DNA of 64,000 nt from an uncultured Polynucleobacter sp. (GCA_964402975.1 CAYOEM010000001.1:365899-429898); one strand, 5' to 3'. Positions 1 through 64,000 are shown, counted from the first letter of the stretch. Notes: generated by a model not told the origin, from the letters alone. Made by a program: numbers and translations.

Positions 1-973
1 GACGCTTTTTCAGCTGCGACGGACGTCGATGCACCGGTCAACACAGCAGATACTTGAACGACTGCTGCGTCGATTTCGCGGAATAGTGCCGTGGACTTTT
101 TAAATTTCGCCTTAGCAACCTCTAGGGACTTGCTATTGCAGTGTGCCGACTGAAATGAGTTTGCATAGACATAATCAAGGAACTGGCTTCGACGCTTAGA
201 ATCTTTGAGGGCCGCTAGGCGCTCAAGAGGCTGCTCGATAGATGTGTTTTTAAGCTCTTGCTCACTCTTATCGCCAAGAAGATTTTGAATGACTTCGATT
301 TTGTAGTCCTTGGTCGCTAGAATATCCGCCAAGAATGCATTAGCGACTCTCTCTTTTAGGGCAATTAATTGCAGGGATTCCTGCTCGGTAACGTCCAGGC
401 CTTTTTTGTCTGCCGTCAAAGTCAGGCGGCTATAGAACTGAGCATACATATAGCCAAAAATCTGGGGACCATAGTACCTGATCTTCTTGGCATCGGGCGT
501 ATGAATGATAGTGAAGATGGCGCCCTGGCGGCCGGTTGGATCACTCGCGAATTGGAAACAACCGTCAGTTTTTTCACCTTTAGATTCGTCTAGGTTTCGA
601 CCATAGTGTGCGGATGCACAGATCTCGCTAGCACGACTGGTGATAAGCACCTGACCACCCATCTGCAAAAATAACGCCTCAGCGGACTGAGGCAAAGCGG
701 AAATATAATCTTTCACTGCCGTGCGTAACTCAGCTTGTTTTGCGGCGCTAACTTTGGCCGTGTCTAACTGATCGAAAATAATTTTCTGGTCTGTGATCTG
801 GACGGCGCTTGTGCCCTTACACTGATAGGCGTCAAGATTAAGGGTGCCGCTAGCAATTGAGTCGAGAGTCTTAATTCTGGCATAGGAATCATCTGAGGCC
901 ACGCGACAGGAGGAAAAACAAAGAGCTAGAACTCCACTAAAGGCCAAAGAAACCGAGAGTCTTAGGTTAGACA
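1..973 (-). CDS. Putative lipoprotein of unknown function, partial (3' end runs off the left edge of the window)
   Basis: Continuous open frame on the minus strand from ATG at 971-973. It is absent from the ORF track because it has no stop in the window. GGAGGT lies 7 nt upstream of the ATG. My translation starts MSNLRLSVSLAFSGVLALCFSSCRVASDDSYARIK, i.e. a signal peptide plus a lipobox-like Cys. No catalytic motif recognised. Confidence 0.6.
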
Positions 974-1099
974 TAGTTGTTACCTCCAAGGATTAGTGTA
1001 TATCGGCCACACTTGGGGTAATCTTTAAAAAAACATATTAATTAAATTATTACAGGGTGTTATCTGGTGTTTCAAAACAGCCTCATTTCCTAGTCTTGA

Positions 1100-1131
1100 T
1101 AAAAAACGAGGTCGCACCTAGATGCGACCTC
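1100..1131 (-). terminator. Intrinsic terminator downstream of the caspase-like gene 1206..2108
   Basis: 9-bp GC-rich stem GAGGTCGCA / TGCGACCTC with a 6-nt loop. A-run on the plus strand (1101-1106) gives a T-run after the hairpin on the minus strand. Confidence 0.6.
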
Positions 1132-1205
1132 GCCTTTACCACGACAACCTGAGCTAGAACTAGAACTAGAACTCAACAAGAAGCAACTGGTGTCAATACG
1201 AATAA

Positions 1206-2108
1206 TTACTGCGCGAACTCGAAAACTTTCTCGTCAAGCATTGCAGCAGGAACAGCTTTGTAAACCGGAAGGTGATGTCTTGTGTCCTTCCATGTGCTGT
1301 CGACTGTCTTTTTGGCAAACTCGCCCATGGTCGCCTGACGATTTTCCTTCTTGAGTGTTGCAAACACTTGACGCAGTGACCACGTGAATGCTCCACCTTT
1401 AGCGCGTCCATAGTCGAGACTGGTTTGGGATTTTTTGGATGCTGCAAATGTCAAAAACTGCTCAATCTTGTCAGCTTTTGTCTTACCAACTGACACCGAA
1501 AGCTCATCTGTCATGAGTTGAGCTTGATTTTCAGCCAGTGCTTGTGCTTCTTCTGGTGTGGGATCTGCAAAAAACTCTGCAGGCTCATTCAGTGTCGCCA
1601 TATCTTCTGGTAGAGAGCCATTGCCGTCAACCCAGTGACCTGAAAAGCACGAGTCATTGAACGACATAAGGCGACGCAGAGGCTGTGCGCGACCAGCTGC
1701 AATGGCGCGCGCCACTTCGCTATATCCAAGCATGCCGTCAGCCGTCATGAACTTACCGTCATTACTACCATGACCACTCACATAAAATCCGAGTGTGCCA
1801 TTTTCACCCACTGCTGCTGACTGTGCAGTTAGTTGCTCAAGAATATATTTCTTGGAGGCATTAGCGTTTGAAATGACGCTCCAGTTGTAGCCGTTTGATG
1901 CATCACTTAAGACTGCCGACATTTCACGAATATCTGTCGGTACACCAGCCAAGCCATTAGGAGCACCCATAACTAGGAAGACGTTTTTAGAATTTGGATC
2001 ATAGGGTCGAAACTTCAGGCTAGCAGAATCGTCTCTAGAGCCGCAGCTCACAAAACCTAATGTCAGGAGCACTGGAACAATAAAACTCTTCACGCCACGC
2101 TTTGCCAT
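1206..2108 (-). CDS. Caspase-fold (peptidase C14-like) cysteine protease lipoprotein
   Basis: Lipobox LGFVSC. His motif FYVSGHGSNDG and Cys motif FNDSCFSGHW match the caspase/metacaspase SGHG ... D-x-C-x-SG dyad arrangement. Start moved to the second ATG (2108) because AAGGAG lies about 6 nt upstream; the track ORF extends to 2123. Confidence 0.75.
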   Translation of the reverse strand: MAKRGVKSFIVPVLLTLGFVSCGSRDDSASLKFRPYDPNSKNVFLVMGAPNGLAGVPTDIREMSAVLSDASNGYNWSVISNANASKKYILEQLTAQSAAVGENGTLGFYVSGHGSNDGKFMTADGMLGYSEVARAIAAGRAQPLRRLMSFNDSCFSGHWVDGNGSLPEDMATLNEPAEFFADPTPEEAQALAENQAQLMTDELSVSVGKTKADKIEQFLTFAASKKSQTSLDYGRAKGGAFTWSLRQVFATLKKENRQATMGEFAKKTVDSTWKDTRHHLPVYKAVPAAMLDEKVFEFAQ

Positions 2109-2328
2109 GGTTCTCTCCTTCATATCGTTTCTTGTCTCACTTGATTGATAAAAAATATTGTTTCACGATTTGCAATTATTTCAAAAAATTATTCGTGAAA
2201 ATCAAAATATCTAATGCATCGACAAATCATGAGACGCTCTCATAATCGCGTAGCATGCTGAAATCAGGTCGAGAACCCGCTGTTTTTCGCGATTATAGAA
2301 ATATGAGAATAATCGACAATGAAGCGTA

Positions 2329-2688
2329 TTAATCAAGTGCTCGCGGCACTGAAATATCTCTAGCATGCGGAATATGTCGCATGATTTTAAAAATATTCTT
2401 TCTTATCACATAGCCGCAGCGATCCAAAAAATACTCGGCACAATTCAGATCACTTGCAAATACAAGTATAATTCCATCATCAGGAAGAATCTTAAAGAGC
2501 TTGAACGAGAAGCCGTCCAAGTCAGAATCGTCAAATCGATTTAAGACACGCCCTGATTTTGAAATATGAAACACGCCGTAGCATCCAACTAAACTTGTGT
2601 TCTGGTTTTGTTTTTTGACGAGAAAGAAATCCCCATAGATGAGCCGAGAGCCATCTTGGAATGTATGCAGCGTTGTGATCTTTGACAT
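2329..2688 (-). CDS. Hypothetical cytoplasmic protein (119 aa)
   Basis: ORF only. No signal peptide and no motif. Lies in an AT-rich gap between protease genes. Confidence 0.35.
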   Translation of the reverse strand: MSKITTLHTFQDGSRLIYGDFFLVKKQNQNTSLVGCYGVFHISKSGRVLNRFDDSDLDGFSFKLFKILPDDGIILVFASDLNCAEYFLDRCGYVIRKNIFKIMRHIPHARDISVPRALD

Positions 2689-2910
2689 CGCTATTTATTT
2701 TCGAATTTAAGGAGTTTTATTATGGATGCGGATTCTGCGAGTGATTACCGAAAATCCTGCATTATGAAAAGTGCGAAATCATTCATAAGAATATATGAGG
2801 GATCAAAATTTTGAATATAAGACCACTCGTCATAAACTTTTTTTACACATCCTGATTCGATTCGATTTTGTTTCGAAACACATGTTCCCAAACCAACGAA
2901 AGGAACCTTT

Positions 2911-3693
2911 ATGCAACACACATTCTCATTAAGGGGCGTTATGGCTTCCATGGCCATGCTTGTCATGGCAAGCTGCGGACAAATCGATACCAAAGAAGAC
3001 CACTTCATTTCATGGGGTGAAAGCAGTGTCAAACGATCAGCGATTGCAAAGTCGTTAGAGCCGAGCTTCAAGATCTGTCTTGAGGGAACCATGAATGCTC
3101 AAGACTCGGCACGGGCGAAGGCCTGGGCAACTAGAGCGGTTTTGACATGGATGCGAGCCGTCAAACTCATCGACAACCGCATTTCCGGGCAACTCTCCCT
3201 ATCCTGCTCGGCACCTAACCTGACCATCAAGCTTCGCCAAGGCGGCGGGACCTCGTTTGCAAGCCCTTCCGTTTCAACCATCTACCTGACAAGACCTTAT
3301 GGAACCTGGACTCATGAGCTTGGTCATGCATTTGCTGGCTTAAGTGATACCTACTCAGGACGCACCGCTGGCGCTTGTATAAGCGGCCAACCAGCATCTC
3401 TTATGTGCTGGGGCGCATACGGCCCAAGAACAGATGCTGAGAAGTGGAGCTCTCTATGGGCCGACGATGTAGCAGGCATTCAGGCCAATTACCGGAAGAT
3501 TTTCGGCAGCCAATTGACACCACCGGAATGGGCTTCAACAGTCAACTCCGAGGCCACGCTCAACGTTGCTAGTCCCTGGCCTGGATATAGCTTAAGTATC
3601 AATGACGATGGAACAAGTCGGGTATCGATTGACAACTCACTTGAAACCTCTGTCATCGATACCGATCCTAATACGACAAGCCGAGACCTCTAA
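2911..3693 (+). CDS. Metzincin (matrixin-like) zinc metalloprotease lipoprotein
   Basis: Lipobox VMASCG. Zinc motif THELGHAFAGLSD (HExxH plus a downstream Gly and Asp). Candidate Met-turn SLMCW. ADDVAGIQANY resembles the matrixin DDxxGIQxLY motif. Confidence 0.8.
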   Translation: MQHTFSLRGVMASMAMLVMASCGQIDTKEDHFISWGESSVKRSAIAKSLEPSFKICLEGTMNAQDSARAKAWATRAVLTWMRAVKLIDNRISGQLSLSCSAPNLTIKLRQGGGTSFASPSVSTIYLTRPYGTWTHELGHAFAGLSDTYSGRTAGACISGQPASLMCWGAYGPRTDAEKWSSLWADDVAGIQANYRKIFGSQLTPPEWASTVNSEATLNVASPWPGYSLSINDDGTSRVSIDNSLETSVIDTDPNTTSRDL

Positions 3694-3701
3694 TCAGCTC
3701 A

Positions 3702-4880
3702 TCATAGCCCTGCCCGCCTAGAAAGCCTCAGAGACTGGGATACCTCCAGATCTGAGGCTTTCTTTCGACCCCGAATTTTTACAAAAAGCTCGGGAGTTTG
3801 GGATGCCAGGTTAAGATCTAAAACGTGGAATGAGCCATGTTCTTGTCCCTTGACGAAACTCGAGCAATTTTTCGAGCTTTCAAGCGACTCAGCTACACAA
3901 AATTCAACATTCCGTATGGGTTCCGCACCTTGAACCCACAAGTCTCCGTGCTCACTGATGGCAGCAAAGATCGACCTGGCCGGCACACCTAAGGCCTTAT
4001 GCATTGGCTCTTGCAGTATCACGTCCTCTGGCTCTGCTCTGTACTGAGGACGACTGCTCCTGACATTTTTTTGAACCGTTTCAAGAAAGATCTTCATGTT
4101 GGTGGATGGCGCCGTAGCGAAACCTTTGAATGTTTTATGTAAAGCCTTGGTAAAGTGGGAGCCATCACCGCTATATTGGGACATCTCCGACTTGGACGAT
4201 GCAGACAACACCAGTATCTGGTCAGCTATTTGCGCGTAGTCTTTACCGCGGTAAGTGGACGGATTTGAGGGGCCATTGGGATCTTGGTCCCCCATTAATT
4301 CCCCCATAAATTGATCTGGCATAAAACGACCATCATCATTCATGGGTGAATAACTTGAATTATCGATTTTTGCGGAGCCATTGACGATTTGTCCGCTGTA
4401 ACAAGCTTGAACAATTACAACCAAACGCTTGAGCGGAACTCCGGCCCTCGCACTTTTGATGGCATCTGTGATCTGTTTTAACTTCAGCATTCTGCTGTAG
4501 GTCTGAAGACTACCGTTTGGTGCACCATGGCTACTGAAGTACCAAAGGAGCGTACCGCCTTCGCCCACCTCTTTTGCTGCTTCGGCCGTCGTCTGAACGG
4601 CCTGCTCTGCAGTGACTTTCTGGCGCTCGACAATCCTGAAGTTATAACCCGCCTGAGGATCGGCCATGACGTCACGAATCATGGCGATATTTTTTGGGAT
4701 GTGCTGCTCACCAGATCCCGACATCAAAACGGCCACGTTCTTACTACTACCACTTGCGGCAAATCCTTTTTGCGCGGCTGGTGGAGTATGATAATAGTCA
4801 CACCCCGAAAGCAGCATGACACCAATCGTTAAATAGACAAACGTGAAGATGGGTTGCCTAACGACACATGTTAGCGACAT
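3702..4880 (-). CDS. Caspase-fold (peptidase C14-like) cysteine protease lipoprotein with a C-terminal extension
   Basis: Lipobox LLSGC. His motif WYFSSHGAPNG and Cys motif VIVQACYSGQ. ATG at 4880 is preceded by GAGGAA; the track start at 4913 is a TTG. About 110 extra C-terminal residues of unknown fold. Confidence 0.75.
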   Translation of the reverse strand: MSLTCVVRQPIFTFVYLTIGVMLLSGCDYYHTPPAAQKGFAASGSSKNVAVLMSGSGEQHIPKNIAMIRDVMADPQAGYNFRIVERQKVTAEQAVQTTAEAAKEVGEGGTLLWYFSSHGAPNGSLQTYSRMLKLKQITDAIKSARAGVPLKRLVVIVQACYSGQIVNGSAKIDNSSYSPMNDDGRFMPDQFMGELMGDQDPNGPSNPSTYRGKDYAQIADQILVLSASSKSEMSQYSGDGSHFTKALHKTFKGFATAPSTNMKIFLETVQKNVRSSRPQYRAEPEDVILQEPMHKALGVPARSIFAAISEHGDLWVQGAEPIRNVEFCVAESLESSKNCSSFVKGQEHGSFHVLDLNLASQTPELFVKIRGRKKASDLEVSQSLRLSRRAGL

Positions 4881-5030
4881 ATAAGTTCCTCTAATAAGTT
4901 TTTTCGCCACCAATTACGGCGGCAGCTATCGGCAAATATTGCGCCGATTTTTAGAGAATGAGCTAACGTTTTGTTCTGGTGATTTAATTTGTCGCGAATT
5001 AATCACAAAAATATTTTGCAGAATTTTCAA

Positions 5031-5082
5031 ACAAAAAATCGGCGTTAAAACCATAAGAAGATCTTAGGTCTCAACGCCGATT
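5031..5082 (-). terminator. Possible intrinsic terminator after the papain-like gene
   Basis: 10-bp stem AATCGGCGTT / AACGCCGATT with a long (about 26-nt) loop, followed on the minus strand by a T-run (plus-strand A-run 5033-5038). Confidence 0.35.
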
Positions 5083-5093
5083 GAACCGCAATT

Positions 5094-6140
5094 TTACTTG
5101 GTACTTACACGCACCATTTGCGTCCAGGTTCCGCAGTCATTGTGTGTCGTCACAATGATGTCGGCAGTTTTTGAGTCGAGTAAACGAATGGGCCCACGAT
5201 GCTCTATCGTCTCGCCGCCCTTTCTCCAAGTATAGTCGAGCCTAGCCAGTTCCAGACCAGCCGCCCTCACTGGTTCAAGACGACTTTTCACTTTAACGGA
5301 TTTTGGTAGACCAAAGTCAGGTGGAGTGCAAACGTGGTCGGCAGGTACTACAAACGACATATGACGACCAAGGTTATTACAGCCAAGTGGTGTCTTTACA
5401 TAGCCTTCACCACCCCACTTTGTGCCCCAGCTGTTTTTAACCAAAAATTTGTACTGGGTGTCTTTTTCTTGAGTTGGTGCCGGTGAAGCGACTGCCTCGT
5501 ATCCTGCAAGTGTGACGGCATGGTTAATTTGTGAGTTAGAACAACGATCAATGGCACCGCCCCCAACTCCTCGCCAGTTGCCGTTCGCGGCAACTGTAAC
5601 CCAAAGACCGCCAAATTCGTTGAGAGCTTTTCGGGCCTCATCAACGGTAGGCTTTCGATCAGGTGCGCCGATATTTCCCCACTGAAGTGCTTTGGTGGCA
5701 GCTGGTATTTTCTTGCATGAAAGATTTCTTGCTTGGTACGGGAAATTCTCTTCAAGACCAATGCCGTTTTTAACCATGTAATTAAATGGCTGCCATCCGC
5801 CGCTACATCCGCTCGCGCTGCGGTCACAAGAAACCAGCTCTTGCTCAGAAAGATCAAAGGTTCCCGATGATGACTTAAGTACGGCTGACTCCATGACAGC
5901 TGCCCCTGCAAACGCCCAACATGAACCGCATGATCCTTGATTTTTGACACCAGTAATAAGACCTTCTTCGCGTAGATCAAGTTTTTCCGGCAATTCGTAA
6001 GCTCCAGAAGGCCACGATAAAAATGGAACCCCATATTGAGCATCGGGAGGAACAATCAAACCCGTCGCATATTCCTCGGCCATCGACAGATCTGTCGATA
6101 GAAAGACGCCCATTAGCAAAATATTTAAAAGCCTCTTCAT
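5094..6140 (-). CDS. Papain-family (peptidase C1A) cysteine protease, secreted
   Basis: Catalytic Cys motif QGSCGSCWAF, His motif INHAVTLAGY and Asn/Trp motif VKNSWGTKWG. N-terminal signal peptide MKRLLNILLMGVFLS. The first ATG is at 6140; the track start at 6155 is a TTG. Confidence 0.9.
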   Translation of the reverse strand: MKRLLNILLMGVFLSTDLSMAEEYATGLIVPPDAQYGVPFLSWPSGAYELPEKLDLREEGLITGVKNQGSCGSCWAFAGAAVMESAVLKSSSGTFDLSEQELVSCDRSASGCSGGWQPFNYMVKNGIGLEENFPYQARNLSCKKIPAATKALQWGNIGAPDRKPTVDEARKALNEFGGLWVTVAANGNWRGVGGGAIDRCSNSQINHAVTLAGYEAVASPAPTQEKDTQYKFLVKNSWGTKWGGEGYVKTPLGCNNLGRHMSFVVPADHVCTPPDFGLPKSVKVKSRLEPVRAAGLELARLDYTWRKGGETIEHRGPIRLLDSKTADIIVTTHNDCGTWTQMVRVSTK

Positions 6141-6420
6141 GATGAAAACCCCCAAAAAAAATTATGTATAAGGCAAGCTAACAGTCCCACTAAGCTTTCA
6201 ACTAATCATCTCGCCTAATAGCAATTTATCATTCGAAAATCTTATTGAAAGAATGCCGGGTAGGTAGAATCTTTATTTTGATGTCAAATTTTTCTACACG
6301 TGACGTCAACTTCAAGATACCTAACTCCTTAAAAGCCAATTCAAATGCTCATGACTGTTGGATCAGATCTTGCTCTCTCCTGATCGTTCATCCACTCGCA
6401 CTTAATTATATGATTTGCTT

Positions 6421-7731
6421 ATGATTCAAATTCTAAGACAATGTAAGCTTACTGCATGGGGTGATGTGCGATGGCGCATCATTGTCGGTCTATTTTTTGT
6501 TTGGTTTGCCTGCACAGTTACTTTTCCCACAGCAGCGTTTTCCCAGAGCCTACTGCCCAAGGGCATTTTTGGGGTGTCAGTGGGTCAGCGCCAGTACTGC
6601 GACTCTCAATTCTACCTAGACGACAACGGAACCAAAAGCAACTTCGGAAGCCGCTTCAATACGGATTTCGTTGGACCAAAAATGGCGAACGGCCAACTTG
6701 GCGACGAGTTCAAAAAACTTTACGACGGCGTTGCATCGATGACAGACAAGACGATTGCCGATCAGCTTGACTTTGGTCGGCTACGGGGGAAGGTCGATGT
6801 TGACATCAAAGCAACCTTTCTCGGTCTCGGCTACGGGGCGTCAAAACGATTTTTTTTGTACGGTGGTTTCCCGATTGTTGATGCGTCTGTAAGATCAAAT
6901 CTCACGTTTGAAGAAGGAAACAATGCCATCAACGGCAAGTCGCAACTGCAGTCATCTATCTACTCAAGTATTTACCGAAGCTTGAAAGACCAGGTTCGAC
7001 TCGATATGGCAAAAATCAAGAAAACGTTGGAGGTTGACCTGGCATATAAGCCGGTCGATAGCTGGCATTACAAGGGCCCCAGTGACGTAATCCTGGGCGG
7101 AAAATACCGTCTATTTGGATCCCTCAGCGGAGATACGGGCGCCTACTTAGACTCTGGTTTGAGAGCCCTTATTCCGGTCGGTCACAGCGATGACCCTGAT
7201 CACCTTATCGATATTCCTATCAGTAAGGGTCACTATCAGCTAAGTCCCAGTCTCAATTTGGCGCTAGCCTCGAGATTTCTTAAAGCGGAGATTGAATCCG
7301 CCTATGGGTTCGGTATTCCGTTGACTACGAAAAGGCGTCTGCCCATCAAGGATGAAAAGCTTGTTGCCGCTGATCGCAAGGTCAGCGTTAGTCTAGATCC
7401 GGGCGATGAGCTTAGCGTCAGGGGACAGCTGGGGTCAAATTTCCGCGTCCTAAACGCCCATATCGCCCGGTCGATGACACGTACATTCAAGGATAAATAC
7501 TCGGGCTCTGCGGACGGCAATTATGATGCTCTGGCCGCTGATTCAAACAGGGAGGCTTTGACACAGGAAATCGGCCTATCGGCTTCGACTGTGGGAGCTT
7601 TTAAGTCGGGGGCATTTTTTGCGCCCGTCTTGATGAGCTTGACGGCTACTCAAACCATCGCGGGAAAGAATACGGCAACGCTAAACTGGTATGAGCTCTC
7701 TCTAACCACGTTTCTCGGATCTCGAGGCTAA
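6421..7731 (+). CDS. Secreted beta-rich protein, possible outer-membrane protein, function unknown
   Basis: Signal-peptide-like N-terminus (RWRIIVGLFFVWFACTVTFPTAAFSQ). Alternating hydrophobic/polar stretches, Gly/Tyr-rich. No catalytic motif. Start uncertain: TTG 6415, ATG 6421 or GTG 6466. Confidence 0.55.
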   Translation: MIQILRQCKLTAWGDVRWRIIVGLFFVWFACTVTFPTAAFSQSLLPKGIFGVSVGQRQYCDSQFYLDDNGTKSNFGSRFNTDFVGPKMANGQLGDEFKKLYDGVASMTDKTIADQLDFGRLRGKVDVDIKATFLGLGYGASKRFFLYGGFPIVDASVRSNLTFEEGNNAINGKSQLQSSIYSSIYRSLKDQVRLDMAKIKKTLEVDLAYKPVDSWHYKGPSDVILGGKYRLFGSLSGDTGAYLDSGLRALIPVGHSDDPDHLIDIPISKGHYQLSPSLNLALASRFLKAEIESAYGFGIPLTTKRRLPIKDEKLVAADRKVSVSLDPGDELSVRGQLGSNFRVLNAHIARSMTRTFKDKYSGSADGNYDALAADSNREALTQEIGLSASTVGAFKSGAFFAPVLMSLTATQTIAGKNTATLNWYELSLTTFLGSRG

Positions 7732-7748
7732 ACTTCGCAGCCAGAGTA

Positions 7749-8897
7749 TTACTCGTACTTTATTTCAATTTCCACCTGCTTTGTGGAATCCAGACCCTGC
7801 ACCGTCACCTTGGATGATTCGGCATTAAACTGATAATTCGTCGTGGCGACGCCGTCCACTGTGACGCTTGTGATCTTCTTGGCCGTGGCTGGTACGAAAA
7901 ATTCTGGCTCAAGCTTATCCACAGGGTCGGTAATTAACTTATTGATCATGGAGTTAAAGTTACTCTCTGTTTGAATATTAAAAAACGTCCCACCCAAGTG
8001 CTGCACAACTGCCTGGTAAGTCAGAGTATCACTTGGAGTATCCTTCGTACCCATCGGGGGAGCAATGGCATGAAACTTCACCGCAGCTACTTTACTGTTT
8101 TGCTGAACAGCACCTTTCAGCCGATCTGCTGTAGCCCCTGGATTAGCAACATTACCGCGCGTATCGGGGGCACTGCAGCCCTCTTGCTCGTCAGATATGA
8201 AAATGACGTTGACTGCCGAATTGTCTCGAAACAAAGGTTTGCCGACATTTCGCTGAAGCAGCTGCTCCACTGCCAATAGACCTGGCTCACATTTAACCGG
8301 ATGAAAAGAGCTTTGGAGCGCTGCGGTAAAGCACCTAATGCCAGCTCCATTCGTCGCAAATGGCTCAAACCAACCAGACTCACAAGGCGGGGTCAGGTAG
8401 GCGAGATTTTGCTTAAGGGGTAATCCGGGGCACTTTTTAAAAGCATCATAGGACGCTTTATCAACAAACGACAAAAAACCAGGCTCTTTATTAATACATG
8501 AACCATAGCCCTTAATGTCGGAATGCACGGTCAAGGATGCCGCCGTCGGGTTTGAGGCCGCCATAGTGGTCATAACCGCTAGCTTCGTGGAATCAGGGAA
8601 CGTTTCCTTTCGAATCGCCATCAAACCTCGGCTGACCTGCGCCGCATTATCCGCCATGGATACCGAGTTATCCAAAACAAATAGAAAATCAGCCACAGCT
8701 GGCTTTACACCCTGCCCATAACGAACTTTGATTGAGTTGGGATTACCGTCAGATGAGGGAGGATCTTTGAGGGGCTTGGGCTTTTTCGGGCCACCCGGTT
8801 TACGAACTACACCCGATGAGCCGTTGAAGGACGCGTCAGAGCAGGATCCAAAAAAACCTGCAGCTAAAAACCCTGTTAACACGAAATGCTTAAGCAT
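7749..8897 (-). CDS. von Willebrand factor A (vWA) domain lipoprotein
   Basis: Lipobox FFGSC followed by SDASFNGSS and a K/P-rich linker. MIDAS-type motif FVLDNSVSM (DxSxS). GGAGGA RBS upstream of the ATG. Confidence 0.8.
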   Translation of the reverse strand: MLKHFVLTGFLAAGFFGSCSDASFNGSSGVVRKPGGPKKPKPLKDPPSSDGNPNSIKVRYGQGVKPAVADFLFVLDNSVSMADNAAQVSRGLMAIRKETFPDSTKLAVMTTMAASNPTAASLTVHSDIKGYGSCINKEPGFLSFVDKASYDAFKKCPGLPLKQNLAYLTPPCESGWFEPFATNGAGIRCFTAALQSSFHPVKCEPGLLAVEQLLQRNVGKPLFRDNSAVNVIFISDEQEGCSAPDTRGNVANPGATADRLKGAVQQNSKVAAVKFHAIAPPMGTKDTPSDTLTYQAVVQHLGGTFFNIQTESNFNSMINKLITDPVDKLEPEFFVPATAKKITSVTVDGVATTNYQFNAESSKVTVQGLDSTKQVEIEIKYE

Positions 8898-9114
8898 GAC
8901 TCGTCCTCCGCTTTGACCTTTATCGTCACTAGGCTTGGTTTACTTTACGATAATATCTGAAGGCCTAAAAACCTATTATTTTCGGACGGTTAGCAGGATG
9001 CATCGAATTCTAATTTCATGCGCCTTGAAGTATGATGTTTGAAAAGAATTTCTGATTAGTCATTCATAACAAAAACCTCCTAAGCTTTCTTATCGTTTCG
9101 TCAAAGGAGATCTT

Positions 9115-10800
9115 ATGAAAAGCTTTCTGTCGTGGCTGTTTTTCTTATCGTTCGTTTTACTTATGAGCGTTTTTAGCGGCCGCCTAAGTGCAGCCACAGT
9201 TGAGTCAGAAGCTGAATCTGTGAAATTGATCAATATAAAGATCGATAACTCCACTTTTGCTGACGAACTTGAAACGATCCAAAAAAACGGCGTGACCTAT
9301 CTGAAATGGGGTCAGGCCGAACATATCAGCCAAGGCGACGCTGGCAAACCGGACATCCCAGCACTCCACAGACTTATTGTGGTTGATCCTAGCAAGGTCT
9401 ACGAAACAATTTTAACGATTGATTCAACTTCAACACTCGATGATGTTGTACTTTATCCAGTACAACCCGATGTGCCAGAAGGATCATCATCTCCGAAATT
9501 TGCCCTCGATAAAAAAGCTTATTCGCGGAACAAAAATTTTGGTGCGCCATGGGTGGAAATGGGCAAAATCCAAACGATGGGACGCTTTTCTGTTCTGCCT
9601 ATAAAGATAAATTTAGCCCAATATAACCCTCGCAAAAAACAACTTCGCTATGTTAATGCCTTAAAAATCACAATTACTTCAAAAGATGCGCTTTTAACTG
9701 CAGATGCAAGATCTATTAACTCTAGTCAATTAACCGCCCTTGAGCGTCTAACGTTAAACGGCGAGTCAGTTACCGCAGATCTATCCATGCCAAGAAAAAA
9801 CGGCACTTATCTGGTACTCACCTCTGAAGATCTTCTACCCCTCGCGAAAACCTTTGCCGAACGACACCACGAGAACGGCGTGACGGTTTATTATGAAACC
9901 ATCAAGCCAGCAACACGCTCCTCCGCCATAAAAGACATCATTCAAAGCTATTACAAGACACAAAATCTCGAGGCCGTCCTTATCTTTGGAGATGAAACAA
10001 AAGTTCCGCTCCACAGCTGGGGCGGAACGCCTGGCGACTCTTTCTACACCATGGTCGACGGAGATGACGGTTTGGCTGATATTTTGATAGGACGAGTTCC
10101 GGCCTCAACCATGACGGAGGCTGACGTATTTGTTCAAAAGACCTCAGCCTATGAGGCTGGCATCAGGAGTGGCGTCTCAAAAACGAAAAACATTATGCTA
10201 GTAGCCCACAAGGAAAATTACCCGGGCAAATACACGGCCAACTTGGAGGGAGTTCGGACTGATCCCAATTTAAAGAACCTTGAATTTTCGATCCAATACG
10301 GCGGACGAGGCGCAAAGAATCAAAGTGTCATTGATCTGACCGAGCAAAATTTCTCAGTAATAAACTACCGTGGTCACGGCAGCTCCCAGTCATGGTCGGG
10401 CTGGGGCTCTGATGGTTCATCGTTTGGAGCAGCGCAAATAAGTTCTCTAAGAAACTCTGATGATAAACTAGCTGTTTTTTTCAATATCGCGTGTAGCAAC
10501 GGTGCGATTCAATCGAGCTCGAAATCAATGGCAGAGAGGCTTCTTTGGCCTCAGGGGGACAACCCCAATCGTGGTGCTATCGCCGTGCTGGCGGCAACAG
10601 AGCCGTCCTTGACCGCAGTGAATCACAAATACAACAGACACTTGTTCACCCATCTTCAGGCCACAGCGTCGGCCTCGGTTGGTCTTGTGAATATGCTTGC
10701 TGCGAATCAGTTGGTCCGCGACGCAGGAGGCAGCGTTCCATCGAACAACAAAATGTATATTTTGTTTGGCGATCCGCTGCTCGCCTTTAAACACGACTAG
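9115..10800 (+). CDS. Gingipain-like (peptidase C25 family) cysteine protease, secreted
   Basis: Signal peptide. His motif INYRGHGSSQSW and Cys motif FFNIACSNGA, in the order and spacing typical of C25. AAAGGAG RBS. Confidence 0.8.
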   Translation: MKSFLSWLFFLSFVLLMSVFSGRLSAATVESEAESVKLINIKIDNSTFADELETIQKNGVTYLKWGQAEHISQGDAGKPDIPALHRLIVVDPSKVYETILTIDSTSTLDDVVLYPVQPDVPEGSSSPKFALDKKAYSRNKNFGAPWVEMGKIQTMGRFSVLPIKINLAQYNPRKKQLRYVNALKITITSKDALLTADARSINSSQLTALERLTLNGESVTADLSMPRKNGTYLVLTSEDLLPLAKTFAERHHENGVTVYYETIKPATRSSAIKDIIQSYYKTQNLEAVLIFGDETKVPLHSWGGTPGDSFYTMVDGDDGLADILIGRVPASTMTEADVFVQKTSAYEAGIRSGVSKTKNIMLVAHKENYPGKYTANLEGVRTDPNLKNLEFSIQYGGRGAKNQSVIDLTEQNFSVINYRGHGSSQSWSGWGSDGSSFGAAQISSLRNSDDKLAVFFNIACSNGAIQSSSKSMAERLLWPQGDNPNRGAIAVLAATEPSLTAVNHKYNRHLFTHLQATASASVGLVNMLAANQLVRDAGGSVPSNNKMYILFGDPLLAFKHD

Positions 10801-10814
10801 GACTGACGAGCCAG

Positions 10815-11456
10815 CTACTTGCAGTTTATAGTTTGGGTCTTTGGAACACAGACCGCTTTAAGCTTGCCCTTGCACGTCAAGCCGAGCATCCTGTTGTTGC
10901 TTTTCGTAGCTTTATAGACATTAAATGAACCCGTGATGGTTGAGAAATCCGTGACAGTTGTCACATCTTGCCCTTCCCACATTCCAATGAAGTTGTCATG
11001 TGGTGAAAAATATTTTCCGGAGTTAGTCACTTGGCCCGTTTTATAGCCTTTGAATCTACATACAGTATTCGCCGTCTTCGGATCATTGTGAACTGAGCCG
11101 TTACCGTAGTACTGATTACTTAATTTAGCTCCACAAATTCCATTTACGATATTTACTAGATTTTGCGGCCCATTGATTGACTCGGTTGCGTTCGGATCTG
11201 ACTCCATGCTGTTTGGGTCACACTTCAATTCTTTACCGCCATCATCCGTAATAACCTGATTACTGTCAGGAGTGACTGGCTTATCTTCTTTTAAAGGAAT
11301 ATCGGCATTTGGACCGGTTTTTATTGGAGGCTTTGGCTTCACGACGCGCTGTGTTCCCGAATCGCCAGAGAACTCCTGGGACGAGCACGCCTGAAGAGCA
11401 ATCATTAAGATAAAAGGTATGGTAAGGATCAATTTCATGTGTGTACTGTCGGCCAT
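10815..11456 (-). CDS. Lipoprotein, unknown function, Cys-containing C-terminal domain
   Basis: Lipobox ALQAC followed by SSQEFSGDSG and a KPKPP linker. Start may be the internal ATG at 11438. Confidence 0.6.
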   Translation of the reverse strand: MADSTHMKLILTIPFILMIALQACSSQEFSGDSGTQRVVKPKPPIKTGPNADIPLKEDKPVTPDSNQVITDDGGKELKCDPNSMESDPNATESINGPQNLVNIVNGICGAKLSNQYYGNGSVHNDPKTANTVCRFKGYKTGQVTNSGKYFSPHDNFIGMWEGQDVTTVTDFSTITGSFNVYKATKSNNRMLGLTCKGKLKAVCVPKTQTINCK

Positions 11457-11664
11457 TCAAACATAGATCTTGAATAACTCTTAAAATCGGAACTATTACT
11501 GAAGGTTGCTGGCCATCAAAAAAATTCGGATTTTTTCCCGGTTTTAGCCACATATAAATCCCGATTATCTCTAGACTTACACGGTTTTGTTAAATTTTAG
11601 ACCGCTAAGGCCCGATATGACGCTTATGGATTAATGTCGTCATCCTTGCGGAGGGTCCTGAGCC

Positions 11665-12792
11665 ATGTCATTCCAACTAGCGAGAAATTCGGGCCTCCTT
11701 TCAATATTTTTATTTTCATTAATTGCTAGCTGCTCAGATGCAAGCTTTCAAGGAAGCTCTGCTGTCCAGCACGGACCAAAACCACCACCCCCACCACCCA
11801 CAGGCGGCGGCAATGGCGCCATGGCGTTAAGCGTTCGCATTCAAGCTGGTGAAAAAAATCTTGATCTTCGTGCGAATTTTTCCCCCAAGGGCAAAGCTAA
11901 GTCTAAAAAAGGTGCCAGTGACCCCGTAGGTGAATATGAGTTAGTCGCTAATTCCGTTGTTGTAGAAAATACCGATGGATTATCCAATGAACTTGCAGCG
12001 GCGCTTAAGGCAGCTCAATTGACTGCAAATGTCACCAGAGACAATGATCAGTACTTGGTCACGGTCAGCATGAATATTAAGGCAACGAACGTCCAGGGTG
12101 AATCCCTCGCCGCGCAAACGTTATCCTTGACTCAACGAAGCAACGAATTGCATTGGTCCAAAGACGAAGGAAAAACTGACAAGTTCGGTAAGCTAAACTT
12201 TCAATCAACGACCACTGGATGTAGAATCGAGTCTTCGGGAGCGTCACCTCGATCGGGCGTTTATTCGGTCATACTAACGAAGCCGGCAGCCTGTGATTTC
12301 AAACTTCCGACACTAAAGGTGGGCGGGGGTCATAAGGGTATCGGTCAATTTGCAGAAGTGCCTATTGGATCGTATTGGATCAGCCGCGGGAGCCAAGCTC
12401 ATAGTTTTGGTCTAACTGCGAACTTCGCGGACGTTTCGATCGACAACGGCTTTATTTTGGTTCAACCCGATGGCAAGAGTTATCTTTTGGCCGATGCCGG
12501 CGCTGCCCGGGGTGGCGGTAAAACCACGGCACAAATCGCCAGCGATTTATCTGCGCAACTAGGATTTGGCGCGACACAGCTTCTAAAGCCTGATGCAGGC
12601 AGCAAAGCTGACAACTTTAAAAACGCCACAACATTTAAAAAAGGCAGCGTGATCGCCATTTATGACGACACACCAGACATGGGCGGCTCCCTCGACATCA
12701 GCACCTTGATTAGCGCCGCTGACACCGGCGGCGTCAACCTTAGCTGGACTGCTGATGTTAAAACTGACGTGAAGCCGCAGGTCCAAAAATAA
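11665..12792 (+). CDS. Lipoprotein, unknown function
   Basis: Lipobox LIASC followed by SDASFQGSS and a PKPPPPPP linker. GGAGGG RBS. Its stop overlaps the next gene start (TAATG). Confidence 0.65.
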   Translation: MSFQLARNSGLLSIFLFSLIASCSDASFQGSSAVQHGPKPPPPPPTGGGNGAMALSVRIQAGEKNLDLRANFSPKGKAKSKKGASDPVGEYELVANSVVVENTDGLSNELAAALKAAQLTANVTRDNDQYLVTVSMNIKATNVQGESLAAQTLSLTQRSNELHWSKDEGKTDKFGKLNFQSTTTGCRIESSGASPRSGVYSVILTKPAACDFKLPTLKVGGGHKGIGQFAEVPIGSYWISRGSQAHSFGLTANFADVSIDNGFILVQPDGKSYLLADAGAARGGGKTTAQIASDLSAQLGFGATQLLKPDAGSKADNFKNATTFKKGSVIAIYDDTPDMGGSLDISTLISAADTGGVNLSWTADVKTDVKPQVQK

Positions 12793-13655
12793 TGTCTTGG
12801 CAATCACCGGCTCTTGCCAAGATCTTGCGGCTGGCAATTTTGTGCTGCTTCGCTGGCCACGGAACGCTCGCCATAATGAATGCTGGCGTCTTCACATCCG
12901 AGTGGAGTACCTGGGTTCAAAGTCTGTTCCCCGATGCTTACAAATACGAAATGGCTAAAGTAATGCTCCTCACGGTCGGGGTGATCGATATTCTGGCTGC
13001 TGCGTGCTTTCTACTTCCTAATATTCCTCTGGCGGCATTTACATGGGTCATCGTTTGGGGCGCTGCCACTGGGACATCTAGGTTGTTTTTCCTTTCATCT
13101 CTTGAGAACGACTTCTGGTACTTTCAGGTAAGACCAATTTCCGAATTCCTCATTCGCGTACCCAACTGGATGACAGGGTTCATGCTGTTGATGGCATTAT
13201 ATCCTCAGTTCACACCAGCAAAGCTTCGTGAAAAGCCTGTGGATTTTTATCTTTGGATCATCGCATTGACACAAGTGGCCGGGCTGTCGCTGCACTACAT
13301 AGTTGAACTAAACGATCCATTTCTCTTGCCTGAGTTGGAAAAGAAAATGATGCCTTTGTGGTATCTGCATCTCACAGGTTTCCTCGCCGTGGCGTCCTTA
13401 CTGGGTTGCCTAACGCTACCCCTAATAAGACCCAAATCTGCCATTTTTCCAGCCCTCACAAGCTGTACAGCAGTACTCGCATTCATCAGTGTTGATTTAT
13501 TTAAAGCCCTGGTGATCAATGCTCCCCAGGGGTTCTTTTTTTCAGGCATTCGCGTAATCGACGCTATGCCGATTTATGTCTGCCTCATAACCCTTGCGAT
13601 GATTACCATCCAAGCGCCTAGATCCGGTCTCAAAGAAAATATCTCGACCTCATAG
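12792..13655 (+). CDS. Polytopic inner-membrane protein, unknown function
   Basis: Multiple hydrophobic segments throughout 287 aa. Translationally coupled to the upstream lipoprotein gene. Confidence 0.65.
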   Translation: MSWQSPALAKILRLAILCCFAGHGTLAIMNAGVFTSEWSTWVQSLFPDAYKYEMAKVMLLTVGVIDILAAACFLLPNIPLAAFTWVIVWGAATGTSRLFFLSSLENDFWYFQVRPISEFLIRVPNWMTGFMLLMALYPQFTPAKLREKPVDFYLWIIALTQVAGLSLHYIVELNDPFLLPELEKKMMPLWYLHLTGFLAVASLLGCLTLPLIRPKSAIFPALTSCTAVLAFISVDLFKALVINAPQGFFFSGIRVIDAMPIYVCLITLAMITIQAPRSGLKENISTS

Positions 13656-14924
13656 TTTTGAGGTCAACTTCCAATCAGCGTTTGTGACCAGACGAGCGCC
13701 TCTACGCCACGTCATATAAGCTAGTGCCCACTGAATAATGACAAACAGTCTATTTTTAAATCCAATCAAATAATAAATGTGAACGAAGACCCAGCCCCAC
13801 CACGCTAATGCGCCAGCGAGTTTGATTCCCTTATATTGTAAAATTGCTCGTCGTCTTCCGATGGTTGCCATCTGGCCTTTATCAAAAAACTTGAAAGGCA
13901 AAGATTGGGCGCCATTCATGAGCCTTTTGATATTCCGAGCCGCATGTCTGCCCTGCTGCATAGCAGCCGGCGCCTGCCCTGGTAATACCTCGCCTTTGGC
14001 GTCTTCAAATCTAATCTGATCACCCACGGCAAAAATATTCGGTAGTCCCGGAAGTGATAGATCCTTTTCAACAATCAAGCGCCCGACTGAATCAAGCGGC
14101 ACACCAAGAGTTTGATTGATAGCTGCCGGCTTAACCCCGGCTGCCCAAATAACTGTATTGGCTTTGATCACTTCAGAACCAAGGAATACCCCTTGGGAGT
14201 TTATATTCGTCACTCGAGTCGATGTCCAAACAGTGACCCCAAGCTTTTCAAGATCGCGCATCGCGCGCTTTGAAAGACTTTGATCAAATCCTGCCAAGAT
14301 CCGGTCTCCAGCTTCAATCAATACGATACGCGTACTCGCTGGCTCGATATTGTCAAAGTCTTTATCGAGTGTAAAACGGGTAATCTCACCGAGGGATCCT
14401 GCTATCTCAACCCCCGTAGCACCGCCACCGACAACTACAAACGTCAAAAATTCTTTTCGTTTGGCTGGGTCTTGCTCCCGCTCTGCATACTCAAAAGATA
14501 AAAGCACCCTTCGGCGAATCTCAGTGGCTTGTTCCAGCGTTTTAAGTCCGGGCGCAAAATCTTCCCAGTCGTCATGTCCAAAGTAACTGTGAGAAGCGCC
14601 GCATGCGAGAATCAAATAATCAAATGTGATCCGGCCAAAGTCGCACTCAATCGCTTTGTTCCTAGCGTCGACAGACCTGACGTCCCCGAGCAAGACAGTC
14701 GTATTCTTGAAATTAGAAACTACGGAACGGATGGGAGTCGCGATATCAGCTGGAGATAAGCCGGCCATGGATACCTGGTAGAGCAGCGGCTGGAACAAGT
14801 GATGATTTCGACGATCAATTAAGGTGATCTTCACGTCCGGTGTATGCGCGAGAGTCTTGCAAGCTTCAAGCCCTCCAAAGCCACCACCGACTATGACGAC
14901 ATGTTTTTCCTTTGGCATACTCAT
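13650..14924 (-). CDS. ndh: Type II NADH:quinone oxidoreductase (NDH-2)
   Basis: N-terminal FAD-binding motif VVIVGGGFGGLE and a second dinucleotide fold VVVGGGATGVE. Typical NDH-2 length with a C-terminal membrane-anchoring segment. Confidence 0.9.
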   Translation of the reverse strand: MSMPKEKHVVIVGGGFGGLEACKTLAHTPDVKITLIDRRNHHLFQPLLYQVSMAGLSPADIATPIRSVVSNFKNTTVLLGDVRSVDARNKAIECDFGRITFDYLILACGASHSYFGHDDWEDFAPGLKTLEQATEIRRRVLLSFEYAEREQDPAKRKEFLTFVVVGGGATGVEIAGSLGEITRFTLDKDFDNIEPASTRIVLIEAGDRILAGFDQSLSKRAMRDLEKLGVTVWTSTRVTNINSQGVFLGSEVIKANTVIWAAGVKPAAINQTLGVPLDSVGRLIVEKDLSLPGLPNIFAVGDQIRFEDAKGEVLPGQAPAAMQQGRHAARNIKRLMNGAQSLPFKFFDKGQMATIGRRRAILQYKGIKLAGALAWWGWVFVHIYYLIGFKNRLFVIIQWALAYMTWRRGARLVTNADWKLTSKL

Positions 14925-14928
14925 CTGA

Positions 14929-14967
14929 CCTAAAAAAACCAGCTCTGCGTTTTTCGGCAGAGCTGGT
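14929..14967 (-). terminator. Intrinsic terminator after the yceI-like gene, abutting the ndh start
   Basis: 10-bp stem CCAGCTCTGC / GCAGAGCTGG. On the minus strand it is followed by a T7 run (plus-strand A-run 14932-14938). Confidence 0.6.
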
Positions 14968-15001
14968 GAGTCGAACTAAATAAATAAAAAGGCGGCAAAA
15001 C

Positions 15002-15616
15002 TCACTTAGCACCAACTTGCAAAGGCAACTTTCCAACCAATTCAACTTTTAATTGAACTTTGTCAGAAATCACTTTGTCGCCAAGGTTTTGGAAGAATTT
15101 TCCGGAGCCGTAACGAACGCCGAATTCTGTGCGATCAAACTCAAGTTCCGCGCTGATTTTTGATACGCCACCTTTTTCTGAAGCAGTTGTTGCTTTAAAA
15201 GATACTGGCTTCGTGGTCCCTTTGATTGTGAGATCACCGGCCAAGTCGTAGGCGTTGGGGCCTGACTTCTTGAACGATGCAACTTTCAAAGTCGCTTCTG
15301 GATGTTTCTCAATGTCGAAAAAATCTGGCGAGTTGAGGTGACCAACAAGTTTTTTATTGTATCCTGCATCTTTTAGATCTTCATTTTTAATGGTCTTCAT
15401 ATCGACCACAACCAACGCCGATGTTGGTCCATCTTTACCAAACTCGACTTGACCACTTTTGATATCGACCGTTCCTGTATGCTTACTGTCAACGAGCACT
15501 TTAGAACCAGTCCAATTTAGCTTGCTTTTTTTGACGTCAAGCTGATGGGTCTTAGCCACTAGCGAGGTCGACGCCATCAAAACTGTAAGGGCACATACCA
15601 TATTGAAAATTTTCAT
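15002..15616 (-). CDS. YceI-family periplasmic polyisoprenoid-binding protein
   Basis: Signal peptide. YceI-like sequence KLNWTGSKV...HTGTV...EFDRTEFGV. AAGGAG RBS. Confidence 0.85.
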   Translation of the reverse strand: MKIFNMVCALTVLMASTSLVAKTHQLDVKKSKLNWTGSKVLVDSKHTGTVDIKSGQVEFGKDGPTSALVVVDMKTIKNEDLKDAGYNKKLVGHLNSPDFFDIEKHPEATLKVASFKKSGPNAYDLAGDLTIKGTTKPVSFKATTASEKGGVSKISAELEFDRTEFGVRYGSGKFFQNLGDKVISDKVQLKVELVGKLPLQVGAK

Positions 15617-15711
15617 GGAAGACTCCTTTGGGTGTCTTTTAAAGGTTAAAGTCCAGGTAGGTTACCATGCGTCTGGCGCGATGTAAAATCGTTGGTCATA
15701 ACGAACCCATT

Positions 15712-17166
15712 TTAATTCAATATAGTGCGTATTTTTGCCAAAAGGGCCTCAAGATGAGTTTTTGTGGTCAAAGGATTTATGATCGTAACCCTTAGCCAGA
15801 GCTCACCCTCGATTTTAGTGGCTGTTATATAGCCATCACCATTTTTAAGAAGTTTTTGACGAATTTTTTGCTGAAGATCAGATAGCTCAGCTGCCGATAT
15901 TTTTTGCTGGGTTTTCGGAGCGTAACGAAAACATAAAATATTACACTGCGGATCGTGTGCTGCCTCAAAATCCTTAGATGCCAAAATCATGTCATAAAAT
16001 ATTTTGGTGTTATCTATCGCCCGATCAATGAGTGACGCCATTAACTCTTTACCGTAGAGGCTCCACGCACCCCACAGTCCGAGGGAGATCGCGCCTTTTG
16101 TACATTCGAACGTTCTAAGACCACCATCATACTCAGCCATACCTTGTGGATCTGACGGGTCAAACAAGTAAGGCGCATCCTGCGAAAACGCCTCCCAACT
16201 GTTCTTGGCATCTTTGTAGAAAAGATACGTACATAGAGCAGGAACAAACAGCATTTTATGGGCATCCCAAGCTATTGAATCGGCTTGGGCAATCCCATCC
16301 AGTATGTGCCGATATTTATCTGAAAACAGAAAGCTCGCACCATGGGCGCCGTCAACATGGAACCAGAGTCTATGCTGCTTTGCCAGTTCTGCCACCGCAC
16401 GCAAATCGTCAAAAGATCCGGTTGCCGTCGTGCAGGCCGAACCCACGATGGCAAATACATCAAGCCCCCTGGATCTGGAATGATCCAAAATGCGCCTAGC
16501 CTCAGTTATATCCATGCGGCGTTTTGCATCAACGGGCACTTTGATCAGCTGCGCAGTACCTATTCCCAATATCCCGCACGCTCTTGCGATACAGTAGTGA
16601 CTGTCAGCACTTGTCATGATGGCCGGCTTTAATCCGCTTTCGGGGCCTTCTTTCCAGAAGTTTTTATAGCGAATGTTTCGAGCTGCCAGTAAAGCTGTCA
16701 CATTGGCAAGGGTGCCCCCATGAGTCCCAACACCGGCAAATTCTCCAACCTCCCAACCAATCAGCTGACCCATAGCATTAATAACCGCCCTTTCGGCAGC
16801 CGTACCAAAAGGTGCCATTTCAAAAACAGCCGCGCCCTGATTGGTAGCTTTGCCGATGGTATCAAAAAAAGCCGCGGCCGGGATGACGGGCGGAACCTGA
16901 TGGCCCATATAGCGAGGATCATGGAGTCGGTGTGAATACTTCAAAGTAAGATCGGCGAGCTCGTTAAACTTTTTTTGTGGGTAATTGAGCATTTGGCTGG
17001 CGAGCTCGACGTAACGCTCAGGCGTCAGCTCTGGCAAGGTCGGTCTAGCCATACTTTGACACTCTGAGTAGTAGCGACCAATACAATCAGCCAAATCACT
17101 CAAGAGCTCTGATGCTGTTTGGGGGCTGTATACATCGTCAATCGCAGTCATAGACTTATCTCTCAT
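15712..17166 (-). CDS. Pyridoxal-phosphate-dependent decarboxylase (group II amino-acid decarboxylase family)
   Basis: Fold-type I motifs, including the PLP-lysine context SIAWDAHKMLFVP, plus HVDGAHGA. Start ambiguous: ATG at 17166 or 17151; the track start is a TTG at 17178. Confidence 0.85.
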   Translation of the reverse strand: MRDKSMTAIDDVYSPQTASELLSDLADCIGRYYSECQSMARPTLPELTPERYVELASQMLNYPQKKFNELADLTLKYSHRLHDPRYMGHQVPPVIPAAAFFDTIGKATNQGAAVFEMAPFGTAAERAVINAMGQLIGWEVGEFAGVGTHGGTLANVTALLAARNIRYKNFWKEGPESGLKPAIMTSADSHYCIARACGILGIGTAQLIKVPVDAKRRMDITEARRILDHSRSRGLDVFAIVGSACTTATGSFDDLRAVAELAKQHRLWFHVDGAHGASFLFSDKYRHILDGIAQADSIAWDAHKMLFVPALCTYLFYKDAKNSWEAFSQDAPYLFDPSDPQGMAEYDGGLRTFECTKGAISLGLWGAWSLYGKELMASLIDRAIDNTKIFYDMILASKDFEAAHDPQCNILCFRYAPKTQQKISAAELSDLQQKIRQKLLKNGDGYITATKIEGELWLRVTIINPLTTKTHLEALLAKIRTILN

Positions 17167-17314
17167 CTGAAGGATCAAAACATTTAGTTGATCGAGCTAT
17201 GCGGCATATCGTGCGCTCAATTGTTTAGAGTAAAACTGTCATTTAAGCCGCCAATAAGCCATAATATTTGTAATCGTTAATAGGTTCGTTCACAAGACAA
17301 GAGGTGCTTCGGAG

Positions 17315-18430
17315 ATGGCAAATCTCAATAAACAATTACGCGAGTGGGCCGACAAAGGTCTGATTAACGAAGAGCAAAGCGCTAAGATCTTAAGCTACGA
17401 GACTAATAAGCCCAAGGCTTCCTGGTTCATGTACGGCATGCTCACACTGGGCGTCACGGTGGTGGGACTAGGTGTGATTTCACTCATTGCAGCTAACTGG
17501 CACCAGATTCCCGACGGCATAAAACTGGGTGGAGCGTTTCTTCTTTTAATACTCATTGGCTTGTTCTCATACAAAAATCACGGATCTGATAAGCCGGTTC
17601 TTTATGACGTATCGATTCTCGCGTTGCAGTTAATGTCTTTAGCGACGATCGGACTGATCGCCCAGATCTATCATACTGGTGGCAAGCCTTATCAGGCCAT
17701 ATTACTTTGGTCTTTAATGATATTTCCGGCCGCGCTAACCACAAATTTTATGTTCGTACCATTCATATGCGCCGGGGGTTTACTTGGGTCTCTTATGCTC
17801 TTTGCAGAAGATGTCATGGGTCGAACTGGTGAATACATTTTACTTTTGGCCCCATTGATGGCGGCATTTCTTGCGGTGTCCGCCCGCTTCATGCGCACGT
17901 CGCAAGGCTTTTTAAAAGCCACACAGATTTGGCTTTTCATGGGCATTTGGATCGGTTTAGCAGCGGTTGAACTCCTTGGCACAAAGCGATACCTGCCCCA
18001 ACAAATTAGTCCAGCTCTGTATCAGGTGTTTTATTTACTTTCTACTCTCATTCTGGCCATCACTTGGGCAAACAAAAGCTACTCGAATTTACAAAAGATT
18101 TTACTTACAGCAATAATCTGCATTTACGGCTTCACCTCCCAACTCAACGTGCCGTCCACAAAGGGCGAGATTTTATTTGCCTTCATAACCTTGACGCAAC
18201 TTGCCCTGATCGGTGCGTTTTTTGCGTCTGAAAAGGCGCGCCGGCGATTTAATTTCGTGTTGATTTTGATGGGTCTTAGATTTTTTGCCTTATTTATTCA
18301 GGCCCTTCAGGGGCTGGCGATGACCGGTCTGGGTCTGATTGTATCGGGCGCAATTCTGATTGGCCTAGCCACTGTGTGGCAAAAACACCGTAACACGATT
18401 GCTCAATGGGCGGAGAGGATCACGCAATGA
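17315..18430 (+). CDS. Polytopic membrane protein (DUF2157-like)
   Basis: About 10 hydrophobic segments after a short soluble N-terminus (LINEEQSAKIL). Paired with a GDYXXLXY-type gene, as commonly seen for this family. Confidence 0.6.
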   Translation: MANLNKQLREWADKGLINEEQSAKILSYETNKPKASWFMYGMLTLGVTVVGLGVISLIAANWHQIPDGIKLGGAFLLLILIGLFSYKNHGSDKPVLYDVSILALQLMSLATIGLIAQIYHTGGKPYQAILLWSLMIFPAALTTNFMFVPFICAGGLLGSLMLFAEDVMGRTGEYILLLAPLMAAFLAVSARFMRTSQGFLKATQIWLFMGIWIGLAAVELLGTKRYLPQQISPALYQVFYLLSTLILAITWANKSYSNLQKILLTAIICIYGFTSQLNVPSTKGEILFAFITLTQLALIGAFFASEKARRRFNFVLILMGLRFFALFIQALQGLAMTGLGLIVSGAILIGLATVWQKHRNTIAQWAERITQ

Positions 18431-18930
18431 TTTCATCAAAGAAATTTGTCATCGCTGCGTTAGCATTACCAATTATTTGTCTGGCGGGACTCACCATCCA
18501 GAAAGCCTCTATTAGGCAAAGAGGCCAGGAAATAACACTTAATATTACCGGCTATGACCCTCGTGATTTATTATCCGGACACTACTTAATTTACAATATC
18601 GACTATCAGACCCCAGACTTATGCGCTACTGACATGCAAGGCGAACGATCCGTGTACGTTTGTCCAGAGCAGGGAACACTACACTTCGACTCCCAGCCAG
18701 GAGAATGCTCTGTTTTCATAGCTGGACGCTGCGAGGGCAGACGATTTATCGCGGGCGTAGAGAGATTCTACATACCCGAAGAACACGCAAGGCCTCTTGA
18801 AAAACTTGTGATCGACAAGCGTGGCTCTGTGGTGCTGTCTGTCTCTGCAAGCGGTAAAGCTCAGGTCAAGGAGCTATTGATTGAGGGTCGACCTTGGTTC
18901 GATTATCTCAAGTCACATACCGAGAAATGA
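18427..18930 (+). CDS. GDYXXLXY-domain protein (membrane-anchored)
   Basis: N-terminal TM segment. ITGYDPRDLLSGHYLIYNIDY resembles the GDYXXLXY signature. The ATG at 18427 overlaps the upstream stop (ATGA). Confidence 0.6.
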   Translation: MISSKKFVIAALALPIICLAGLTIQKASIRQRGQEITLNITGYDPRDLLSGHYLIYNIDYQTPDLCATDMQGERSVYVCPEQGTLHFDSQPGECSVFIAGRCEGRRFIAGVERFYIPEEHARPLEKLVIDKRGSVVLSVSASGKAQVKELLIEGRPWFDYLKSHTEK

Positions 18931-18956
18931 AAAAACCCCGGATGTATGATCCGGGG
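18931..18956 (-). terminator. Intrinsic terminator between convergent genes (serves the minus-strand lipoprotein gene)
   Basis: 8-bp stem CCCCGGAT / ATCCGGGG with a 5-nt loop. A T-run follows on the minus strand (plus-strand A5 at 18931-18935). Confidence 0.6.
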
Positions 18957-18988
18957 GCCTATCGAAAAATCTTGGAAACCGTCAGCGA

Positions 18989-20089
18989 TTATTCCTGAGT
19001 CCCGCGTTCAAAGTCACTACCGTGACAGCCAGTAAACGCACTGCGGTCTCGATTTTGTTCACAGACTTGATGCGCGGCACCGGTACCCGCAGACGTTGTC
19101 ATATCAACTTCGATGGTCTCGGTAGTACCTGAGCAATCCCAGCCTGATGGCGCAGTTGGGCTAAATGTGTCTGGAAGCTTATCTGGCAAAGAAGCCACCG
19201 CCACTTTAACGGCATCTGGAGCCGTGGCGTTGTCTACGGTGATACCGTCAGCGCCAAATGTTGATCGGCTATTCCAGTTGTAGTTTTGGCCATTATACTT
19301 GCCGCTACCCTTGATGAAAGCTTGACCGATAGTGCCATTAAACATGGTAACACCTTGATCACTGAATTCATTTGTTGATCCCATAACCCCAACAGCAGAC
19401 ATCTTAATGACGCTGACGCCGCTATCAAGGAGCATCATGTCTACAAAGTTTCTAAATGTACCGCCATTTTGCTCAGAGTTTGTATCTTTCATTGACGCTT
19501 TGAGAAGCTTGATTCCATCTTGTGTCATATTAAACTCAAGATTTGATCCACCCGAATGGCCGTTGTCATTATGCATCGAAATGACGCTACCTTTGACTTT
19601 ACCGGACCCAGCATAGCCGCTGATATTAATCACTTGAGCAAGAGTAGAATCCTGACACTGATAGAGCTTTAGATTAGCAGAGTCTGAATTATCAACCCAT
19701 ATCTTTAGGACCTGCGATCCTTGAGGGGACTTTACATTAACGTGGTATTTTGTTCCAAACTTCATCTTCGCTGATTCTGCTTCAAGATGACAGAACATGC
19801 TGCCGACCTCGGAGAGTCTTTCTATCACCCTCTTGGTTTGCTCCATTGTCATGCAAGCTTCTGATGATTTCTTACCAATTAAATTTGAAGAGAGGTTCAA
19901 AGATGTCGTGCTTCCACCTGTAGCTTTCACAAGCGAGGACGGTAGTTGCAGACCAAGAGCCGTGGAGATTTTGAGGTCAGCAACTGATTCCGGCTTTTGC
20001 TCTTCCTTCTTTTCTTCTTTCTTTCCGCACGCCGTCGCGACAAGCCCAGCCACCAGCCCGAATTGAACGAGACCCCTGATAATCTTCAT
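18989..20089 (-). CDS. Lipoprotein, unknown function
   Basis: Lipobox VATACG followed by a KKEEKKEEQK linker. AGGAGG RBS. No catalytic motif seen. Confidence 0.65.
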   Translation of the reverse strand: MKIIRGLVQFGLVAGLVATACGKKEEKKEEQKPESVADLKISTALGLQLPSSLVKATGGSTTSLNLSSNLIGKKSSEACMTMEQTKRVIERLSEVGSMFCHLEAESAKMKFGTKYHVNVKSPQGSQVLKIWVDNSDSANLKLYQCQDSTLAQVINISGYAGSGKVKGSVISMHNDNGHSGGSNLEFNMTQDGIKLLKASMKDTNSEQNGGTFRNFVDMMLLDSGVSVIKMSAVGVMGSTNEFSDQGVTMFNGTIGQAFIKGSGKYNGQNYNWNSRSTFGADGITVDNATAPDAVKVAVASLPDKLPDTFSPTAPSGWDCSGTTETIEVDMTTSAGTGAAHQVCEQNRDRSAFTGCHGSDFERGTQE

Positions 20090-20270
20090 GGTTCCTCCTG
20101 TTGTTTAAGCACGAAAAAAATGTAGACATAGCCCTGTCAATGTTTTGTACAGGCTATAAGCTTAAGTGGTTTGATCACACATAGTCAAAAGGCGATGAGC
20201 CACTTTTTGATTAAGCAGCCACTAAAGCTCAAAAATACCCGTTTATTTATCGAAATAGAAAATTCTGGTA

Positions 20271-20582
20271 TCAGTGCCGACGAAGGCTTCGTCTCGCATC
20301 AATGAGCATCATATGAGTTTCATACTGAATTCTTGCTTCGCGACTTGCAGCTCCGCACCGCACGACATCTTCTATGTGCGCAACAAATTCGTCTGAAGCA
20401 AACGCTTCACGGGCTGCCTCTGAAGGCCCAAGCCCTGAAGACTTCCTAGCCACGGTCAAAGCCTTAAGTCGATCAGGGAGAAGCTGTGACAAGCGGTGAT
20501 AGACTTGACGATGCTCGCGAGCATCACTGGCAAATTGCTGGATGCGCCTGACTAGTTGTTCATGCAAAATTCGAAGGTTCAA
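20271..20582 (-). CDS. Hypothetical helical protein (103 aa)
   Basis: ORF only. Arg/Glu-rich with a helical-looking composition. Confidence 0.4.
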   Translation of the reverse strand: MNLRILHEQLVRRIQQFASDAREHRQVYHRLSQLLPDRLKALTVARKSSGLGPSEAAREAFASDEFVAHIEDVVRCGAASREARIQYETHMMLIDARRSLRRH

Positions 20583-20720
20583 AAGCCACCACGCTTATGT
20601 GTAAAAAATCATCACAACGGCAAGCATATACCATCAAAACCTTTGGATCGAGCAAGTTTTAGGCGTATCATACCAACCAGTATGGTTTTGCATGTATTTA
20701 GATTCATTGGGAGATTATTT

Positions 20721-21209
20721 ATGAAAGTCACGTTAAAACACGTCGTTTCAGCCATCTTGAAAATTACGCTTGGACTTTGCATCGCCAGCAACACTGGTTT
20801 TGCCGAACACCACGAGAAGGGCGCAAAGCCCGCTAAAAGCTCAACTGCCCCAACCAAGGCAGCCACACAGCCCGCAGCTAAGCCACTAGCGAAACCTGCG
20901 ACCTCTACGCAAGCTGCTCCACAAATAAAGGCAGCAACAGTCATCAAGTTTGACGCCAAGGAAGTCAAAGGCGCCAAAGTATGGCTTCCCAAAGACTCGA
21001 CGGCCAAAGTTGGCGAGCCAGTGACCCTGGAAGTCCACAATTCGCTGGAAGCGCCACATGGCTTTAAAATCGAAGGTTACGTTCCAGAGACCGCAATTGG
21101 TGCTGGTGAGACCAAGACTTTCACGTTCACACCAAAAGAAAAAGGCGTTTTAAAAGTGACCTGCCATCTTCATCCTGCCCACGTTGGTGCTGAGATCAAG
21201 GTGCAGTAA
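20721..21209 (+). CDS. Secreted cupredoxin-like copper-binding protein
   Basis: ATG at 20721 with GGGAGA upstream; the track ORF begins further upstream. Signal peptide and an A/P/K/T-rich linker. C-terminal beta domain with candidate ligands APHGF ... VTCHLHPAHVG. Confidence 0.6.
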   Translation: MKVTLKHVVSAILKITLGLCIASNTGFAEHHEKGAKPAKSSTAPTKAATQPAAKPLAKPATSTQAAPQIKAATVIKFDAKEVKGAKVWLPKDSTAKVGEPVTLEVHNSLEAPHGFKIEGYVPETAIGAGETKTFTFTPKEKGVLKVTCHLHPAHVGAEIKVQ

Positions 21210-21237
21210 GCTGGTTTCTTAGCAAATAGACGAACTT

Positions 21238-21268
21238 GGAGCGCTTTTAGACGGCGCTCCATTTTTTT
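21238..21268 (+). terminator. Intrinsic terminator of the cupredoxin gene, embedded in the 3' end of convergent galE
   Basis: Stem GGAGCGC / GCGCTCC with a 9-nt loop containing the galE stop codon, followed by ATTTTTTT. Confidence 0.6.
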
Positions 21269-22305
21269 GCCCAAGTCAGGGCATCACTAATTCCCTGGTC
21301 TATGGACCTCTCAGCCTGCCATTTTATAAGCCTCAAAGCCAAATCAGCGCTGGCAAAACTGCCCGCCACATCCCCAGGCCGCGGGGGCGCCTCACGCTTG
21401 TTGATCTTGGCCTTATAGACCCGTTCAAAAGCCGCGACTAATTCACGAACAGTTACACCGTTACCAGTACCAAGATTAATGACTCGGTAGTTAGCTGACT
21501 CCGACACAGAGCCACTCGGGACGATCGAACTGGCACTAAAAACATGGTCAAAATTCTCAATAGCTTTTACATGGGCACGGGCCAGGTCCCAGACGTGAAT
21601 GTAATCCCTGATTCCGCTTCCGTCTCTGGTCGGCCAATCAGTTCCCGTAATTTCGAAACAAGGGATCTTACCAAGAGCTACACTGACTAAGCGCCCAAGC
21701 ACGTGAGTCGGTTCTTTAACGTAGGCACCAGTGCGCATATTTGGATCGGCGCCAATGGGATTAAAGTAACGAAGCGCAATACCTCTCATCGAATAAGCGT
21801 CACAAAAATCTTTGAGAACCATTTCCATCATGAATTTTGTACGTGCATATGGACTAGACGGTTTAAGCGGAGCTGATTCTGTAACCATAAAACCATCTAC
21901 GACGTCATAGATCGAGGCTGATGAACTAAATACAATTCGACGACACCCAACGTCACGCAGAGCTCCGAATAGCTCTACCGACTTAGCTACATTTTCGCGG
22001 TAATACAGCTCAGGCTCGGTTACACTTTCTGGAACGATAATGCGAGCCGCGCAGTGAATGGCGCCGACAAGGGGACCTTCGGCAGCTACAATTTTTTGAA
22101 TAAGATTACGGTCCGCAATGTCGCCTTCATAAAAAATGCGGCCCTTTGTAAATGATCGTTGCCCACTAGAAAAATCATCCAATATGATCGGCGTCCAACC
22201 CGCATCCAGTAGAGCGGAACAGACCGTGGCACCGATATAACCGGCCCCTCCAGTTACGAGGACATTACCGCGGGAGCTCTTAGATTGGTTTTTTGATTCT
22301 GTCAT
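21247..22305 (-). CDS. galE: UDP-glucose 4-epimerase
   Basis: Rossmann motif VLVTGGAGYIG, active-site context SSPYARTKFMME (YxxxK) and overall SDR-extended length. Confidence 0.9.
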   Translation of the reverse strand: MTESKNQSKSSRGNVLVTGGAGYIGATVCSALLDAGWTPIILDDFSSGQRSFTKGRIFYEGDIADRNLIQKIVAAEGPLVGAIHCAARIIVPESVTEPELYYRENVAKSVELFGALRDVGCRRIVFSSSASIYDVVDGFMVTESAPLKPSSPYARTKFMMEMVLKDFCDAYSMRGIALRYFNPIGADPNMRTGAYVKEPTHVLGRLVSVALGKIPCFEITGTDWPTRDGSGIRDYIHVWDLARAHVKAIENFDHVFSASSIVPSGSVSESANYRVINLGTGNGVTVRELVAAFERVYKAKINKREAPPRPGDVAGSFASADLALRLIKWQAERSIDQGISDALTWAKKWSAV

Positions 22306-22507
22306 AAATAAAAGTCTTTTGTCTTACCTGTGGTGAAGGCCAAGAATGCCCGCCCCCCAAGCCCATGTCAAAGTAAAAAGGGCCTAACACCCTTACTTTA
22401 GCGATGTTCTTCAGACGACCATGGTGAGGAATTTAGGAGCTAAAAAGTATGCTTAAATACCCTAAGTTCCTACACTTTCTAGGGGGGATTTAAGTTACCC
22501 GGTAAAA

Positions 22508-23332
22508 ATGTCGTTAGTAAGAAGCTTAACTCGGAGGTTCACCTTGAGCGCCAGTCTAAGAGATATCCTGATCATTGCAGCCCTGATCACAAGCTGCTCT
22601 GAAGGATCTTTTTCTGGAGACTCCGACCGCCAAGGCATTATCAAGAAGCCGGCAAAACCATCAACCCCCGAGACACCTACTCCTTCCACAAACGACACAC
22701 CTAAGTCAGACGACAGCACGGTCGTAACCGACGACGGCGGTCAGCTCTGGGAGCCATGCAGCAGACAGCTAAGCGTTCCTGGAAGGGCCAACCCTTACCT
22801 AGCAGGCATGCCGGCAGGGACCTCGATTTCCTATAATTTTGCGGCCAGACCCGATCGGGCCGGCTCAGAGTCCCCCGTTCAGTTAGTTCCCGAAAAGCCT
22901 GACTGCCTGAAAGAAGGCGAAAGCATAACGTTCAATATATCAGGACGCATCTCCCACGGCGGATCACAAGCCACCAACGCTGATGGCAAGCAAAATGACG
23001 TCAAGTTTCACCAGAAAAATGGGATCCTGGGTAAGTCCAGTATTAGGGCGCCATTAAATTCCATGGTGGGAGTGTTCCTTGGTGACGGGGTACCAAACGG
23101 TAGCCCGGCTACTATGGACTTCTTGTCGGCATCAAGCCGAGACTACGCAAAGCTGACCCCTGGTGTTGGCCAGATTTTCTTCATCGGAGACGGTAAGCGT
23201 AGCAATGGAGCGCTTCAGGAAATTGTAGTTCCCGTCGGCGCAAAAAGACTATTTTTGGGGATCATGGACGGCTACGAGTGGAGTAACAACTCCGGGGAGC
23301 TTTCTGGCGGCTTTTCTACCAAAAAGAAGTGA
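22508..23332 (+). CDS. Lipoprotein, unknown function (beta-sandwich-like C-terminal region)
   Basis: Lipobox LITSC followed by SEGSFSGDSD and a KKPAKPSTPETP linker. The C-terminal pattern (PLNSMVGVF ... LFLGIMDGYEWSNNSG) is reminiscent of lectin-like beta-sandwich families, but this is not verifiable here. Confidence 0.65.
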   Translation: MSLVRSLTRRFTLSASLRDILIIAALITSCSEGSFSGDSDRQGIIKKPAKPSTPETPTPSTNDTPKSDDSTVVTDDGGQLWEPCSRQLSVPGRANPYLAGMPAGTSISYNFAARPDRAGSESPVQLVPEKPDCLKEGESITFNISGRISHGGSQATNADGKQNDVKFHQKNGILGKSSIRAPLNSMVGVFLGDGVPNGSPATMDFLSASSRDYAKLTPGVGQIFFIGDGKRSNGALQEIVVPVGAKRLFLGIMDGYEWSNNSGELSGGFSTKKK

Positions 23333-23339
23333 ATTCAAA

Positions 23340-24599
23340 TCACAAGCCTAACTTTGAAACAATATGCCAGCGAGCGATTTGAAAGTCCCTGATGGTCTCC
23401 AAACGACTGTGCCGAGCATCGAATAACTTATCAGACGCACCGAGTACATCTGGTGAATTTTTCACTCCTCGGGCGTACTCAGACTGGGTGATTTTGTAGT
23501 ATCGCTCAGCCCTTGCAATATTTTGCTCGGTCTCATGGACCTGATCATGCAACACTTTGAGCTGCGCCGTCTCTGACTCTAGATGGGCAGTAATAACTCT
23601 CTCTTTGTGAGATGCTAGTAATTTTGCCGCAGATGCTTCCTGCAACAAAGCACTAGCTTCCCGCTTTGATTCGAGCCCGGCGGGCAAATTTACCGTAGCT
23701 CGGAGGCCCATCGAAAATTTATTGGGTCCTAACCCATTTAATTTTTCTGAAGCATAAGACGACGTCGTTCCGTCTTTGTCGAGAGATGCGAAAATGTCTA
23801 ATTTTGGCCACCAAACTCGGCCCTGCTCCTCTGCGGCCAAAAAATACTGCTGTCCAACAAGCTCGTGGTCTTTGAATAAATAGCCAAACTGACTCGCAGT
23901 TACGGTGATTGGGGACCCGTGGTCATGGACAAACGATTCCGTCAAAATAAGCTTCGAATCTTTTTCTAGGCCCAATATAACTTTGAGTTCCTGGACGTCA
24001 TTTGAAAACTGAACGCTGGCCAGACTCACCAACCGCTTCAAGTCAGCTTCCTTAATTTCAAATTCGAAACGATCGGAATTCGCAGCAACTCCACTTCTAA
24101 TGCGTTTCTGGGCTCCATTGAGATTTTGCTTGTTGATATCAAGAGACACGTTTAGAAGCGCTAATTTTTCACGCAGATATAAAACCCGCCAATATATAGA
24201 ACTCGCACGATCAAGCTCCTCTGATATCACAAGTTTGAGTTGATTCGTGCGCCGCTCTGTCTCGAGATCGCGAATCTCATTTTGAATTCGGTCGCGACCG
24301 CCGCTATAGATATTTGATTTCAACTCAATGCCGTATTCCGAATCATTACGCCAGCTTGGAGTTTCGCTACGGGAAATAGCCGCGCCTGCGCGAACTTCTA
24401 AGGATGGTAGGAACGACCTCTCAAACGATCCTGCCCTGTCTCGAGAAGCCGACACGTCAAGCCGAGCAGCCGCCACTTTTGCGTTCTTTTCTTCTAGCAG
24501 CGCTTTCAGCTTATCAGACGTCAACTGCACGTCAGCAGCAAGGGTACGAACGCTCGTCAGCACGCTCGAGACGGCAATAATTAAATAACAAATGCGCAT
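23340..24599 (-). CDS. TolC-family outer-membrane efflux protein
   Basis: Signal peptide. Two-repeat coiled-coil-rich OEP-like sequence. Positioned at the end of the RND locus. Confidence 0.85.
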   Translation of the reverse strand: MRICYLIIAVSSVLTSVRTLAADVQLTSDKLKALLEEKNAKVAAARLDVSASRDRAGSFERSFLPSLEVRAGAAISRSETPSWRNDSEYGIELKSNIYSGGRDRIQNEIRDLETERRTNQLKLVISEELDRASSIYWRVLYLREKLALLNVSLDINKQNLNGAQKRIRSGVAANSDRFEFEIKEADLKRLVSLASVQFSNDVQELKVILGLEKDSKLILTESFVHDHGSPITVTASQFGYLFKDHELVGQQYFLAAEEQGRVWWPKLDIFASLDKDGTTSSYASEKLNGLGPNKFSMGLRATVNLPAGLESKREASALLQEASAAKLLASHKERVITAHLESETAQLKVLHDQVHETEQNIARAERYYKITQSEYARGVKNSPDVLGASDKLFDARHSRLETIRDFQIARWHIVSKLGL

Positions 24600-24602
24600 C
24601 GT

Positions 24603-25019
24603 TTACTTTCTCGGCTCAATATTGAAAGTGAGGTCGTCGGTATGACCTACTTTTAAATGAGTCACCTCCAGTTTTAGTGTATAGCGATGCACTCCCTTGG
24701 CATCGTAAACACCCTCGTAAAACCCATCTTTTGCTTCAAGCTTTATCTCTTCTGTCTTTTTTGTTCGCGGCATCACAGCCTTAGCCGTCATCTTAAAATC
24801 AGCGCTGACGGCAGGCTTCATATCTTTGTCGTATAAATATATTTTTAGATTTGAACCCTTAGATAAAACTTCGATGCGTGACTCATCCAGTGACTTAATC
24901 ATTCCTCCTTTGGGCGCCTTAATCGTGGTAGGGGCGTCGTGATTGTGACCCTCGTGCGAATGACCAACATTTGAGAGAAATCCAAAACAAACTGCCAAAG
25001 CCATTATAATTCTGCGCAT
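24603..25019 (-). CDS. Small periplasmic His-rich protein (possible metallochaperone) within the RND locus
   Basis: Signal peptide. The mature N-terminus is His-rich (HSHEGHNHD). The remaining ~110 aa is beta-strand-like. ATG chosen with a GAGGGG-type RBS; the track start at 25034 is a TTG. Much too short for an HlyD-type adaptor. Confidence 0.6.
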   Translation of the reverse strand: MRRIIMALAVCFGFLSNVGHSHEGHNHDAPTTIKAPKGGMIKSLDESRIEVLSKGSNLKIYLYDKDMKPAVSADFKMTAKAVMPRTKKTEEIKLEAKDGFYEGVYDAKGVHRYTLKLEVTHLKVGHTDDLTFNIEPRK

Positions 25020-25044
25020 AGTCTCACCCCTCAAATAAAGATTT

Positions 25045-28000
25045 CTAAACTCGTTCTTTTAAATTTTGCAAACTCACATGCCGCTCGGCAGAACGTCGGC
25101 CATACTTATAAAAAAGAGTCGGCGTAACAATTATATCAAGAAACGTCGATGACAAAAGTCCACCCACAATAACCACCGCCACGGGGTGTAGCACCTCGCT
25201 GCCAGGCTGGCCTTTTGCAAAGACAAGTGGCAAAAGAGCCAACGACGTGACGAGAGCTGTCATTATAACAGGCACAAGTCGCTCCTGTGATCCACGAATG
25301 ATCATCTCTTTTGAAAATGATTCTTTTTCAAATTTCATGAGATGAAGATAATGCGAAATCATCATAATCCCATTCCTGGAAGCTACGCCACATAGAGTCA
25401 CAAAGCCAATCAAACTAGCTACCGTTATCGAACGATTCGTGAAATAAAGCATGATTAAGCCGCCAATAAACGCAAGTGGTATTGTGGCCATAATCTGCGC
25501 TGTAATGGCCTTTGAGTGAAAATGACTCATTAAAACAAAAGCAATACCTACAATCGAAAGAATCCCGAATAGAAGAATTTTCTTGGTGGCTGCTTGCTGG
25601 CTTTCGAATTGCCCACCATAGGATACATAGTAGCCCTCGGGTAACGCGACTTTTGCCGCGACTTTCGACCGTATTTCTTTGATCAAACTGGCAAGGTCAC
25701 GCGAACTAACATTACCACTAATAACGATTCGTCGTTGTCCGTTTTCTCTATTGATCTCGTTTGGGCCAAAGGTCTCGTAAACGTCAGCGACCATATCCAA
25801 GCTAACTTTTTGCCCATTCGGCAAAACTTTCAGGATAGTTTTTTCCATACTTTCGATGTTGGCTCTTGAACTCTCATCAAATTGAAAGAATACGTCGTAG
25901 AGTCGGCTCCCCTCGATCACTTGAGCAACCTCTTCGCCGTTAAATGCTGCCTCAAGAAGCTCGGTTACCTGACCGGCACTTAACCCGTACCTAGCAGCCT
26001 CGTCTCTCAAAACATGAATTTTGACCTGAGGAATGAGCCCCTGTTCTTCCACGCGCAAATCAACGAGACCCTTGGTACCAGCGATAGCCGACTCAAGCTC
26101 AAGAGCCTTCTCGCGGAGAATATTGAGGTCATTTCCAAATATTTTAATAGCAATCGCAGCATTAACGCCCGACAGCATATGATCGATCAAGTGCGATATC
26201 GGCTGGCCCACATTGACTCCCACGTTGGGGAATTTTTCTTTTAATTTAATACGCAGTTCGTTTAATACGACCTCTCTAGGGCGACCGTCATTATGAAAAT
26301 CAACGTCGATTTCACTCACGTGAACACCAGCAGCATGCTCATCGAGTTCAGCTCGGCCCGTTCTCCTGGAAACAGATTTGACCTCTGGCGTGGCCAACAT
26401 AATGGCTTCTGCGCCAACGCCTATTTTATCCGATTCAGGAAGACTGATCCCCGGCGGAGCGATGATAGCGATCATCGCGGTACCTTCATTGAACTTCGGC
26501 AAGAAATCACGCCCCATCATACCCGCCAGCACCATAGATCCTGCAAAAAGCAAAGCAGACGCACTGATTACAAGCCAACTTTTTGGAAGCAGCCAATCAA
26601 GTAATTTTTTATCGATGACTTTAAGCTGGGCGACTAGCTTCGTGTCGGCATGTTGAGTTAGATTCCCGCCAAGGAAATAAGAGCAAAGGACTGGGGTGAG
26701 TGTCAACGAAACCACCAGAGATGACAACAAAGCGGCAAGGTAGGCAACTCCAAAAGGCGCGAATAGCCGCCCCTCAAGGCCGTCTAAGCTAAAAAGCGGC
26801 AGAAAAACCAAGGCGATGATGACTGTAGCAAGGACAATCGAATTTCTCACTTCGCTTGACGCCTCATAGATCACCGTCAGCACTGGGCGAGGATTGGAAA
26901 TCTGGGCATTTGCCCGTAAACGTCTAAAAACGTTTTCTACGTCAACAATCGAGTCGTCCACAAGCTCGCCAATGGCAATAGCCAGTCCACCTAAAGTCAT
27001 CGTGTTCACGCTCAGCCCAAAAAAACGAAATACGATCGCCGTCACAAGAAACGAAACAGGAATCGCCGTGATCGTGATAACAGACATTCGAAGATTTGCT
27101 AAAAAGATAAAAAGAATGGCGAAAACGAGGACGGTGCCAAATTTCAGCTTACCCATAATTCCATTGATGGATGCTTCAATGAAGTTGGACTGCTTAAACA
27201 CCTCGGTATTAACAACAACGCCCTTGGGAAGCGAAGGTTTGACCTCCTCAATAGCTTTAGAAATGGCTTTCGTGATGGTTACCGTATCGGTGCCTGCCTG
27301 CTTTTGAATGGTCATCACCACAGCAGGCTTGCCATTATAACTACCATCACCCCGCTTTAATTTTGGAGCTTCAACAACCTCTGCGATGTCGCCGACCAAA
27401 ACTGGCTTACCGAAATGAAGTCCTATAAATGTTTTTTTTATGTCGTCGATCGTCTCGACAACACCGATGTTACGCACGAGGTATTCCTGTCCGGCTTTTT
27501 CAAGAAATCCTCCTGTTGTGTTCTGGCTAATTTGTGCCAGCTCTTTATCGACTTGCTCCATCGTCAGCTGATGCAAATTTAGCTTCGCTGCAGATATTCG
27601 TATTTGGTACTGCTTAAGCCCTCCGCCAATGGAAATCACTTGGGCCACGCCGGCAATTGTCATGAGCCTCGGCCTAATTATCCATTCTGCAATATTTCTT
27701 ATCTCAATCGGGTCAACAGAGCCGTCGTCTGAGTACAAAGCAATCTGCTGGATCTGACCCATCAGAGAGCCCACCGGACCCATGATGGGAGAGATGTCAC
27801 GTGGGAGACGCTCTTTAGCTAAATTTATTTTCTCCTGGATAAGCTGCCGATTACGGTAGATGTCAGTTCCCCAACCAAACTCCACATAAATAGCCGAAAG
27901 ACCTATGCCTGACTGTGAGCGGATTCTTTCAACACCCATAAGCCCATTAAGTACTGACTCAATCGGCAAAGTCACACGTGTTTCCACCTCTTCTGGCGCC

Positions 28001-28167
28001 ATGCCGTGGGCTTCAGTCATGATCGTTACGGTGGGTTTTGTAATGTCGGGGAACACATCGATGGGAAGATTCGCAACAGTCAAAGAGCCATAAACCAGCA
28101 ACATGGCCGTTATGGCAATGACAAACATTCGGTGGTTAAGCGCAACACGAATAATGTGATTTAACAA
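25045..28167 (-). CDS. Heavy-metal efflux RND transporter, CusA/CzcA family
   Basis: 1040 aa with 12-TM RND architecture. The TM4 region GGLAIAIGELVDDSIVDVEN closely resembles the CusA/CzcA HME signature ([20 protein letters not shown] in CusA, quoted from memory). Confidence 0.95.
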   Translation of the reverse strand: MLNHIIRVALNHRMFVIAITAMLLVYGSLTVANLPIDVFPDITKPTVTIMTEAHGMAPEEVETRVTLPIESVLNGLMGVERIRSQSGIGLSAIYVEFGWGTDIYRNRQLIQEKINLAKERLPRDISPIMGPVGSLMGQIQQIALYSDDGSVDPIEIRNIAEWIIRPRLMTIAGVAQVISIGGGLKQYQIRISAAKLNLHQLTMEQVDKELAQISQNTTGGFLEKAGQEYLVRNIGVVETIDDIKKTFIGLHFGKPVLVGDIAEVVEAPKLKRGDGSYNGKPAVVMTIQKQAGTDTVTITKAISKAIEEVKPSLPKGVVVNTEVFKQSNFIEASINGIMGKLKFGTVLVFAILFIFLANLRMSVITITAIPVSFLVTAIVFRFFGLSVNTMTLGGLAIAIGELVDDSIVDVENVFRRLRANAQISNPRPVLTVIYEASSEVRNSIVLATVIIALVFLPLFSLDGLEGRLFAPFGVAYLAALLSSLVVSLTLTPVLCSYFLGGNLTQHADTKLVAQLKVIDKKLLDWLLPKSWLVISASALLFAGSMVLAGMMGRDFLPKFNEGTAMIAIIAPPGISLPESDKIGVGAEAIMLATPEVKSVSRRTGRAELDEHAAGVHVSEIDVDFHNDGRPREVVLNELRIKLKEKFPNVGVNVGQPISHLIDHMLSGVNAAIAIKIFGNDLNILREKALELESAIAGTKGLVDLRVEEQGLIPQVKIHVLRDEAARYGLSAGQVTELLEAAFNGEEVAQVIEGSRLYDVFFQFDESSRANIESMEKTILKVLPNGQKVSLDMVADVYETFGPNEINRENGQRRIVISGNVSSRDLASLIKEIRSKVAAKVALPEGYYVSYGGQFESQQAATKKILLFGILSIVGIAFVLMSHFHSKAITAQIMATIPLAFIGGLIMLYFTNRSITVASLIGFVTLCGVASRNGIMMISHYLHLMKFEKESFSKEMIIRGSQERLVPVIMTALVTSLALLPLVFAKGQPGSEVLHPVAVVIVGGLLSSTFLDIIVTPTLFYKYGRRSAERHVSLQNLKERV

Positions 28168-28188
28168 ATCAGCCCCTTTTGAACAAAA

Positions 28189-28225
28189 GCCCCGTTGGGG
28201 TTATTAGCCCCAACGGGTTGTTTTT
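28189..28225. terminator. GC-rich hairpin between the His-rich gene and the RND gene (terminator or attenuator, bidirectional appearance)
   Basis: 10-bp stem CCCGTTGGGG / CCCCAACGGG with a 7-nt loop. TTGTTTTT follows on the plus side and GCTTTTGTT on the minus side. Confidence 0.45.
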
Positions 28226-28246
28226 CAAGCTGTGTACGCCTGAAAA

Positions 28247-28636
28247 TCAGATCTCAGTAGCACCTTGATCGCAATGGTCGCCATGCACATGATGCACGTT
28301 GCCCTCTACAACATAATCGCTATGGTCAACATGCGGAATACTTGCATGACCACAATTTGCGCCATGTGTATGGCCGCTCTCAGCAGGAGCTTTAACATGG
28401 TCTTTTGCTGCTGCAACACGAACGCTATGCTCCACCACTTGACCAGAAGCTGTCGCGTTATGGAAGTGGCCGTCGTGAATATAGTCGACGTGACCACTAT
28501 GCTTGATCGATGCATGTCCGCAGTTTTCGCCATGCTTATGAGCCGCGTGTGATTTGTGCTCTACTTTAGCTCCGGCAAAAGCAGCTGAAGAACCAACGGC
28601 AAAAGCTAATACCAACGATAGATTAAAAAGCTTCAT
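28247..28636 (-). CDS. Secreted histidine-rich metal-binding protein with an internal duplication
   Basis: Signal peptide. Two copies of H-x-H-G-x-N-C-G-H-A-S-I-x-H-x-x-H-x-D-Y-[IV]-x-[DE]-G-x-x-H. About 27 His in 129 aa. Confidence 0.7.
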   Translation of the reverse strand: MKLFNLSLVLAFAVGSSAAFAGAKVEHKSHAAHKHGENCGHASIKHSGHVDYIHDGHFHNATASGQVVEHSVRVAAAKDHVKAPAESGHTHGANCGHASIPHVDHSDYVVEGNVHHVHGDHCDQGATEI

Positions 28637-28736
28637 AAAAACTCCATTTTAAATAAATTTTTAGTTGTTAAAAAACGATCGAGAACAGACGCCCTTCGAC
28701 AGCCATCGTCATGTGTATGACTGGCGCTTAAAAATC

Positions 28737-29108
28737 TCACGTGAGTATGCGTACAGATTCCGCAAACTGTATGTTTGCTGTAGATCGTAAACTCGAAGAA
28801 ATGTAGCCCTGCGGTGGTGCTAGAATGAATGGCGACTGGCTTATAACTCTTGCGGTCAAAAACTCATCTAACCAACAGTCGACCCGATCCTTGATCTTAT
28901 CATCATCGATTAGACGAGTTGGCTTAATTTGGATGAAGCAGTGCTCGTGATCGTTAGCGTCAGCAGCGCCAAAGGCGTGTGTAGAGTCGCCATCACAGTT
29001 TATATGCGCGTCACAGGCAATATGACTTGCTAAACCTGCGTGATGCCAAGAGAGTCCTAGCGCCAAAATGGCTAATACATCGCGCATTTTTTGTAACCAC
29101 TTGCCCAT
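28737..29108 (-). CDS. Small secreted Cys/His-containing protein, unknown function
   Basis: The ATG at 29108 gives MGKWLQKMRDVLAILALGLSWHHAGLASH (signal-like). Mature part contains CDAHINCDGDSTH and DHEHC. The longer track ORF (to 29276) would overlap maeB, so it is not favoured. Confidence 0.5.
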   Translation of the reverse strand: MGKWLQKMRDVLAILALGLSWHHAGLASHIACDAHINCDGDSTHAFGAADANDHEHCFIQIKPTRLIDDDKIKDRVDCWLDEFLTARVISQSPFILAPPQGYISSSLRSTANIQFAESVRILT

Positions 29109-29310
29109 GCTTCTAGGGTAGCACGGCCTACCGCGATTAACCAAAAAGGCTTTGTAGCTGGTTGACTTTGAGGCCTTAAGCTTCGTGCACAAATGACTAA
29201 AAAGACGCCCAAAATGGGTATTTTTATTTGAGCATGGGTAAATTGATCTTTTCCCTTCGGGTGTGTACCATCTCACTTCTAACTCCCTGTCTCTAAAGAG
29301 GTATCCGGCC

Positions 29311-31608
29311 GTGACTATTGATTACGAAAAACTTGCCCTCGAGTACCACGCGAGAGAACCTCGCGGAAAAATCTTTACTGGTCTCTCAAAGCCGGTCTCA
29401 AGCCAAAAAGATCTCTCCATAGCCTACTCTCCAGGGGTGGCAGGACCATGCCGTGAAATCGCCAAAAACAGCGCGCTATCATTTGAGTACACAGGCCGTG
29501 CAAATTTAGTCGGCGTGATCTCAAACGGCACGGCTGTTCTTGGACTAGGTGATATTGGCCCGGAGGCCGCAAAACCGGTCATGGAAGGCAAAGCGGTACT
29601 TTTTAAGAAATTTGCCGACATTGACGTGTTTGACATCGAAGTCGCTGCCAAGGATCCTGACCAGTTCATCAGCGCAGTCGCAGCTCTAGAACCGACGTTT
29701 GGCGGAATTAACCTTGAAGACATTAAAGCCCCTGAGTGCTTCTACATAGAAGAAGAGCTCAGAAAACGCATGAAAATTCCAGTTTTTCATGACGACCAAC
29801 ACGGCACCTCGATTATCGCAGGTGCGGCGTTTCTAAATGCCTTAGAGATCACAAATAGAAAAATTGAAAACGTCAAAGTCGTTTTCAGTGGTGGTGGTGC
29901 TGCGGCTGTGGCTTGTGCAAATTTATTCATTTCACTTGGCGTAAGACCAGCCAACCTGATCATGTGTGACAGCAAAGGCGTGATCTACAAAGGTCGCACC
30001 GAGGGGATGAACAAATATAAAGAAAAATTTGCCCTCGACACAAAAGTCAGAACTCTCGATGAGGCTCTAAAAGGTGCTGACGCGTTTGTGGGAGTCTCGG
30101 CTGCAGGCGTTTTAAAACCTGAAATGATCATGCCCATGGCTGACAATCCGATTATTTTTGCCCTGGCGAATCCTGATCCTGAGATCACACCAGCTGATGC
30201 TCGCAAAGCTAGACCTGACTGTATCGTGGCCACTGGGCGAAGTGACTATCCTAACCAGGTCAACAATGTCCTTGGCTTCCCATTTATTTTTAGAGGCGCC
30301 CTCGACGTCCAAGCCACGACTATCAATGAAGAGATGAAAATGGCTGCGGTTCGTGGCATTGCAAAGCTCGCCAAAGAAGACGTACCAGAACAAGTGTTGA
30401 GAGCATACAATACAGCCGAAGGCTACAAGTTTGGACGCGAATACTTGATTCCAAAACCAATGGATCCAAGGGTTCTACTGTACGTAGCGCCAGCCGTAGC
30501 CGAAGCGGCCATGAAGTCAGGCGTTGCTCGCAAAAATGTCGAAATTCCGCAGTACACGCAGCACATTGAGCGCATCCTTGGGCCAACGAAACGGTTAATT
30601 CGAAAAATGCGCAACAACATCGCCGGATGGAGTCGTAAATCTGGCAGCAAGCCAAGAATCGTGATGGTGCATGGCCATGACGACAGAGTCATCAAAGCTG
30701 CCGCCCAAATGGACTATGAAGGTGATGTAGCGACCATTATGCTTGGAGCTCCCAACGAGATCATCGCAAAAGCTGAATCCCTTGGTATTCACAACTTTGG
30801 AAGCAAAACGACGATCATTGATCCCCATCAAGATAGCCGGATCGGCGAATTCGCAGAGCTTCTCTACAAAATGCGACAGCGCAAAGGCGTCACCAAATCA
30901 GCGGCTCAGCAGATGCTTCGTGATAATAACTACTTTGCCTCTATGATGGTCAGAACCGGTGCTGCCGAGGGTATGATTGGCGGAGTGGTCGAGCCTTACG
31001 TCAACGGGTTGATCCCGATCATGGAGATCATTCGAACAAAACCTGGCCGCATTATGAATGGCCTTTACATGTTCTCATGGAACAAACGCATGTACTTCCT
31101 GGCCGACTGCACAGTCTGTATCGAACCAACCGCACAAGAGCTCGCCGATATAGCCATCAACACGGCAAATTTCGCCAAGCAATACACTGACGAGAAGGTC
31201 AGAGTTGCCATGTTGAGTTTCTCTAGCTTTGGAAGTAACCGTCACGAGAAAAGTCTGCGCGTAGCGAAGGCGGTAGAAATCCTCCACGACCGCGAAGTGG
31301 ACTTTGTATTTGACGGAGAAATTCAGGCGGACGTAGCTCTTAACGAAAAACTGCAAGAAAGGGACTTCCCGTTCTGCCAGCTTAAAGGTCAGGCCAATGT
31401 GCTCATATTCCCAGATCTCACGAGTGCCAATATCGCCTATAAGATCTTTGCAGCTATCTCCGGAAGCACTGGCATTGGGCCTGTGCTGCTTGGGCCACAG
31501 CATCCGGCCTCAGTCATGGAACGAGGCAGCAACACGGAAGACATCTGCAACATGATCTACATGGTCGCAAACCGTCACGTGCAAAATCAGTGGCCTGATA
31601 TGCGCTGA
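29311..31608 (+). CDS. maeB: NADP-dependent malic enzyme (malic enzyme domain fused to a phosphotransacetylase-like domain)
   Basis: N-terminal malic-enzyme motifs (LALEYHAREPRGKI, VISNGTAVLGLGDIG, FGGINLEDI) and a C-terminal PTA-like domain. Start is probably GTG at 29311 with an AAAGAGG RBS; the track gives ATG at 29263. Confidence 0.9.
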   Translation: MTIDYEKLALEYHAREPRGKIFTGLSKPVSSQKDLSIAYSPGVAGPCREIAKNSALSFEYTGRANLVGVISNGTAVLGLGDIGPEAAKPVMEGKAVLFKKFADIDVFDIEVAAKDPDQFISAVAALEPTFGGINLEDIKAPECFYIEEELRKRMKIPVFHDDQHGTSIIAGAAFLNALEITNRKIENVKVVFSGGGAAAVACANLFISLGVRPANLIMCDSKGVIYKGRTEGMNKYKEKFALDTKVRTLDEALKGADAFVGVSAAGVLKPEMIMPMADNPIIFALANPDPEITPADARKARPDCIVATGRSDYPNQVNNVLGFPFIFRGALDVQATTINEEMKMAAVRGIAKLAKEDVPEQVLRAYNTAEGYKFGREYLIPKPMDPRVLLYVAPAVAEAAMKSGVARKNVEIPQYTQHIERILGPTKRLIRKMRNNIAGWSRKSGSKPRIVMVHGHDDRVIKAAAQMDYEGDVATIMLGAPNEIIAKAESLGIHNFGSKTTIIDPHQDSRIGEFAELLYKMRQRKGVTKSAAQQMLRDNNYFASMMVRTGAAEGMIGGVVEPYVNGLIPIMEIIRTKPGRIMNGLYMFSWNKRMYFLADCTVCIEPTAQELADIAINTANFAKQYTDEKVRVAMLSFSSFGSNRHEKSLRVAKAVEILHDREVDFVFDGEIQADVALNEKLQERDFPFCQLKGQANVLIFPDLTSANIAYKIFAAISGSTGIGPVLLGPQHPASVMERGSNTEDICNMIYMVANRHVQNQWPDMR

Positions 31609-31629
31609 CTGATGAGTCGTTTCAAAAAT

Positions 31630-32910
31630 TCAGCGTGGGCGTTTGGACTTTTCAGCCGCCCGCATGAAAGCGTCACCCATGACGCTGGAGGTCGAGCTAG
31701 ATCGAAGCTCAACGCCGCGGTGTTCATCGGCATCAGCTTGAGCCTTCTCCAGTTGTTTTTTGCCCTCTTGCTCCACGTAGTCGGCTTCCAGAACTTTCAT
31801 GGATAAACTGATCCGTCTTTGGATGCGGTCAATCCCCATGATCTTCACCTTGGTCTTGGCTCCGACTTGAACGATTTCTCCGGGCGTATTGATCCGTTTT
31901 TTTGCACTCATTTCTGAAATGTGAATGAGGCCTTCAACGCCCGGCAAAATCTCTGCAAATGCTCCAAATTGCATAAGCTTTGTGACTGTGACATCAACGA
32001 TGGCGCCGTTTTCAAGTTTCTCAACTGTGACATCCCAAGGATCACCTTCCACTTGCTTCATGGAGGCCGATACCTTTGGTCGATCTCCGGTAGTATCAAT
32101 TTTTAGAATTTTAACAGTCACTTTCTGACCAACATCCACCACGGCATGTGCAGAAGCGGGACGGCTCCAGCTAAGCTCACTCATGGGCACTAGGGCATTA
32201 AGACCTCCGCCAATATCGACGAATGCTCCAAAGCTCTCGATTTTGACGACAGTGGCTAGCACGGTGTCTCCCACCTGAAGTTTGGCAAGAACTTTCTCGC
32301 GCTCAACGGCTTGCTCCTCACGAAGAAGTGCTGCGCGCGACAAGACCACATCACGTCCCGCCACTTTGATGACTTTAAATTTGAACGACTGACCAATAAA
32401 CGCCGCAGCTGGTTTACCACTGATGACATCAATTTGAGAGAATGGACAAAATGCTCGAGCACCAGGAAGCTCGACCGTGTAGCCACCTTTGTTCTCGCCT
32501 GTGACCTTACCCTCAACTGGCAGCCCCGAATTCATAGCGTCTCTGAGACTGTCTAGGCCAGCGTTACGTGCCGACACAGAGGTCGCTAGTTCAATGCCAT
32601 TACGCAGAGAACTAACGTAAAGCGAATAGGTCTCGCCCACTTTAAAACGCTCGAGCTCTTCTTTGGACATAGCCTCAGTGGGAAGAACACCCTCGCTGCG
32701 CTGCCCTACGTCACAAACGATGCTGCCGTCAATTATTCCGATGACTTTGGCCTCGACCTTGTCGCCTTGTTTTAACTGAGCAAAGCCCCTGGCCGCCTCA
32801 TGGGCAATCATATCCGCAAATTCATTAGCCTGATCTTGGGCCTCGTCTGAGTCCTCATCAACAAAGGGGTCATGGCCAAGCTGCTCAAGAAAGCGATGTT
32901 TTTTTGTCAT
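31630..32910 (-). CDS. S1 RNA-binding domain protein with four S1 repeats (RpsA-like)
   Basis: Four repeats of the S1 OB-fold pattern (G..V.G.V......G.FV........G..H.SE). Acidic N-terminus. Confidence 0.85.
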   Translation of the reverse strand: MTKKHRFLEQLGHDPFVDEDSDEAQDQANEFADMIAHEAARGFAQLKQGDKVEAKVIGIIDGSIVCDVGQRSEGVLPTEAMSKEELERFKVGETYSLYVSSLRNGIELATSVSARNAGLDSLRDAMNSGLPVEGKVTGENKGGYTVELPGARAFCPFSQIDVISGKPAAAFIGQSFKFKVIKVAGRDVVLSRAALLREEQAVEREKVLAKLQVGDTVLATVVKIESFGAFVDIGGGLNALVPMSELSWSRPASAHAVVDVGQKVTVKILKIDTTGDRPKVSASMKQVEGDPWDVTVEKLENGAIVDVTVTKLMQFGAFAEILPGVEGLIHISEMSAKKRINTPGEIVQVGAKTKVKIMGIDRIQRRISLSMKVLEADYVEQEGKKQLEKAQADADEHRGVELRSSSTSSVMGDAFMRAAEKSKRPR

Positions 32911-33005
32911 GATAAAAACCTTTTTTAAAAGACGACCCCACTCAATTAATGGGGCTTCAGACTATACCGACTGCCAGCCGCAAGTTCCAGTTAGGTTTTT
33001 GGATC

Positions 33006-33614
33006 TTAATAACGTTTTTGGGCAAAAAAAATGAATTCTTTGAGTATTTTTTGGTCACAAGCAGGCGACACGCGAGGCTCCAGATATAGAATCTCAAAGT
33101 GAGGCGTGAAAATTTCTCGCAAGTCGGCTTCGCTTACGGCAAACGGAGGACCTGATGCGGGATTACCAGTTTCAGCGAAGGGAATTGACGCAAAAACGCC
33201 GCCGGGTTTAAGACACGCCGTCATGGCTTTGACATAATTGACTCTTAGGTCACCGTTTAGGGCACAGAGCATGGCGCGGTCAAATATGCCGCTATAGGTC
33301 GCTTCTTCAGACTTTGAAACATCTGACACGTCACCGCAAACGAGCGTCAACCCACTCAGGGAACCATAAAGACTTCTGGCCTCAGCGATAGCCTTTGGCA
33401 CGAGATCTTTGGCCACGACTTGGTTGATGCCATGCCGAAGTAGTTCTTTGGCGTCGTGGGCCCGACCGCACCCAGGGATCAGCCACTTGCCTGCGCAAGA
33501 CCCGGGCGAATGACTTTCCGCAAGTTCCAAAAGTTCCGCAGTTAACGGATGGGGGCCACTTAAATCCCACGCCGTTTTGTTTTCCTGCCAGCGTTCGTGC
33601 CACGTGGTCGCCAT
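33006..33614 (-). CDS. Thiopurine S-methyltransferase (TPMT) family SAM-dependent methyltransferase
   Basis: N-terminal WHERWQENKTAWD signature, SAM motif LIPGCGRAHD and a length of 202 aa. Confidence 0.8.
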   Translation of the reverse strand: MATTWHERWQENKTAWDLSGPHPLTAELLELAESHSPGSCAGKWLIPGCGRAHDAKELLRHGINQVVAKDLVPKAIAEARSLYGSLSGLTLVCGDVSDVSKSEEATYSGIFDRAMLCALNGDLRVNYVKAMTACLKPGGVFASIPFAETGNPASGPPFAVSEADLREIFTPHFEILYLEPRVSPACDQKILKEFIFFAQKRY

Positions 33615-33711
33615 AATAGATACGTCTTTCCCCGGCTAAATTTTTAGTTATCCCCACAATATGCGAAAATAGGAGTCAACTAAACTAAAGATTTCGAACG
33701 AGGTCTCTGAA

Positions 33712-34083
33712 GTGAGTGGAACTTGGTGGGCATTTTTGGCAACGGGCGTGATCGCTGGGATAGCCTCTGGGCTTTTTGGAATCGGCGGCGGTCTTATCAT
33801 TATGCCGATTTTAGTTTTTGCTATTAGGATGGATCAGCACGCGGCCGTGGGAACGTCATTGATTGCCTTGCTTCTTCCAGTTGGGATCTTTGCTGTGTGG
33901 AATTTTTGGCAAGCCGGAAAAATCACCGCCGAGCATTTGCGCGGTGGACTTTGGATCGCGCTAGGTCTTGCCGTCGGCGCGTACTTTGGAAGTCACCTAG
34001 CCATCGCGATGAATCCCGTGATGCTACGTAGAGCATTTGGCGTGTTTCTACTGGTAGCAGCTGGGCGGATGCTAATTGGCTAA
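33712..34083 (+). CDS. Half-size TSUP (TauE/SafE) family membrane transporter
   Basis: 4 TM segments. The FGIGGGLIIMPIL ... AVGTS motif is typical of one TSUP repeat. GTG start. Only 123 aa. Confidence 0.7.
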   Translation: MSGTWWAFLATGVIAGIASGLFGIGGGLIIMPILVFAIRMDQHAAVGTSLIALLLPVGIFAVWNFWQAGKITAEHLRGGLWIALGLAVGAYFGSHLAIAMNPVMLRRAFGVFLLVAAGRMLIG

Positions 34084-34117
34084 AACGCAAAATTGAGAAG
34101 AGATGATTAAGAAGTGA

Positions 34118-34193
<76 letters not shown>

Positions 34194-34254
34194 ATTAAGG
34201 CCGAACCCGAGCTCTAAGCGATTGCGTTGTCGCCAGACGCCGGTCCGATAGGGG

Positions 34255-34282
34255 TTATTAATATTCCGCCCCTAATTGTCAA
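34255..34282 (-). promoter_or_regulatory. Candidate sigma70-type promoter for tRNA-Ala
   Basis: On the minus strand: TTGACA, a 16-nt spacer, then TAATAA, about 55-60 nt upstream of the mature tRNA 5' end. Confidence 0.3.
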
Positions 34283-34404
34283 TTCGAATTTTTCCTCGGC
34301 CGACGCCATGTTTTGACCAGCTTTCAAACGGAGCTGCTTGCAGTCCGGGGAAAGCCCAGTTATCCTAGGCGAATCAAAGGATTAAATAGAGGAGATGAGC
34401 TGCC

Positions 34405-35664
34405 ATGACCGCAACTAGACAACCCAACCCAAGCAAGGGGATTTGGACGACGGCCGTGATCGCAGGCATCATCGGTGCGAGCGCCTCTATTTATTCCATC
34501 AAGCACCACATGGAATTAAAGCTCAACGGTCACACCGAGGCGGCCTGTAACATCAATAGCCTGATTAGCTGCGACGCAGTGGCTGCCAGTAAGTACAGCG
34601 AACTTCTCGGAGCACCGCTGGGCGTCTGGGGACTTGGTTACTTTTTTGCGATGTCTATTCTTGCCCTCACGGTTCTGGTGGGTCACAAGTCTGCCAAGGA
34701 ACACGCGCCCAGCTGGATTTTGCTATCACTCGTGGGCCTTGTAAGCTCAATTGGTTTGGGTGTTATTAGCCTCGGTATTTTAAAAACTGTTTGCATCGTC
34801 TGTATTATTGTTTACGGGGCAAGTCTACTGCAGGGTGTAGTCGCCTGGATGGCTTGGAGAGCAAGTTTTGCCATCGACGAAACATCACCCATACGAATTT
34901 CAACGGAGCTCGCCGTTAAAGAAACAAGCCTCGACTTCTCAGTTAAAAATTTAGGATCAGGAATCCTCACTGCTGCGATTGCAGCGGCGGTAGCGTTTAT
35001 TGGCTTCAATTTTATTAAACCCACTGCACAACTTCCAAGTGAGCTGCAGGATCTTCCCGGTAAGCATGACGGACCTAGTGTTCCACCCGTCCTCTCAAAA
35101 ACCCCGCAGGACATCCCCATCAACAAGTCAGCCTACAGTGGCCTCGGGGAAGACTACCGAAAGGGTCCAGATGACGCGAAAATTGTGATTGTGGAATTTG
35201 CCGACTACATGTGTCCGGCCTGCGGTCAAACTGCGCCTGTGATTGAGGAACTTCACAGACAACTTGGGCAAAGAGCCCTAATCGTCTTCAAAAACTACCC
35301 GCTTTCTAATGTCTGTAATTCTTCCGTACAGGGTAACATGCACGCTTACTCCTGCGAGATTGCACAACTGGCAAGGTGTGCGGGCAGGTACGGCAAATTT
35401 TGGGATTACCACCTAAAAGCATTTGAAGAGCAGTCATCGGCTTCAAGCGAGAAAGCCAAAGAATGGGGAAAGAAAGTCGGCCTAACAGAAGCTCAGATGA
35501 ACGAGTGTCTATCAAGTCCGGATATTATGGCTAAAATCAAAGATGACGTGGAGGTCGGCAACAAGGCCGGCGTTAATGCAACTCCAACCATTTTCATCAA
35601 CGGCCGAAAATATCTTGGCGAGCGTACGGCCCCTCTCATTCGCGCAGCGGCCGAGTCATTGTGA
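34405..35664 (+). CDS. Vitamin K epoxide reductase (VKOR) domain fused to a DsbA-like thioredoxin domain
   Basis: N-terminal 5-TM region with the loop Cys pair CNINSLISC and the TM CxxC motif CIVC. C-terminal thioredoxin fold with ADYMCPACGQ. Confidence 0.85.
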   Translation: MTATRQPNPSKGIWTTAVIAGIIGASASIYSIKHHMELKLNGHTEAACNINSLISCDAVAASKYSELLGAPLGVWGLGYFFAMSILALTVLVGHKSAKEHAPSWILLSLVGLVSSIGLGVISLGILKTVCIVCIIVYGASLLQGVVAWMAWRASFAIDETSPIRISTELAVKETSLDFSVKNLGSGILTAAIAAAVAFIGFNFIKPTAQLPSELQDLPGKHDGPSVPPVLSKTPQDIPINKSAYSGLGEDYRKGPDDAKIVIVEFADYMCPACGQTAPVIEELHRQLGQRALIVFKNYPLSNVCNSSVQGNMHAYSCEIAQLARCAGRYGKFWDYHLKAFEEQSSASSEKAKEWGKKVGLTEAQMNECLSSPDIMAKIKDDVEVGNKAGVNATPTIFINGRKYLGERTAPLIRAAAESL

Positions 35665-35680
35665 GGCAAACAAGAGTCAG

Positions 35681-36454
35681 ATGAAACTGAGATTTGAGCA
35701 TGATTTTCAGCAAAAAATAATGCAGCAGCATTTTGAAGAGCCATTTACGCTCGACTCTGCTGCGGCCGTGCAAAAATGGCGCTCGGCATGGATGCAAGAA
35801 CTAAAATCTTGGCACTCTCCCTATAAGTTGATCGTTGACTGCACAAACCTTACATTATTGGACTCTGCTGAAACGGCTGATGCCATGTCGAGGATGCTTA
35901 GATTCTTTGAGGGTCTCTTTCTAAAATCGGTCGTAGGTTTTGGCTTTAACGCCAACCAGGGCCACGACAAACTTGGGTTTAAAGTCGTTCAATCATTTGA
36001 AGACGCCCAGCGCGAAGCAGGCGTTCGGGGCTTGAGATCTGCGACGGTGCCGGCCGACTTCCGAGACTCCATTCAATTTCAAAATCACTTTGCTCAACAC
36101 GTGATCGAAATGAGCTTCTCAGACGACGCCGTCATCGATTCAAAAGATAAAATTGCGGCCATCAAAAGTAAGCTAACGAATAACCTCATGCAGTGGCACA
36201 GTAAGTGGAGCCTTCTCATCGATTGTTCCCGGCTTAGTTTTAATCCCGAATTTAATGGCGAATGGACAAAGCTCGAGACCTACTTTCGAGGCTTTTTCAT
36301 GAAAGTGGTTGTGGGTTACAGTCCTCTGCCAGAGGCCCGCGAGAACTACCCTTTTAGGACCTTTAGAGCCCGCCATGCAGCTGTGGCCCAGCTTGAAAGT
36401 GAAGGGCATTTCATGGGCAATGACGCCCATTGCCGAACAAAATCGAAGGTTTAG
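35681..36454 (+). CDS. Hypothetical protein made of two tandem homologous ~125-aa modules
   Basis: ATG at 35681; the track ORF extends upstream into the VKOR gene. The two halves align: KSWHSPYKLIVDCTNL / MQWHSKWSLLIDCSRL and RFFEGLFLKSVVGFGF / TYFRGFFMKVVVGYSP. Confidence 0.6.
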   Translation: MKLRFEHDFQQKIMQQHFEEPFTLDSAAAVQKWRSAWMQELKSWHSPYKLIVDCTNLTLLDSAETADAMSRMLRFFEGLFLKSVVGFGFNANQGHDKLGFKVVQSFEDAQREAGVRGLRSATVPADFRDSIQFQNHFAQHVIEMSFSDDAVIDSKDKIAAIKSKLTNNLMQWHSKWSLLIDCSRLSFNPEFNGEWTKLETYFRGFFMKVVVGYSPLPEARENYPFRTFRARHAAVAQLESEGHFMGNDAHCRTKSKV

Positions 36455-36574
36455 GCAGAGCTCCGACGGCTTTTTGATTGCATACGTGACTGGTTTTCAT
36501 GTATTTATCAAACGTTCGAGAATTCTTCTGCCGGTCTGAAATGATCGACCGAAACGTTGCAAACGAGGTGACAT

Positions 36575-37141
36575 GTGCTTCCTGTTGAAATTCATCCTAT
36601 TCAAGACGCCATTGTTCTAAGAGCTCGCGGTAGCGAACTTCTGATCTTGTCGAGCCACGTTGCAGAATTAAAAAAACTCAAGGCAGCTGGCGATTTCTCG
36701 CGCTACTTCCTGCACGAAGCCCTCGTTAATCGACCTGCCCGAAAACTTTTCGAAGCGTGGCTTCGCAAAGACGGATCTCTTTGGGCTCGCATCTACAAAA
36801 CCGTCCAAACGATTGAGTCAAGTGGATCAAGCCCACAAGCGACCACCGAGAAGGCGGCTCCAGCTCCAACAAAAAGCGCTAAAGCTGCTGAAACGGCAAA
36901 AGAAGCACCCGCTAAAGCTGCGAAAAAGACCGTGAGCGAGGAAAAAGCCGCAGCAAAGCCTGCGACAAAGACCGCGACCAAAGCTGCTGACACAAAACCT
37001 GCCAAGAAGGAAAAATCGGCCGCTTCAAAATCAGAACCTGCAAAAGCGGCTCATAAGGCTGGAGCAAAGTCTGCTGCAAAAAAACCCGCTGCGAAAACCG
37101 CCGCTGCAAAGCCGGCTGCGAAGAAGTCTTCCAAGAAATAA
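36575..37141 (+). CDS. Protein with a histone H1/AlgP-like Lys/Ala/Pro-rich C-terminal tail
   Basis: GTG start with an ACGAGG RBS. About 90-aa globular N-terminus followed by ~100 aa of KAA/KPA repeats (AAKKPAAKTAAAKPAAKKSSKK). Confidence 0.65.
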   Translation: MLPVEIHPIQDAIVLRARGSELLILSSHVAELKKLKAAGDFSRYFLHEALVNRPARKLFEAWLRKDGSLWARIYKTVQTIESSGSSPQATTEKAAPAPTKSAKAAETAKEAPAKAAKKTVSEEKAAAKPATKTATKAADTKPAKKEKSAASKSEPAKAAHKAGAKSAAKKPAAKTAAAKPAAKKSSKK

Positions 37142-37192
37142 CTTTCGCGCCATCCAAACAACATCGTTTGCGATGCGGCTAGGCGGTCCATC

Positions 37193-37471
37193 TTGATTAG
37201 AAAATATCTGATTATTGGAAAGCAGATTCAGCTAAGCTCAACAAAGCACGTGGTCTCGGATGATCACGGAAACGTTCACCCAATCGAAATAAAACTACCG
37301 ATTGAAACCTACTGGAAGGCCGAGGAGATGCTGAAGCATGCCGAATATCAGTTATCCTCAGGCGAAGACCCACAAACGGTCAAAGAGTCGTACATTAAAG
37401 TTTTAAAATTACTCGCACCTCACTGCACGTCAGAAAAAGACCGTATTGCCGTCTTTGAGAAGATCTCCTGA
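37193..37471 (+). CDS. Hypothetical protein (92 aa)
   Basis: ORF with a TTG start and no motif. Ends immediately before gmhB. Confidence 0.35.
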   Translation: MIRKYLIIGKQIQLSSTKHVVSDDHGNVHPIEIKLPIETYWKAEEMLKHAEYQLSSGEDPQTVKESYIKVLKLLAPHCTSEKDRIAVFEKIS

Positions 37472-37472
37472 A

Positions 37473-38042
37473 ATGGAGAAGACCTCAAACAAGGCCGTTT
37501 TTGTCGACCGCGACGGTGTTTTAAACGTAGATCTTGGCTACACCTATAGGCCGAGTGACTTAAGGCTAGTCGACGGCGCCATAGACGGCCTCAAAACTCT
37601 CCAAAAAGCTGGATTTCTTATCGTCATGATCACCAACCAGTCGGGAGTGGCGCGCGGATTTTTCTCTCTAGACCATGTCCACCAGTTCAATGAAGCCCTC
37701 ACCCAAGCCATTCAGACACAGATACAGTCCTTCAAGTTTGACGCGGTCATGATCTGCCCCCATCATCCGGAAGGCAAAGTTGCGGAATATTCTGTGCCGT
37801 GTGACTGCAGAAAGCCTGGCACTAAGCTCCTCACTGACGCGGCTGCCAAGTTAAATATCGATCTTAAAAGCAGTTGGCTCGTCGGTGATAAGGCCAGTGA
37901 TATTGAATGCGCCATAAACGCAGGCCTGACCGGTATTCAGGTCGTACGCGGTGGAAAACAGTACCCTCATAGCAAACAGGCCCTGGCGATCGTACCGACT
38001 CTAAAAGAGGCTGCCGATATCATCATCGAGCAATCACTTTGA
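37473..38042 (+). CDS. gmhB: D-glycero-D-manno-heptose 1,7-bisphosphate phosphatase (HAD superfamily)
   Basis: HAD motif I FVDRDGVLN, motif II ITNQSG and the Zn-binding loop CPHHPEGKVAEYSVPCDCRKP. ATG at 37473. Confidence 0.85.
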   Translation: MEKTSNKAVFVDRDGVLNVDLGYTYRPSDLRLVDGAIDGLKTLQKAGFLIVMITNQSGVARGFFSLDHVHQFNEALTQAIQTQIQSFKFDAVMICPHHPEGKVAEYSVPCDCRKPGTKLLTDAAAKLNIDLKSSWLVGDKASDIECAINAGLTGIQVVRGGKQYPHSKQALAIVPTLKEAADIIIEQSL

Positions 38043-38285
38043 TTGTTTAATCTTATCCAAAAGAGCTTTGATTCTTGGACCACAGCGCTGCCCCTGGCAG
38101 CCACCAGAGCCTGTTCCGACCTTGCGGTTAACATCTTGCACCGTCTGACAACCCTCAATTCCGGCTAACACACGGCCAAGGTTGATGCCCTTACAGATGC
38201 AGACGACCTTCGCCATTTGCTTGGCGCGTTCTTCCTGAATCTCTTTTTGACTCTTGTCGCTCAAAAAACTATCTCCAACTTTCAT
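38034..38285 (-). CDS. Bfd-like [2Fe-2S]-binding domain protein
   Basis: VCICKGINLG ... GTGSGGCQGQRCGP gives the four-Cys BFD pattern. The ATG overlaps the stop of the upstream CPBP gene (TGATG). Confidence 0.7.
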   Translation of the reverse strand: MKVGDSFLSDKSQKEIQEERAKQMAKVVCICKGINLGRVLAGIEGCQTVQDVNRKVGTGSGGCQGQRCGPRIKALLDKIKQSK

Positions 38286-38959
38286 CACATGTACAAAACA
38301 CCAAGCTTGGCCAACCAAGCGGGATTAAATGTCGAAAAAATATAAACCGTTGCGTTACAAGCGCTATGAAATGCTATGGCTGGCCACAACTTTCCCCATC
38401 GACGCACAATCATATCACAGCAAATCCCGAGCAGAAATGGGCCCAACATAAACCCGGCCTTTAAACCCACCATCCGCTCCCACGTGGGATGAGTGTGAGC
38501 AACACTAAAAATCAGCGCCGAAAACCAAATCGACCACACAGGACCCGCCAGCCGACTAAGAATAGGCGTCACCCCGGCTCGAAACACAATTTCCTCAAAC
38601 ACAGGGATCACAGTTAAGGTTGCCAGTATATAAACCAGCTCATTAGAGCCTTGGACAGCGTAGGAAGGCCCCGTCTGACTGGTCAAAAAGGCAAGACCAA
38701 AAGCGCCGCTTAGTATAACAATCGATGGTATCCAAGAAAAATAACTTGTGCCGCTAAGTTTGAGAGAGGTGCGAACGGCGTGACTTATAACGTAAAGAAC
38801 CAAGGACATACAGCCGTGGGCAAGGATGACTCCAATCCATGGAGAAACTCTCAAAGAACGTATCACGAGCGAGTATAATTCACCGAAGGCTACTGCTATC
38901 ATTAAAGCGACTAGAGTCACCAAAAAAGTGCCCCAAAAACCGCTCTGGTTAGCTCTCAT
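38285..38959 (-). CDS. CPBP-family (CAAX-type) intramembrane glutamic protease
   Basis: Multi-TM protein with the motifs EEIVFRAG, FSVAHT and AFHSACN. Confidence 0.8.
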   Translation of the reverse strand: MRANQSGFWGTFLVTLVALMIAVAFGELYSLVIRSLRVSPWIGVILAHGCMSLVLYVISHAVRTSLKLSGTSYFSWIPSIVILSGAFGLAFLTSQTGPSYAVQGSNELVYILATLTVIPVFEEIVFRAGVTPILSRLAGPVWSIWFSALIFSVAHTHPTWERMVGLKAGFMLGPFLLGICCDMIVRRWGKLWPAIAFHSACNATVYIFSTFNPAWLAKLGVLYM

Positions 38960-38994
38960 GGAATCACCAAACTTCTGTTGCAGTGCGCCTTGAC

Positions 38995-39996
38995 TTAAGT
39001 CGAGAGGCCTTTCAAAAACACTTCAAGGTTGCGGCGCTGAGATTCGGGGATCTTGGCAAACTTAAGACCGACCTTTCGTCCGCCATCACTTGTCCAGGCT
39101 ACAGTAGCTTTGATTTTGTACTCCTGAAGACTTTTAAGATCGAGATTTGCAAATGGATTTGGCACTGCGACTACTTCGGCCTGAGACGCCTCCACAACAG
39201 ATGCGCCGGAGCGCGCGGAATTTGCATTCTTAGCCCCAGATTTAGACTTTTGAGCGGACTTTGATTTCGACGCTGCACTTAACTTGGCCACTGGTTTTGC
39301 ATTCTTTGATGATGCAACGGCCGTCTTTTTCTGGGCAGCACTCGCGCCAGACTTTGCGGCGTTGATTACCGGCTTTAACACTGAAATTGCTGTTGCTCCT
39401 TGCAAAAGTCCGTTGGGCACTCCCAGGGTCAAAACAAACTCTTCATCTTTGCGAAGTTTGGCTGGACTATTAACAGCCATGCACACTCCGCCAATGCTGA
39501 TATTGATCAAATGACCGTCGTGCTTAGGGGCTCTCTTACCACGACCCTCACCTTTACCGACCATGAGTGATGGGTAGGTCACATCAAAGCGTCTTAGCAG
39601 ACGGTGGCGGTTTATGACGAATTGCTCGATCCTCTTTTCAAGCACGTCATATCGTACTGGCTTAGGAATCCAGCAGCAGGCGTCGTGATAGTGAAAAAGT
39701 TCTTCGCTGACGGCGAAATCGACGATTTTATCGGGATGAGCCGTCATGAAGATAGGACCATTGTAGAACTTCCGAAGTTCTTTGATCAGCGTTACACCGT
39801 CGGCATCTGGCAGATTAAAATCGACCACGATTGCATGGGGGGTGTCTTTCTCCTCGCGGGCTTGCAGATTCATCAAACCGTCTTTTGCGGTAAGTGAGTA
39901 ACTGACGATGGATCCCGGAATTTTGTCTTTGAAGGCTTCACTGCTCATGACCAAACTCGCCTTGGATGCGTCAATAATATGTACTTTGATGGACAT
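38995..39996 (-). CDS. Response-regulator receiver domain fused to a PilZ c-di-GMP-binding domain
   Basis: REC features: acceptor Asp in AIVVDFNLPDADG, T in FMTAHPD and K in WIPKPV. PilZ motifs: LLRRFDV (RxxxR) and NISIGG ([DN]xSxxG). A K/A/S-rich insert lies at residues ~205-280. Confidence 0.8.
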   Translation of the reverse strand: MSIKVHIIDASKASLVMSSEAFKDKIPGSIVSYSLTAKDGLMNLQAREEKDTPHAIVVDFNLPDADGVTLIKELRKFYNGPIFMTAHPDKIVDFAVSEELFHYHDACCWIPKPVRYDVLEKRIEQFVINRHRLLRRFDVTYPSLMVGKGEGRGKRAPKHDGHLINISIGGVCMAVNSPAKLRKDEEFVLTLGVPNGLLQGATAISVLKPVINAAKSGASAAQKKTAVASSKNAKPVAKLSAASKSKSAQKSKSGAKNANSARSGASVVEASQAEVVAVPNPFANLDLKSLQEYKIKATVAWTSDGGRKVGLKFAKIPESQRRNLEVFLKGLST

Positions 39997-40195
39997 GACA
40001 GATTGCTCCTCGTCGACAGTTTAGGGTCATGGGCTTTAGCCATAAAAAGCTTCACACACCCTTTATTATCCCGCCACTTCACGAGCGCAGAAATCGGCAC
40101 TTTTTGCCCAGAAGAGCGCTGACAAAGCCACCCTCTAAAGAAATGCCTCACCGAACCGATACAGCTAGCAGTTTGGTTTTTAAAGTCGGGGGTTT

Positions 40196-41350
40196 ATGCG
40201 CGAACGCATGTCGCAACTTGCAGGCTTAAAAGGAATTACTGCCTTTGTTTGGCTTTGTTCCATGGGCTTTATTTGCGCCAGCACACTCCACGCGGCCGTA
40301 AAACCAGAGATTAGGTCTCGGCAGACTAGAAGCAGCGACACGTTTTTCAATGCCTCCCAGCTTCGATCAAGTCTAAACGTCCCTCTGAACGTTACTCCAA
40401 AATTAATAAGTATCCCGAAAAGACAGGTTAAGGCTCGTCTTGAGAAAACCACATCTGACAACCGTATTGAACCCGTTCAACTGACGGTGAGCAATGATGA
40501 CGAAAAAATATTAGCTCTTGTAGAAAAAATTGCACAGCCTCAGTCAAAGCTAATTGTCGCTAATTACTTGAAACAAAACTTCCCGACAAGCGAGTCCATC
40601 CCTGGAACGTCTCTTCGCTTAGTGAATCTAAACCAATCTATTATTGACCAACTAAAGCCAGATGCATTTGATGCGCTGTTTACCAAAAAGCACAATGTCG
40701 TGAGTATCTCCGGGTCACTCCTACAAAATGATCCGGCTGTTCGCGAAGATCTGCTAAAGCAGGTTGAACCGTTTTTAGGTAAATCTGAACTCAGTAGTCT
40801 AAGATCCAAGATCAAGGCAGGAGACAGCATAAGAATCGACAAAGAGCTTTTGCCAAAATTTGCCCGCAAACGTGTAGGTCGCCATACCATCTATAAGGGA
40901 CCCAACTGTTTTCACGCTGCCCTTGCATTCCAGAGTGACGCGCTCGCATCCAGTAGCCTCGTGAACGTGCGACAAGAGCCGGGCTACCACAGAAATATGG
41001 TCAACTACGATGAACTGTGGCGCGTACTTCAGCTAGCTTTCTACGAAATCGATCCGACGAAATCACCCATGCAATATGGCGATATGATTGTTTTCTTCGA
41101 CATTGCTGACAAAAAGCCAGGGCCCATCGATTTTAAGACTTTACGGCACGCGGCCACATACTTAGTGGGCGGTTACGTCTTCGCCAAGGGATCCAAGAGC
41201 GCTAATAGCCCCTATATCGTCGGCACCTTAGGCGATGAGTGGGACACTTGGACCAAGTACACGAAAAAACTTGGCGTAAAAGTCTTTCGAAGAAACCTCA
41301 AACATGTTACCAAGACCCCGCTGGTGGATCCTCTTGACTGGGTTTACTAG
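40196..41350 (+). CDS. Secreted protein with a putative C-terminal NlpC/P60-like (papain-fold) Cys-His domain
   Basis: Signal peptide (ITAFVWLCSMGFICASTLHA). The C-terminal pattern GPNCFHAAL ... YGDMIVFFD ... LRHAATYLVGGYVFAKG mirrors the NlpC/P60 order Cys ... GDxxxF ... HxxxYxG. Confidence 0.55.
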   Translation: MRERMSQLAGLKGITAFVWLCSMGFICASTLHAAVKPEIRSRQTRSSDTFFNASQLRSSLNVPLNVTPKLISIPKRQVKARLEKTTSDNRIEPVQLTVSNDDEKILALVEKIAQPQSKLIVANYLKQNFPTSESIPGTSLRLVNLNQSIIDQLKPDAFDALFTKKHNVVSISGSLLQNDPAVREDLLKQVEPFLGKSELSSLRSKIKAGDSIRIDKELLPKFARKRVGRHTIYKGPNCFHAALAFQSDALASSSLVNVRQEPGYHRNMVNYDELWRVLQLAFYEIDPTKSPMQYGDMIVFFDIADKKPGPIDFKTLRHAATYLVGGYVFAKGSKSANSPYIVGTLGDEWDTWTKYTKKLGVKVFRRNLKHVTKTPLVDPLDWVY

Positions 41351-41386
41351 CATCTTTGACATCGAACACAGGACCTAGGCACCGCT

Positions 41387-42811
41387 ATGAAGAACAAAGC
41401 GAGATCCCCGCGTGCGCCAATTCAACCCAAAACACCCTCGGGTAAACGAGGTCCTGTATTCAATCCAAATTCTAAAGAATCACCACTTGGGCCAAAGGGC
41501 GTAAAAACCCGCCAGGGCTCAGCCAGCACTAAAATCATGCGCAAAGCGGGCTTTAGCGGCAAGCTTCATCGCGGCCATGTCGTGGATGGAGCCACTGATT
41601 TTGCAACGAGCTGCTCCATAAAGGCCGAATGTGGCGCTTGTAAATACGTAAATACCAACTACGGCGAGTCACTTCGCAGCAAGTTTGAAGCGGGAGTGAA
41701 AACGCTGCAAGAGGCAGGCGTCATCAAAAACGCACAAATTCTTGATCCCATGCCAAGTCCGACACCGCTCGGTTATAGATCCTACTTCAAGCTTGCCATC
41801 AGACCGGCCTCGGCAGGCCAAGTGGCTGCTGCCTTAAGAGAGGGGAAAACAAGACGCTTTGCCATCGGACTGTTTGAGCCAGGTACTCATAAAGTCAGCG
41901 TTGATATGACCAACTGCCCCGTGCACACCAAACCACTCGCAAGCCTACTGGCAGATTTACAAACAGAAATTGAGGCTTCAGTACTTACGCCATTCGATGA
42001 GACGTCAAAATCTGGTGACCTTCGCTATGTGGCTGCTCGCTCTGCTCACCTGACCGGAGAGATCATGCTGACGTTTATCGTCACAAACCCGCAGAAGTTT
42101 GAATTAATTCGACTGGTCAATCGACTGCGTCGCCTCGGTCACAAGATCAATAGCGCTCATATGAATATCAATAACTCCTCAGGCAATGCCATTTTCGGCG
42201 ACGAAACCGTGTTACTTGCTGGCACTCCAGGACTTCGCGAAAGGGTCTGTGATCTTGACATCGAAATTAGCCCTTTAGCGTTCTTTCAGGTGAACCCGTG
42301 GCAGGCGAACAATCTTTATCGCCGAGTTGAAATTCACGCAGGACGCGCGCGGCCCAATGAAACAGCATGGGACCTCTATACGGGCACCGGTCAAATTGCC
42401 CTGCTTCTTGCTCGATCTGGATTTAAAACCTTGGGCATTGAAGAAATCGATGCTGCAGCCTCAGATGCTGCCTTGAATGCACAAAGAAATAAACTATCTG
42501 ACAAAGCACAGTTTCTCGCATCCCGAGTCGAAGATAGTGAGTCACGCTTGCCAGATTGGGCCAAGAACCCCAAAGTTATCGTCGTTAATCCCTCGAGACG
42601 AGGGCTTCACGAAACCGCACGAGCCCACATTACTCACATTCTACGAAGTAACCCTTCCGCAAAACTTATCTATGTGTCGTGCGAGGTTCAAACGCTGGCC
42701 AGAGATCTCAAAGCCCTCGCTGCCGCTGGCCATACGGTCCGTCAAATAGAGGCCTTCGACATGTTTGCCCAGACCGACAAACTAGAGTGGCTCGCCGTTT
42801 TAACAGCCTAA
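41387..42811 (+). CDS. 23S rRNA (uracil-5)-methyltransferase, RumA/RumB (RlmD/RlmC) family
   Basis: Fe-S Cys cluster CSIKAECGACKY plus CPVH. FFQVN motif, SAM site DLYTGTGQIAL, and NPSRRGL and YVSCE (catalytic Cys). Basic ~65-aa N-terminal extension in place of a TRAM domain. Confidence 0.85.
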   Translation: MKNKARSPRAPIQPKTPSGKRGPVFNPNSKESPLGPKGVKTRQGSASTKIMRKAGFSGKLHRGHVVDGATDFATSCSIKAECGACKYVNTNYGESLRSKFEAGVKTLQEAGVIKNAQILDPMPSPTPLGYRSYFKLAIRPASAGQVAAALREGKTRRFAIGLFEPGTHKVSVDMTNCPVHTKPLASLLADLQTEIEASVLTPFDETSKSGDLRYVAARSAHLTGEIMLTFIVTNPQKFELIRLVNRLRRLGHKINSAHMNINNSSGNAIFGDETVLLAGTPGLRERVCDLDIEISPLAFFQVNPWQANNLYRRVEIHAGRARPNETAWDLYTGTGQIALLLARSGFKTLGIEEIDAAASDAALNAQRNKLSDKAQFLASRVEDSESRLPDWAKNPKVIVVNPSRRGLHETARAHITHILRSNPSAKLIYVSCEVQTLARDLKALAAAGHTVRQIEAFDMFAQTDKLEWLAVLTA

Positions 42812-42921
42812 AAAAACACGCCGAATGACCTTAAAATGGGATCTACCCCACGCCCATAAAAGGTGCTATGCTCGGGACCTTTGTGAGTTACGGCCGGCAA
42901 AACTTATGGGGTGATCACAAG

Positions 42922-43788
42922 ATGAGCAGTAATTTTGAAGAAGGAATAATTGCGCCCGAGGGCTCAATGGTCACCTATTCGTCTTATTTAAAAATTACCG
43001 AACTACTCTCCCTTCAACAACCTCTATCCACCCCAAAAGAGCATGACGAAATGCTCTTCATCATTATTCATCAAACCTACGAGCTTTGGTTCAAGCAAAT
43101 TCTCCACGAACTCGATCTCGCCGAGAGGGATTTGGATGCCGATAATCCGCTGGGATCTCTAAAGACCTTAAAGCGCATTTCGACAGTCATGGGTGTTTTG
43201 ACACAGCAGGTCAGCATTCTAGAAACGATGACGCCAAATGACTTCAACCTCTTTCGCTCCAAGCTCAACCCAGCTTCAGGATTTCAAAGCCACCAGTTCA
43301 GAGTTCTTGAGTTTCGTATGGGGCTCAAAGATCAGGCGTTTCTAAAATTTTTTAAAACCAGCTCGACGTCCCTCGCCGCCATGGAACAGGCATTAAAAAA
43401 GCCGGCCTTTCAAGATCATCTCATCGGTTTTCTGGCAAGGCGTGGTTACAAGATCCCTGGAGCCCTTCTGGCTCGCGACGTCTCGAGCCCATGGACTCCG
43501 TCCAAAGAACTCGAGGATATCCTGACTGACATTTACGAAAACCATGCTAAGCATTACGAGGCTTATACACTTTTGGAGTCTCTTTGTGATTTAGATCAGC
43601 AATTCACACTTTGGCGCTACCGCCATGTGGCCATGGTGGAACGCATGATCGGCTCTCGAATTGGCACGGGTGGATCAAGCGGCGTAAAGTACCTGTCTTC
43701 GACGTTATCGAAGAGATTTTTTCCAGAGATCTGGAGCCTTCGAAGCCGACTTGGGTCAGGACTTAATTATGGGCAACCTCAACGCTAG
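42922..43788 (+). CDS. kynA: Tryptophan 2,3-dioxygenase
   Basis: YSSYLKITELLSLQQP ... HDEMLFIIIHQTYELWFKQ ... WRYRHVAMVERMIG ... GTGGSSG are typical TDO motifs. ATG at 42922. Confidence 0.85.
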   Translation: MSSNFEEGIIAPEGSMVTYSSYLKITELLSLQQPLSTPKEHDEMLFIIIHQTYELWFKQILHELDLAERDLDADNPLGSLKTLKRISTVMGVLTQQVSILETMTPNDFNLFRSKLNPASGFQSHQFRVLEFRMGLKDQAFLKFFKTSSTSLAAMEQALKKPAFQDHLIGFLARRGYKIPGALLARDVSSPWTPSKELEDILTDIYENHAKHYEAYTLLESLCDLDQQFTLWRYRHVAMVERMIGSRIGTGGSSGVKYLSSTLSKRFFPEIWSLRSRLGSGLNYGQPQR

Positions 43789-43823
43789 TTGCCCGGTAGC
43801 AATCGGGAAGGGAGTAAAAGCTT

Positions 43824-45026
43824 ATGGAATTAGTGAATAACGTCACCGCAAACATGAGACCCTACCCGATGGAGGAGCTGGCAAAGATTCGCTCCAATCT
43901 GGTTAAAGCGGGAAAGCCCGTTTTTGACTTCGGCACAGGGGACCCAAAGATTCCAACTTGGGAGCCGATACGTAGCGCCATCGTGAATGCTATCCCCACA
44001 ATCAGTCAATATCCAAGCGTCAAAGGCAGCGACACACTGCGCACCTCTCAATTGGGTTACCTCAGCCGCCGCTTTGGAATCATGCCATCACCTGACCTTG
44101 CGGTGATACCGGCTCAAGGAACCAAAGAGGCTATTTTTAATATCGGCCTCTGTTTGATCGGTCGCGAAGGCAAAAAACACCTCATTTACCCGGATCCTGG
44201 CTACCCAGTTTACCGAGCTTCGGCATTATACGCCGGTGGAATTCCCTACCCTGTCCGTGTCACGGCTGAGTCAAACTTTAAACTAGAACCCTGGAAGCTG
44301 CCTCAAGACGTCCAGCAATCGGCCGCCGCCATCTGGATTAATCACCCGCACAACCCAACCGGTGCAAGTGCGACTTATGAGTACTGGCAGGAAATAATCG
44401 CTTGGTGTCACAAGACCAACACCATCCTACTTTCTGACGATTGCTACGTAGACATCTATGACAGCAAGCTAGATCGCGGAATCGATGCAAATCCAAGGCA
44501 AGACAAAAGGCCTCTGACGCCACTACAGTTTAGCTGCGACAGGGTTCTAACTTTCATGAGCCTGTCGAAGCGCTCAGGTTTGACGGGCTACCGAAGCGGT
44601 ATGATCGCAGGCGACGCACGCATCGTAAATTCGCTACTTCAAGCACGCGCAAATTTTGGCGTCGGATCACCTGACTTCATTCAGGCGGGGGCCGCCGTCG
44701 CATGGAATGACGACTCACACGTTGCTGAACGCCGCAAAATCTTCACGGAACGACTCAATGTAGCCGCCCCTTACTTAATGAAGCTTGGACTTTTAGACGC
44801 GATGCCTGACGCTACATTTTATCTGTGGTGTAAAGTGCCAAAATCATACGACGGAGACGACAAGAGGTTCATCCTCGACCTTGCAGAGCAAGGTATTATC
44901 ACAAGCCCAAGTTCATGGCTCAGTGAAGGTCTGACTGGATATTTCAGATTAGCCATGGTTCCAGACACCAAAGATACGGTGCAGGCTATGGAAATACTAT
45001 CTCGTTTCGTCACCAAAACGAGCTAA
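43824..45026 (+). CDS. dapC: Class I/II aminotransferase, probable N-succinyldiaminopimelate aminotransferase
   Basis: PLP-Lys context SLSKRSGLTGYRSG and the NNPxNPTG-like motif NHPHNPTG. Immediately upstream of dapD; the functional assignment rests on this context. Confidence 0.8.
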   Translation: MELVNNVTANMRPYPMEELAKIRSNLVKAGKPVFDFGTGDPKIPTWEPIRSAIVNAIPTISQYPSVKGSDTLRTSQLGYLSRRFGIMPSPDLAVIPAQGTKEAIFNIGLCLIGREGKKHLIYPDPGYPVYRASALYAGGIPYPVRVTAESNFKLEPWKLPQDVQQSAAAIWINHPHNPTGASATYEYWQEIIAWCHKTNTILLSDDCYVDIYDSKLDRGIDANPRQDKRPLTPLQFSCDRVLTFMSLSKRSGLTGYRSGMIAGDARIVNSLLQARANFGVGSPDFIQAGAAVAWNDDSHVAERRKIFTERLNVAAPYLMKLGLLDAMPDATFYLWCKVPKSYDGDDKRFILDLAEQGIITSPSSWLSEGLTGYFRLAMVPDTKDTVQAMEILSRFVTKTS

Positions 45027-45044
45027 CTGTTGGGAGATCAAATC

Positions 45045-45884
45045 ATGTCAGAGACGACTCAGATGAAAAGCCAGATTGAATCCATTCAAGAAAAACTCTC
45101 AAGTGGTGATGACGCCGCTCTTCGCGACGGCCGGCAATGGGTTGAAAAAGTTATGGATAGTCTTGATCGCGGTCTAATCCGAGTGGCTGAAAACATCTCT
45201 GGGGAATGGGCCACTCACGCGTGGGTCAAACAAGCGATCATGATGTATTTTCGAATCATGGAGATGCGCGAGATGGAGGTAGGCCCTTTTATTTTCAGGG
45301 ATAAAATCCCTCTCAAGCGTAACTTTAAAGAATTAAATGTCCGAGTTGTGCCCCCGGCAGTTGCCCGATACGGAAGCTTCCTAGGTTCTGGCGTGGTTTT
45401 AATGCCTTCCTACGTGAATATCGGAGCCTACGTTGGAAGCGGCACCATGGTAGACACCTGGGCCACCGTTGGAAGCTGTGCCCAGATCGGTGCCGGCGTT
45501 CACCTTTCTGGCGGCGTTGGAATCGGCGGTGTTTTAGAGCCGGCGCAAGCCTCGCCCGTCATCGTCGAAGATGGCGCGTTTATTGGCTCAAGAGCTATTA
45601 TTGTTGAAGGCGTAAGAATTTGTAGCCAAGCCGTGGTGGGAGCAAACGTAACATTGACGGCTTCAACACCAATCGTCGACTTACGAACCAGCAGCAAGAC
45701 CATCACAAAAGGCGTTGTGCCAGAACGCTGCGTCGTAGTCCCCGGCACACTCGAAAAAGACGCGCCTCACGGCGGCGGCAAGATTCACACGCAATGCGCC
45801 TATATTCTTGGTGAGAGAAAAGCGTCCACAGATCTCAAAACATCCCTCAATTCCGCACTGCGGGATTTCTCGGTGTCGGTCTGA
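45045..45884 (+). CDS. dapD: 2,3,4,5-tetrahydropyridine-2,6-dicarboxylate N-succinyltransferase
   Basis: Hexapeptide-repeat region (NIGAYVGSGTMVDTWATVGSCAQIGAGVHLSGGVGIGG) with a DapD-type N-terminal domain. ATG at 45045 with a GGGAGA RBS. Confidence 0.9.
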   Translation: MSETTQMKSQIESIQEKLSSGDDAALRDGRQWVEKVMDSLDRGLIRVAENISGEWATHAWVKQAIMMYFRIMEMREMEVGPFIFRDKIPLKRNFKELNVRVVPPAVARYGSFLGSGVVLMPSYVNIGAYVGSGTMVDTWATVGSCAQIGAGVHLSGGVGIGGVLEPAQASPVIVEDGAFIGSRAIIVEGVRICSQAVVGANVTLTASTPIVDLRTSSKTITKGVVPERCVVVPGTLEKDAPHGGGKIHTQCAYILGERKASTDLKTSLNSALRDFSVSV

Positions 45885-46222
45885 TGGCAAAGCTAACCTT
45901 TCTACCATCCAATAAAACGGTGGAAACAACCCCCGACCAAAAGGTTCTGATCGCGGCTCGAAAAAATCAGATCCCCTTGCGATTTGGCTGCGCCTCATGC
46001 CGCTGCGGCACATGTGGTGTCAAGGTCGCGCCGACTGATGCCTTCCATCCAATGTCGCCTGATGAAGCAGCACTGCTTAAAAGAATGCGGTTACCACTAA
46101 CGGGAGAGGTCCGCCTGGCTTGCCAAGCTAAGCAAACGGGCGCGCTGGATGCGCAGGTCGATCTTGCATTTCAGGACACATACTCCCCGGATGATGGGGA
46201 TGGGGACGGCTCGCTGGCCTGA
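45884..46222 (+). CDS. [2Fe-2S] ferredoxin (plant-type fold)
   Basis: Cys pattern C-x4-C-x2-C in CASCRCGTC plus a distal LACQ. The start overlaps the dapD stop (ATGA-type). Confidence 0.8.
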   Translation: MAKLTFLPSNKTVETTPDQKVLIAARKNQIPLRFGCASCRCGTCGVKVAPTDAFHPMSPDEAALLKRMRLPLTGEVRLACQAKQTGALDAQVDLAFQDTYSPDDGDGDGSLA

Positions 46223-46324
46223 GATCCACAAAAAATCTAATAATTTCATAGTATTGGCTCGTTATTTAATAATTTCGGCTAAAATCCGATAATTCACAGA
46301 CTCACGTAGTGGAGACCTCGGTTC

Positions 46325-47305
46325 ATGTCCGCAGAGCTTCCCAAAAAACAGTCATTTCATCCAAGCGCGGAATTCTCGCTTTGCCGCTTTCCTGTCGACA
46401 GCATACTCGATAATTCGGTGACCGATTTTGATTTGTTCGCCGAGGTTAATTCGCATGTGGTTTTGTACAGCCAAAGCGGCTATCGGTGGGCCCGAGACGA
46501 ACTATCGGGACTGATCGGCAACGGCCATACTCATCTATGGATCAGACCAGAGGACCGCCCCAAAGCGGCTGTTTATGAAAAAATGGCCGCACTTCCAAAA
46601 ATTTCGGCAACCCTGAGCCCTGAAGAACGCCTCGGCAGAGTCCAAGACGTTGGTCTCGTATTCACTAAATATCTTTTCGAGGGTGACATCACAGAGTCGG
46701 CTGTCGGAAAAGCCCGGGAACTATCGGCTCACATCGTTTCATGCGTCCAAGAAGATCCCGGCTGCGTACGCGCTCTCACCGGATTAGCCGATCATGATCT
46801 CTACACCTACCTGCACAGCGTAAGGGTCGCCGCCTACGCGACAGCGATCGCTCAGGAAATGGGTCTAAAAGACGCGGAAATCCTGAAGCTTATTGCCCTA
46901 GGCGGCGTGTTCCATGATGTCGGCAAGTCAAATGTGGATATGGACATTATTAACAAACGCGGACCTCTGCTTGACCATGAGTGGAAGGCCATGCGCTCCC
47001 ATCCAACAGAAGGTCTTAAAAAGTTGGAGCACACCAACCTAAGTCACGTGAGCAAGGAGATCGTCGTCCATCACCATGAACGCCTGAATGGGAGTGGTTA
47101 CCCACATGGCATTAATAAAGACTCACTGATGGTTGAAGTTCAGATTGCAACGCTTGCTGACATATTTGACGCTCTCACATCATCTAGGAGCTACCAAAAT
47201 AAGCGGTCTCGATACGAGGCCTTGGATTTTATAAAACACCGACTCGTGGGTTCAGAAGTTTCCAGCGAGGCCTTTCAGGCCTTGGTTAGGTGCCTCGTAA
47301 AATAA
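46325..47305 (+). CDS. HD-GYP domain c-di-GMP phosphodiesterase
   Basis: HDVGK and HHERLNGSGYP motifs. N-terminal ~140-aa uncharacterised sensor region. Confidence 0.9.
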   Translation: MSAELPKKQSFHPSAEFSLCRFPVDSILDNSVTDFDLFAEVNSHVVLYSQSGYRWARDELSGLIGNGHTHLWIRPEDRPKAAVYEKMAALPKISATLSPEERLGRVQDVGLVFTKYLFEGDITESAVGKARELSAHIVSCVQEDPGCVRALTGLADHDLYTYLHSVRVAAYATAIAQEMGLKDAEILKLIALGGVFHDVGKSNVDMDIINKRGPLLDHEWKAMRSHPTEGLKKLEHTNLSHVSKEIVVHHHERLNGSGYPHGINKDSLMVEVQIATLADIFDALTSSRSYQNKRSRYEALDFIKHRLVGSEVSSEAFQALVRCLVK

Positions 47306-47372
47306 GCCCTGACGACCCAAAGCAACTTTGATAAAATCGCTCATCGAAAATCCTTAACGGTGAGCTCCAAAC

Positions 47373-48380
47373 GTGACCCATCTACCTCGCGTTATAATTC
47401 TGCTTGGAATGCTTGGCTTAAATAGCCCCGTCATGGGTGATGATGCTCTTTTAACTGGCCAGTGTGCGCTGAAGAGCGACCCAGAGCAAACAACGCCGGG
47501 ATTTTTGAATATCTGCCTCAATGCGTCTGCAGGCTCGTGGATCATTCAACAGTCAAAAGTGAATGATTCAAAGCAGCCGCCTATTATGCATCGAGCGGAT
47601 GGCAGGCTATCCATTCTTCTGTCCCCCTGGATAAGTATTCACACCAAAGGACACTCAAGCGTATTCGTTGATAGACAGACGCAAAGGACTATCAACAAGG
47701 AGAATCAGGGAGATCTGTCGAACTTACAGATCGGAAATAGCGCCCTGAGTCGCCATCGGCTTAGCGCTGGTCTCGGCCGTGTTCCCTACCGTCTAGACCA
47801 CAATCAGCGTCCTGGGTTGGAGTATGCTTGGAGTATCGACCGATTCCTTGCGCCCAAGTCTAGGTTTGCAACCTACACGTATGACAACCAGCTGGATTGG
47901 ACCTTGCAGGCCACCTATGGACAGCTAACTGATGAATCCTTGCGGCCGGATCAAAAAATGTTTGTTGGCGGTCGCGCCATGCACGACATCGCCGCCCTTG
48001 AGGGAACAAGAATAAGCCTTGGTGGCTACAACGACGGACTGGTGCGCCGAGCTGTGGCTCTCGGCATTCTTAACGTCAACGGTAAGGGTGATGAGACCTC
48101 TTTGGAATTCACCCGGACGTTTTCTTTCAATCCATATAAACCATCTGAATTCAATCAACTCATAAGGCTTGGCTACATCAGCCATCTACAGGAAAAATTT
48201 AGATATAAATTTCAGTATGACGATATTTTCAGTCAAGTACGCATCGGTGGAATGGCGGCATTATACACCCCCTACAAATACACCCACCTTGAGTTCATGC
48301 TGGGCTACGCGAAGCGAGAGGATAATAAAAAATTGAGCCATTGGTTCGCTGCACTAAACGCGGGAGCGCATCTCGAGTGA
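47373..48380 (+). CDS. Secreted beta-rich protein, possible outer-membrane beta-barrel, unknown function
   Basis: GTG start and signal peptide (VIILLGMLGLNSPVMG). The C-terminal two thirds show alternating-hydrophobicity strands (LEFTRTFSFNPY, FRYKFQYDDIF, HLEFMLGYAK). No terminal aromatic residue. Confidence 0.55.
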   Translation: MTHLPRVIILLGMLGLNSPVMGDDALLTGQCALKSDPEQTTPGFLNICLNASAGSWIIQQSKVNDSKQPPIMHRADGRLSILLSPWISIHTKGHSSVFVDRQTQRTINKENQGDLSNLQIGNSALSRHRLSAGLGRVPYRLDHNQRPGLEYAWSIDRFLAPKSRFATYTYDNQLDWTLQATYGQLTDESLRPDQKMFVGGRAMHDIAALEGTRISLGGYNDGLVRRAVALGILNVNGKGDETSLEFTRTFSFNPYKPSEFNQLIRLGYISHLQEKFRYKFQYDDIFSQVRIGGMAALYTPYKYTHLEFMLGYAKREDNKKLSHWFAALNAGAHLE

Positions 48381-51181
48381 AATCCCACAGACAAAAAACA
48401 CACTTAAGCCTGGTAATAGCATTTTTATCATGCATGCTTTCGATAGAAGCTGTGGCGGCACCAAAAAAACCAAAGCGCTCAAAAGGCAAGACATCACAAA
48501 CATCGCCACAGGCGCACCCACAGTCTGACAAAAGCAAACCAGCACGTGCCGAACAAACAAGCACCGTGATTGAGGTCAGCGACACGACTTCTGACGAGGT
48601 GGAACAAGTATCCAATCGCCCCATCGACCGTCTTTTTAGAAATCCAGTTCTTGCCGCTGGTTTAATAAGCGGCGCAGACGCCATCAACAAAGAGCTGGAT
48701 AACCTTATGGAGTCACTGTTCTATAGCTTACTAGACAACCGTCTTAAATGGCCATTAGCCGGGCCAACATCGACAAACTTAGCCTTGACGAGAGACCTCT
48801 ACAACGCACGAGATGGGGCCTACGTCGTTATCGATCGATTTGGAATCGGACCTGATTATAATCGCGAGCTTTACCGCTATAACGGCATCCCGGTTAATCT
48901 CGGCGCCAGTCAATCAAGCGACGTCTACGATATTTATCTACGCACAGATCCGATGCGTGTGACCGAGAACAAAAGCCTACCGTTTTGGAGAGTGGCTCTA
49001 AATAACTGGCTCGGCGCCCTACCCTTACTCGAAGCCATTTTGCCGCCGTCGTTTAACCCCAATGAAATGTACGACCCCATCAACCTCATTGAGACGCCCT
49101 TTACATTCCCCTTGTCGGTAGATTCCGCCAAAGCGATGGATATCGGTAGTATCAAAAGCTACTCCATTAACGGCGGCATAAATCTCGGAGTCGAAGCCGC
49201 CCAAGGAATACATGGGTTTAAAGATCAGGTCATGACTGGAGCCACTGCACTACAGATAAAACTGCCTTACACTGTTTTTAGAACGGGAGAATACCGCATC
49301 AATGTACTCAAAAAAGACACCAACACCGTATTAGTCGGCGTCATGGACTCAAACAGGCTGGGGCACCGCGTGGAAACGAAGCTAGGTAAAACCTACTTTC
49401 TACTCGCAAAAACCATTCCTCTCTGGCGCGGAATGCCTGCGCCTATATTCCCGATTGATTTTGCAATTGAGGAAACGATCGGAAATATCTTTGGCCGTGT
49501 TTACTCGTTCGACCTACGAAATGAGGAGGCCAAGACGGCATTTGTGGAGGCTGTCCATGGAAATTTTGCCGCAGCACAAATCTCATGGCTACGTTCAAAG
49601 GAAGACAGGCACGACACTGGCGTCACGTTTTTTTATACAAAAAAGGAGCAGCGCTTTGAAACGTCTGTCGCCACAGGTCACAACATTTATCTTACAAGCC
49701 GGAGAACAAACCGCAGTCACTCAGATGCCGAAATTGAAATTAATGATGCATCGGGTAATTACTACATTCTCGAAGCGAAAGAGGACGCCGATCAGCGACG
49801 ATGGGACATGCTAACTGGCCGCGCCGAAACAAACATCACACTTCAGGCGGACCTTATGGTTCGCAAGGTCGTTGAAAAAGAACTCGGGCAAGACACGATA
49901 AAATCTCGATATGAATTTATTGCCGAGGGAAATCCCGTCGAATTAACCTTCAGTCTTTCTCTAAATGATAAATTCGTCGAGACAGAGGATCTTGCCGCAT
50001 ATTTAAAAACTCTATCTAAGTTTACTCAGCTAGAGATGAATGGGCTGCCTGAATTCACAACGCGAGAAGAGGAGCAACTATCCAGAAGACGCCGCGAAAT
50101 ATATTTTAATAATGACTCTGATGATAATCATCGCTTGCATGTAACCCCGACTCACCTTGGACAGTTTGAAGGGTACGCAAGTATCCGAATGACAAACGAT
50201 CAATTACTTTCGGTGGCCAACTTGCCACGGACCGAACTGTGGAAGATGTTTTGTAAATCTTTTTCAATCAATGACGAAGAACTATGCCTCACATGGGAAA
50301 GATCTCTACTTTGGCGAAATCTCTACAGATTGAACGGCTTGCTAACACGACCGCTTCGTCTAATAGACTACAGAATCCGATTTGCAGATGCCGCCGATGA
50401 GATCGAGAACGCTGTTGCGGCGCTGCGTGAGTTCGCAGCAACCCAAACTCCGACGGAAAAACAGGCTGCATTGCGTCGTCTATTTTCAACCGAATACCCG
50501 CTCGAGATTGTAGAAGCATTACTGCTGCTTTCAGAACTCCGGGATATCCCTCGGTCCTGTGAAATTCAAACCAAACCAAAAGGAAACGCCTCAAGAGAGG
50601 TGAAAGACAGGTTCAAGTTGATGGATGGGCATCGTTTTACAAGCGAACGTGCATTTCCACCTCCAGCTCGCTATGACTCCACAAAGGAAACGGAAAGAAA
50701 ATTTGACCCTGCAAACCTGGCATTTACGGGCACGAAGCCACGGGTCAAGAAAATTACGTTATTTAAAGAACAAGGGGCCAGTGTGCCTGGTGACGTCACC
50801 CCCAAAAAGTCACCCGCCGCTGCTCCAATGCTTTCAACTAAAATATCGGTCTCTAAAATCAGCGGAAAGAGCCATTTGTCTGTCTATGTAAAGTTAGAGC
50901 AAGCCGGTCGCTTACAACTAGCTAAATTAAAATTAATCGAAGACGTCATCGACGTGCCAGTAGCTGCCGAAAGCTCCTCCGCTGCGGCATTGGACCGGGC
51001 TAACTTTGTTATTAAGCTATCTGGGCCAGGCAGCCTCCTAGCCAACGTGATGTCAGAAGAGTCACTTACTAGCGGCGGTGAGTTTCGACTAACTCTAGCC
51101 ATTTCAGCCAACGGCCTCATCTGGAGTGACGAAAAAAGCTTGGAATTTCGGATAGAAGGCGGTGAGTTGAAAGCGCGCTAA
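48377..51181 (+). CDS. Large (934 aa) secreted orphan protein
   Basis: The GTG at 48377 overlaps the upstream stop (GTGA). Signal peptide LSLVIAFLSCMLSIEAVAA, then a K/P/S/Q-rich disordered stretch. No HExxH, GxSxG, Cys-protease or nucleotide-binding motif found by eye. Confidence 0.65.
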   Translation: MKSHRQKTHLSLVIAFLSCMLSIEAVAAPKKPKRSKGKTSQTSPQAHPQSDKSKPARAEQTSTVIEVSDTTSDEVEQVSNRPIDRLFRNPVLAAGLISGADAINKELDNLMESLFYSLLDNRLKWPLAGPTSTNLALTRDLYNARDGAYVVIDRFGIGPDYNRELYRYNGIPVNLGASQSSDVYDIYLRTDPMRVTENKSLPFWRVALNNWLGALPLLEAILPPSFNPNEMYDPINLIETPFTFPLSVDSAKAMDIGSIKSYSINGGINLGVEAAQGIHGFKDQVMTGATALQIKLPYTVFRTGEYRINVLKKDTNTVLVGVMDSNRLGHRVETKLGKTYFLLAKTIPLWRGMPAPIFPIDFAIEETIGNIFGRVYSFDLRNEEAKTAFVEAVHGNFAAAQISWLRSKEDRHDTGVTFFYTKKEQRFETSVATGHNIYLTSRRTNRSHSDAEIEINDASGNYYILEAKEDADQRRWDMLTGRAETNITLQADLMVRKVVEKELGQDTIKSRYEFIAEGNPVELTFSLSLNDKFVETEDLAAYLKTLSKFTQLEMNGLPEFTTREEEQLSRRRREIYFNNDSDDNHRLHVTPTHLGQFEGYASIRMTNDQLLSVANLPRTELWKMFCKSFSINDEELCLTWERSLLWRNLYRLNGLLTRPLRLIDYRIRFADAADEIENAVAALREFAATQTPTEKQAALRRLFSTEYPLEIVEALLLLSELRDIPRSCEIQTKPKGNASREVKDRFKLMDGHRFTSERAFPPPARYDSTKETERKFDPANLAFTGTKPRVKKITLFKEQGASVPGDVTPKKSPAAAPMLSTKISVSKISGKSHLSVYVKLEQAGRLQLAKLKLIEDVIDVPVAAESSSAAALDRANFVIKLSGPGSLLANVMSEESLTSGGEFRLTLAISANGLIWSDEKSLEFRIEGGELKAR

Positions 51182-51265
51182 AGCGCTAGACCCGCCCGGC
51201 TGATGTGGCAAAAAAACATTGACTCCTAGGCACAAGCATGTAATTTACGATGCTTCTCGCGCTGC

Positions 51266-51342
51266 GGTGGCTGTGGCGAAGTGGTTAACGCAGCGGATTG
51301 TGATTCCGCCATCCGTGGGTTCAAGTCCCATCAGCCACCCCA
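51266..51342 (+). tRNA. tRNA-His (anticodon GTG)
   Basis: GGTGGCTGTGGCGAAGTGGTTAACGCAGCGGATTGTGATTCCGCCATCCGTGGGTTCAAGTCCCATCAGCCACCCCA. It has the extra G(-1) paired with C73 that is characteristic of tRNA-His, the anticodon loop TTGTGAT, and an encoded CCA. Confidence 0.9.
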
Positions 51343-51400
51343 TTTTCATCCGTGCTTCATTTCCAGCAAAAGTTTTAATAAAAATTCGAAGTGTTACGAT

Positions 51401-53596
51401 TTAATGGGCCAATGTATCGTGAGCTTGATACACCACATGGCGCCCATCTTTTCGGACAGTAATCTGCTTGTCGTCGGCCATACGTTTCAGCAGACGCTTC
51501 ACTGTGGCAAGGGATACACTTGTTTTCTCTGCTAGTTGCTGACTCGATAGGGGACTTCGCGAGAGCAGATGCTGTATGCGTCGATCAACCGAGGGATCAT
51601 CGGACACATCTTTGATAACCGTGATGGCTTCGCCGAAAAAGCGCAGCCTCTCGTTATGGATCACGATCGGCGCGATCGTGTAGGGACACAGGTCCCTAAC
51701 CCTCATCACGGCATTCCGAATTTTCTGCTGCCAGCCCTGAGCATTCACGCTTTCCTTCCATACATTTGCCTGGATCTCTGCCAAGGAAACGCCGCCAGCA
51801 GGTGCAGCTACCAAGTATTGAATCAGGTCAGCCATCGCAGGGTGCTTTTCCAGATTGACGATGTAATGCTCAGAAACGACCAAACACTTACCGCCTGAAA
51901 ACTTCAATGTCGGAGCAAAATAACTCCTAACGAACCTGGCAACCAACTTCTGTTGCCAATCATACTGAAAACGAGGGCTCTCGCCGCGGAGAGTGGCTAA
52001 GCAAGCATGGGCAGCGAATCGATCAGGCCAACTTACCGCGGCCATCTTTTCAGTCGCATGCAGCAGCTTAAATGCTCTGTCAAAATCACCCCTTTGGTAA
52101 GCGATGCCCGCGTAGATGAATTGCAACTTGGCGCCGATAGGCGTGTCGCCTAGGCGAGACACAGCAATTTCTAGCGACGAAAGACGCTGCTGAACTTTAT
52201 CTAAGTCATGCCTTTGAAGGTGTTGTGAGATTATCGCCAACAAAATGTAGGCCTGATGATTAAGGGCGTCTAAACTGCGAGCCATTTTAAGACAATCTTC
52301 AAGCTCCGATAGCACATCATCAGATGTCTCATGAGAACTCGATAGTAGTACTCGAGAGTATTTATACTCCAGCCACTGCGTCTGATTTTTCTGAAGTGAT
52401 TCATCAACCTTGAATCGCTCCAATAAGACCTCACCCATCGCTGCTAACTGAATTTGATACCGGCTTAATGTTGAAAGCTCCTCGAGATTGCGGACACCAT
52501 GAAGTGCAAGCTGATGAGCTGCAGATTGAAGCACCTGCATACTTTCGGGTATTTTGCCCTCTTCCCAGAGGATCTCAGCTTCCAGGGCTTGATACCTGGT
52601 CTTAAACCTTTCGCTAGCGTCAAGAGCTGCTAATTCAATCGTTTGTCTGCCAAATTTAATACCAAGAGCGTACTTACCCATGGCGAAATAAGTAAAACTA
52701 AGAAACGACATAATGTGAAGCCTTCGAAACGACTTATCGCTGGCTGGCAATACCGTCATGGCCCGCCGGAAGTGCTCGCGCGCCCCAATAAAGTTACCTT
52801 TGCTAAATGCCTCAACGCCGTAGAAGGCCTCACAGTGTGAGCGTGGTCCCGGCAAGTTATGCTCCACACTAAGTTTGCGCGCTCGCTCGACAAGCGCCGT
52901 GGCATCCTCTGTCTTCTCGGCGCCGCTGTTTTGAATACAGGCGCCCGCGTTGAAAAGTGCCCTCGCCGCACCCTCCCAATCTTGCAACTCAAGCAAAATC
53001 GGAGCTGCCTCCTCGAACGCTGCTGCCGCCTCTGGATAACGACCCATAAAATATTGTAACCGGCCCATACGCATCACAAAATCTGCTCTCTCCCGATGCG
53101 ACATTTGAGCAGAGCGAACAAGAATCACCACTTTTGAGAGAACACGAACGGCATGTTCGGTTTTACCTTCTTCTGCAAAACTAGAGGCCACCAAGAGCTC
53201 AAGGTTGATTCGATCAAGATCACTGATCGAGGAAAGACGGAGAGATCGCTGCGCATAATCGCGACTAATCCCAGGCTTTCCAGCTTCAAGGAAAATCTGA
53301 GCGGCCGGAATGCTGACTACAGGGACTGTCAATTTTTTAGAAAATTCGGCTATGCTCACACCTGCTTCGATGTTCCAGCACGACGTGGCGCCAACCAACA
53401 AAGCACCCCACAGCCTAGGGTCATAATTTAATGACTGCGGATCACTCTCAAGTTTACGAAAAATGTCTCCAATCAGCTTTGGGCTGGCGTGAGACGAGAG
53501 CACGTCAAAATATTTGGCAAAATAATCATCCCAATGCCTTTTCGTATGGCAGTCTTTGAGAGACTTTAATGCTTGGTCCAAACGTTCTGACATCAT
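51401..53596 (-). CDS. TPR-rich putative transcriptional regulator with two C-terminal winged-helix DNA-binding modules
   Basis: About 550 aa of helical TPR-like repeats (for example YFMGRYPEAAAAFEEA and YQRGDFDRAFKLL). These are followed by an OmpR/BTAD-like segment (VSLAEIQANVWKES...IRNAVMRVRDL) and a terminal HTH (LSSQQLAEKTSVSLATVKRLLKRM). Confidence 0.7.
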   Translation of the reverse strand: MMSERLDQALKSLKDCHTKRHWDDYFAKYFDVLSSHASPKLIGDIFRKLESDPQSLNYDPRLWGALLVGATSCWNIEAGVSIAEFSKKLTVPVVSIPAAQIFLEAGKPGISRDYAQRSLRLSSISDLDRINLELLVASSFAEEGKTEHAVRVLSKVVILVRSAQMSHRERADFVMRMGRLQYFMGRYPEAAAAFEEAAPILLELQDWEGAARALFNAGACIQNSGAEKTEDATALVERARKLSVEHNLPGPRSHCEAFYGVEAFSKGNFIGAREHFRRAMTVLPASDKSFRRLHIMSFLSFTYFAMGKYALGIKFGRQTIELAALDASERFKTRYQALEAEILWEEGKIPESMQVLQSAAHQLALHGVRNLEELSTLSRYQIQLAAMGEVLLERFKVDESLQKNQTQWLEYKYSRVLLSSSHETSDDVLSELEDCLKMARSLDALNHQAYILLAIISQHLQRHDLDKVQQRLSSLEIAVSRLGDTPIGAKLQFIYAGIAYQRGDFDRAFKLLHATEKMAAVSWPDRFAAHACLATLRGESPRFQYDWQQKLVARFVRSYFAPTLKFSGGKCLVVSEHYIVNLEKHPAMADLIQYLVAAPAGGVSLAEIQANVWKESVNAQGWQQKIRNAVMRVRDLCPYTIAPIVIHNERLRFFGEAITVIKDVSDDPSVDRRIQHLLSRSPLSSQQLAEKTSVSLATVKRLLKRMADDKQITVRKDGRHVVYQAHDTLAH

Positions 53597-53816
53597 TAAA
53601 ACTTATTAATCCCCCCAGGAAATATTGGAGTTTATATACCCAGGCGCACCAGATTGTGAATCAAAAATAATCACCCACCGCCCAAAAAGATGAGACCCGA
53701 GGGGCCAAAACCCCAAAGGAGCCAATCTGCTTGCTTTACGCGCAAAATAAGGGCTATAACCTTGGGCATTAGTTTCCGGTTAACTTTACGTGAAGTCAGG
53801 ATAAAGGATCTGTCCT

Positions 53817-55832
53817 ATGATGAGCGTCGTTCGTTCTCTACTCAACCTCGTTGAACGCCCGCGCCGCGGCACACTGAAGGCCATTGGCGTCTGTATAATT
53901 TCGGCTGGTATTTACACAACGGCAGTGCAGGCTTTTGATGGACCACAGCGCCTGACAAGCTCCGTTATGTGGCAAACAAGTGAAAAGCCGGATGAGCGGT
54001 TTGTCTATCCTCCCGGAGTGCCCGCCGTTCTTCGTCCATCAACAAAAGAGCGAACATTGCGGGTCGAACAGTACTTTTCGCACCCCATCTCAGCCACAAG
54101 TATCGCAGTAGACCTTCACGGCACTTGGCCGGAAATACCCGAAAATGCCCTGACAGCGGAAGCCCATGGCGGCTGGAGTGGTCGCTTTGTTCGCATCTCG
54201 GCGCCGGCGTGTGATGAAACCAAAACTCTTGGTGGATTTCGATGTTTCATGGACGTCAAGATATCTCCGTCGACTCCGTCTGGCACAATCGGTCTTAGTA
54301 CTCGGCTGAACATTTTCGGACGAAACTACGGTCATCAAAATGGCGTGTTCTGGATCATCCTGCCAGAGATGTCCGCACCTCATTTCGAGAGACCATTCGC
54401 AAAGAATACGGTACCAGCATCTGTCAAAACATCTGTGAACCTCACCGAAGATTCACCCTACCCGGCCCTCTCTGTTTTCAATCGTGAGAGAGCCAAGCGA
54501 GCCACTGTGCAGATAACGCTCGAGGGGAACTTTTCTCTTGGGTCAGGTTTCCTTGTTTCTAATGCCGAGACGATTTTTCCGGTTTTTGGATCTGAGATGT
54601 CCGAAAAACTCCGCGCGCTACCCACGAACACACGTTTTGTAGTGACGGCAGCCCATCTCTTTCCGCTCGGCTACGGTTTTGCTCCTCGAGGTCAAATTCA
54701 AAACATATTGGACAACGCCGAAAGCTTATTCGACGACGGAGAGACCTATGATCTTCTGATCTCCGGTAAGCTCTATGAACGTGCAGGTCGACTTCTCGTG
54801 ACGAACATGGAAAGTGATATCGCGCTCCTGGCATTATCACCTGAGGCTGAGGCGCAAGTGCTAGCTAGCGGCACCATGTCAGAAGTTGATTTGCTGGGAT
54901 TAAATATCGCCAGGAATATGAACAATAACGTGGCTCTTGATGTATTTGGCTACCCCGTTTCAGGAAAAGGCCTCATCACGCATCGTCGCGGCTATCTAGC
55001 GCCAAACGCCTGGCCGACAGACGACACGTCTAACTTCGGACCACTGATCAAATTCAAGCTCCAAGCTATCGATACCGCTGTTAACCTGGCTGAGGCAGGC
55101 CTGTCTGGCGGTCCGATCATTAACCTCAACGGTGAAGTCGTTGGACTTTCCATGGAGCGCCCAAATGATACGAACTCTCTCGTCGCCGTCGACCTAACGA
55201 GTTTGGCCAACCTGCCTACAGACTGGCAGGGCGACGACTCTGAGTGCAAGGTTGTGTTTAACCCGTTTGACCGCGTCTTACGCATATTTAAAAACGGTGA
55301 CTCTTGTTCCTACGGGCGCTTTGGTAGTCCACAACGATTTGCATCTCTGTCGGGCGAATGGTCGTTTCAAGAAGTGTTCGGGTTTGCAGACGAAAATGGC
55401 GATATAACTCCTGACGTGGCGAACGCCTACTGGCTGATGAATGGTCATGCCATCATCAATGGCCATGCCATTATTAATGGGCATGCGATCATCAATGGTC
55501 ACGCCATTATTCGGGGAACTAAGCTCGTAGTTGATCGAAATAATATCGATCTCATCAACAACTCAGAGATGATCGGTGGCTTTAAACTCAACCCTGATAG
55601 CTTTAGACCCATGGTGAGCAAGGGAGTCCGCATCTTGAAGGCTGGATCGAACTTCGTTCAAACGGAAGACTTTCTAGGAAAACTCATTCTCGGAACAAGA
55701 CCTAATTCCGATAAAGCACACTATCAGCCCGTATACTCGATCAGAGACTTTGTAATCTGGTGGCACAAGGTTGCCGACAGCGCCGATGCTTCGAAGCTAC
55801 TCTGCTACAGCGGCGAAAACTGCGGCAAGTGA
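53817..55832 (+). CDS. Secreted trypsin-fold (S1 family) serine protease with large N- and C-terminal extensions
   Basis: Signal peptide. Catalytic-triad contexts are VVTAAHLF (His), ESDIALLAL (Asp) and AGLSGGPIIN (Ser). The C-terminal region contains (NGHAII)x4. Confidence 0.75.
   Translation: MMSVVRSLLNLVERPRRGTLKAIGVCIISAGIYTTAVQAFDGPQRLTSSVMWQTSEKPDERFVYPPGVPAVLRPSTKERTLRVEQYFSHPISATSIAVDLHGTWPEIPENALTAEAHGGWSGRFVRISAPACDETKTLGGFRCFMDVKISPSTPSGTIGLSTRLNIFGRNYGHQNGVFWIILPEMSAPHFERPFAKNTVPASVKTSVNLTEDSPYPALSVFNRERAKRATVQITLEGNFSLGSGFLVSNAETIFPVFGSEMSEKLRALPTNTRFVVTAAHLFPLGYGFAPRGQIQNILDNAESLFDDGETYDLLISGKLYERAGRLLVTNMESDIALLALSPEAEAQVLASGTMSEVDLLGLNIARNMNNNVALDVFGYPVSGKGLITHRRGYLAPNAWPTDDTSNFGPLIKFKLQAIDTAVNLAEAGLSGGPIINLNGEVVGLSMERPNDTNSLVAVDLTSLANLPTDWQGDDSECKVVFNPFDRVLRIFKNGDSCSYGRFGSPQRFASLSGEWSFQEVFGFADENGDITPDVANAYWLMNGHAIINGHAIINGHAIINGHAIIRGTKLVVDRNNIDLINNSEMIGGFKLNPDSFRPMVSKGVRILKAGSNFVQTEDFLGKLILGTRPNSDKAHYQPVYSIRDFVIWWHKVADSADASKLLCYSGENCGK
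55440..55511 (+). repeat. In-frame tandem repeat, 18 bp x 4, encoding (NGHAII)4
   Basis: The four copies are aatggtcatgccatcatc / aatggccatgccattatt / aatgggcatgcgatcatc / aatggtcacgccattatt. All differences between copies are synonymous third-position changes. Confidence 0.9.
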
Positions 55833-55850
55833 TTCGATAGGACGAAAAAA

Positions 55851-56582
55851 CTATTTAAGATGCTCGAAGATCGCGCTTGCGCATTCTCGGCCGAATGATT
55901 GCGGCATGCCAAGCAAAGCGATTACTCCCATCCTTACCAAGCCTTCATCAATCTTTGTGGTGGCTTCCATCCGAGCGCCAACTCCGACTTGATCTATAGC
56001 CCAGCTGGTGACCAGTTCAGCCCTGTCAAATGACACACTGGCGTACACCCCTCCCGGAGTCAAAAAAGTCAGAATTAAATTTTTGAGTGCACCTGAGGCG
56101 TCCCTATCTAGAACAAGATCGAAGGGGCCCTCACCTCGAAACTTCAAGCGTACGTCACCATTGGCCAGTACCTCCTCGCCAATGGCTACCGACGTATGAC
56201 CCCAATGAATAGGAGCCATTAAATCTCGCATTGCATGAAAATCTTCTATGGACGCATGTCGGAAAGCCATCCCGAAGCCGCGAGGTCTCGCCAGAATCTT
56301 CACGATTTCGACTGGTTTACAGAATCCAGCCACCCTGAGATTTGCCATGACTGGCAGGCTCACAGATGCCAATAAGGCCTCCGGATTTTCCACCAAGGCA
56401 AAACATCCAAAATGCGAGATGTTGGATACGGAAAGCGTTCCGAAAATGTCGCTCTCGCAGACGAATAGACTCGAAACATTCAGCGGATAGCGCTGATGGA
56501 GTCGGCGCTGGGCCTGCTCCGCGGGGTCTTTTGGAGGGGAGGCTGAGGACTCTGCCTTGAATAGTTTTTTGAAAAAACTCAT
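55851..56582 (-). CDS. PilZ-domain protein with an uncharacterised C-terminal domain
   Basis: RRLHQRYPL (RxxxR-like) and NISHFGCF ([DN]xSxxG) near the N-terminus. About 130 additional C-terminal residues. Confidence 0.65.
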   Translation of the reverse strand: MSFFKKLFKAESSASPPKDPAEQAQRRLHQRYPLNVSSLFVCESDIFGTLSVSNISHFGCFALVENPEALLASVSLPVMANLRVAGFCKPVEIVKILARPRGFGMAFRHASIEDFHAMRDLMAPIHWGHTSVAIGEEVLANGDVRLKFRGEGPFDLVLDRDASGALKNLILTFLTPGGVYASVSFDRAELVTSWAIDQVGVGARMEATTKIDEGLVRMGVIALLGMPQSFGRECASAIFEHLK

Positions 56583-56907
56583 AAAAATCAGCTCACTTTA
56601 ACCCATCAAGTGCATGACGTCGCTGCGGTCGAGTGCCCTCACCCGTAACGTCTAACATACTATCAAAACGGGTAAAATTGGTCACCTCCAGATAATAACG
56701 ACACCTTTGGAAAGCAAACTATTGCCATCAGTACCGCCCCCGTGCTACAAGGACGCCACTCGATTTAGTATTCGAGACCGGCGGAGCTGCCTTGAAAGTG
56801 TAACGATTAAGACCCCTTGGGTCGCAAAAGGCAGCTTCTGAACCGTCTGGCTAACTAAGCTAGCAACTTTCTAGCGTCATAAAAACCGCACAAATTTGCT
56901 GCACCAG

Positions 56908-56978
56908 ACACTTCCACCGGACTTTTCCTAATTTTTTGGAGAAGTCATCGACGGCCGGATGTGGAAGGTGTTTTTTTA
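56908..56978 (+). terminator. Terminator-like or attenuator hairpin in the rimP-nusA leader
   Basis: Outer stem CACTTCCACCGG / CCGG-AT-GTGGAAG-G-TG encloses an inner hairpin ACTTTTCC / GGAGAAGT. It is followed by TTTTTTT and lies about 30 nt upstream of the rimP start. Confidence 0.45.
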
Positions 56979-57007
56979 ATTCGGTTGAGACGTGAGAGGT
57001 AAAAACT

Positions 57008-57487
57008 TTGAAATTGCCACGAGACAAGCTTCATCAAATCGCGGACATGGTTACAGCCATGCTGCAAGGCGAGGGTTTTGTTTGTCTAGATGCTGAATTC
57101 GAAGCCCACACCAGAACCCTGAGACTCTATGTCGATCATAAAGACGGAGTTGACATTGACGCTTGCACGCGAGTTTCCAATACGCTCGTAGAAAGCCCTG
57201 AACTCGACGAAGTGATCCCCGTTGAATTCAACCTTGAGATTAGCTCTCCGGGCGTTGAGCGCCCTGTGCGAACGTTGTCTGACTTCGTCGCAGCTAAGAA
57301 TGAAGGTTGCCAGATCAATGTTGGTTTAACAGAGAAATACATGAATCGCCGCAAAGGCAAAGGGCGTGTCACGGCGATTGATGACAAGGATATGATCTCA
57401 ATGTCCACAACCGAGGGAGCCTGGAGCTTCCCTTGGCATATGGTTTTAAAGGCAAATAGGGTCGTTGATTGGACGGCAGTTCGATAA
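57008..57487 (+). CDS. rimP: Ribosome maturation factor RimP
   Basis: TTG start with a GAGAGG RBS. Alignable by eye to E. coli RimP (LRLYVDHKDGVDIDACTRVS ... LEISSPGVERP). Located upstream of nusA. Confidence 0.85.
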   Translation: MKLPRDKLHQIADMVTAMLQGEGFVCLDAEFEAHTRTLRLYVDHKDGVDIDACTRVSNTLVESPELDEVIPVEFNLEISSPGVERPVRTLSDFVAAKNEGCQINVGLTEKYMNRRKGKGRVTAIDDKDMISMSTTEGAWSFPWHMVLKANRVVDWTAVR

Positions 57488-57539
57488 CGACAATGTTTAA
57501 CATTCACCTCCGGTGAGGATCTAACAAAAGGTTGGAACT

Positions 57540-59120
57540 ATGAGCACTACTGAACAAAATGAAATTGAAGGCGCACTAAAGGCAGTGATCACGGCAGTTA
57601 GCCGCGAGAAAAACGTGGACAAGGCCGTTATTATCGATGCTCTTGAGCAAGCAGTGATCCACGCAGCACGTCGTAATCATGGCCCCACAGCTGACCTTGA
57701 GGCCCATTACAACGCCGACACCGATGAAATTGAGCTCTTTCAGTTTCGCAAAGTCGTGGACGATGTCGCCGACGAAGATCTTGAGATTGACGCGGAAGAT
57801 GCTGCAAAGCTCGATCCCGAGGCACAAATGGGCGATTCTATCGGCGTTAAGTTGGATAAATCTGCTTTCGGACGTATCGCAGCTCAGTCGGCCAAACAAA
57901 TTATCGTACAAAAAGTAAGGGACGCAGAACGTCTACAAGTTTACGAGGAATTCAAAGACCGCGTTGGCGAAATCCTTTCGGGAACCGTACGACGCTTCGA
58001 GCGAAGCGATATTGTGGTAGACCTAGGAAAAACAGAGGCTATCATTCCTTATCGTGAGCAAATTCCTACCGAGAAATATAAGATCAAAGACCGCATTCAA
58101 GGTTACGTGCTTGAAGTAAAGCGTTCCTCCCGCGGTCCACAAGTTGTCATGAGCAGAGCTCACTCTGGTTTCGTAATTCGCCTATTCGAACAAAACGTTA
58201 CCGAAGTCTATGATGGCATCGTAACCATCGAGAGTGCGGCCCGTGACCCAGGTTTCCGAACAAAAATCGCCGTTCATTCTAGAGATAGTGCCGTCGACCC
58301 AGTTGGAGCCTGCGTTGGACTCAAGGGCGCGCGCGTCGAGTCCGTAAGGCAGGAACTTGCGGGCGAGAAAATCGACATTGTTCCTTGGGATGCAGATCCC
58401 GCCAGATTTGTTTGCAACGCTCTACACCCAGCAGTAGTGACCAAAGTCATTGTCGATGAAGACAACCACAGCATGGAAGTCATCGTTGCTGACGACCAGC
58501 TATCTCTTGCAATTGGCAAACGCGGTCAAAACGTACGACTTGCTGCCCAGCTTACGGGTTGGCGACTTGACATCAAAAGCGAGGCACGCCTGGCTCAAGA
58601 ACTCGTTGGTTCCAAGGAGCTCATCGCGTCAATTCCTGGAGTCGGCATGATGAGAGCCGAAATTTTGGTCAACGAAGGTATCAAAACCATTCCGGAAGTC
58701 GCGGAGATGAGCGCACGTAGTTTTGTACGTCTTCTTAATATGGACGAAACAGAGGCAAACGCCGTTGTTGAAGCCGCCAAGGAAATGATGGCTCAGGGAA
58801 TAGGCGCTACGAAGGAGAAACAAGCTCCAGCAGGCGCAGATCACGACGATTTCCTTGCAAACTCGAGCGCTGACCCGACTCGTCAAGATAACACGCGCGA
58901 AGCAACTGGCTATGACTCTGCTCGTAACGAGCGAATTACGCTATTCCTCGAACTTGACGGCGTGGGTGAAGCCACTGCGCATGCACTCGCCGATGCAGGC
59001 TACGGAACCATCGGAGATCTCGTAGCTGACGCAGCGGAAGAGGTCGCATCACGCTCTGGTCTATCCATTGGCGTAGCTCGTACGGTTCAAATGGCTGCTG
59101 ACAGGTACCTACAGCGCTGA
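57540..59120 (+). CDS. nusA: Transcription termination/antitermination factor NusA
   Basis: N-terminal domain, S1 domain, KH1/KH2 (LAIGKRGQNVRLA) and C-terminal HhH repeats. Conserved operon position. Confidence 0.95.
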   Translation: MSTTEQNEIEGALKAVITAVSREKNVDKAVIIDALEQAVIHAARRNHGPTADLEAHYNADTDEIELFQFRKVVDDVADEDLEIDAEDAAKLDPEAQMGDSIGVKLDKSAFGRIAAQSAKQIIVQKVRDAERLQVYEEFKDRVGEILSGTVRRFERSDIVVDLGKTEAIIPYREQIPTEKYKIKDRIQGYVLEVKRSSRGPQVVMSRAHSGFVIRLFEQNVTEVYDGIVTIESAARDPGFRTKIAVHSRDSAVDPVGACVGLKGARVESVRQELAGEKIDIVPWDADPARFVCNALHPAVVTKVIVDEDNHSMEVIVADDQLSLAIGKRGQNVRLAAQLTGWRLDIKSEARLAQELVGSKELIASIPGVGMMRAEILVNEGIKTIPEVAEMSARSFVRLLNMDETEANAVVEAAKEMMAQGIGATKEKQAPAGADHDDFLANSSADPTRQDNTREATGYDSARNERITLFLELDGVGEATAHALADAGYGTIGDLVADAAEEVASRSGLSIGVARTVQMAADRYLQR

Positions 59121-59174
59121 GCTTGAGACGTATTGAACGTGAAAAGGGAATTTTTTTTAAAGGACGAATGACGC

Positions 59175-61976
59175 ATGTCAAAAAAACGAGTCCATGAGTT
59201 GGCCAAAGACCTTGGCGTTGAATGGAAAGTTCTGCAAGCCAAGGGCAAAAGCCTCGGCATAGAGATCAACACAGCGCAGAACACCCTTAGTGATGACGAG
59301 GCCGTAAAGTTAAAAAATGCCGTCAAGGGAACAACAACTGAAACTGCCTCTGCAGCGCCGTCTGCCGCGAAAACAGTTGTAATTAGGCGCCGCGCAGGAG
59401 CAGCCGCCACTGATGCTGCACCAGCCGCACCAGCGGCACCGGCTGAACCGGTAACGATGCCTTCTGTCGAGCAAGTTGTCGTGGCAAAAAGTGAAGTTGC
59501 CGCGCCAACCCCGGTTGCCCCAGTGGTGCGCAAAGCGCCTACTGAGTTGCCGACTGAAAAGATTGATGTTGTAGCCCCATCCGAGACTGCACCCGTTTCC
59601 ACTGCAGAGACCGCAAGGCCCTCTGCTGAGCCTGTTTCCGCCAAGCCGGCAACTAGCTCCGGTGATGACGTCGCACGTAAAAAAGTGGTTAGTTCCGGCG
59701 GTGCAACGATTGTCCGCAGAGCATCGCCCGAAGAAATCGAAGCGCAACGTCGTAGAGAGCAAGAAGCTACTGACGCACAAGGCAACCGGACCGTCCGTCG
59801 GGAAGACAACCGAGGCGTGCGCGTCAGCGGTATGGGATTATTGTCCTCTAGAGGCCGCTCAGAGCAAGCACCGACGCGCGGCCCAGGACCCCGAACGGGA
59901 CCAACTGCGCCGAGCGATACGATCTCCGCTTTCCCCCCAGAGGTGGATGAGTGGGGAGTTAGAAAAGAAAAATCTCGATTTGATGATCGCGAAGAAGAAG
60001 AACAGCAAAAGCCGTCTGCCAAGGTCGCGAAACAAAAACGCGCCAATCTGAACATGAGGACATTGCTGAGTCAGGTTGAAGAGACGGATGAATTTGTAGA
60101 AGAAGTCCCGGAAGAGGAAGTTCAAACAAGGATATTTACGCCGTCTGCCCCGGTACGTCACAAACGAGACATGCGCCGTCGACGCGATCTGAAGAAGACT
60201 CAAATTACAACTCCGCGCGCCCAGTACCGCGTCGTTGAAATGGAAGGCGCGATCACTGTCGCAGAACTTGGGAGACAGCTAGCTATCAAGTCCACTGAAG
60301 TCATTAAAAAGCTCATGGCCATGGGCGTCATGGCAACGATCAATCAGGAATTAGACTTCGACACCGCCACTCTCATTGCATCCGAGTTTGGCTTTGAAAC
60401 GAAGAACAAAGAGAAAACCGTTGATGATGTCCTGTCGCAGTCTGCACCTGTAATGACTGGCGAGTTAAAAGAGCGCCCCCCTATTGTGACCATCATGGGC
60501 CACGTCGATCACGGGAAGACCTCGCTGCTGGATGCCATTAGATCTGCTAGTGTGGCCTCGGGCGAAGCTGGAGGCATCACTCAGCATATTGGCGCCTACA
60601 CGGCGGAGTACAACGGCAAAAAAATCGCCTTCCTCGATACGCCTGGCCACGAAGCTTTCTCGGCCATGCGCTCACGGGGAGCAAGCCTTACGGATATTGT
60701 TGTTTTAGTGGTTGCTGCAGACGATGGTGTTATGCCGCAGACTGTAGAAGCAATCAGCCACGCAAAAGCTGCGGGTGTTCCCATCATCGTTGCTGTAAAC
60801 AAGATTGATAAACCAAACCTCATGCTAGACCGCCTCTTTAGCCAATTGGCTGAACATGGCATCCAATCCGAGGAGTGGGGCGGTGATAACCAGTTCGTAA
60901 AAACGTCAGCTCTGCAAAAAGTTGGCCTCGAAGATTTACTTGAATCTATCTTACTGCAAGCTGAGGTTCTTGACCTCAAGGCAAGCTACGAAGGCCAGGC
61001 CACTGGAACAGTAGTGGAAGCTCACCTCGACAAAGGACGTGGCGCTATCGCGACGATCATGATTCAGTCGGGCACGTTGCAAGTAGGTCAGTACATCGTG
61101 GCAGGCCGTGAATTCGGTCGAGTCCGAGCCATGACCGATCATCGCGGTCAGCGTTTGGAAACCGCTGGACCATCCACTCCAGTCGAAGTTATCGGCTTGG
61201 GAGGCGTGCCAGGTGCGGGTGACCGAGTCAATGCCGTTGCCGACGAGCGCACAGCTCGCGAAGTGGTGGCGCTTCGAGATGAGCAGGAGCGCAAACGTCA
61301 TGCTGGTAAATCCAGCGCGGCAAGTCTTGCAGACCTTCTTGCCAAAGTTCAAACAAGCGAGCGACCAGAGCTTGCCATCATCGTCAAAGCAGACGTGCAG
61401 GGCTCTCTTGAAGCCGTATGCGAAGCGATCAACAAGCTGTCGGGCGATAAAGTCCAGAACAGAATTGTTCACCGTGCAGTCGGCGGAATCACGGAAAGCG
61501 ACATCGCTCTTGCAACAGCAACTGGAGCCGTCATTGTCGGCTTCAATGTTCGAGCTGCACGCGGACTAGATGACGTCGCCAATAAGAACGGCGTGGTTCT
61601 GAAATATTTCTCGATCATTTATGAACTCGTGGATGCGGTAAAAGCCATCATGGCCGGTAAACTTCCGCCGATCGTCACCGAGAGCGTGCTTGGTCATGCC
61701 GAAGTTCGTCAAACCATCAGCGTGCCAAAAATTGGCCTCATTGCTGGATCTGCTGTTTTGGACGGCAAAATCACTCGTCAGTCAAAACTGCGACTCATCC
61801 GTGACAGTGTTGTTATATACAACGGCAAAATCTCGTCACTTCGCCGATTCAAAGATGACGTTCGCGAGGTCGTTCAAGGTTACGAATGTGGTATCGGTAT
61901 TGATGGATACGCAGATATCCGGGTCGGTGATGTTATTGAAGCTTACGAGCTCCAAGAAACAGCCCCTACTCTATAA
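59175..61976 (+). CDS. infB: Translation initiation factor IF-2
   Basis: MSKKRVHELAKDLG N-terminus, an A/P/E-rich linker, and G-domain motifs GHVDHGKT, DTPGH and NKID. Confidence 0.95.
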   Translation: MSKKRVHELAKDLGVEWKVLQAKGKSLGIEINTAQNTLSDDEAVKLKNAVKGTTTETASAAPSAAKTVVIRRRAGAAATDAAPAAPAAPAEPVTMPSVEQVVVAKSEVAAPTPVAPVVRKAPTELPTEKIDVVAPSETAPVSTAETARPSAEPVSAKPATSSGDDVARKKVVSSGGATIVRRASPEEIEAQRRREQEATDAQGNRTVRREDNRGVRVSGMGLLSSRGRSEQAPTRGPGPRTGPTAPSDTISAFPPEVDEWGVRKEKSRFDDREEEEQQKPSAKVAKQKRANLNMRTLLSQVEETDEFVEEVPEEEVQTRIFTPSAPVRHKRDMRRRRDLKKTQITTPRAQYRVVEMEGAITVAELGRQLAIKSTEVIKKLMAMGVMATINQELDFDTATLIASEFGFETKNKEKTVDDVLSQSAPVMTGELKERPPIVTIMGHVDHGKTSLLDAIRSASVASGEAGGITQHIGAYTAEYNGKKIAFLDTPGHEAFSAMRSRGASLTDIVVLVVAADDGVMPQTVEAISHAKAAGVPIIVAVNKIDKPNLMLDRLFSQLAEHGIQSEEWGGDNQFVKTSALQKVGLEDLLESILLQAEVLDLKASYEGQATGTVVEAHLDKGRGAIATIMIQSGTLQVGQYIVAGREFGRVRAMTDHRGQRLETAGPSTPVEVIGLGGVPGAGDRVNAVADERTAREVVALRDEQERKRHAGKSSAASLADLLAKVQTSERPELAIIVKADVQGSLEAVCEAINKLSGDKVQNRIVHRAVGGITESDIALATATGAVIVGFNVRAARGLDDVANKNGVVLKYFSIIYELVDAVKAIMAGKLPPIVTESVLGHAEVRQTISVPKIGLIAGSAVLDGKITRQSKLRLIRDSVVIYNGKISSLRRFKDDVREVVQGYECGIGIDGYADIRVGDVIEAYELQETAPTL

Positions 61977-61997
61977 ACTGGACTAAGAGGCGAAATT

Positions 61998-62351
61998 ATG
62001 GGACTGCGAAAAGAACGGATGGCCGACGAAATACGGGACATCATCGCTAGCTGCCTGACGGGTGGTCAGCTCAATGATCCCCGTTTGGAATTCGTTACAA
62101 TCACAGGTGTTAAGCTCAGTCCAGACCTGCAATTGGCCTCGGTGCAGTTTCGCATTATTGACCCGAAAAAACAGGAAGAAACCAGGATAGCCCTCGACAG
62201 AGCTGCAGGGGTTTTTAAGACGAAACTTGCCAAGGCACTCGATATTCGGCGAGTCCCTGATCTGAGATTTTTTTTCGATACGTCTGCAGAACGCGGCGCC
62301 TCCGTCGATGCGATGCTAGATTTGATTCGAAAAGAGCGCAAAAACCAGTGA
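61998..62351 (+). CDS. rbfA: Ribosome-binding factor A
   Basis: RbfA-like sequence (RMADEIRDIIA ... VTITGVKLSPDL ... VPDLRFFFD). Conserved position after infB. Confidence 0.9.
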   Translation: MGLRKERMADEIRDIIASCLTGGQLNDPRLEFVTITGVKLSPDLQLASVQFRIIDPKKQEETRIALDRAAGVFKTKLAKALDIRRVPDLRFFFDTSAERGASVDAMLDLIRKERKNQ

Positions 62352-62363
62352 GTGAATCGTTAA

Positions 62364-63305
62364 ATGGACGCCAAGTTTCCGAACGCTTTATCGGGACTCA
62401 TACCCGTTAACAAACCAGTTGGTATGACGTCAAAAGACGTTAGTCGCCTGTTGGTGAAGCGATTTGGTCGACTAAAACTCGGTCACGTGGGCACTCTTGA
62501 CCCCGATGCAGATGGCGTTCTTCCGCTGCTTTTGGGCAAAGCGACGAAGTTACAAGATTACCTTCTAAAGATGACCAAGGCGTACAGTTTTGAGTTCAAG
62601 TTGGGAACAGCCACAGACACTTTAGACGCCTCCGGAAAGGTCGTGCTTGAGTTGCCTTGGGAACACGTGACGCGACCCATGATTCAGGCGGTAACCCCTA
62701 AATTCCATGGTGTTATTAGACAAACCCCGCCCATGTTTTCCGCGGTAAAGTACAAAGGTAAAGAACTCTACAAATACGCTCGCCAGGGCTCTAGGCCTGA
62801 CGAGCTGAATTTGAATGATCTTTCGCGCGAGGTCGAAATCAATAGACTTTCCATCGATTCCGTAGATTTACCATTCATCCAAATGTCGGTTGAATGCAGC
62901 AAGGGGACATACGTCCGCACCCTCGCATTGGATATAGCCGAGCAACTTGGAACGACCGCGCATGTCACAAAATTAACCCGGCTAAAAAGTGCTGGTTTTA
63001 CGATAGGTGACTGCGCAACTATTGAACAGCTCTCTCGTGAAACGACGACACTTGAAGATGTTTTGATCCCCTTAGACCAGCTTGCAATTGGTTTGCCCGC
63101 CTGGCGACCTGATGATATGGTGCTGCACAAAAGGTTGGTCGACGGCCAGTCTGTTATAGGCGAAATCGCTGGGTTAGGCTTGCCGCCTTTGGCTACAAAT
63201 GCCGATGTACTTTTAAAATCTACAGACGGCAGTAGTACGGGTATTGTTTCAACGGTTTTCCTGGATAACGGCCAGATAAAACTCCACTTAAAGAGAGGTT
63301 TATAA
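62364..63305 (+). CDS. truB: tRNA pseudouridine(55) synthase
   Basis: Catalytic Asp motif [23 protein letters not shown], plus [15 protein letters not shown]. Confidence 0.9.
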
Positions 63306-64000
63306 TGTCTTCAAGCATGAATAATTCTGACTATCTTTTTACCTCTGAATCAGTCAGTGAGGGACACCCAGACAAAGTCGCTGACCAGGTATCTGATGGT
63401 ATTCTTGATGGGCTACTGGCTCAGGATAAATTTAGCCGTGTTGCGTGCGAGACGTTGGTGAAAACCGGTCTCGTCGTGATTGCTGGTGAGATCACCACAA
63501 AAGCCAGAGTTGACTATGCAAAAATTGCTCGTGAGGTGATCGCTGACATTGGTTATACCGACGGAGATCTCGGTTTTGATGCCAAGAGCTGCGGCGTAAT
63601 CTGCGCTATCGAAGAACAATCACCTGATATCTCCATGGGCGTGACTGAGGGAGAGGGACTCCATAAGGAGCAAGGTGCTGGCGACCAAGGCATGATGTTT
63701 GGATTTGCCTGTAATGAGACAAAAGAATTCATGCCTGCGACTATCAGCTATAGCCATCAGTTGCTAAAAAGACTTAGCAACCTCAGGCGAAGCAAGGACG
63801 TTAATTTCCTGAGACCAGATGCCAAGAGTCAGGTGACGGCGGAATACAAATCTGGACGTCTGTCGAGGATTGAAACTGTCGTTATCTCAACGCAACACTC
63901 ACCTGATGTAAACCACAAGAAACTTGAAGAGTATGTCGTTGAAAGTTGCATCAAAAAAACAATTCCAGCCGAGCTACTGCGCGACACGAAATACTACATT
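63305..64000 (+). CDS. metK: S-adenosylmethionine synthetase, partial (runs off the right edge)
   Basis: The ATG overlaps the truB stop (TAATG). My translation is [35 protein letters not shown]...[19 protein letters not shown], which is canonical MetK. Absent from the ORF track because it has no stop in the window. Confidence 0.9.

Follow-up and report, generated by a model that had tools for sequence, protein, structure and literature searches.

A translationally coupled gene pair encoding a predicted porin-fold barrel and a large secreted orphan protein, conserved in Oligoflexales

RcsF is threaded through the lumens of outer-membrane proteins (OMPs) in complexes that are assembled by BAM and have an N-out/C-in topology (PMC4942254); in the case of OmpF, the threaded chain is a disordered segment of a colicin (PMC8561637). 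A barrel and a large Sec-dependent protein are also encoded together in the operons of two-partner secretion (TpsB/TpsA, e.g., FhaC/FHA), and a barrel gene neighbors its cargo gene in Slam/type XI systems. In synthase-dependent exopolysaccharide export (AlgK-AlgE, BcsC, PgaA), a barrel of 16–18 strands is combined with a large periplasmic partner; BcsC and PgaA are fused TPR-barrel proteins. A barrel-then-partner order is likewise found in SusCD/RagAB and TonB-dependent transporters, and the general diffusion porins (OmpF/OmpC/OmpU) have 16 strands and a long loop, L3, which lies between strands 5 and 6 and constricts the lumen by folding into it.

The pair described here, ORF1 and ORF2 (Table 1), lies in a 64,000-nt stretch of DNA deposited for an uncultured Polynucleobacter sp. 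(the window). It most likely represents a fixed envelope complex rather than a toxin or a secretion system. Our main reading, with a probability of roughly 0.3, is that barrel and large partner form a stoichiometric outer-membrane complex and that an acidic N-terminal module of the partner tethers it to the basic barrel. As in the RcsF-OmpA/C/F and colicin cases, the disordered segment of the large protein could span a porin lumen; its acidic linker would be complementary in charge to the basic barrel, and the topology proposed is that of RcsF. Nevertheless, RcsF has a lipidated, surface-exposed N-terminus, whereas the large protein is not a lipoprotein and has about eight times the size of RcsF. 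Furthermore, RcsF uses housekeeping porins and not a dedicated barrel encoded beside it, and threading is in our case a proposal.

Gene structure and co-conservation of the pair

The junction between the two genes reads ...ctcgaGTGAaatccc; hence, the GTG of ORF2 (48377-48379) overlaps the TGA of ORF1 (48378-48380), as had been stated in a preliminary description of the locus. The frame of ORF2 is open from TTG 48341 (946 aa); the GTG start was adopted, which agrees with the homologues in length and N-terminus. GGAG(G) was found in many other loci at the position equivalent to the Shine-Dalgarno-like motif, in the junction contexts printed. Since promoter-like sites in this region did not exceed the shuffled expectation, the site upstream of ORF1 is only a candidate.

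Table 1. Positions of the pair, its parts and the adjoining features, numbered from the first nucleotide of the window.
Feature	Position	Strand	Details
HD-GYP-type (HD_5/HDIG) phosphodiesterase-like gene	46325..47305	+	326 aa; Pfam HD_5 2e-22
Promoter-like site	47309..47337	+	CTGACG-17-TAAAAT, TG before -10; 36 nt upstream of ORF1 start
ORF1, barrel gene	47373..48380	+	ORF, GTG start, 335 aa
Predicted ORF1 regions			Signal peptide 1-22; Cys-containing N-terminal extension 23-45; 16-stranded porin-fold barrel 46-334 (AF2)
Only long loop of the barrel	47781..47855	+	Residues 137-161, model secondary structure; short helix 149-153
GGGAG Shine-Dalgarno-like motif for ORF2	48362..48366	+	Sequence; within last codons of ORF1
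GTGA stop/start overlap	48377..48380	+	Sequence
ORF2, large orphan protein gene	48377..51181	+	ORF, 934 aa, mature form ~102 kDa
Predicted signal peptide, large protein	48377..48457	+	Residues 1-27, ...LSLVIAFLSCMLSIEAVA↓A, cut AVA↓A
Variable low-complexity spacer	48458..48556	+	Residues 28-60, K/P/S/Q-rich here, pLDDT <50
Strand box TSTVIEVSD	48557..48583	+	Column counts; family pattern [VTI]-x-[IV]-[ED]-[FYV]-[DE]-[DE]
Acidic linker, strand box to folded body	48584..48622	+	Residues 70-82, pLDDT <50
PI(D/E)xxFxNPxLxxGLxSG motif and helix ADAINxSIxSLMESLFYSLLDN	48623..48736	+	Strongly conserved
Predicted beta-rich core	48737..50194	+	Residues 121-606; ~15 antiparallel strands, helical inserts
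Predicted mainly helical region	50195..50716	+	Residues 607-780, model
Predicted C-terminal all-beta domain	50741..51175	+	Residues 789-933, short strands, model
tRNA-His (GTG)	51267..51342	+	85 nt downstream of ORF2; neighbour, outside the pair

In a word-indexed search, 104 homologues of ORF2 and 26 of ORF1 were found, and the ORF2 profile matched 348 representatives. Against the nearest relative, the barrel gave a dN/dS of 0.09 and the large protein one of 0.02. Because of these counts and ratios, both ORFs are judged at the sequence level to be real genes under strong purifying selection and not chance ORFs. Neither product was matched by Pfam or NCBIfam at E ≤ 1.

The preliminary description had allowed that the pair might not be conserved together elsewhere. 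In 51 of the 55 Oligoflexales loci outside the window, however, a co-oriented barrel gene immediately precedes the large-protein gene, and three of the four loci without it are cut by a contig end. Of 52 junctions, counting that of the window, about 42 show a 4-nt overlap (NTGA) and three more a 1-nt overlap (TGATG), so that about 45 overlap, cultured Oligoflexus tunisiensis included. Synonymous sites are saturated between lineages, yet the overlap was kept; the predicted translational coupling is conserved across an order. When the neighborhoods were compared, only the barrel and large-protein genes were universally shared, and the pair was single-copy in the window and in each locus read.

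The predicted barrel and the large secreted protein

The N-terminus of the ORF1 product has the n/h/c layout of a Sec-type signal peptide (MTHLPRVIILLGMLGLNSPVMG↓DD). Its AF2 model (pLDDT 85.2, pTM 0.77) shows 16 antiparallel strands, and the best 50 Foldseek matches were all 16-stranded porin entries of the OmpF/OmpC type (OmpF/OmpC/OmpU/OmpK36 in the PDB; E ~1e-10, TM ~0.6). The strands alternate hydrophobic and polar faces across 66 family members. On this modeling, the protein is an outer-membrane-type 16-stranded beta-barrel with a porin fold, in line with the signal peptide and candidate barrel first proposed for it.

The long loop, of 25 residues, is placed by the model between strands 5 and 6, at the porin L3 position. 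Together with the segment just before it, this loop shows the highest conservation in the family, with invariant columns at Q119, G121, N122, R127, H128, R129, G133, G135, W153 and F158. Many of the invariant residues of the family are basic or otherwise polar, the basic ones including R127, H128, R129, R201, R213, R226, R248, R265, R290 and K314, and the median pI is about 8.8. In contrast to the general porins, all other loops are very short (3–10 residues), the Cys-containing N-terminal extension is conserved, a partner gene is obligately coupled, and no relationship was detected at the sequence level: the 26 barrel members gave no porin-family match in Pfam or NCBIfam at E ≤ 0.1, and nothing was found in the PDB with the family profile.

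The large protein also carries the n/h/c layout with a type I signal peptidase site, predicting Sec export, and a type I signal peptide was present in all members of its family. A lipobox pattern at Cys19 was seen in the window protein only, the relatives having AxA-type sites; for both reasons, a lipoprotein was ruled out. The AF2 model (pLDDT 85.8, pTM 0.81) has pLDDT values below 50 at residues 23-61 and 74-102, so the K/P/S/Q-rich tract noted early on behind the signal peptide is modeled as disordered, as first suggested. Across the family this spacer is hypervariable, with 0–53 aa and a net charge of -9 to +10. The strands of the modeled core reach 27 residues, and conservation in the protein is highest in an insert of this core (residues 191-253, LPPSFNPNELYDP...).

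No internal repeats were found in either protein, and a Pfam scan of 43 diverse members of the large-protein family gave no match. Profile searches of Pfam, NCBIfam and the PDB assigned neither protein to a characterized family, and Foldseek (PDB, BFVD) provided no assignment for the large one. Hence, as the first reading of the sequence had suggested, ORF2 encodes a predicted secreted orphan without recognizable domains, and its model is that of a soluble, beta-rich protein.

The Foldseek matches of the large protein were RagA/SusC, PiuD, FecA and EspP (probability up to 0.98, E 3e-4 to 1e-2, but TM 0.12–0.24 and rmsd ~20 Å), with SusC and autotransporter entries in BFVD. All the matches listed from both databases are outer-membrane barrels, parts of the strands alternate in hydrophobicity, and the strand box is faintly reminiscent of a TonB box; the large protein could then itself be a divergent membrane barrel, similar to TonB-dependent transporters or autotransporters, that just shares an operon with ORF1. 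We consider this quite improbable, given those TM and rmsd values, strands of 18–27 residues that are largely charged and much more polar than a membrane barrel would allow, a 110-residue all-helical region and the C-terminal beta domain, the lack of any plug or TonB-dependent-receptor Pfam signal in the 43 members, and a C-terminus (…GGELKAR) that is not aromatic. A SusCD or TonB-dependent system, whose transporter is a 22-stranded barrel with an N-terminal plug, was rejected on the TM values, the polar strands and the helical region, and in the absence of a Plug/TonB_dep_Rec Pfam match or a SusD-like fold.

Secretion systems and toxins, with which the locus had been compared in the preliminary description, fared no better. 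ORF1 was rejected as a type Vb TpsB, having a mature length of ~313 aa, an extension of only 23 residues, no POTRA, ShlB or Omp85 signature, and porin fold matches. The large protein was rejected as a TpsA, with no TPS domain, beta-helix match or repeats (Pfam, including the 43 members; Foldseek), and the pair differs from two-partner systems in being core-genome and slowly evolving. For Slam/type XI, neither a DUF560 14-stranded barrel nor a TPR domain nor a conserved lipobox cysteine in the cargo was found. Pore-forming toxins (MACPF/CDC, aerolysin/ETX-MTX2) were not among the best 50 Foldseek matches (PDB, BFVD) and had no Pfam match, so the effector or pore-forming reading was not supported.

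The N-terminal module and the proposed arrangement

Solitary distant homologues of the large protein occur in Bacteriovoracaceae/Bdellovibrio MAGs. They align to residues 100-908 (hhalign probability 100) and lack residues 28-99, a region comprising the strand box, the acidic linker and the PI(D/E)xxFxNP motif. A sub-profile of residues 58-99 was detected in 82 of 82 barrel-linked members and in none of 29 solitary homologues, and no barrel gene was seen beside the latter in the six loci checked. The N-terminal module tracks the presence of the barrel strongly but imperfectly: the strand box is missing in a few barrel-linked members (L031, L042), and L049 has a full-length member without an upstream barrel. 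In the Oligoflexus clade the strand box has a variant form.

A chance co-transcription of two functionally unrelated envelope proteins is scarcely credible against these data. Neither protein has an assigned function, and synteny among related genomes can last through descent alone, but adjacency and overlap persisted across the order while all other neighbors were reshuffled and synonymous sites became saturated, and the loss of the barrel coincides with that of the N-terminal module.

When the large protein is modeled as a monomer, its strand box is a DSSP strand (residues 65-68, pLDDT ~67) that pairs in cis, so that the box may be no more than an edge strand belonging to the body. Measured between the strand box end and the PI(D/E) motif (residues 66-82), the length is 11–23 aa (median 17); of the 82 members, 95% have a net negative charge over this stretch (median -4).

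The strand box can also be read as a recognition signal, the barrel being a dedicated exporter that translocates or anchors the large protein as a surface adhesin, enzyme or toxin. The barrel-then-cargo order with coupling agrees with this, the disordered segment and the conserved short strand could dock by beta-augmentation, and 16-stranded barrels are able to pass unfolded chains (TpsB; colicin threading, PMC8561637). Nevertheless, we regard such an exporter as unlikely: POTRA/Omp85, TPS, DUF560 and autotransporter signatures were all lacking, the best fold matches of the barrel are diffusion porins, and the large protein shows no repeats, beta-helix or toxin fold. Furthermore, a core-genome setting, a dN/dS of 0.02 and better conservation than the barrel are unusual for surface effectors, and solitary homologues exist without any barrel.

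In the tethered complex that we favor, two roughly equimolar subunits would form one fixed outer-membrane assembly, a core envelope component of Oligoflexales. The first would be a compact 16-stranded porin-fold barrel with short external loops and one long L3-position loop, serving as an anchor or gate and not as a general diffusion pore. The second would be the soluble beta-rich protein of ~100 kDa, exported by Sec and held at the barrel through its N-terminal module. The acidic linker, whose 11–23 residues would be enough to span the barrel, would lie in or along it, with the strand box and variable spacer on the far side and the slowly evolving body on the periplasmic face, in the N-out/C-in topology of RcsF-OMP complexes. 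Charge, length and evolutionary rates are what suggest the threading, the topology and the face assigned to the body. Evolution is slower in the body than in the barrel (dN 0.027 vs 0.108) and the spacer is hypervariable, in keeping with a body that is protected and an N-terminus that is exposed. The complex would be assembled upon barrel folding, which would account for the overlapping, coupled reading frames.

A tentative extension of this proposal is an undescribed outer-membrane machine, in which the threaded acidic linker would lock a large non-lipoprotein permanently into a minimal barrel of porin fold. Such a machine, with a partner whose fold has no match in the PDB, would offer the outer membrane either a new way to anchor or communicate across it or a route of export that dispenses with POTRA domains and differs from type V and type XI systems.

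Genomic setting

In NCBIfam, the gene upstream of the barrel matched HDIG as well as a c-di-GMP phosphodiesterase family. HD-GYP genes immediately precede the barrel in about 16 loci (18 with one split and one weak match) and lie 2.5–4.6 kb upstream in six more, 22 loci overall. A PilZ gene was found downstream of the pair in L026, the scan covering this gene and not the clustered neighbor in L027. Additionally, in 15 loci, about a third of the lineages, the operon contains two sulfatase-family genes for membrane-anchored enzymes of the alkaline-phosphatase superfamily. With five TM helices and a PRTFPS motif, one of these enzymes resembles polymer/lipid phosphotransferases in architecture. 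The two enzymes are the main hint that the body of the large protein might be a periplasmic scaffold or enzyme acting on an envelope polymer or lipid. There is no sulfatase-family gene in this window; hence, the polymer/lipid link is weak for this organism.

These neighbors recall exopolysaccharide export with its c-di-GMP link and BcsG-type modifying enzymes. Membership in that class was rejected, since the large protein has no TPR (Pfam), no synthase occurred among the window genes scanned on either side or the conserved neighbors, and the enzymes are missing from the window. A looser relative is possible, though doubtful: a substrate-specific conduit of the AlgK-AlgE/BcsC/PgaA kind, with the large protein as a scaffold, binding or processing subunit and no threading. 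The 16-stranded barrel with its highly conserved L3-position loop and basic residues, the conserved gene coupling, the HD-GYP and PilZ neighbors and the two operon enzymes all agree with it. On the other hand, no TPR or other known scaffold fold was found in the large protein, no synthase or glycosyltransferase was detected among the window genes scanned (41387..46219, 55851..61973) or the conserved neighbors, and a conduit offers no reason why it should be precisely the N-terminal module that is lost in the solitary homologues. The cargo of such a conduit could be an exopolymer or glycolipid for export, or a nutrient for uptake.

The window neighbors belong to the core genome (dapD, ferredoxin, tRNA-His, rimP-nusA-infB). 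By this setting, its single copy and the dN/dS of 0.02, the pair looks like a housekeeping envelope component and not an accessory weapon. Its position upstream of tRNA-His and a regulator/protease module, pointed out at the start, holds in the window; that adjacency was kept only among close relatives. In the Oligoflexus loci, the pair was located near the S10 ribosomal operon.

Structure and distribution of the gene pair

The gene of the small barrel protein (ORF1) and that of its large partner (ORF2) meet at ctcgaGTGAaat, in a 4-nt overlap between the ORF1 stop codon (TGA) and the ORF2 start codon (GTG), and this start is preceded by GGGAG at a distance of 10 nt. The 934-aa start is supported by the homologues, which share lengths and N-termini, and a Sec-type signal peptide was found at the N-terminus of both products. 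The many homologues, together with dN/dS values against the nearest relative of 0.09 (ORF1) and 0.02 (ORF2), indicate that both are real genes. The preliminary description was right about the two coupled ORFs, their overlap and their signal peptides, as it was in placing tRNA-His next to the pair, downstream of ORF2. No match to either ORF was obtained in Pfam and NCBIfam at E ≤ 1, no tandem or internal repeats were found in the DNA or protein of the pair region, and the Rfam search for a riboswitch or other RNA upstream of the pair found only two tRNAs.

Features of the gene pair, its products and neighbouring genes (nucleotides of the window unless a locus of another genome, L-number, or residues are named)
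Feature	Position	Strand	Remarks
HD-GYP-type gene	46325..47305
ORF1, barrel gene	47373..48380	+	GTG start, 335 aa
N-terminal extension of barrel	47439..47507		residues 23-45
ORF2, large gene	48377..51181	+	frame open from 48341; GTG start at 48377, 934 aa
tRNA-His	51267..51342
TPR-HTH gene	51401..53596	-	731 aa
Trypsin-like protein gene	53817..55832	+	671 aa
Large protein, signal peptide	N-terminus		followed by disordered tract
Large protein, disordered	residues 23-61 and 74-102		flank short strand 65-68 (AlphaFold2 model)
Large protein, conserved helix	residues 101-114		AlphaFold2 model
Large protein, beta-rich core	residues 121-606		about 15 antiparallel strands of up to 27 residues, helical inserts
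Large protein, helical region	residues 607-780		AlphaFold2 model
Large protein, C-terminal beta domain	residues 789-933		AlphaFold2 model
Module, variable spacer			0-53 aa, net charge -9 to +10
Module, strand box			[VTI]-x-[IV]-[ED]-[FYV]-[DE]-[DE]
Module, acidic stretch	strand-box end to PI(D/E) motif		11-23 aa, net negative in 95% of members
Module, PI(D/E) motif			PI(D/E)xxFxNPxLxxGLxSG
In-frame TAG of large gene	L005 5400-5402		at Glu273 codon, window ~49193-49195
Sulfatase-family genes (example)	L019 277-4718		directly upstream of barrel gene
Small upstream protein	L026 4105-4605; L027 4207-4698; L013 680-1270; L014 715-1347; L031 40-315		about 165-210 aa

When one genome per species was scanned, 55 loci with the large gene emerged; nearly all are labelled as Oligoflexales, Oligoflexus or related Bdellovibrionota MAGs, or bear labels that are generic or evidently due to mis-binning. 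One of the 55 belongs to a cultured organism, Oligoflexus tunisiensis Shr3, which carries the pair at L035 4964-8619. With a two-iteration profile, the barrel gene was detected directly upstream and on the same strand in 51 of the 55. Of the other four loci, three are truncated by the end of the contig, and only in L049 is the barrel gene truly missing. The 4-nt NTGA overlap is present at about 42 of 52 junctions (window included) and TGATG at three more, so that about 45 overlap, and the two genes are indeed conserved together, a point for which a phyletic survey had been proposed. With any relative but the closest, synonymous sites have reached saturation. That ORF1 and ORF2 have no functional link is considered highly improbable: among the clustered neighbouring ORFs, only these two are universal. 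No paralogue of the pair was found within the 64-kb window. The pair is a core, vertically inherited module and no accessory island.

Predicted folds of the two proteins

The AlphaFold2 model of the barrel, built from a 26-sequence alignment (A1), reached a pLDDT of 85.2 and a pTM of 0.77, with 16 beta strands within residues 46-334. Foldseek against the PDB returned 207 matches at E ≤ 0.001, and the best 50 of these were all 16-stranded OmpF/OmpC-type porin entries (OmpF, OmpC, OmpU, OmpK36, Omp-Pst and engineered OmpF variants), with E of about 1e-10 and TM of about 0.6. The strands of 66 family members showed the alternation of hydrophobic and polar residues of membrane barrels. The loops are short save for one of 25 residues, which connects strands 5 and 6 as L3 does in porins; conservation in the family, which is basic (median pI about 8.8), peaks in this loop and the segment that precedes it. 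The barrel is thus modelled with the 16-stranded shape of general porins, but it belongs to none of their sequence families, since no porin family was matched in Pfam (run over 26 members), NCBIfam or PDB profile searches. Its 23-residue N-terminal extension was poorly modelled. Of the two cysteines in its pattern GxCxLKxDP…NxCxNAxAGSW, one hardly varies and most members also have the other, suggesting a periplasmic or lumenal segment closed by a disulfide.

The large protein was modelled from an 82-sequence alignment (A2) with a pLDDT of 85.8 and a pTM of 0.81. Foldseek against the PDB gave only borderline matches to outer-membrane barrels (RagA, PiuD, FecA and EspP; E 3e-4 to 1e-2), which are no real superpositions, given their TM of 0.12-0.24 and rmsd of about 20 Å. 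Foldseek against BFVD gave no assignment, PDB profile searches with three alignments covering both proteins were all empty, and a Pfam scan of 43 diverse members gave no match. Furthermore, no literature on the family was found, and a search for a model-organism homologue with the distant-homologue profile returned only MAG proteins. The large protein remained an orphan, as first described, in all of these sensitive searches.

Since its strands are mostly charged or polar, its C-terminus is not aromatic and a long helical region is present, the large protein is read as soluble and exported, not as a membrane barrel. The rival reading, in which it would itself be a barrel or a divergent TonB-dependent transporter, could draw on the barrel matches; these are generic beta-meander matches with TM no higher than 0.24, the strands are both overlong and excessively polar, and this reading is very unlikely. 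The idea that the barrel is homologous to the partner's beta core was rejected (hhalign probability 0.7%). A lipoprotein was also considered and rejected: FLSC (residues 16-19) fits a lipobox, but Cys19 is not conserved. Mean-field DCA of 201 non-redundant sequences in a reduced alphabet, run to learn if the beta core forms a closed barrel, yielded only gap and invariant-column artefacts. Invariant residues concentrate in 115-359, above all in the helical insert LPPSFNPNELYDP, and no invariant His/Ser/Cys catalytic set was visible. In the closest relative, L005 (92% amino acid identity), an in-frame TAG gives …INLGV*TAQGIHGF against …INLGVEAAQGIHGF in the window, which would be either a mistake in sequencing or assembly or a pseudogene at strain level.

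The N-terminal module and a proposed complex

An exhaustive profile search with the large protein gave 348 representatives. The full-length Oligoflexales proteins (tier 1) and the distant solitary homologues (tier 2; E 1e-48 to 1e-33) are homologous over residues 100-908 (hhalign probability 100). Where a tier-2 member carries a source name, as few do, it is that of a 'Bdellovibrio sp.', 'Bdellovibrionales' or 'Bacteriovoracaceae' MAG, and no Pfam domain was found in the 10 members scanned. The sub-profile of residues 58-99, which represents the N-terminal module, was detected in all 82 tier-1 members and in none of 29 tier-2 members, and no barrel gene lies upstream in any of the six tier-2 loci examined (L056-L060 and P0261). 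L049 (3371-8466) holds the sole full-length Oligoflexales-type large gene without an upstream barrel gene; the genes directly upstream of it, on the opposite strand, encode a multi-pass membrane protein of 189 aa and another protein of 352 aa, and the N-terminus of its large protein has a spacer and an IPQIENIF motif with no obvious strand box. A perfect correlation of strand box and barrel was discarded, as L031 and L042 have the barrel without the box, and the claim is limited to the wider 58-99 module. Additionally, two solitary-homologue loci have a small GT2 glycosyltransferase gene immediately before the homologue and in the same orientation, and in one locus a second protein without Pfam match (882 aa) follows the homologue.

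The data give the gene structure, folds, export signals and co-occurrence; all else, including how the two proteins might be arranged, we infer. Arguments for a stoichiometric complex formed through the module come from the conserved overlap of the frames, from co-conservation that is restricted to the two genes, and from the joint loss of barrel and module. The linker may run within or alongside the barrel, as its length and acidity suggest when compared with the basic charge of the barrel and its many invariant Arg. An exposed N-terminus and a protected body that would be periplasmic are suggested by the hypervariability of the spacer and by the very slow evolution of the body (dN 0.027 for the large protein vs 0.108 for the barrel). 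The preferred reading, a tentative one (probability about 0.3), is a stoichiometric outer-membrane complex in which the partner would be tethered via its threaded acidic module. RcsF-OMP complexes are assembled by BAM, the barrel folding around the linker (PMC4942254), and porin lumens accept disordered chains (PMC8561637). The likeness to RcsF-OMP would be one of proposed topology only, and the partner has no lipid anchor.

The pair had been put forward as a candidate export, effector or pore-forming system, which the results do not support. The defining features of each known class are absent: POTRA/Omp85 and a TPS domain for two-partner secretion, DUF560/TPR and a lipoprotein cargo for Slam, a plug and a 22-strand barrel for SusCD and TonB-dependent transporters, a TPR scaffold and a synthase for synthase-dependent exopolysaccharide exporters, and, among the 50 best Foldseek matches listed for the PDB or BFVD, a real fold match to autotransporters or pore-forming toxins. 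A minimal exporter with its cargo is thus unlikely, and a housekeeping envelope complex is favoured.

Dedicated barrel/partner complexes (LptDE, SusCD, RcsF-OMP, TamAB and AlgKE) underlie most knowledge of how Gram-negative outer membranes are built and used. Such complexes are already known; this pair is built around a family without known relatives. It would add an order-wide, apparently housekeeping case, a stripped-down porin fold with an orphan of about 100 kDa, for which barrel-linked forms with the module and solitary forms without it are a natural comparison set. If the linker truly lies in the barrel, cells would be shown to thread porins with their own proteins beyond enterobacterial RcsF. 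It is conceivable, if rather doubtful, that the pair is an interlocked porin-partner machine of a new class or an export route that lacks POTRA domains.

Neighbouring genes

In the window, the upstream neighbours are genes for tryptophan dioxygenase, an aminotransferase, dapD and a ferredoxin, and tRNA-His is followed by the TPR-HTH regulator, the trypsin-like protein and rimP-nusA-infB. The pair adjoins the S10 ribosomal-protein operon in Oligoflexus-type loci, and the HD-GYP-type gene is common to 22 loci. Between this gene and the barrel gene, 15 loci (L012-L015, L019, L020, L022, L024, L031, L033, L040, L042, L050, L052 and L054) carry 'Sulfatase'-family (alkaline-phosphatase-superfamily) genes, usually two, which abut or overlap at their ends; they are absent from the whole 64-kb window. 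One enzyme (about 690 aa) has five TM helices and a Thr-nucleophile-like VDSLR...PRTFPS without the C/SxPxR signature, and the other (about 790 aa) has one TM helix; membrane anchoring was seen in L013, L019 and L033. In a rival reading that is possible yet doubtful, the barrel would be a specific channel whose periplasmic partner is not threaded; given the c-di-GMP and phosphotransferase-like neighbours, it might serve an envelope polymer. Should the pair prove to be no more than a specific porin of ordinary type and its periplasmic enzyme, two conserved hypothetical families of Bdellovibrionota would gain an annotation.

A small protein is encoded upstream of the pair in several lineages, with a bacterial SH3_3 domain in L013, L014 and L026. 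A PilZ-domain protein is encoded just downstream of the large gene in L026, and the neighbour in L027 clusters with it. The TPR-HTH gene and the trypsin-like protease are kept beside the pair in close relatives only (5-6 loci), and a conserved link between pair and protease was rejected, the protease beside the distant homologue L059 being unrelated. The TPR-HTH protein has a C-terminal winged-helix HTH, and the trypsin-like protein (weak Trypsin_2 match) contains a perfect tandem peptide repeat, NGHAII x4.
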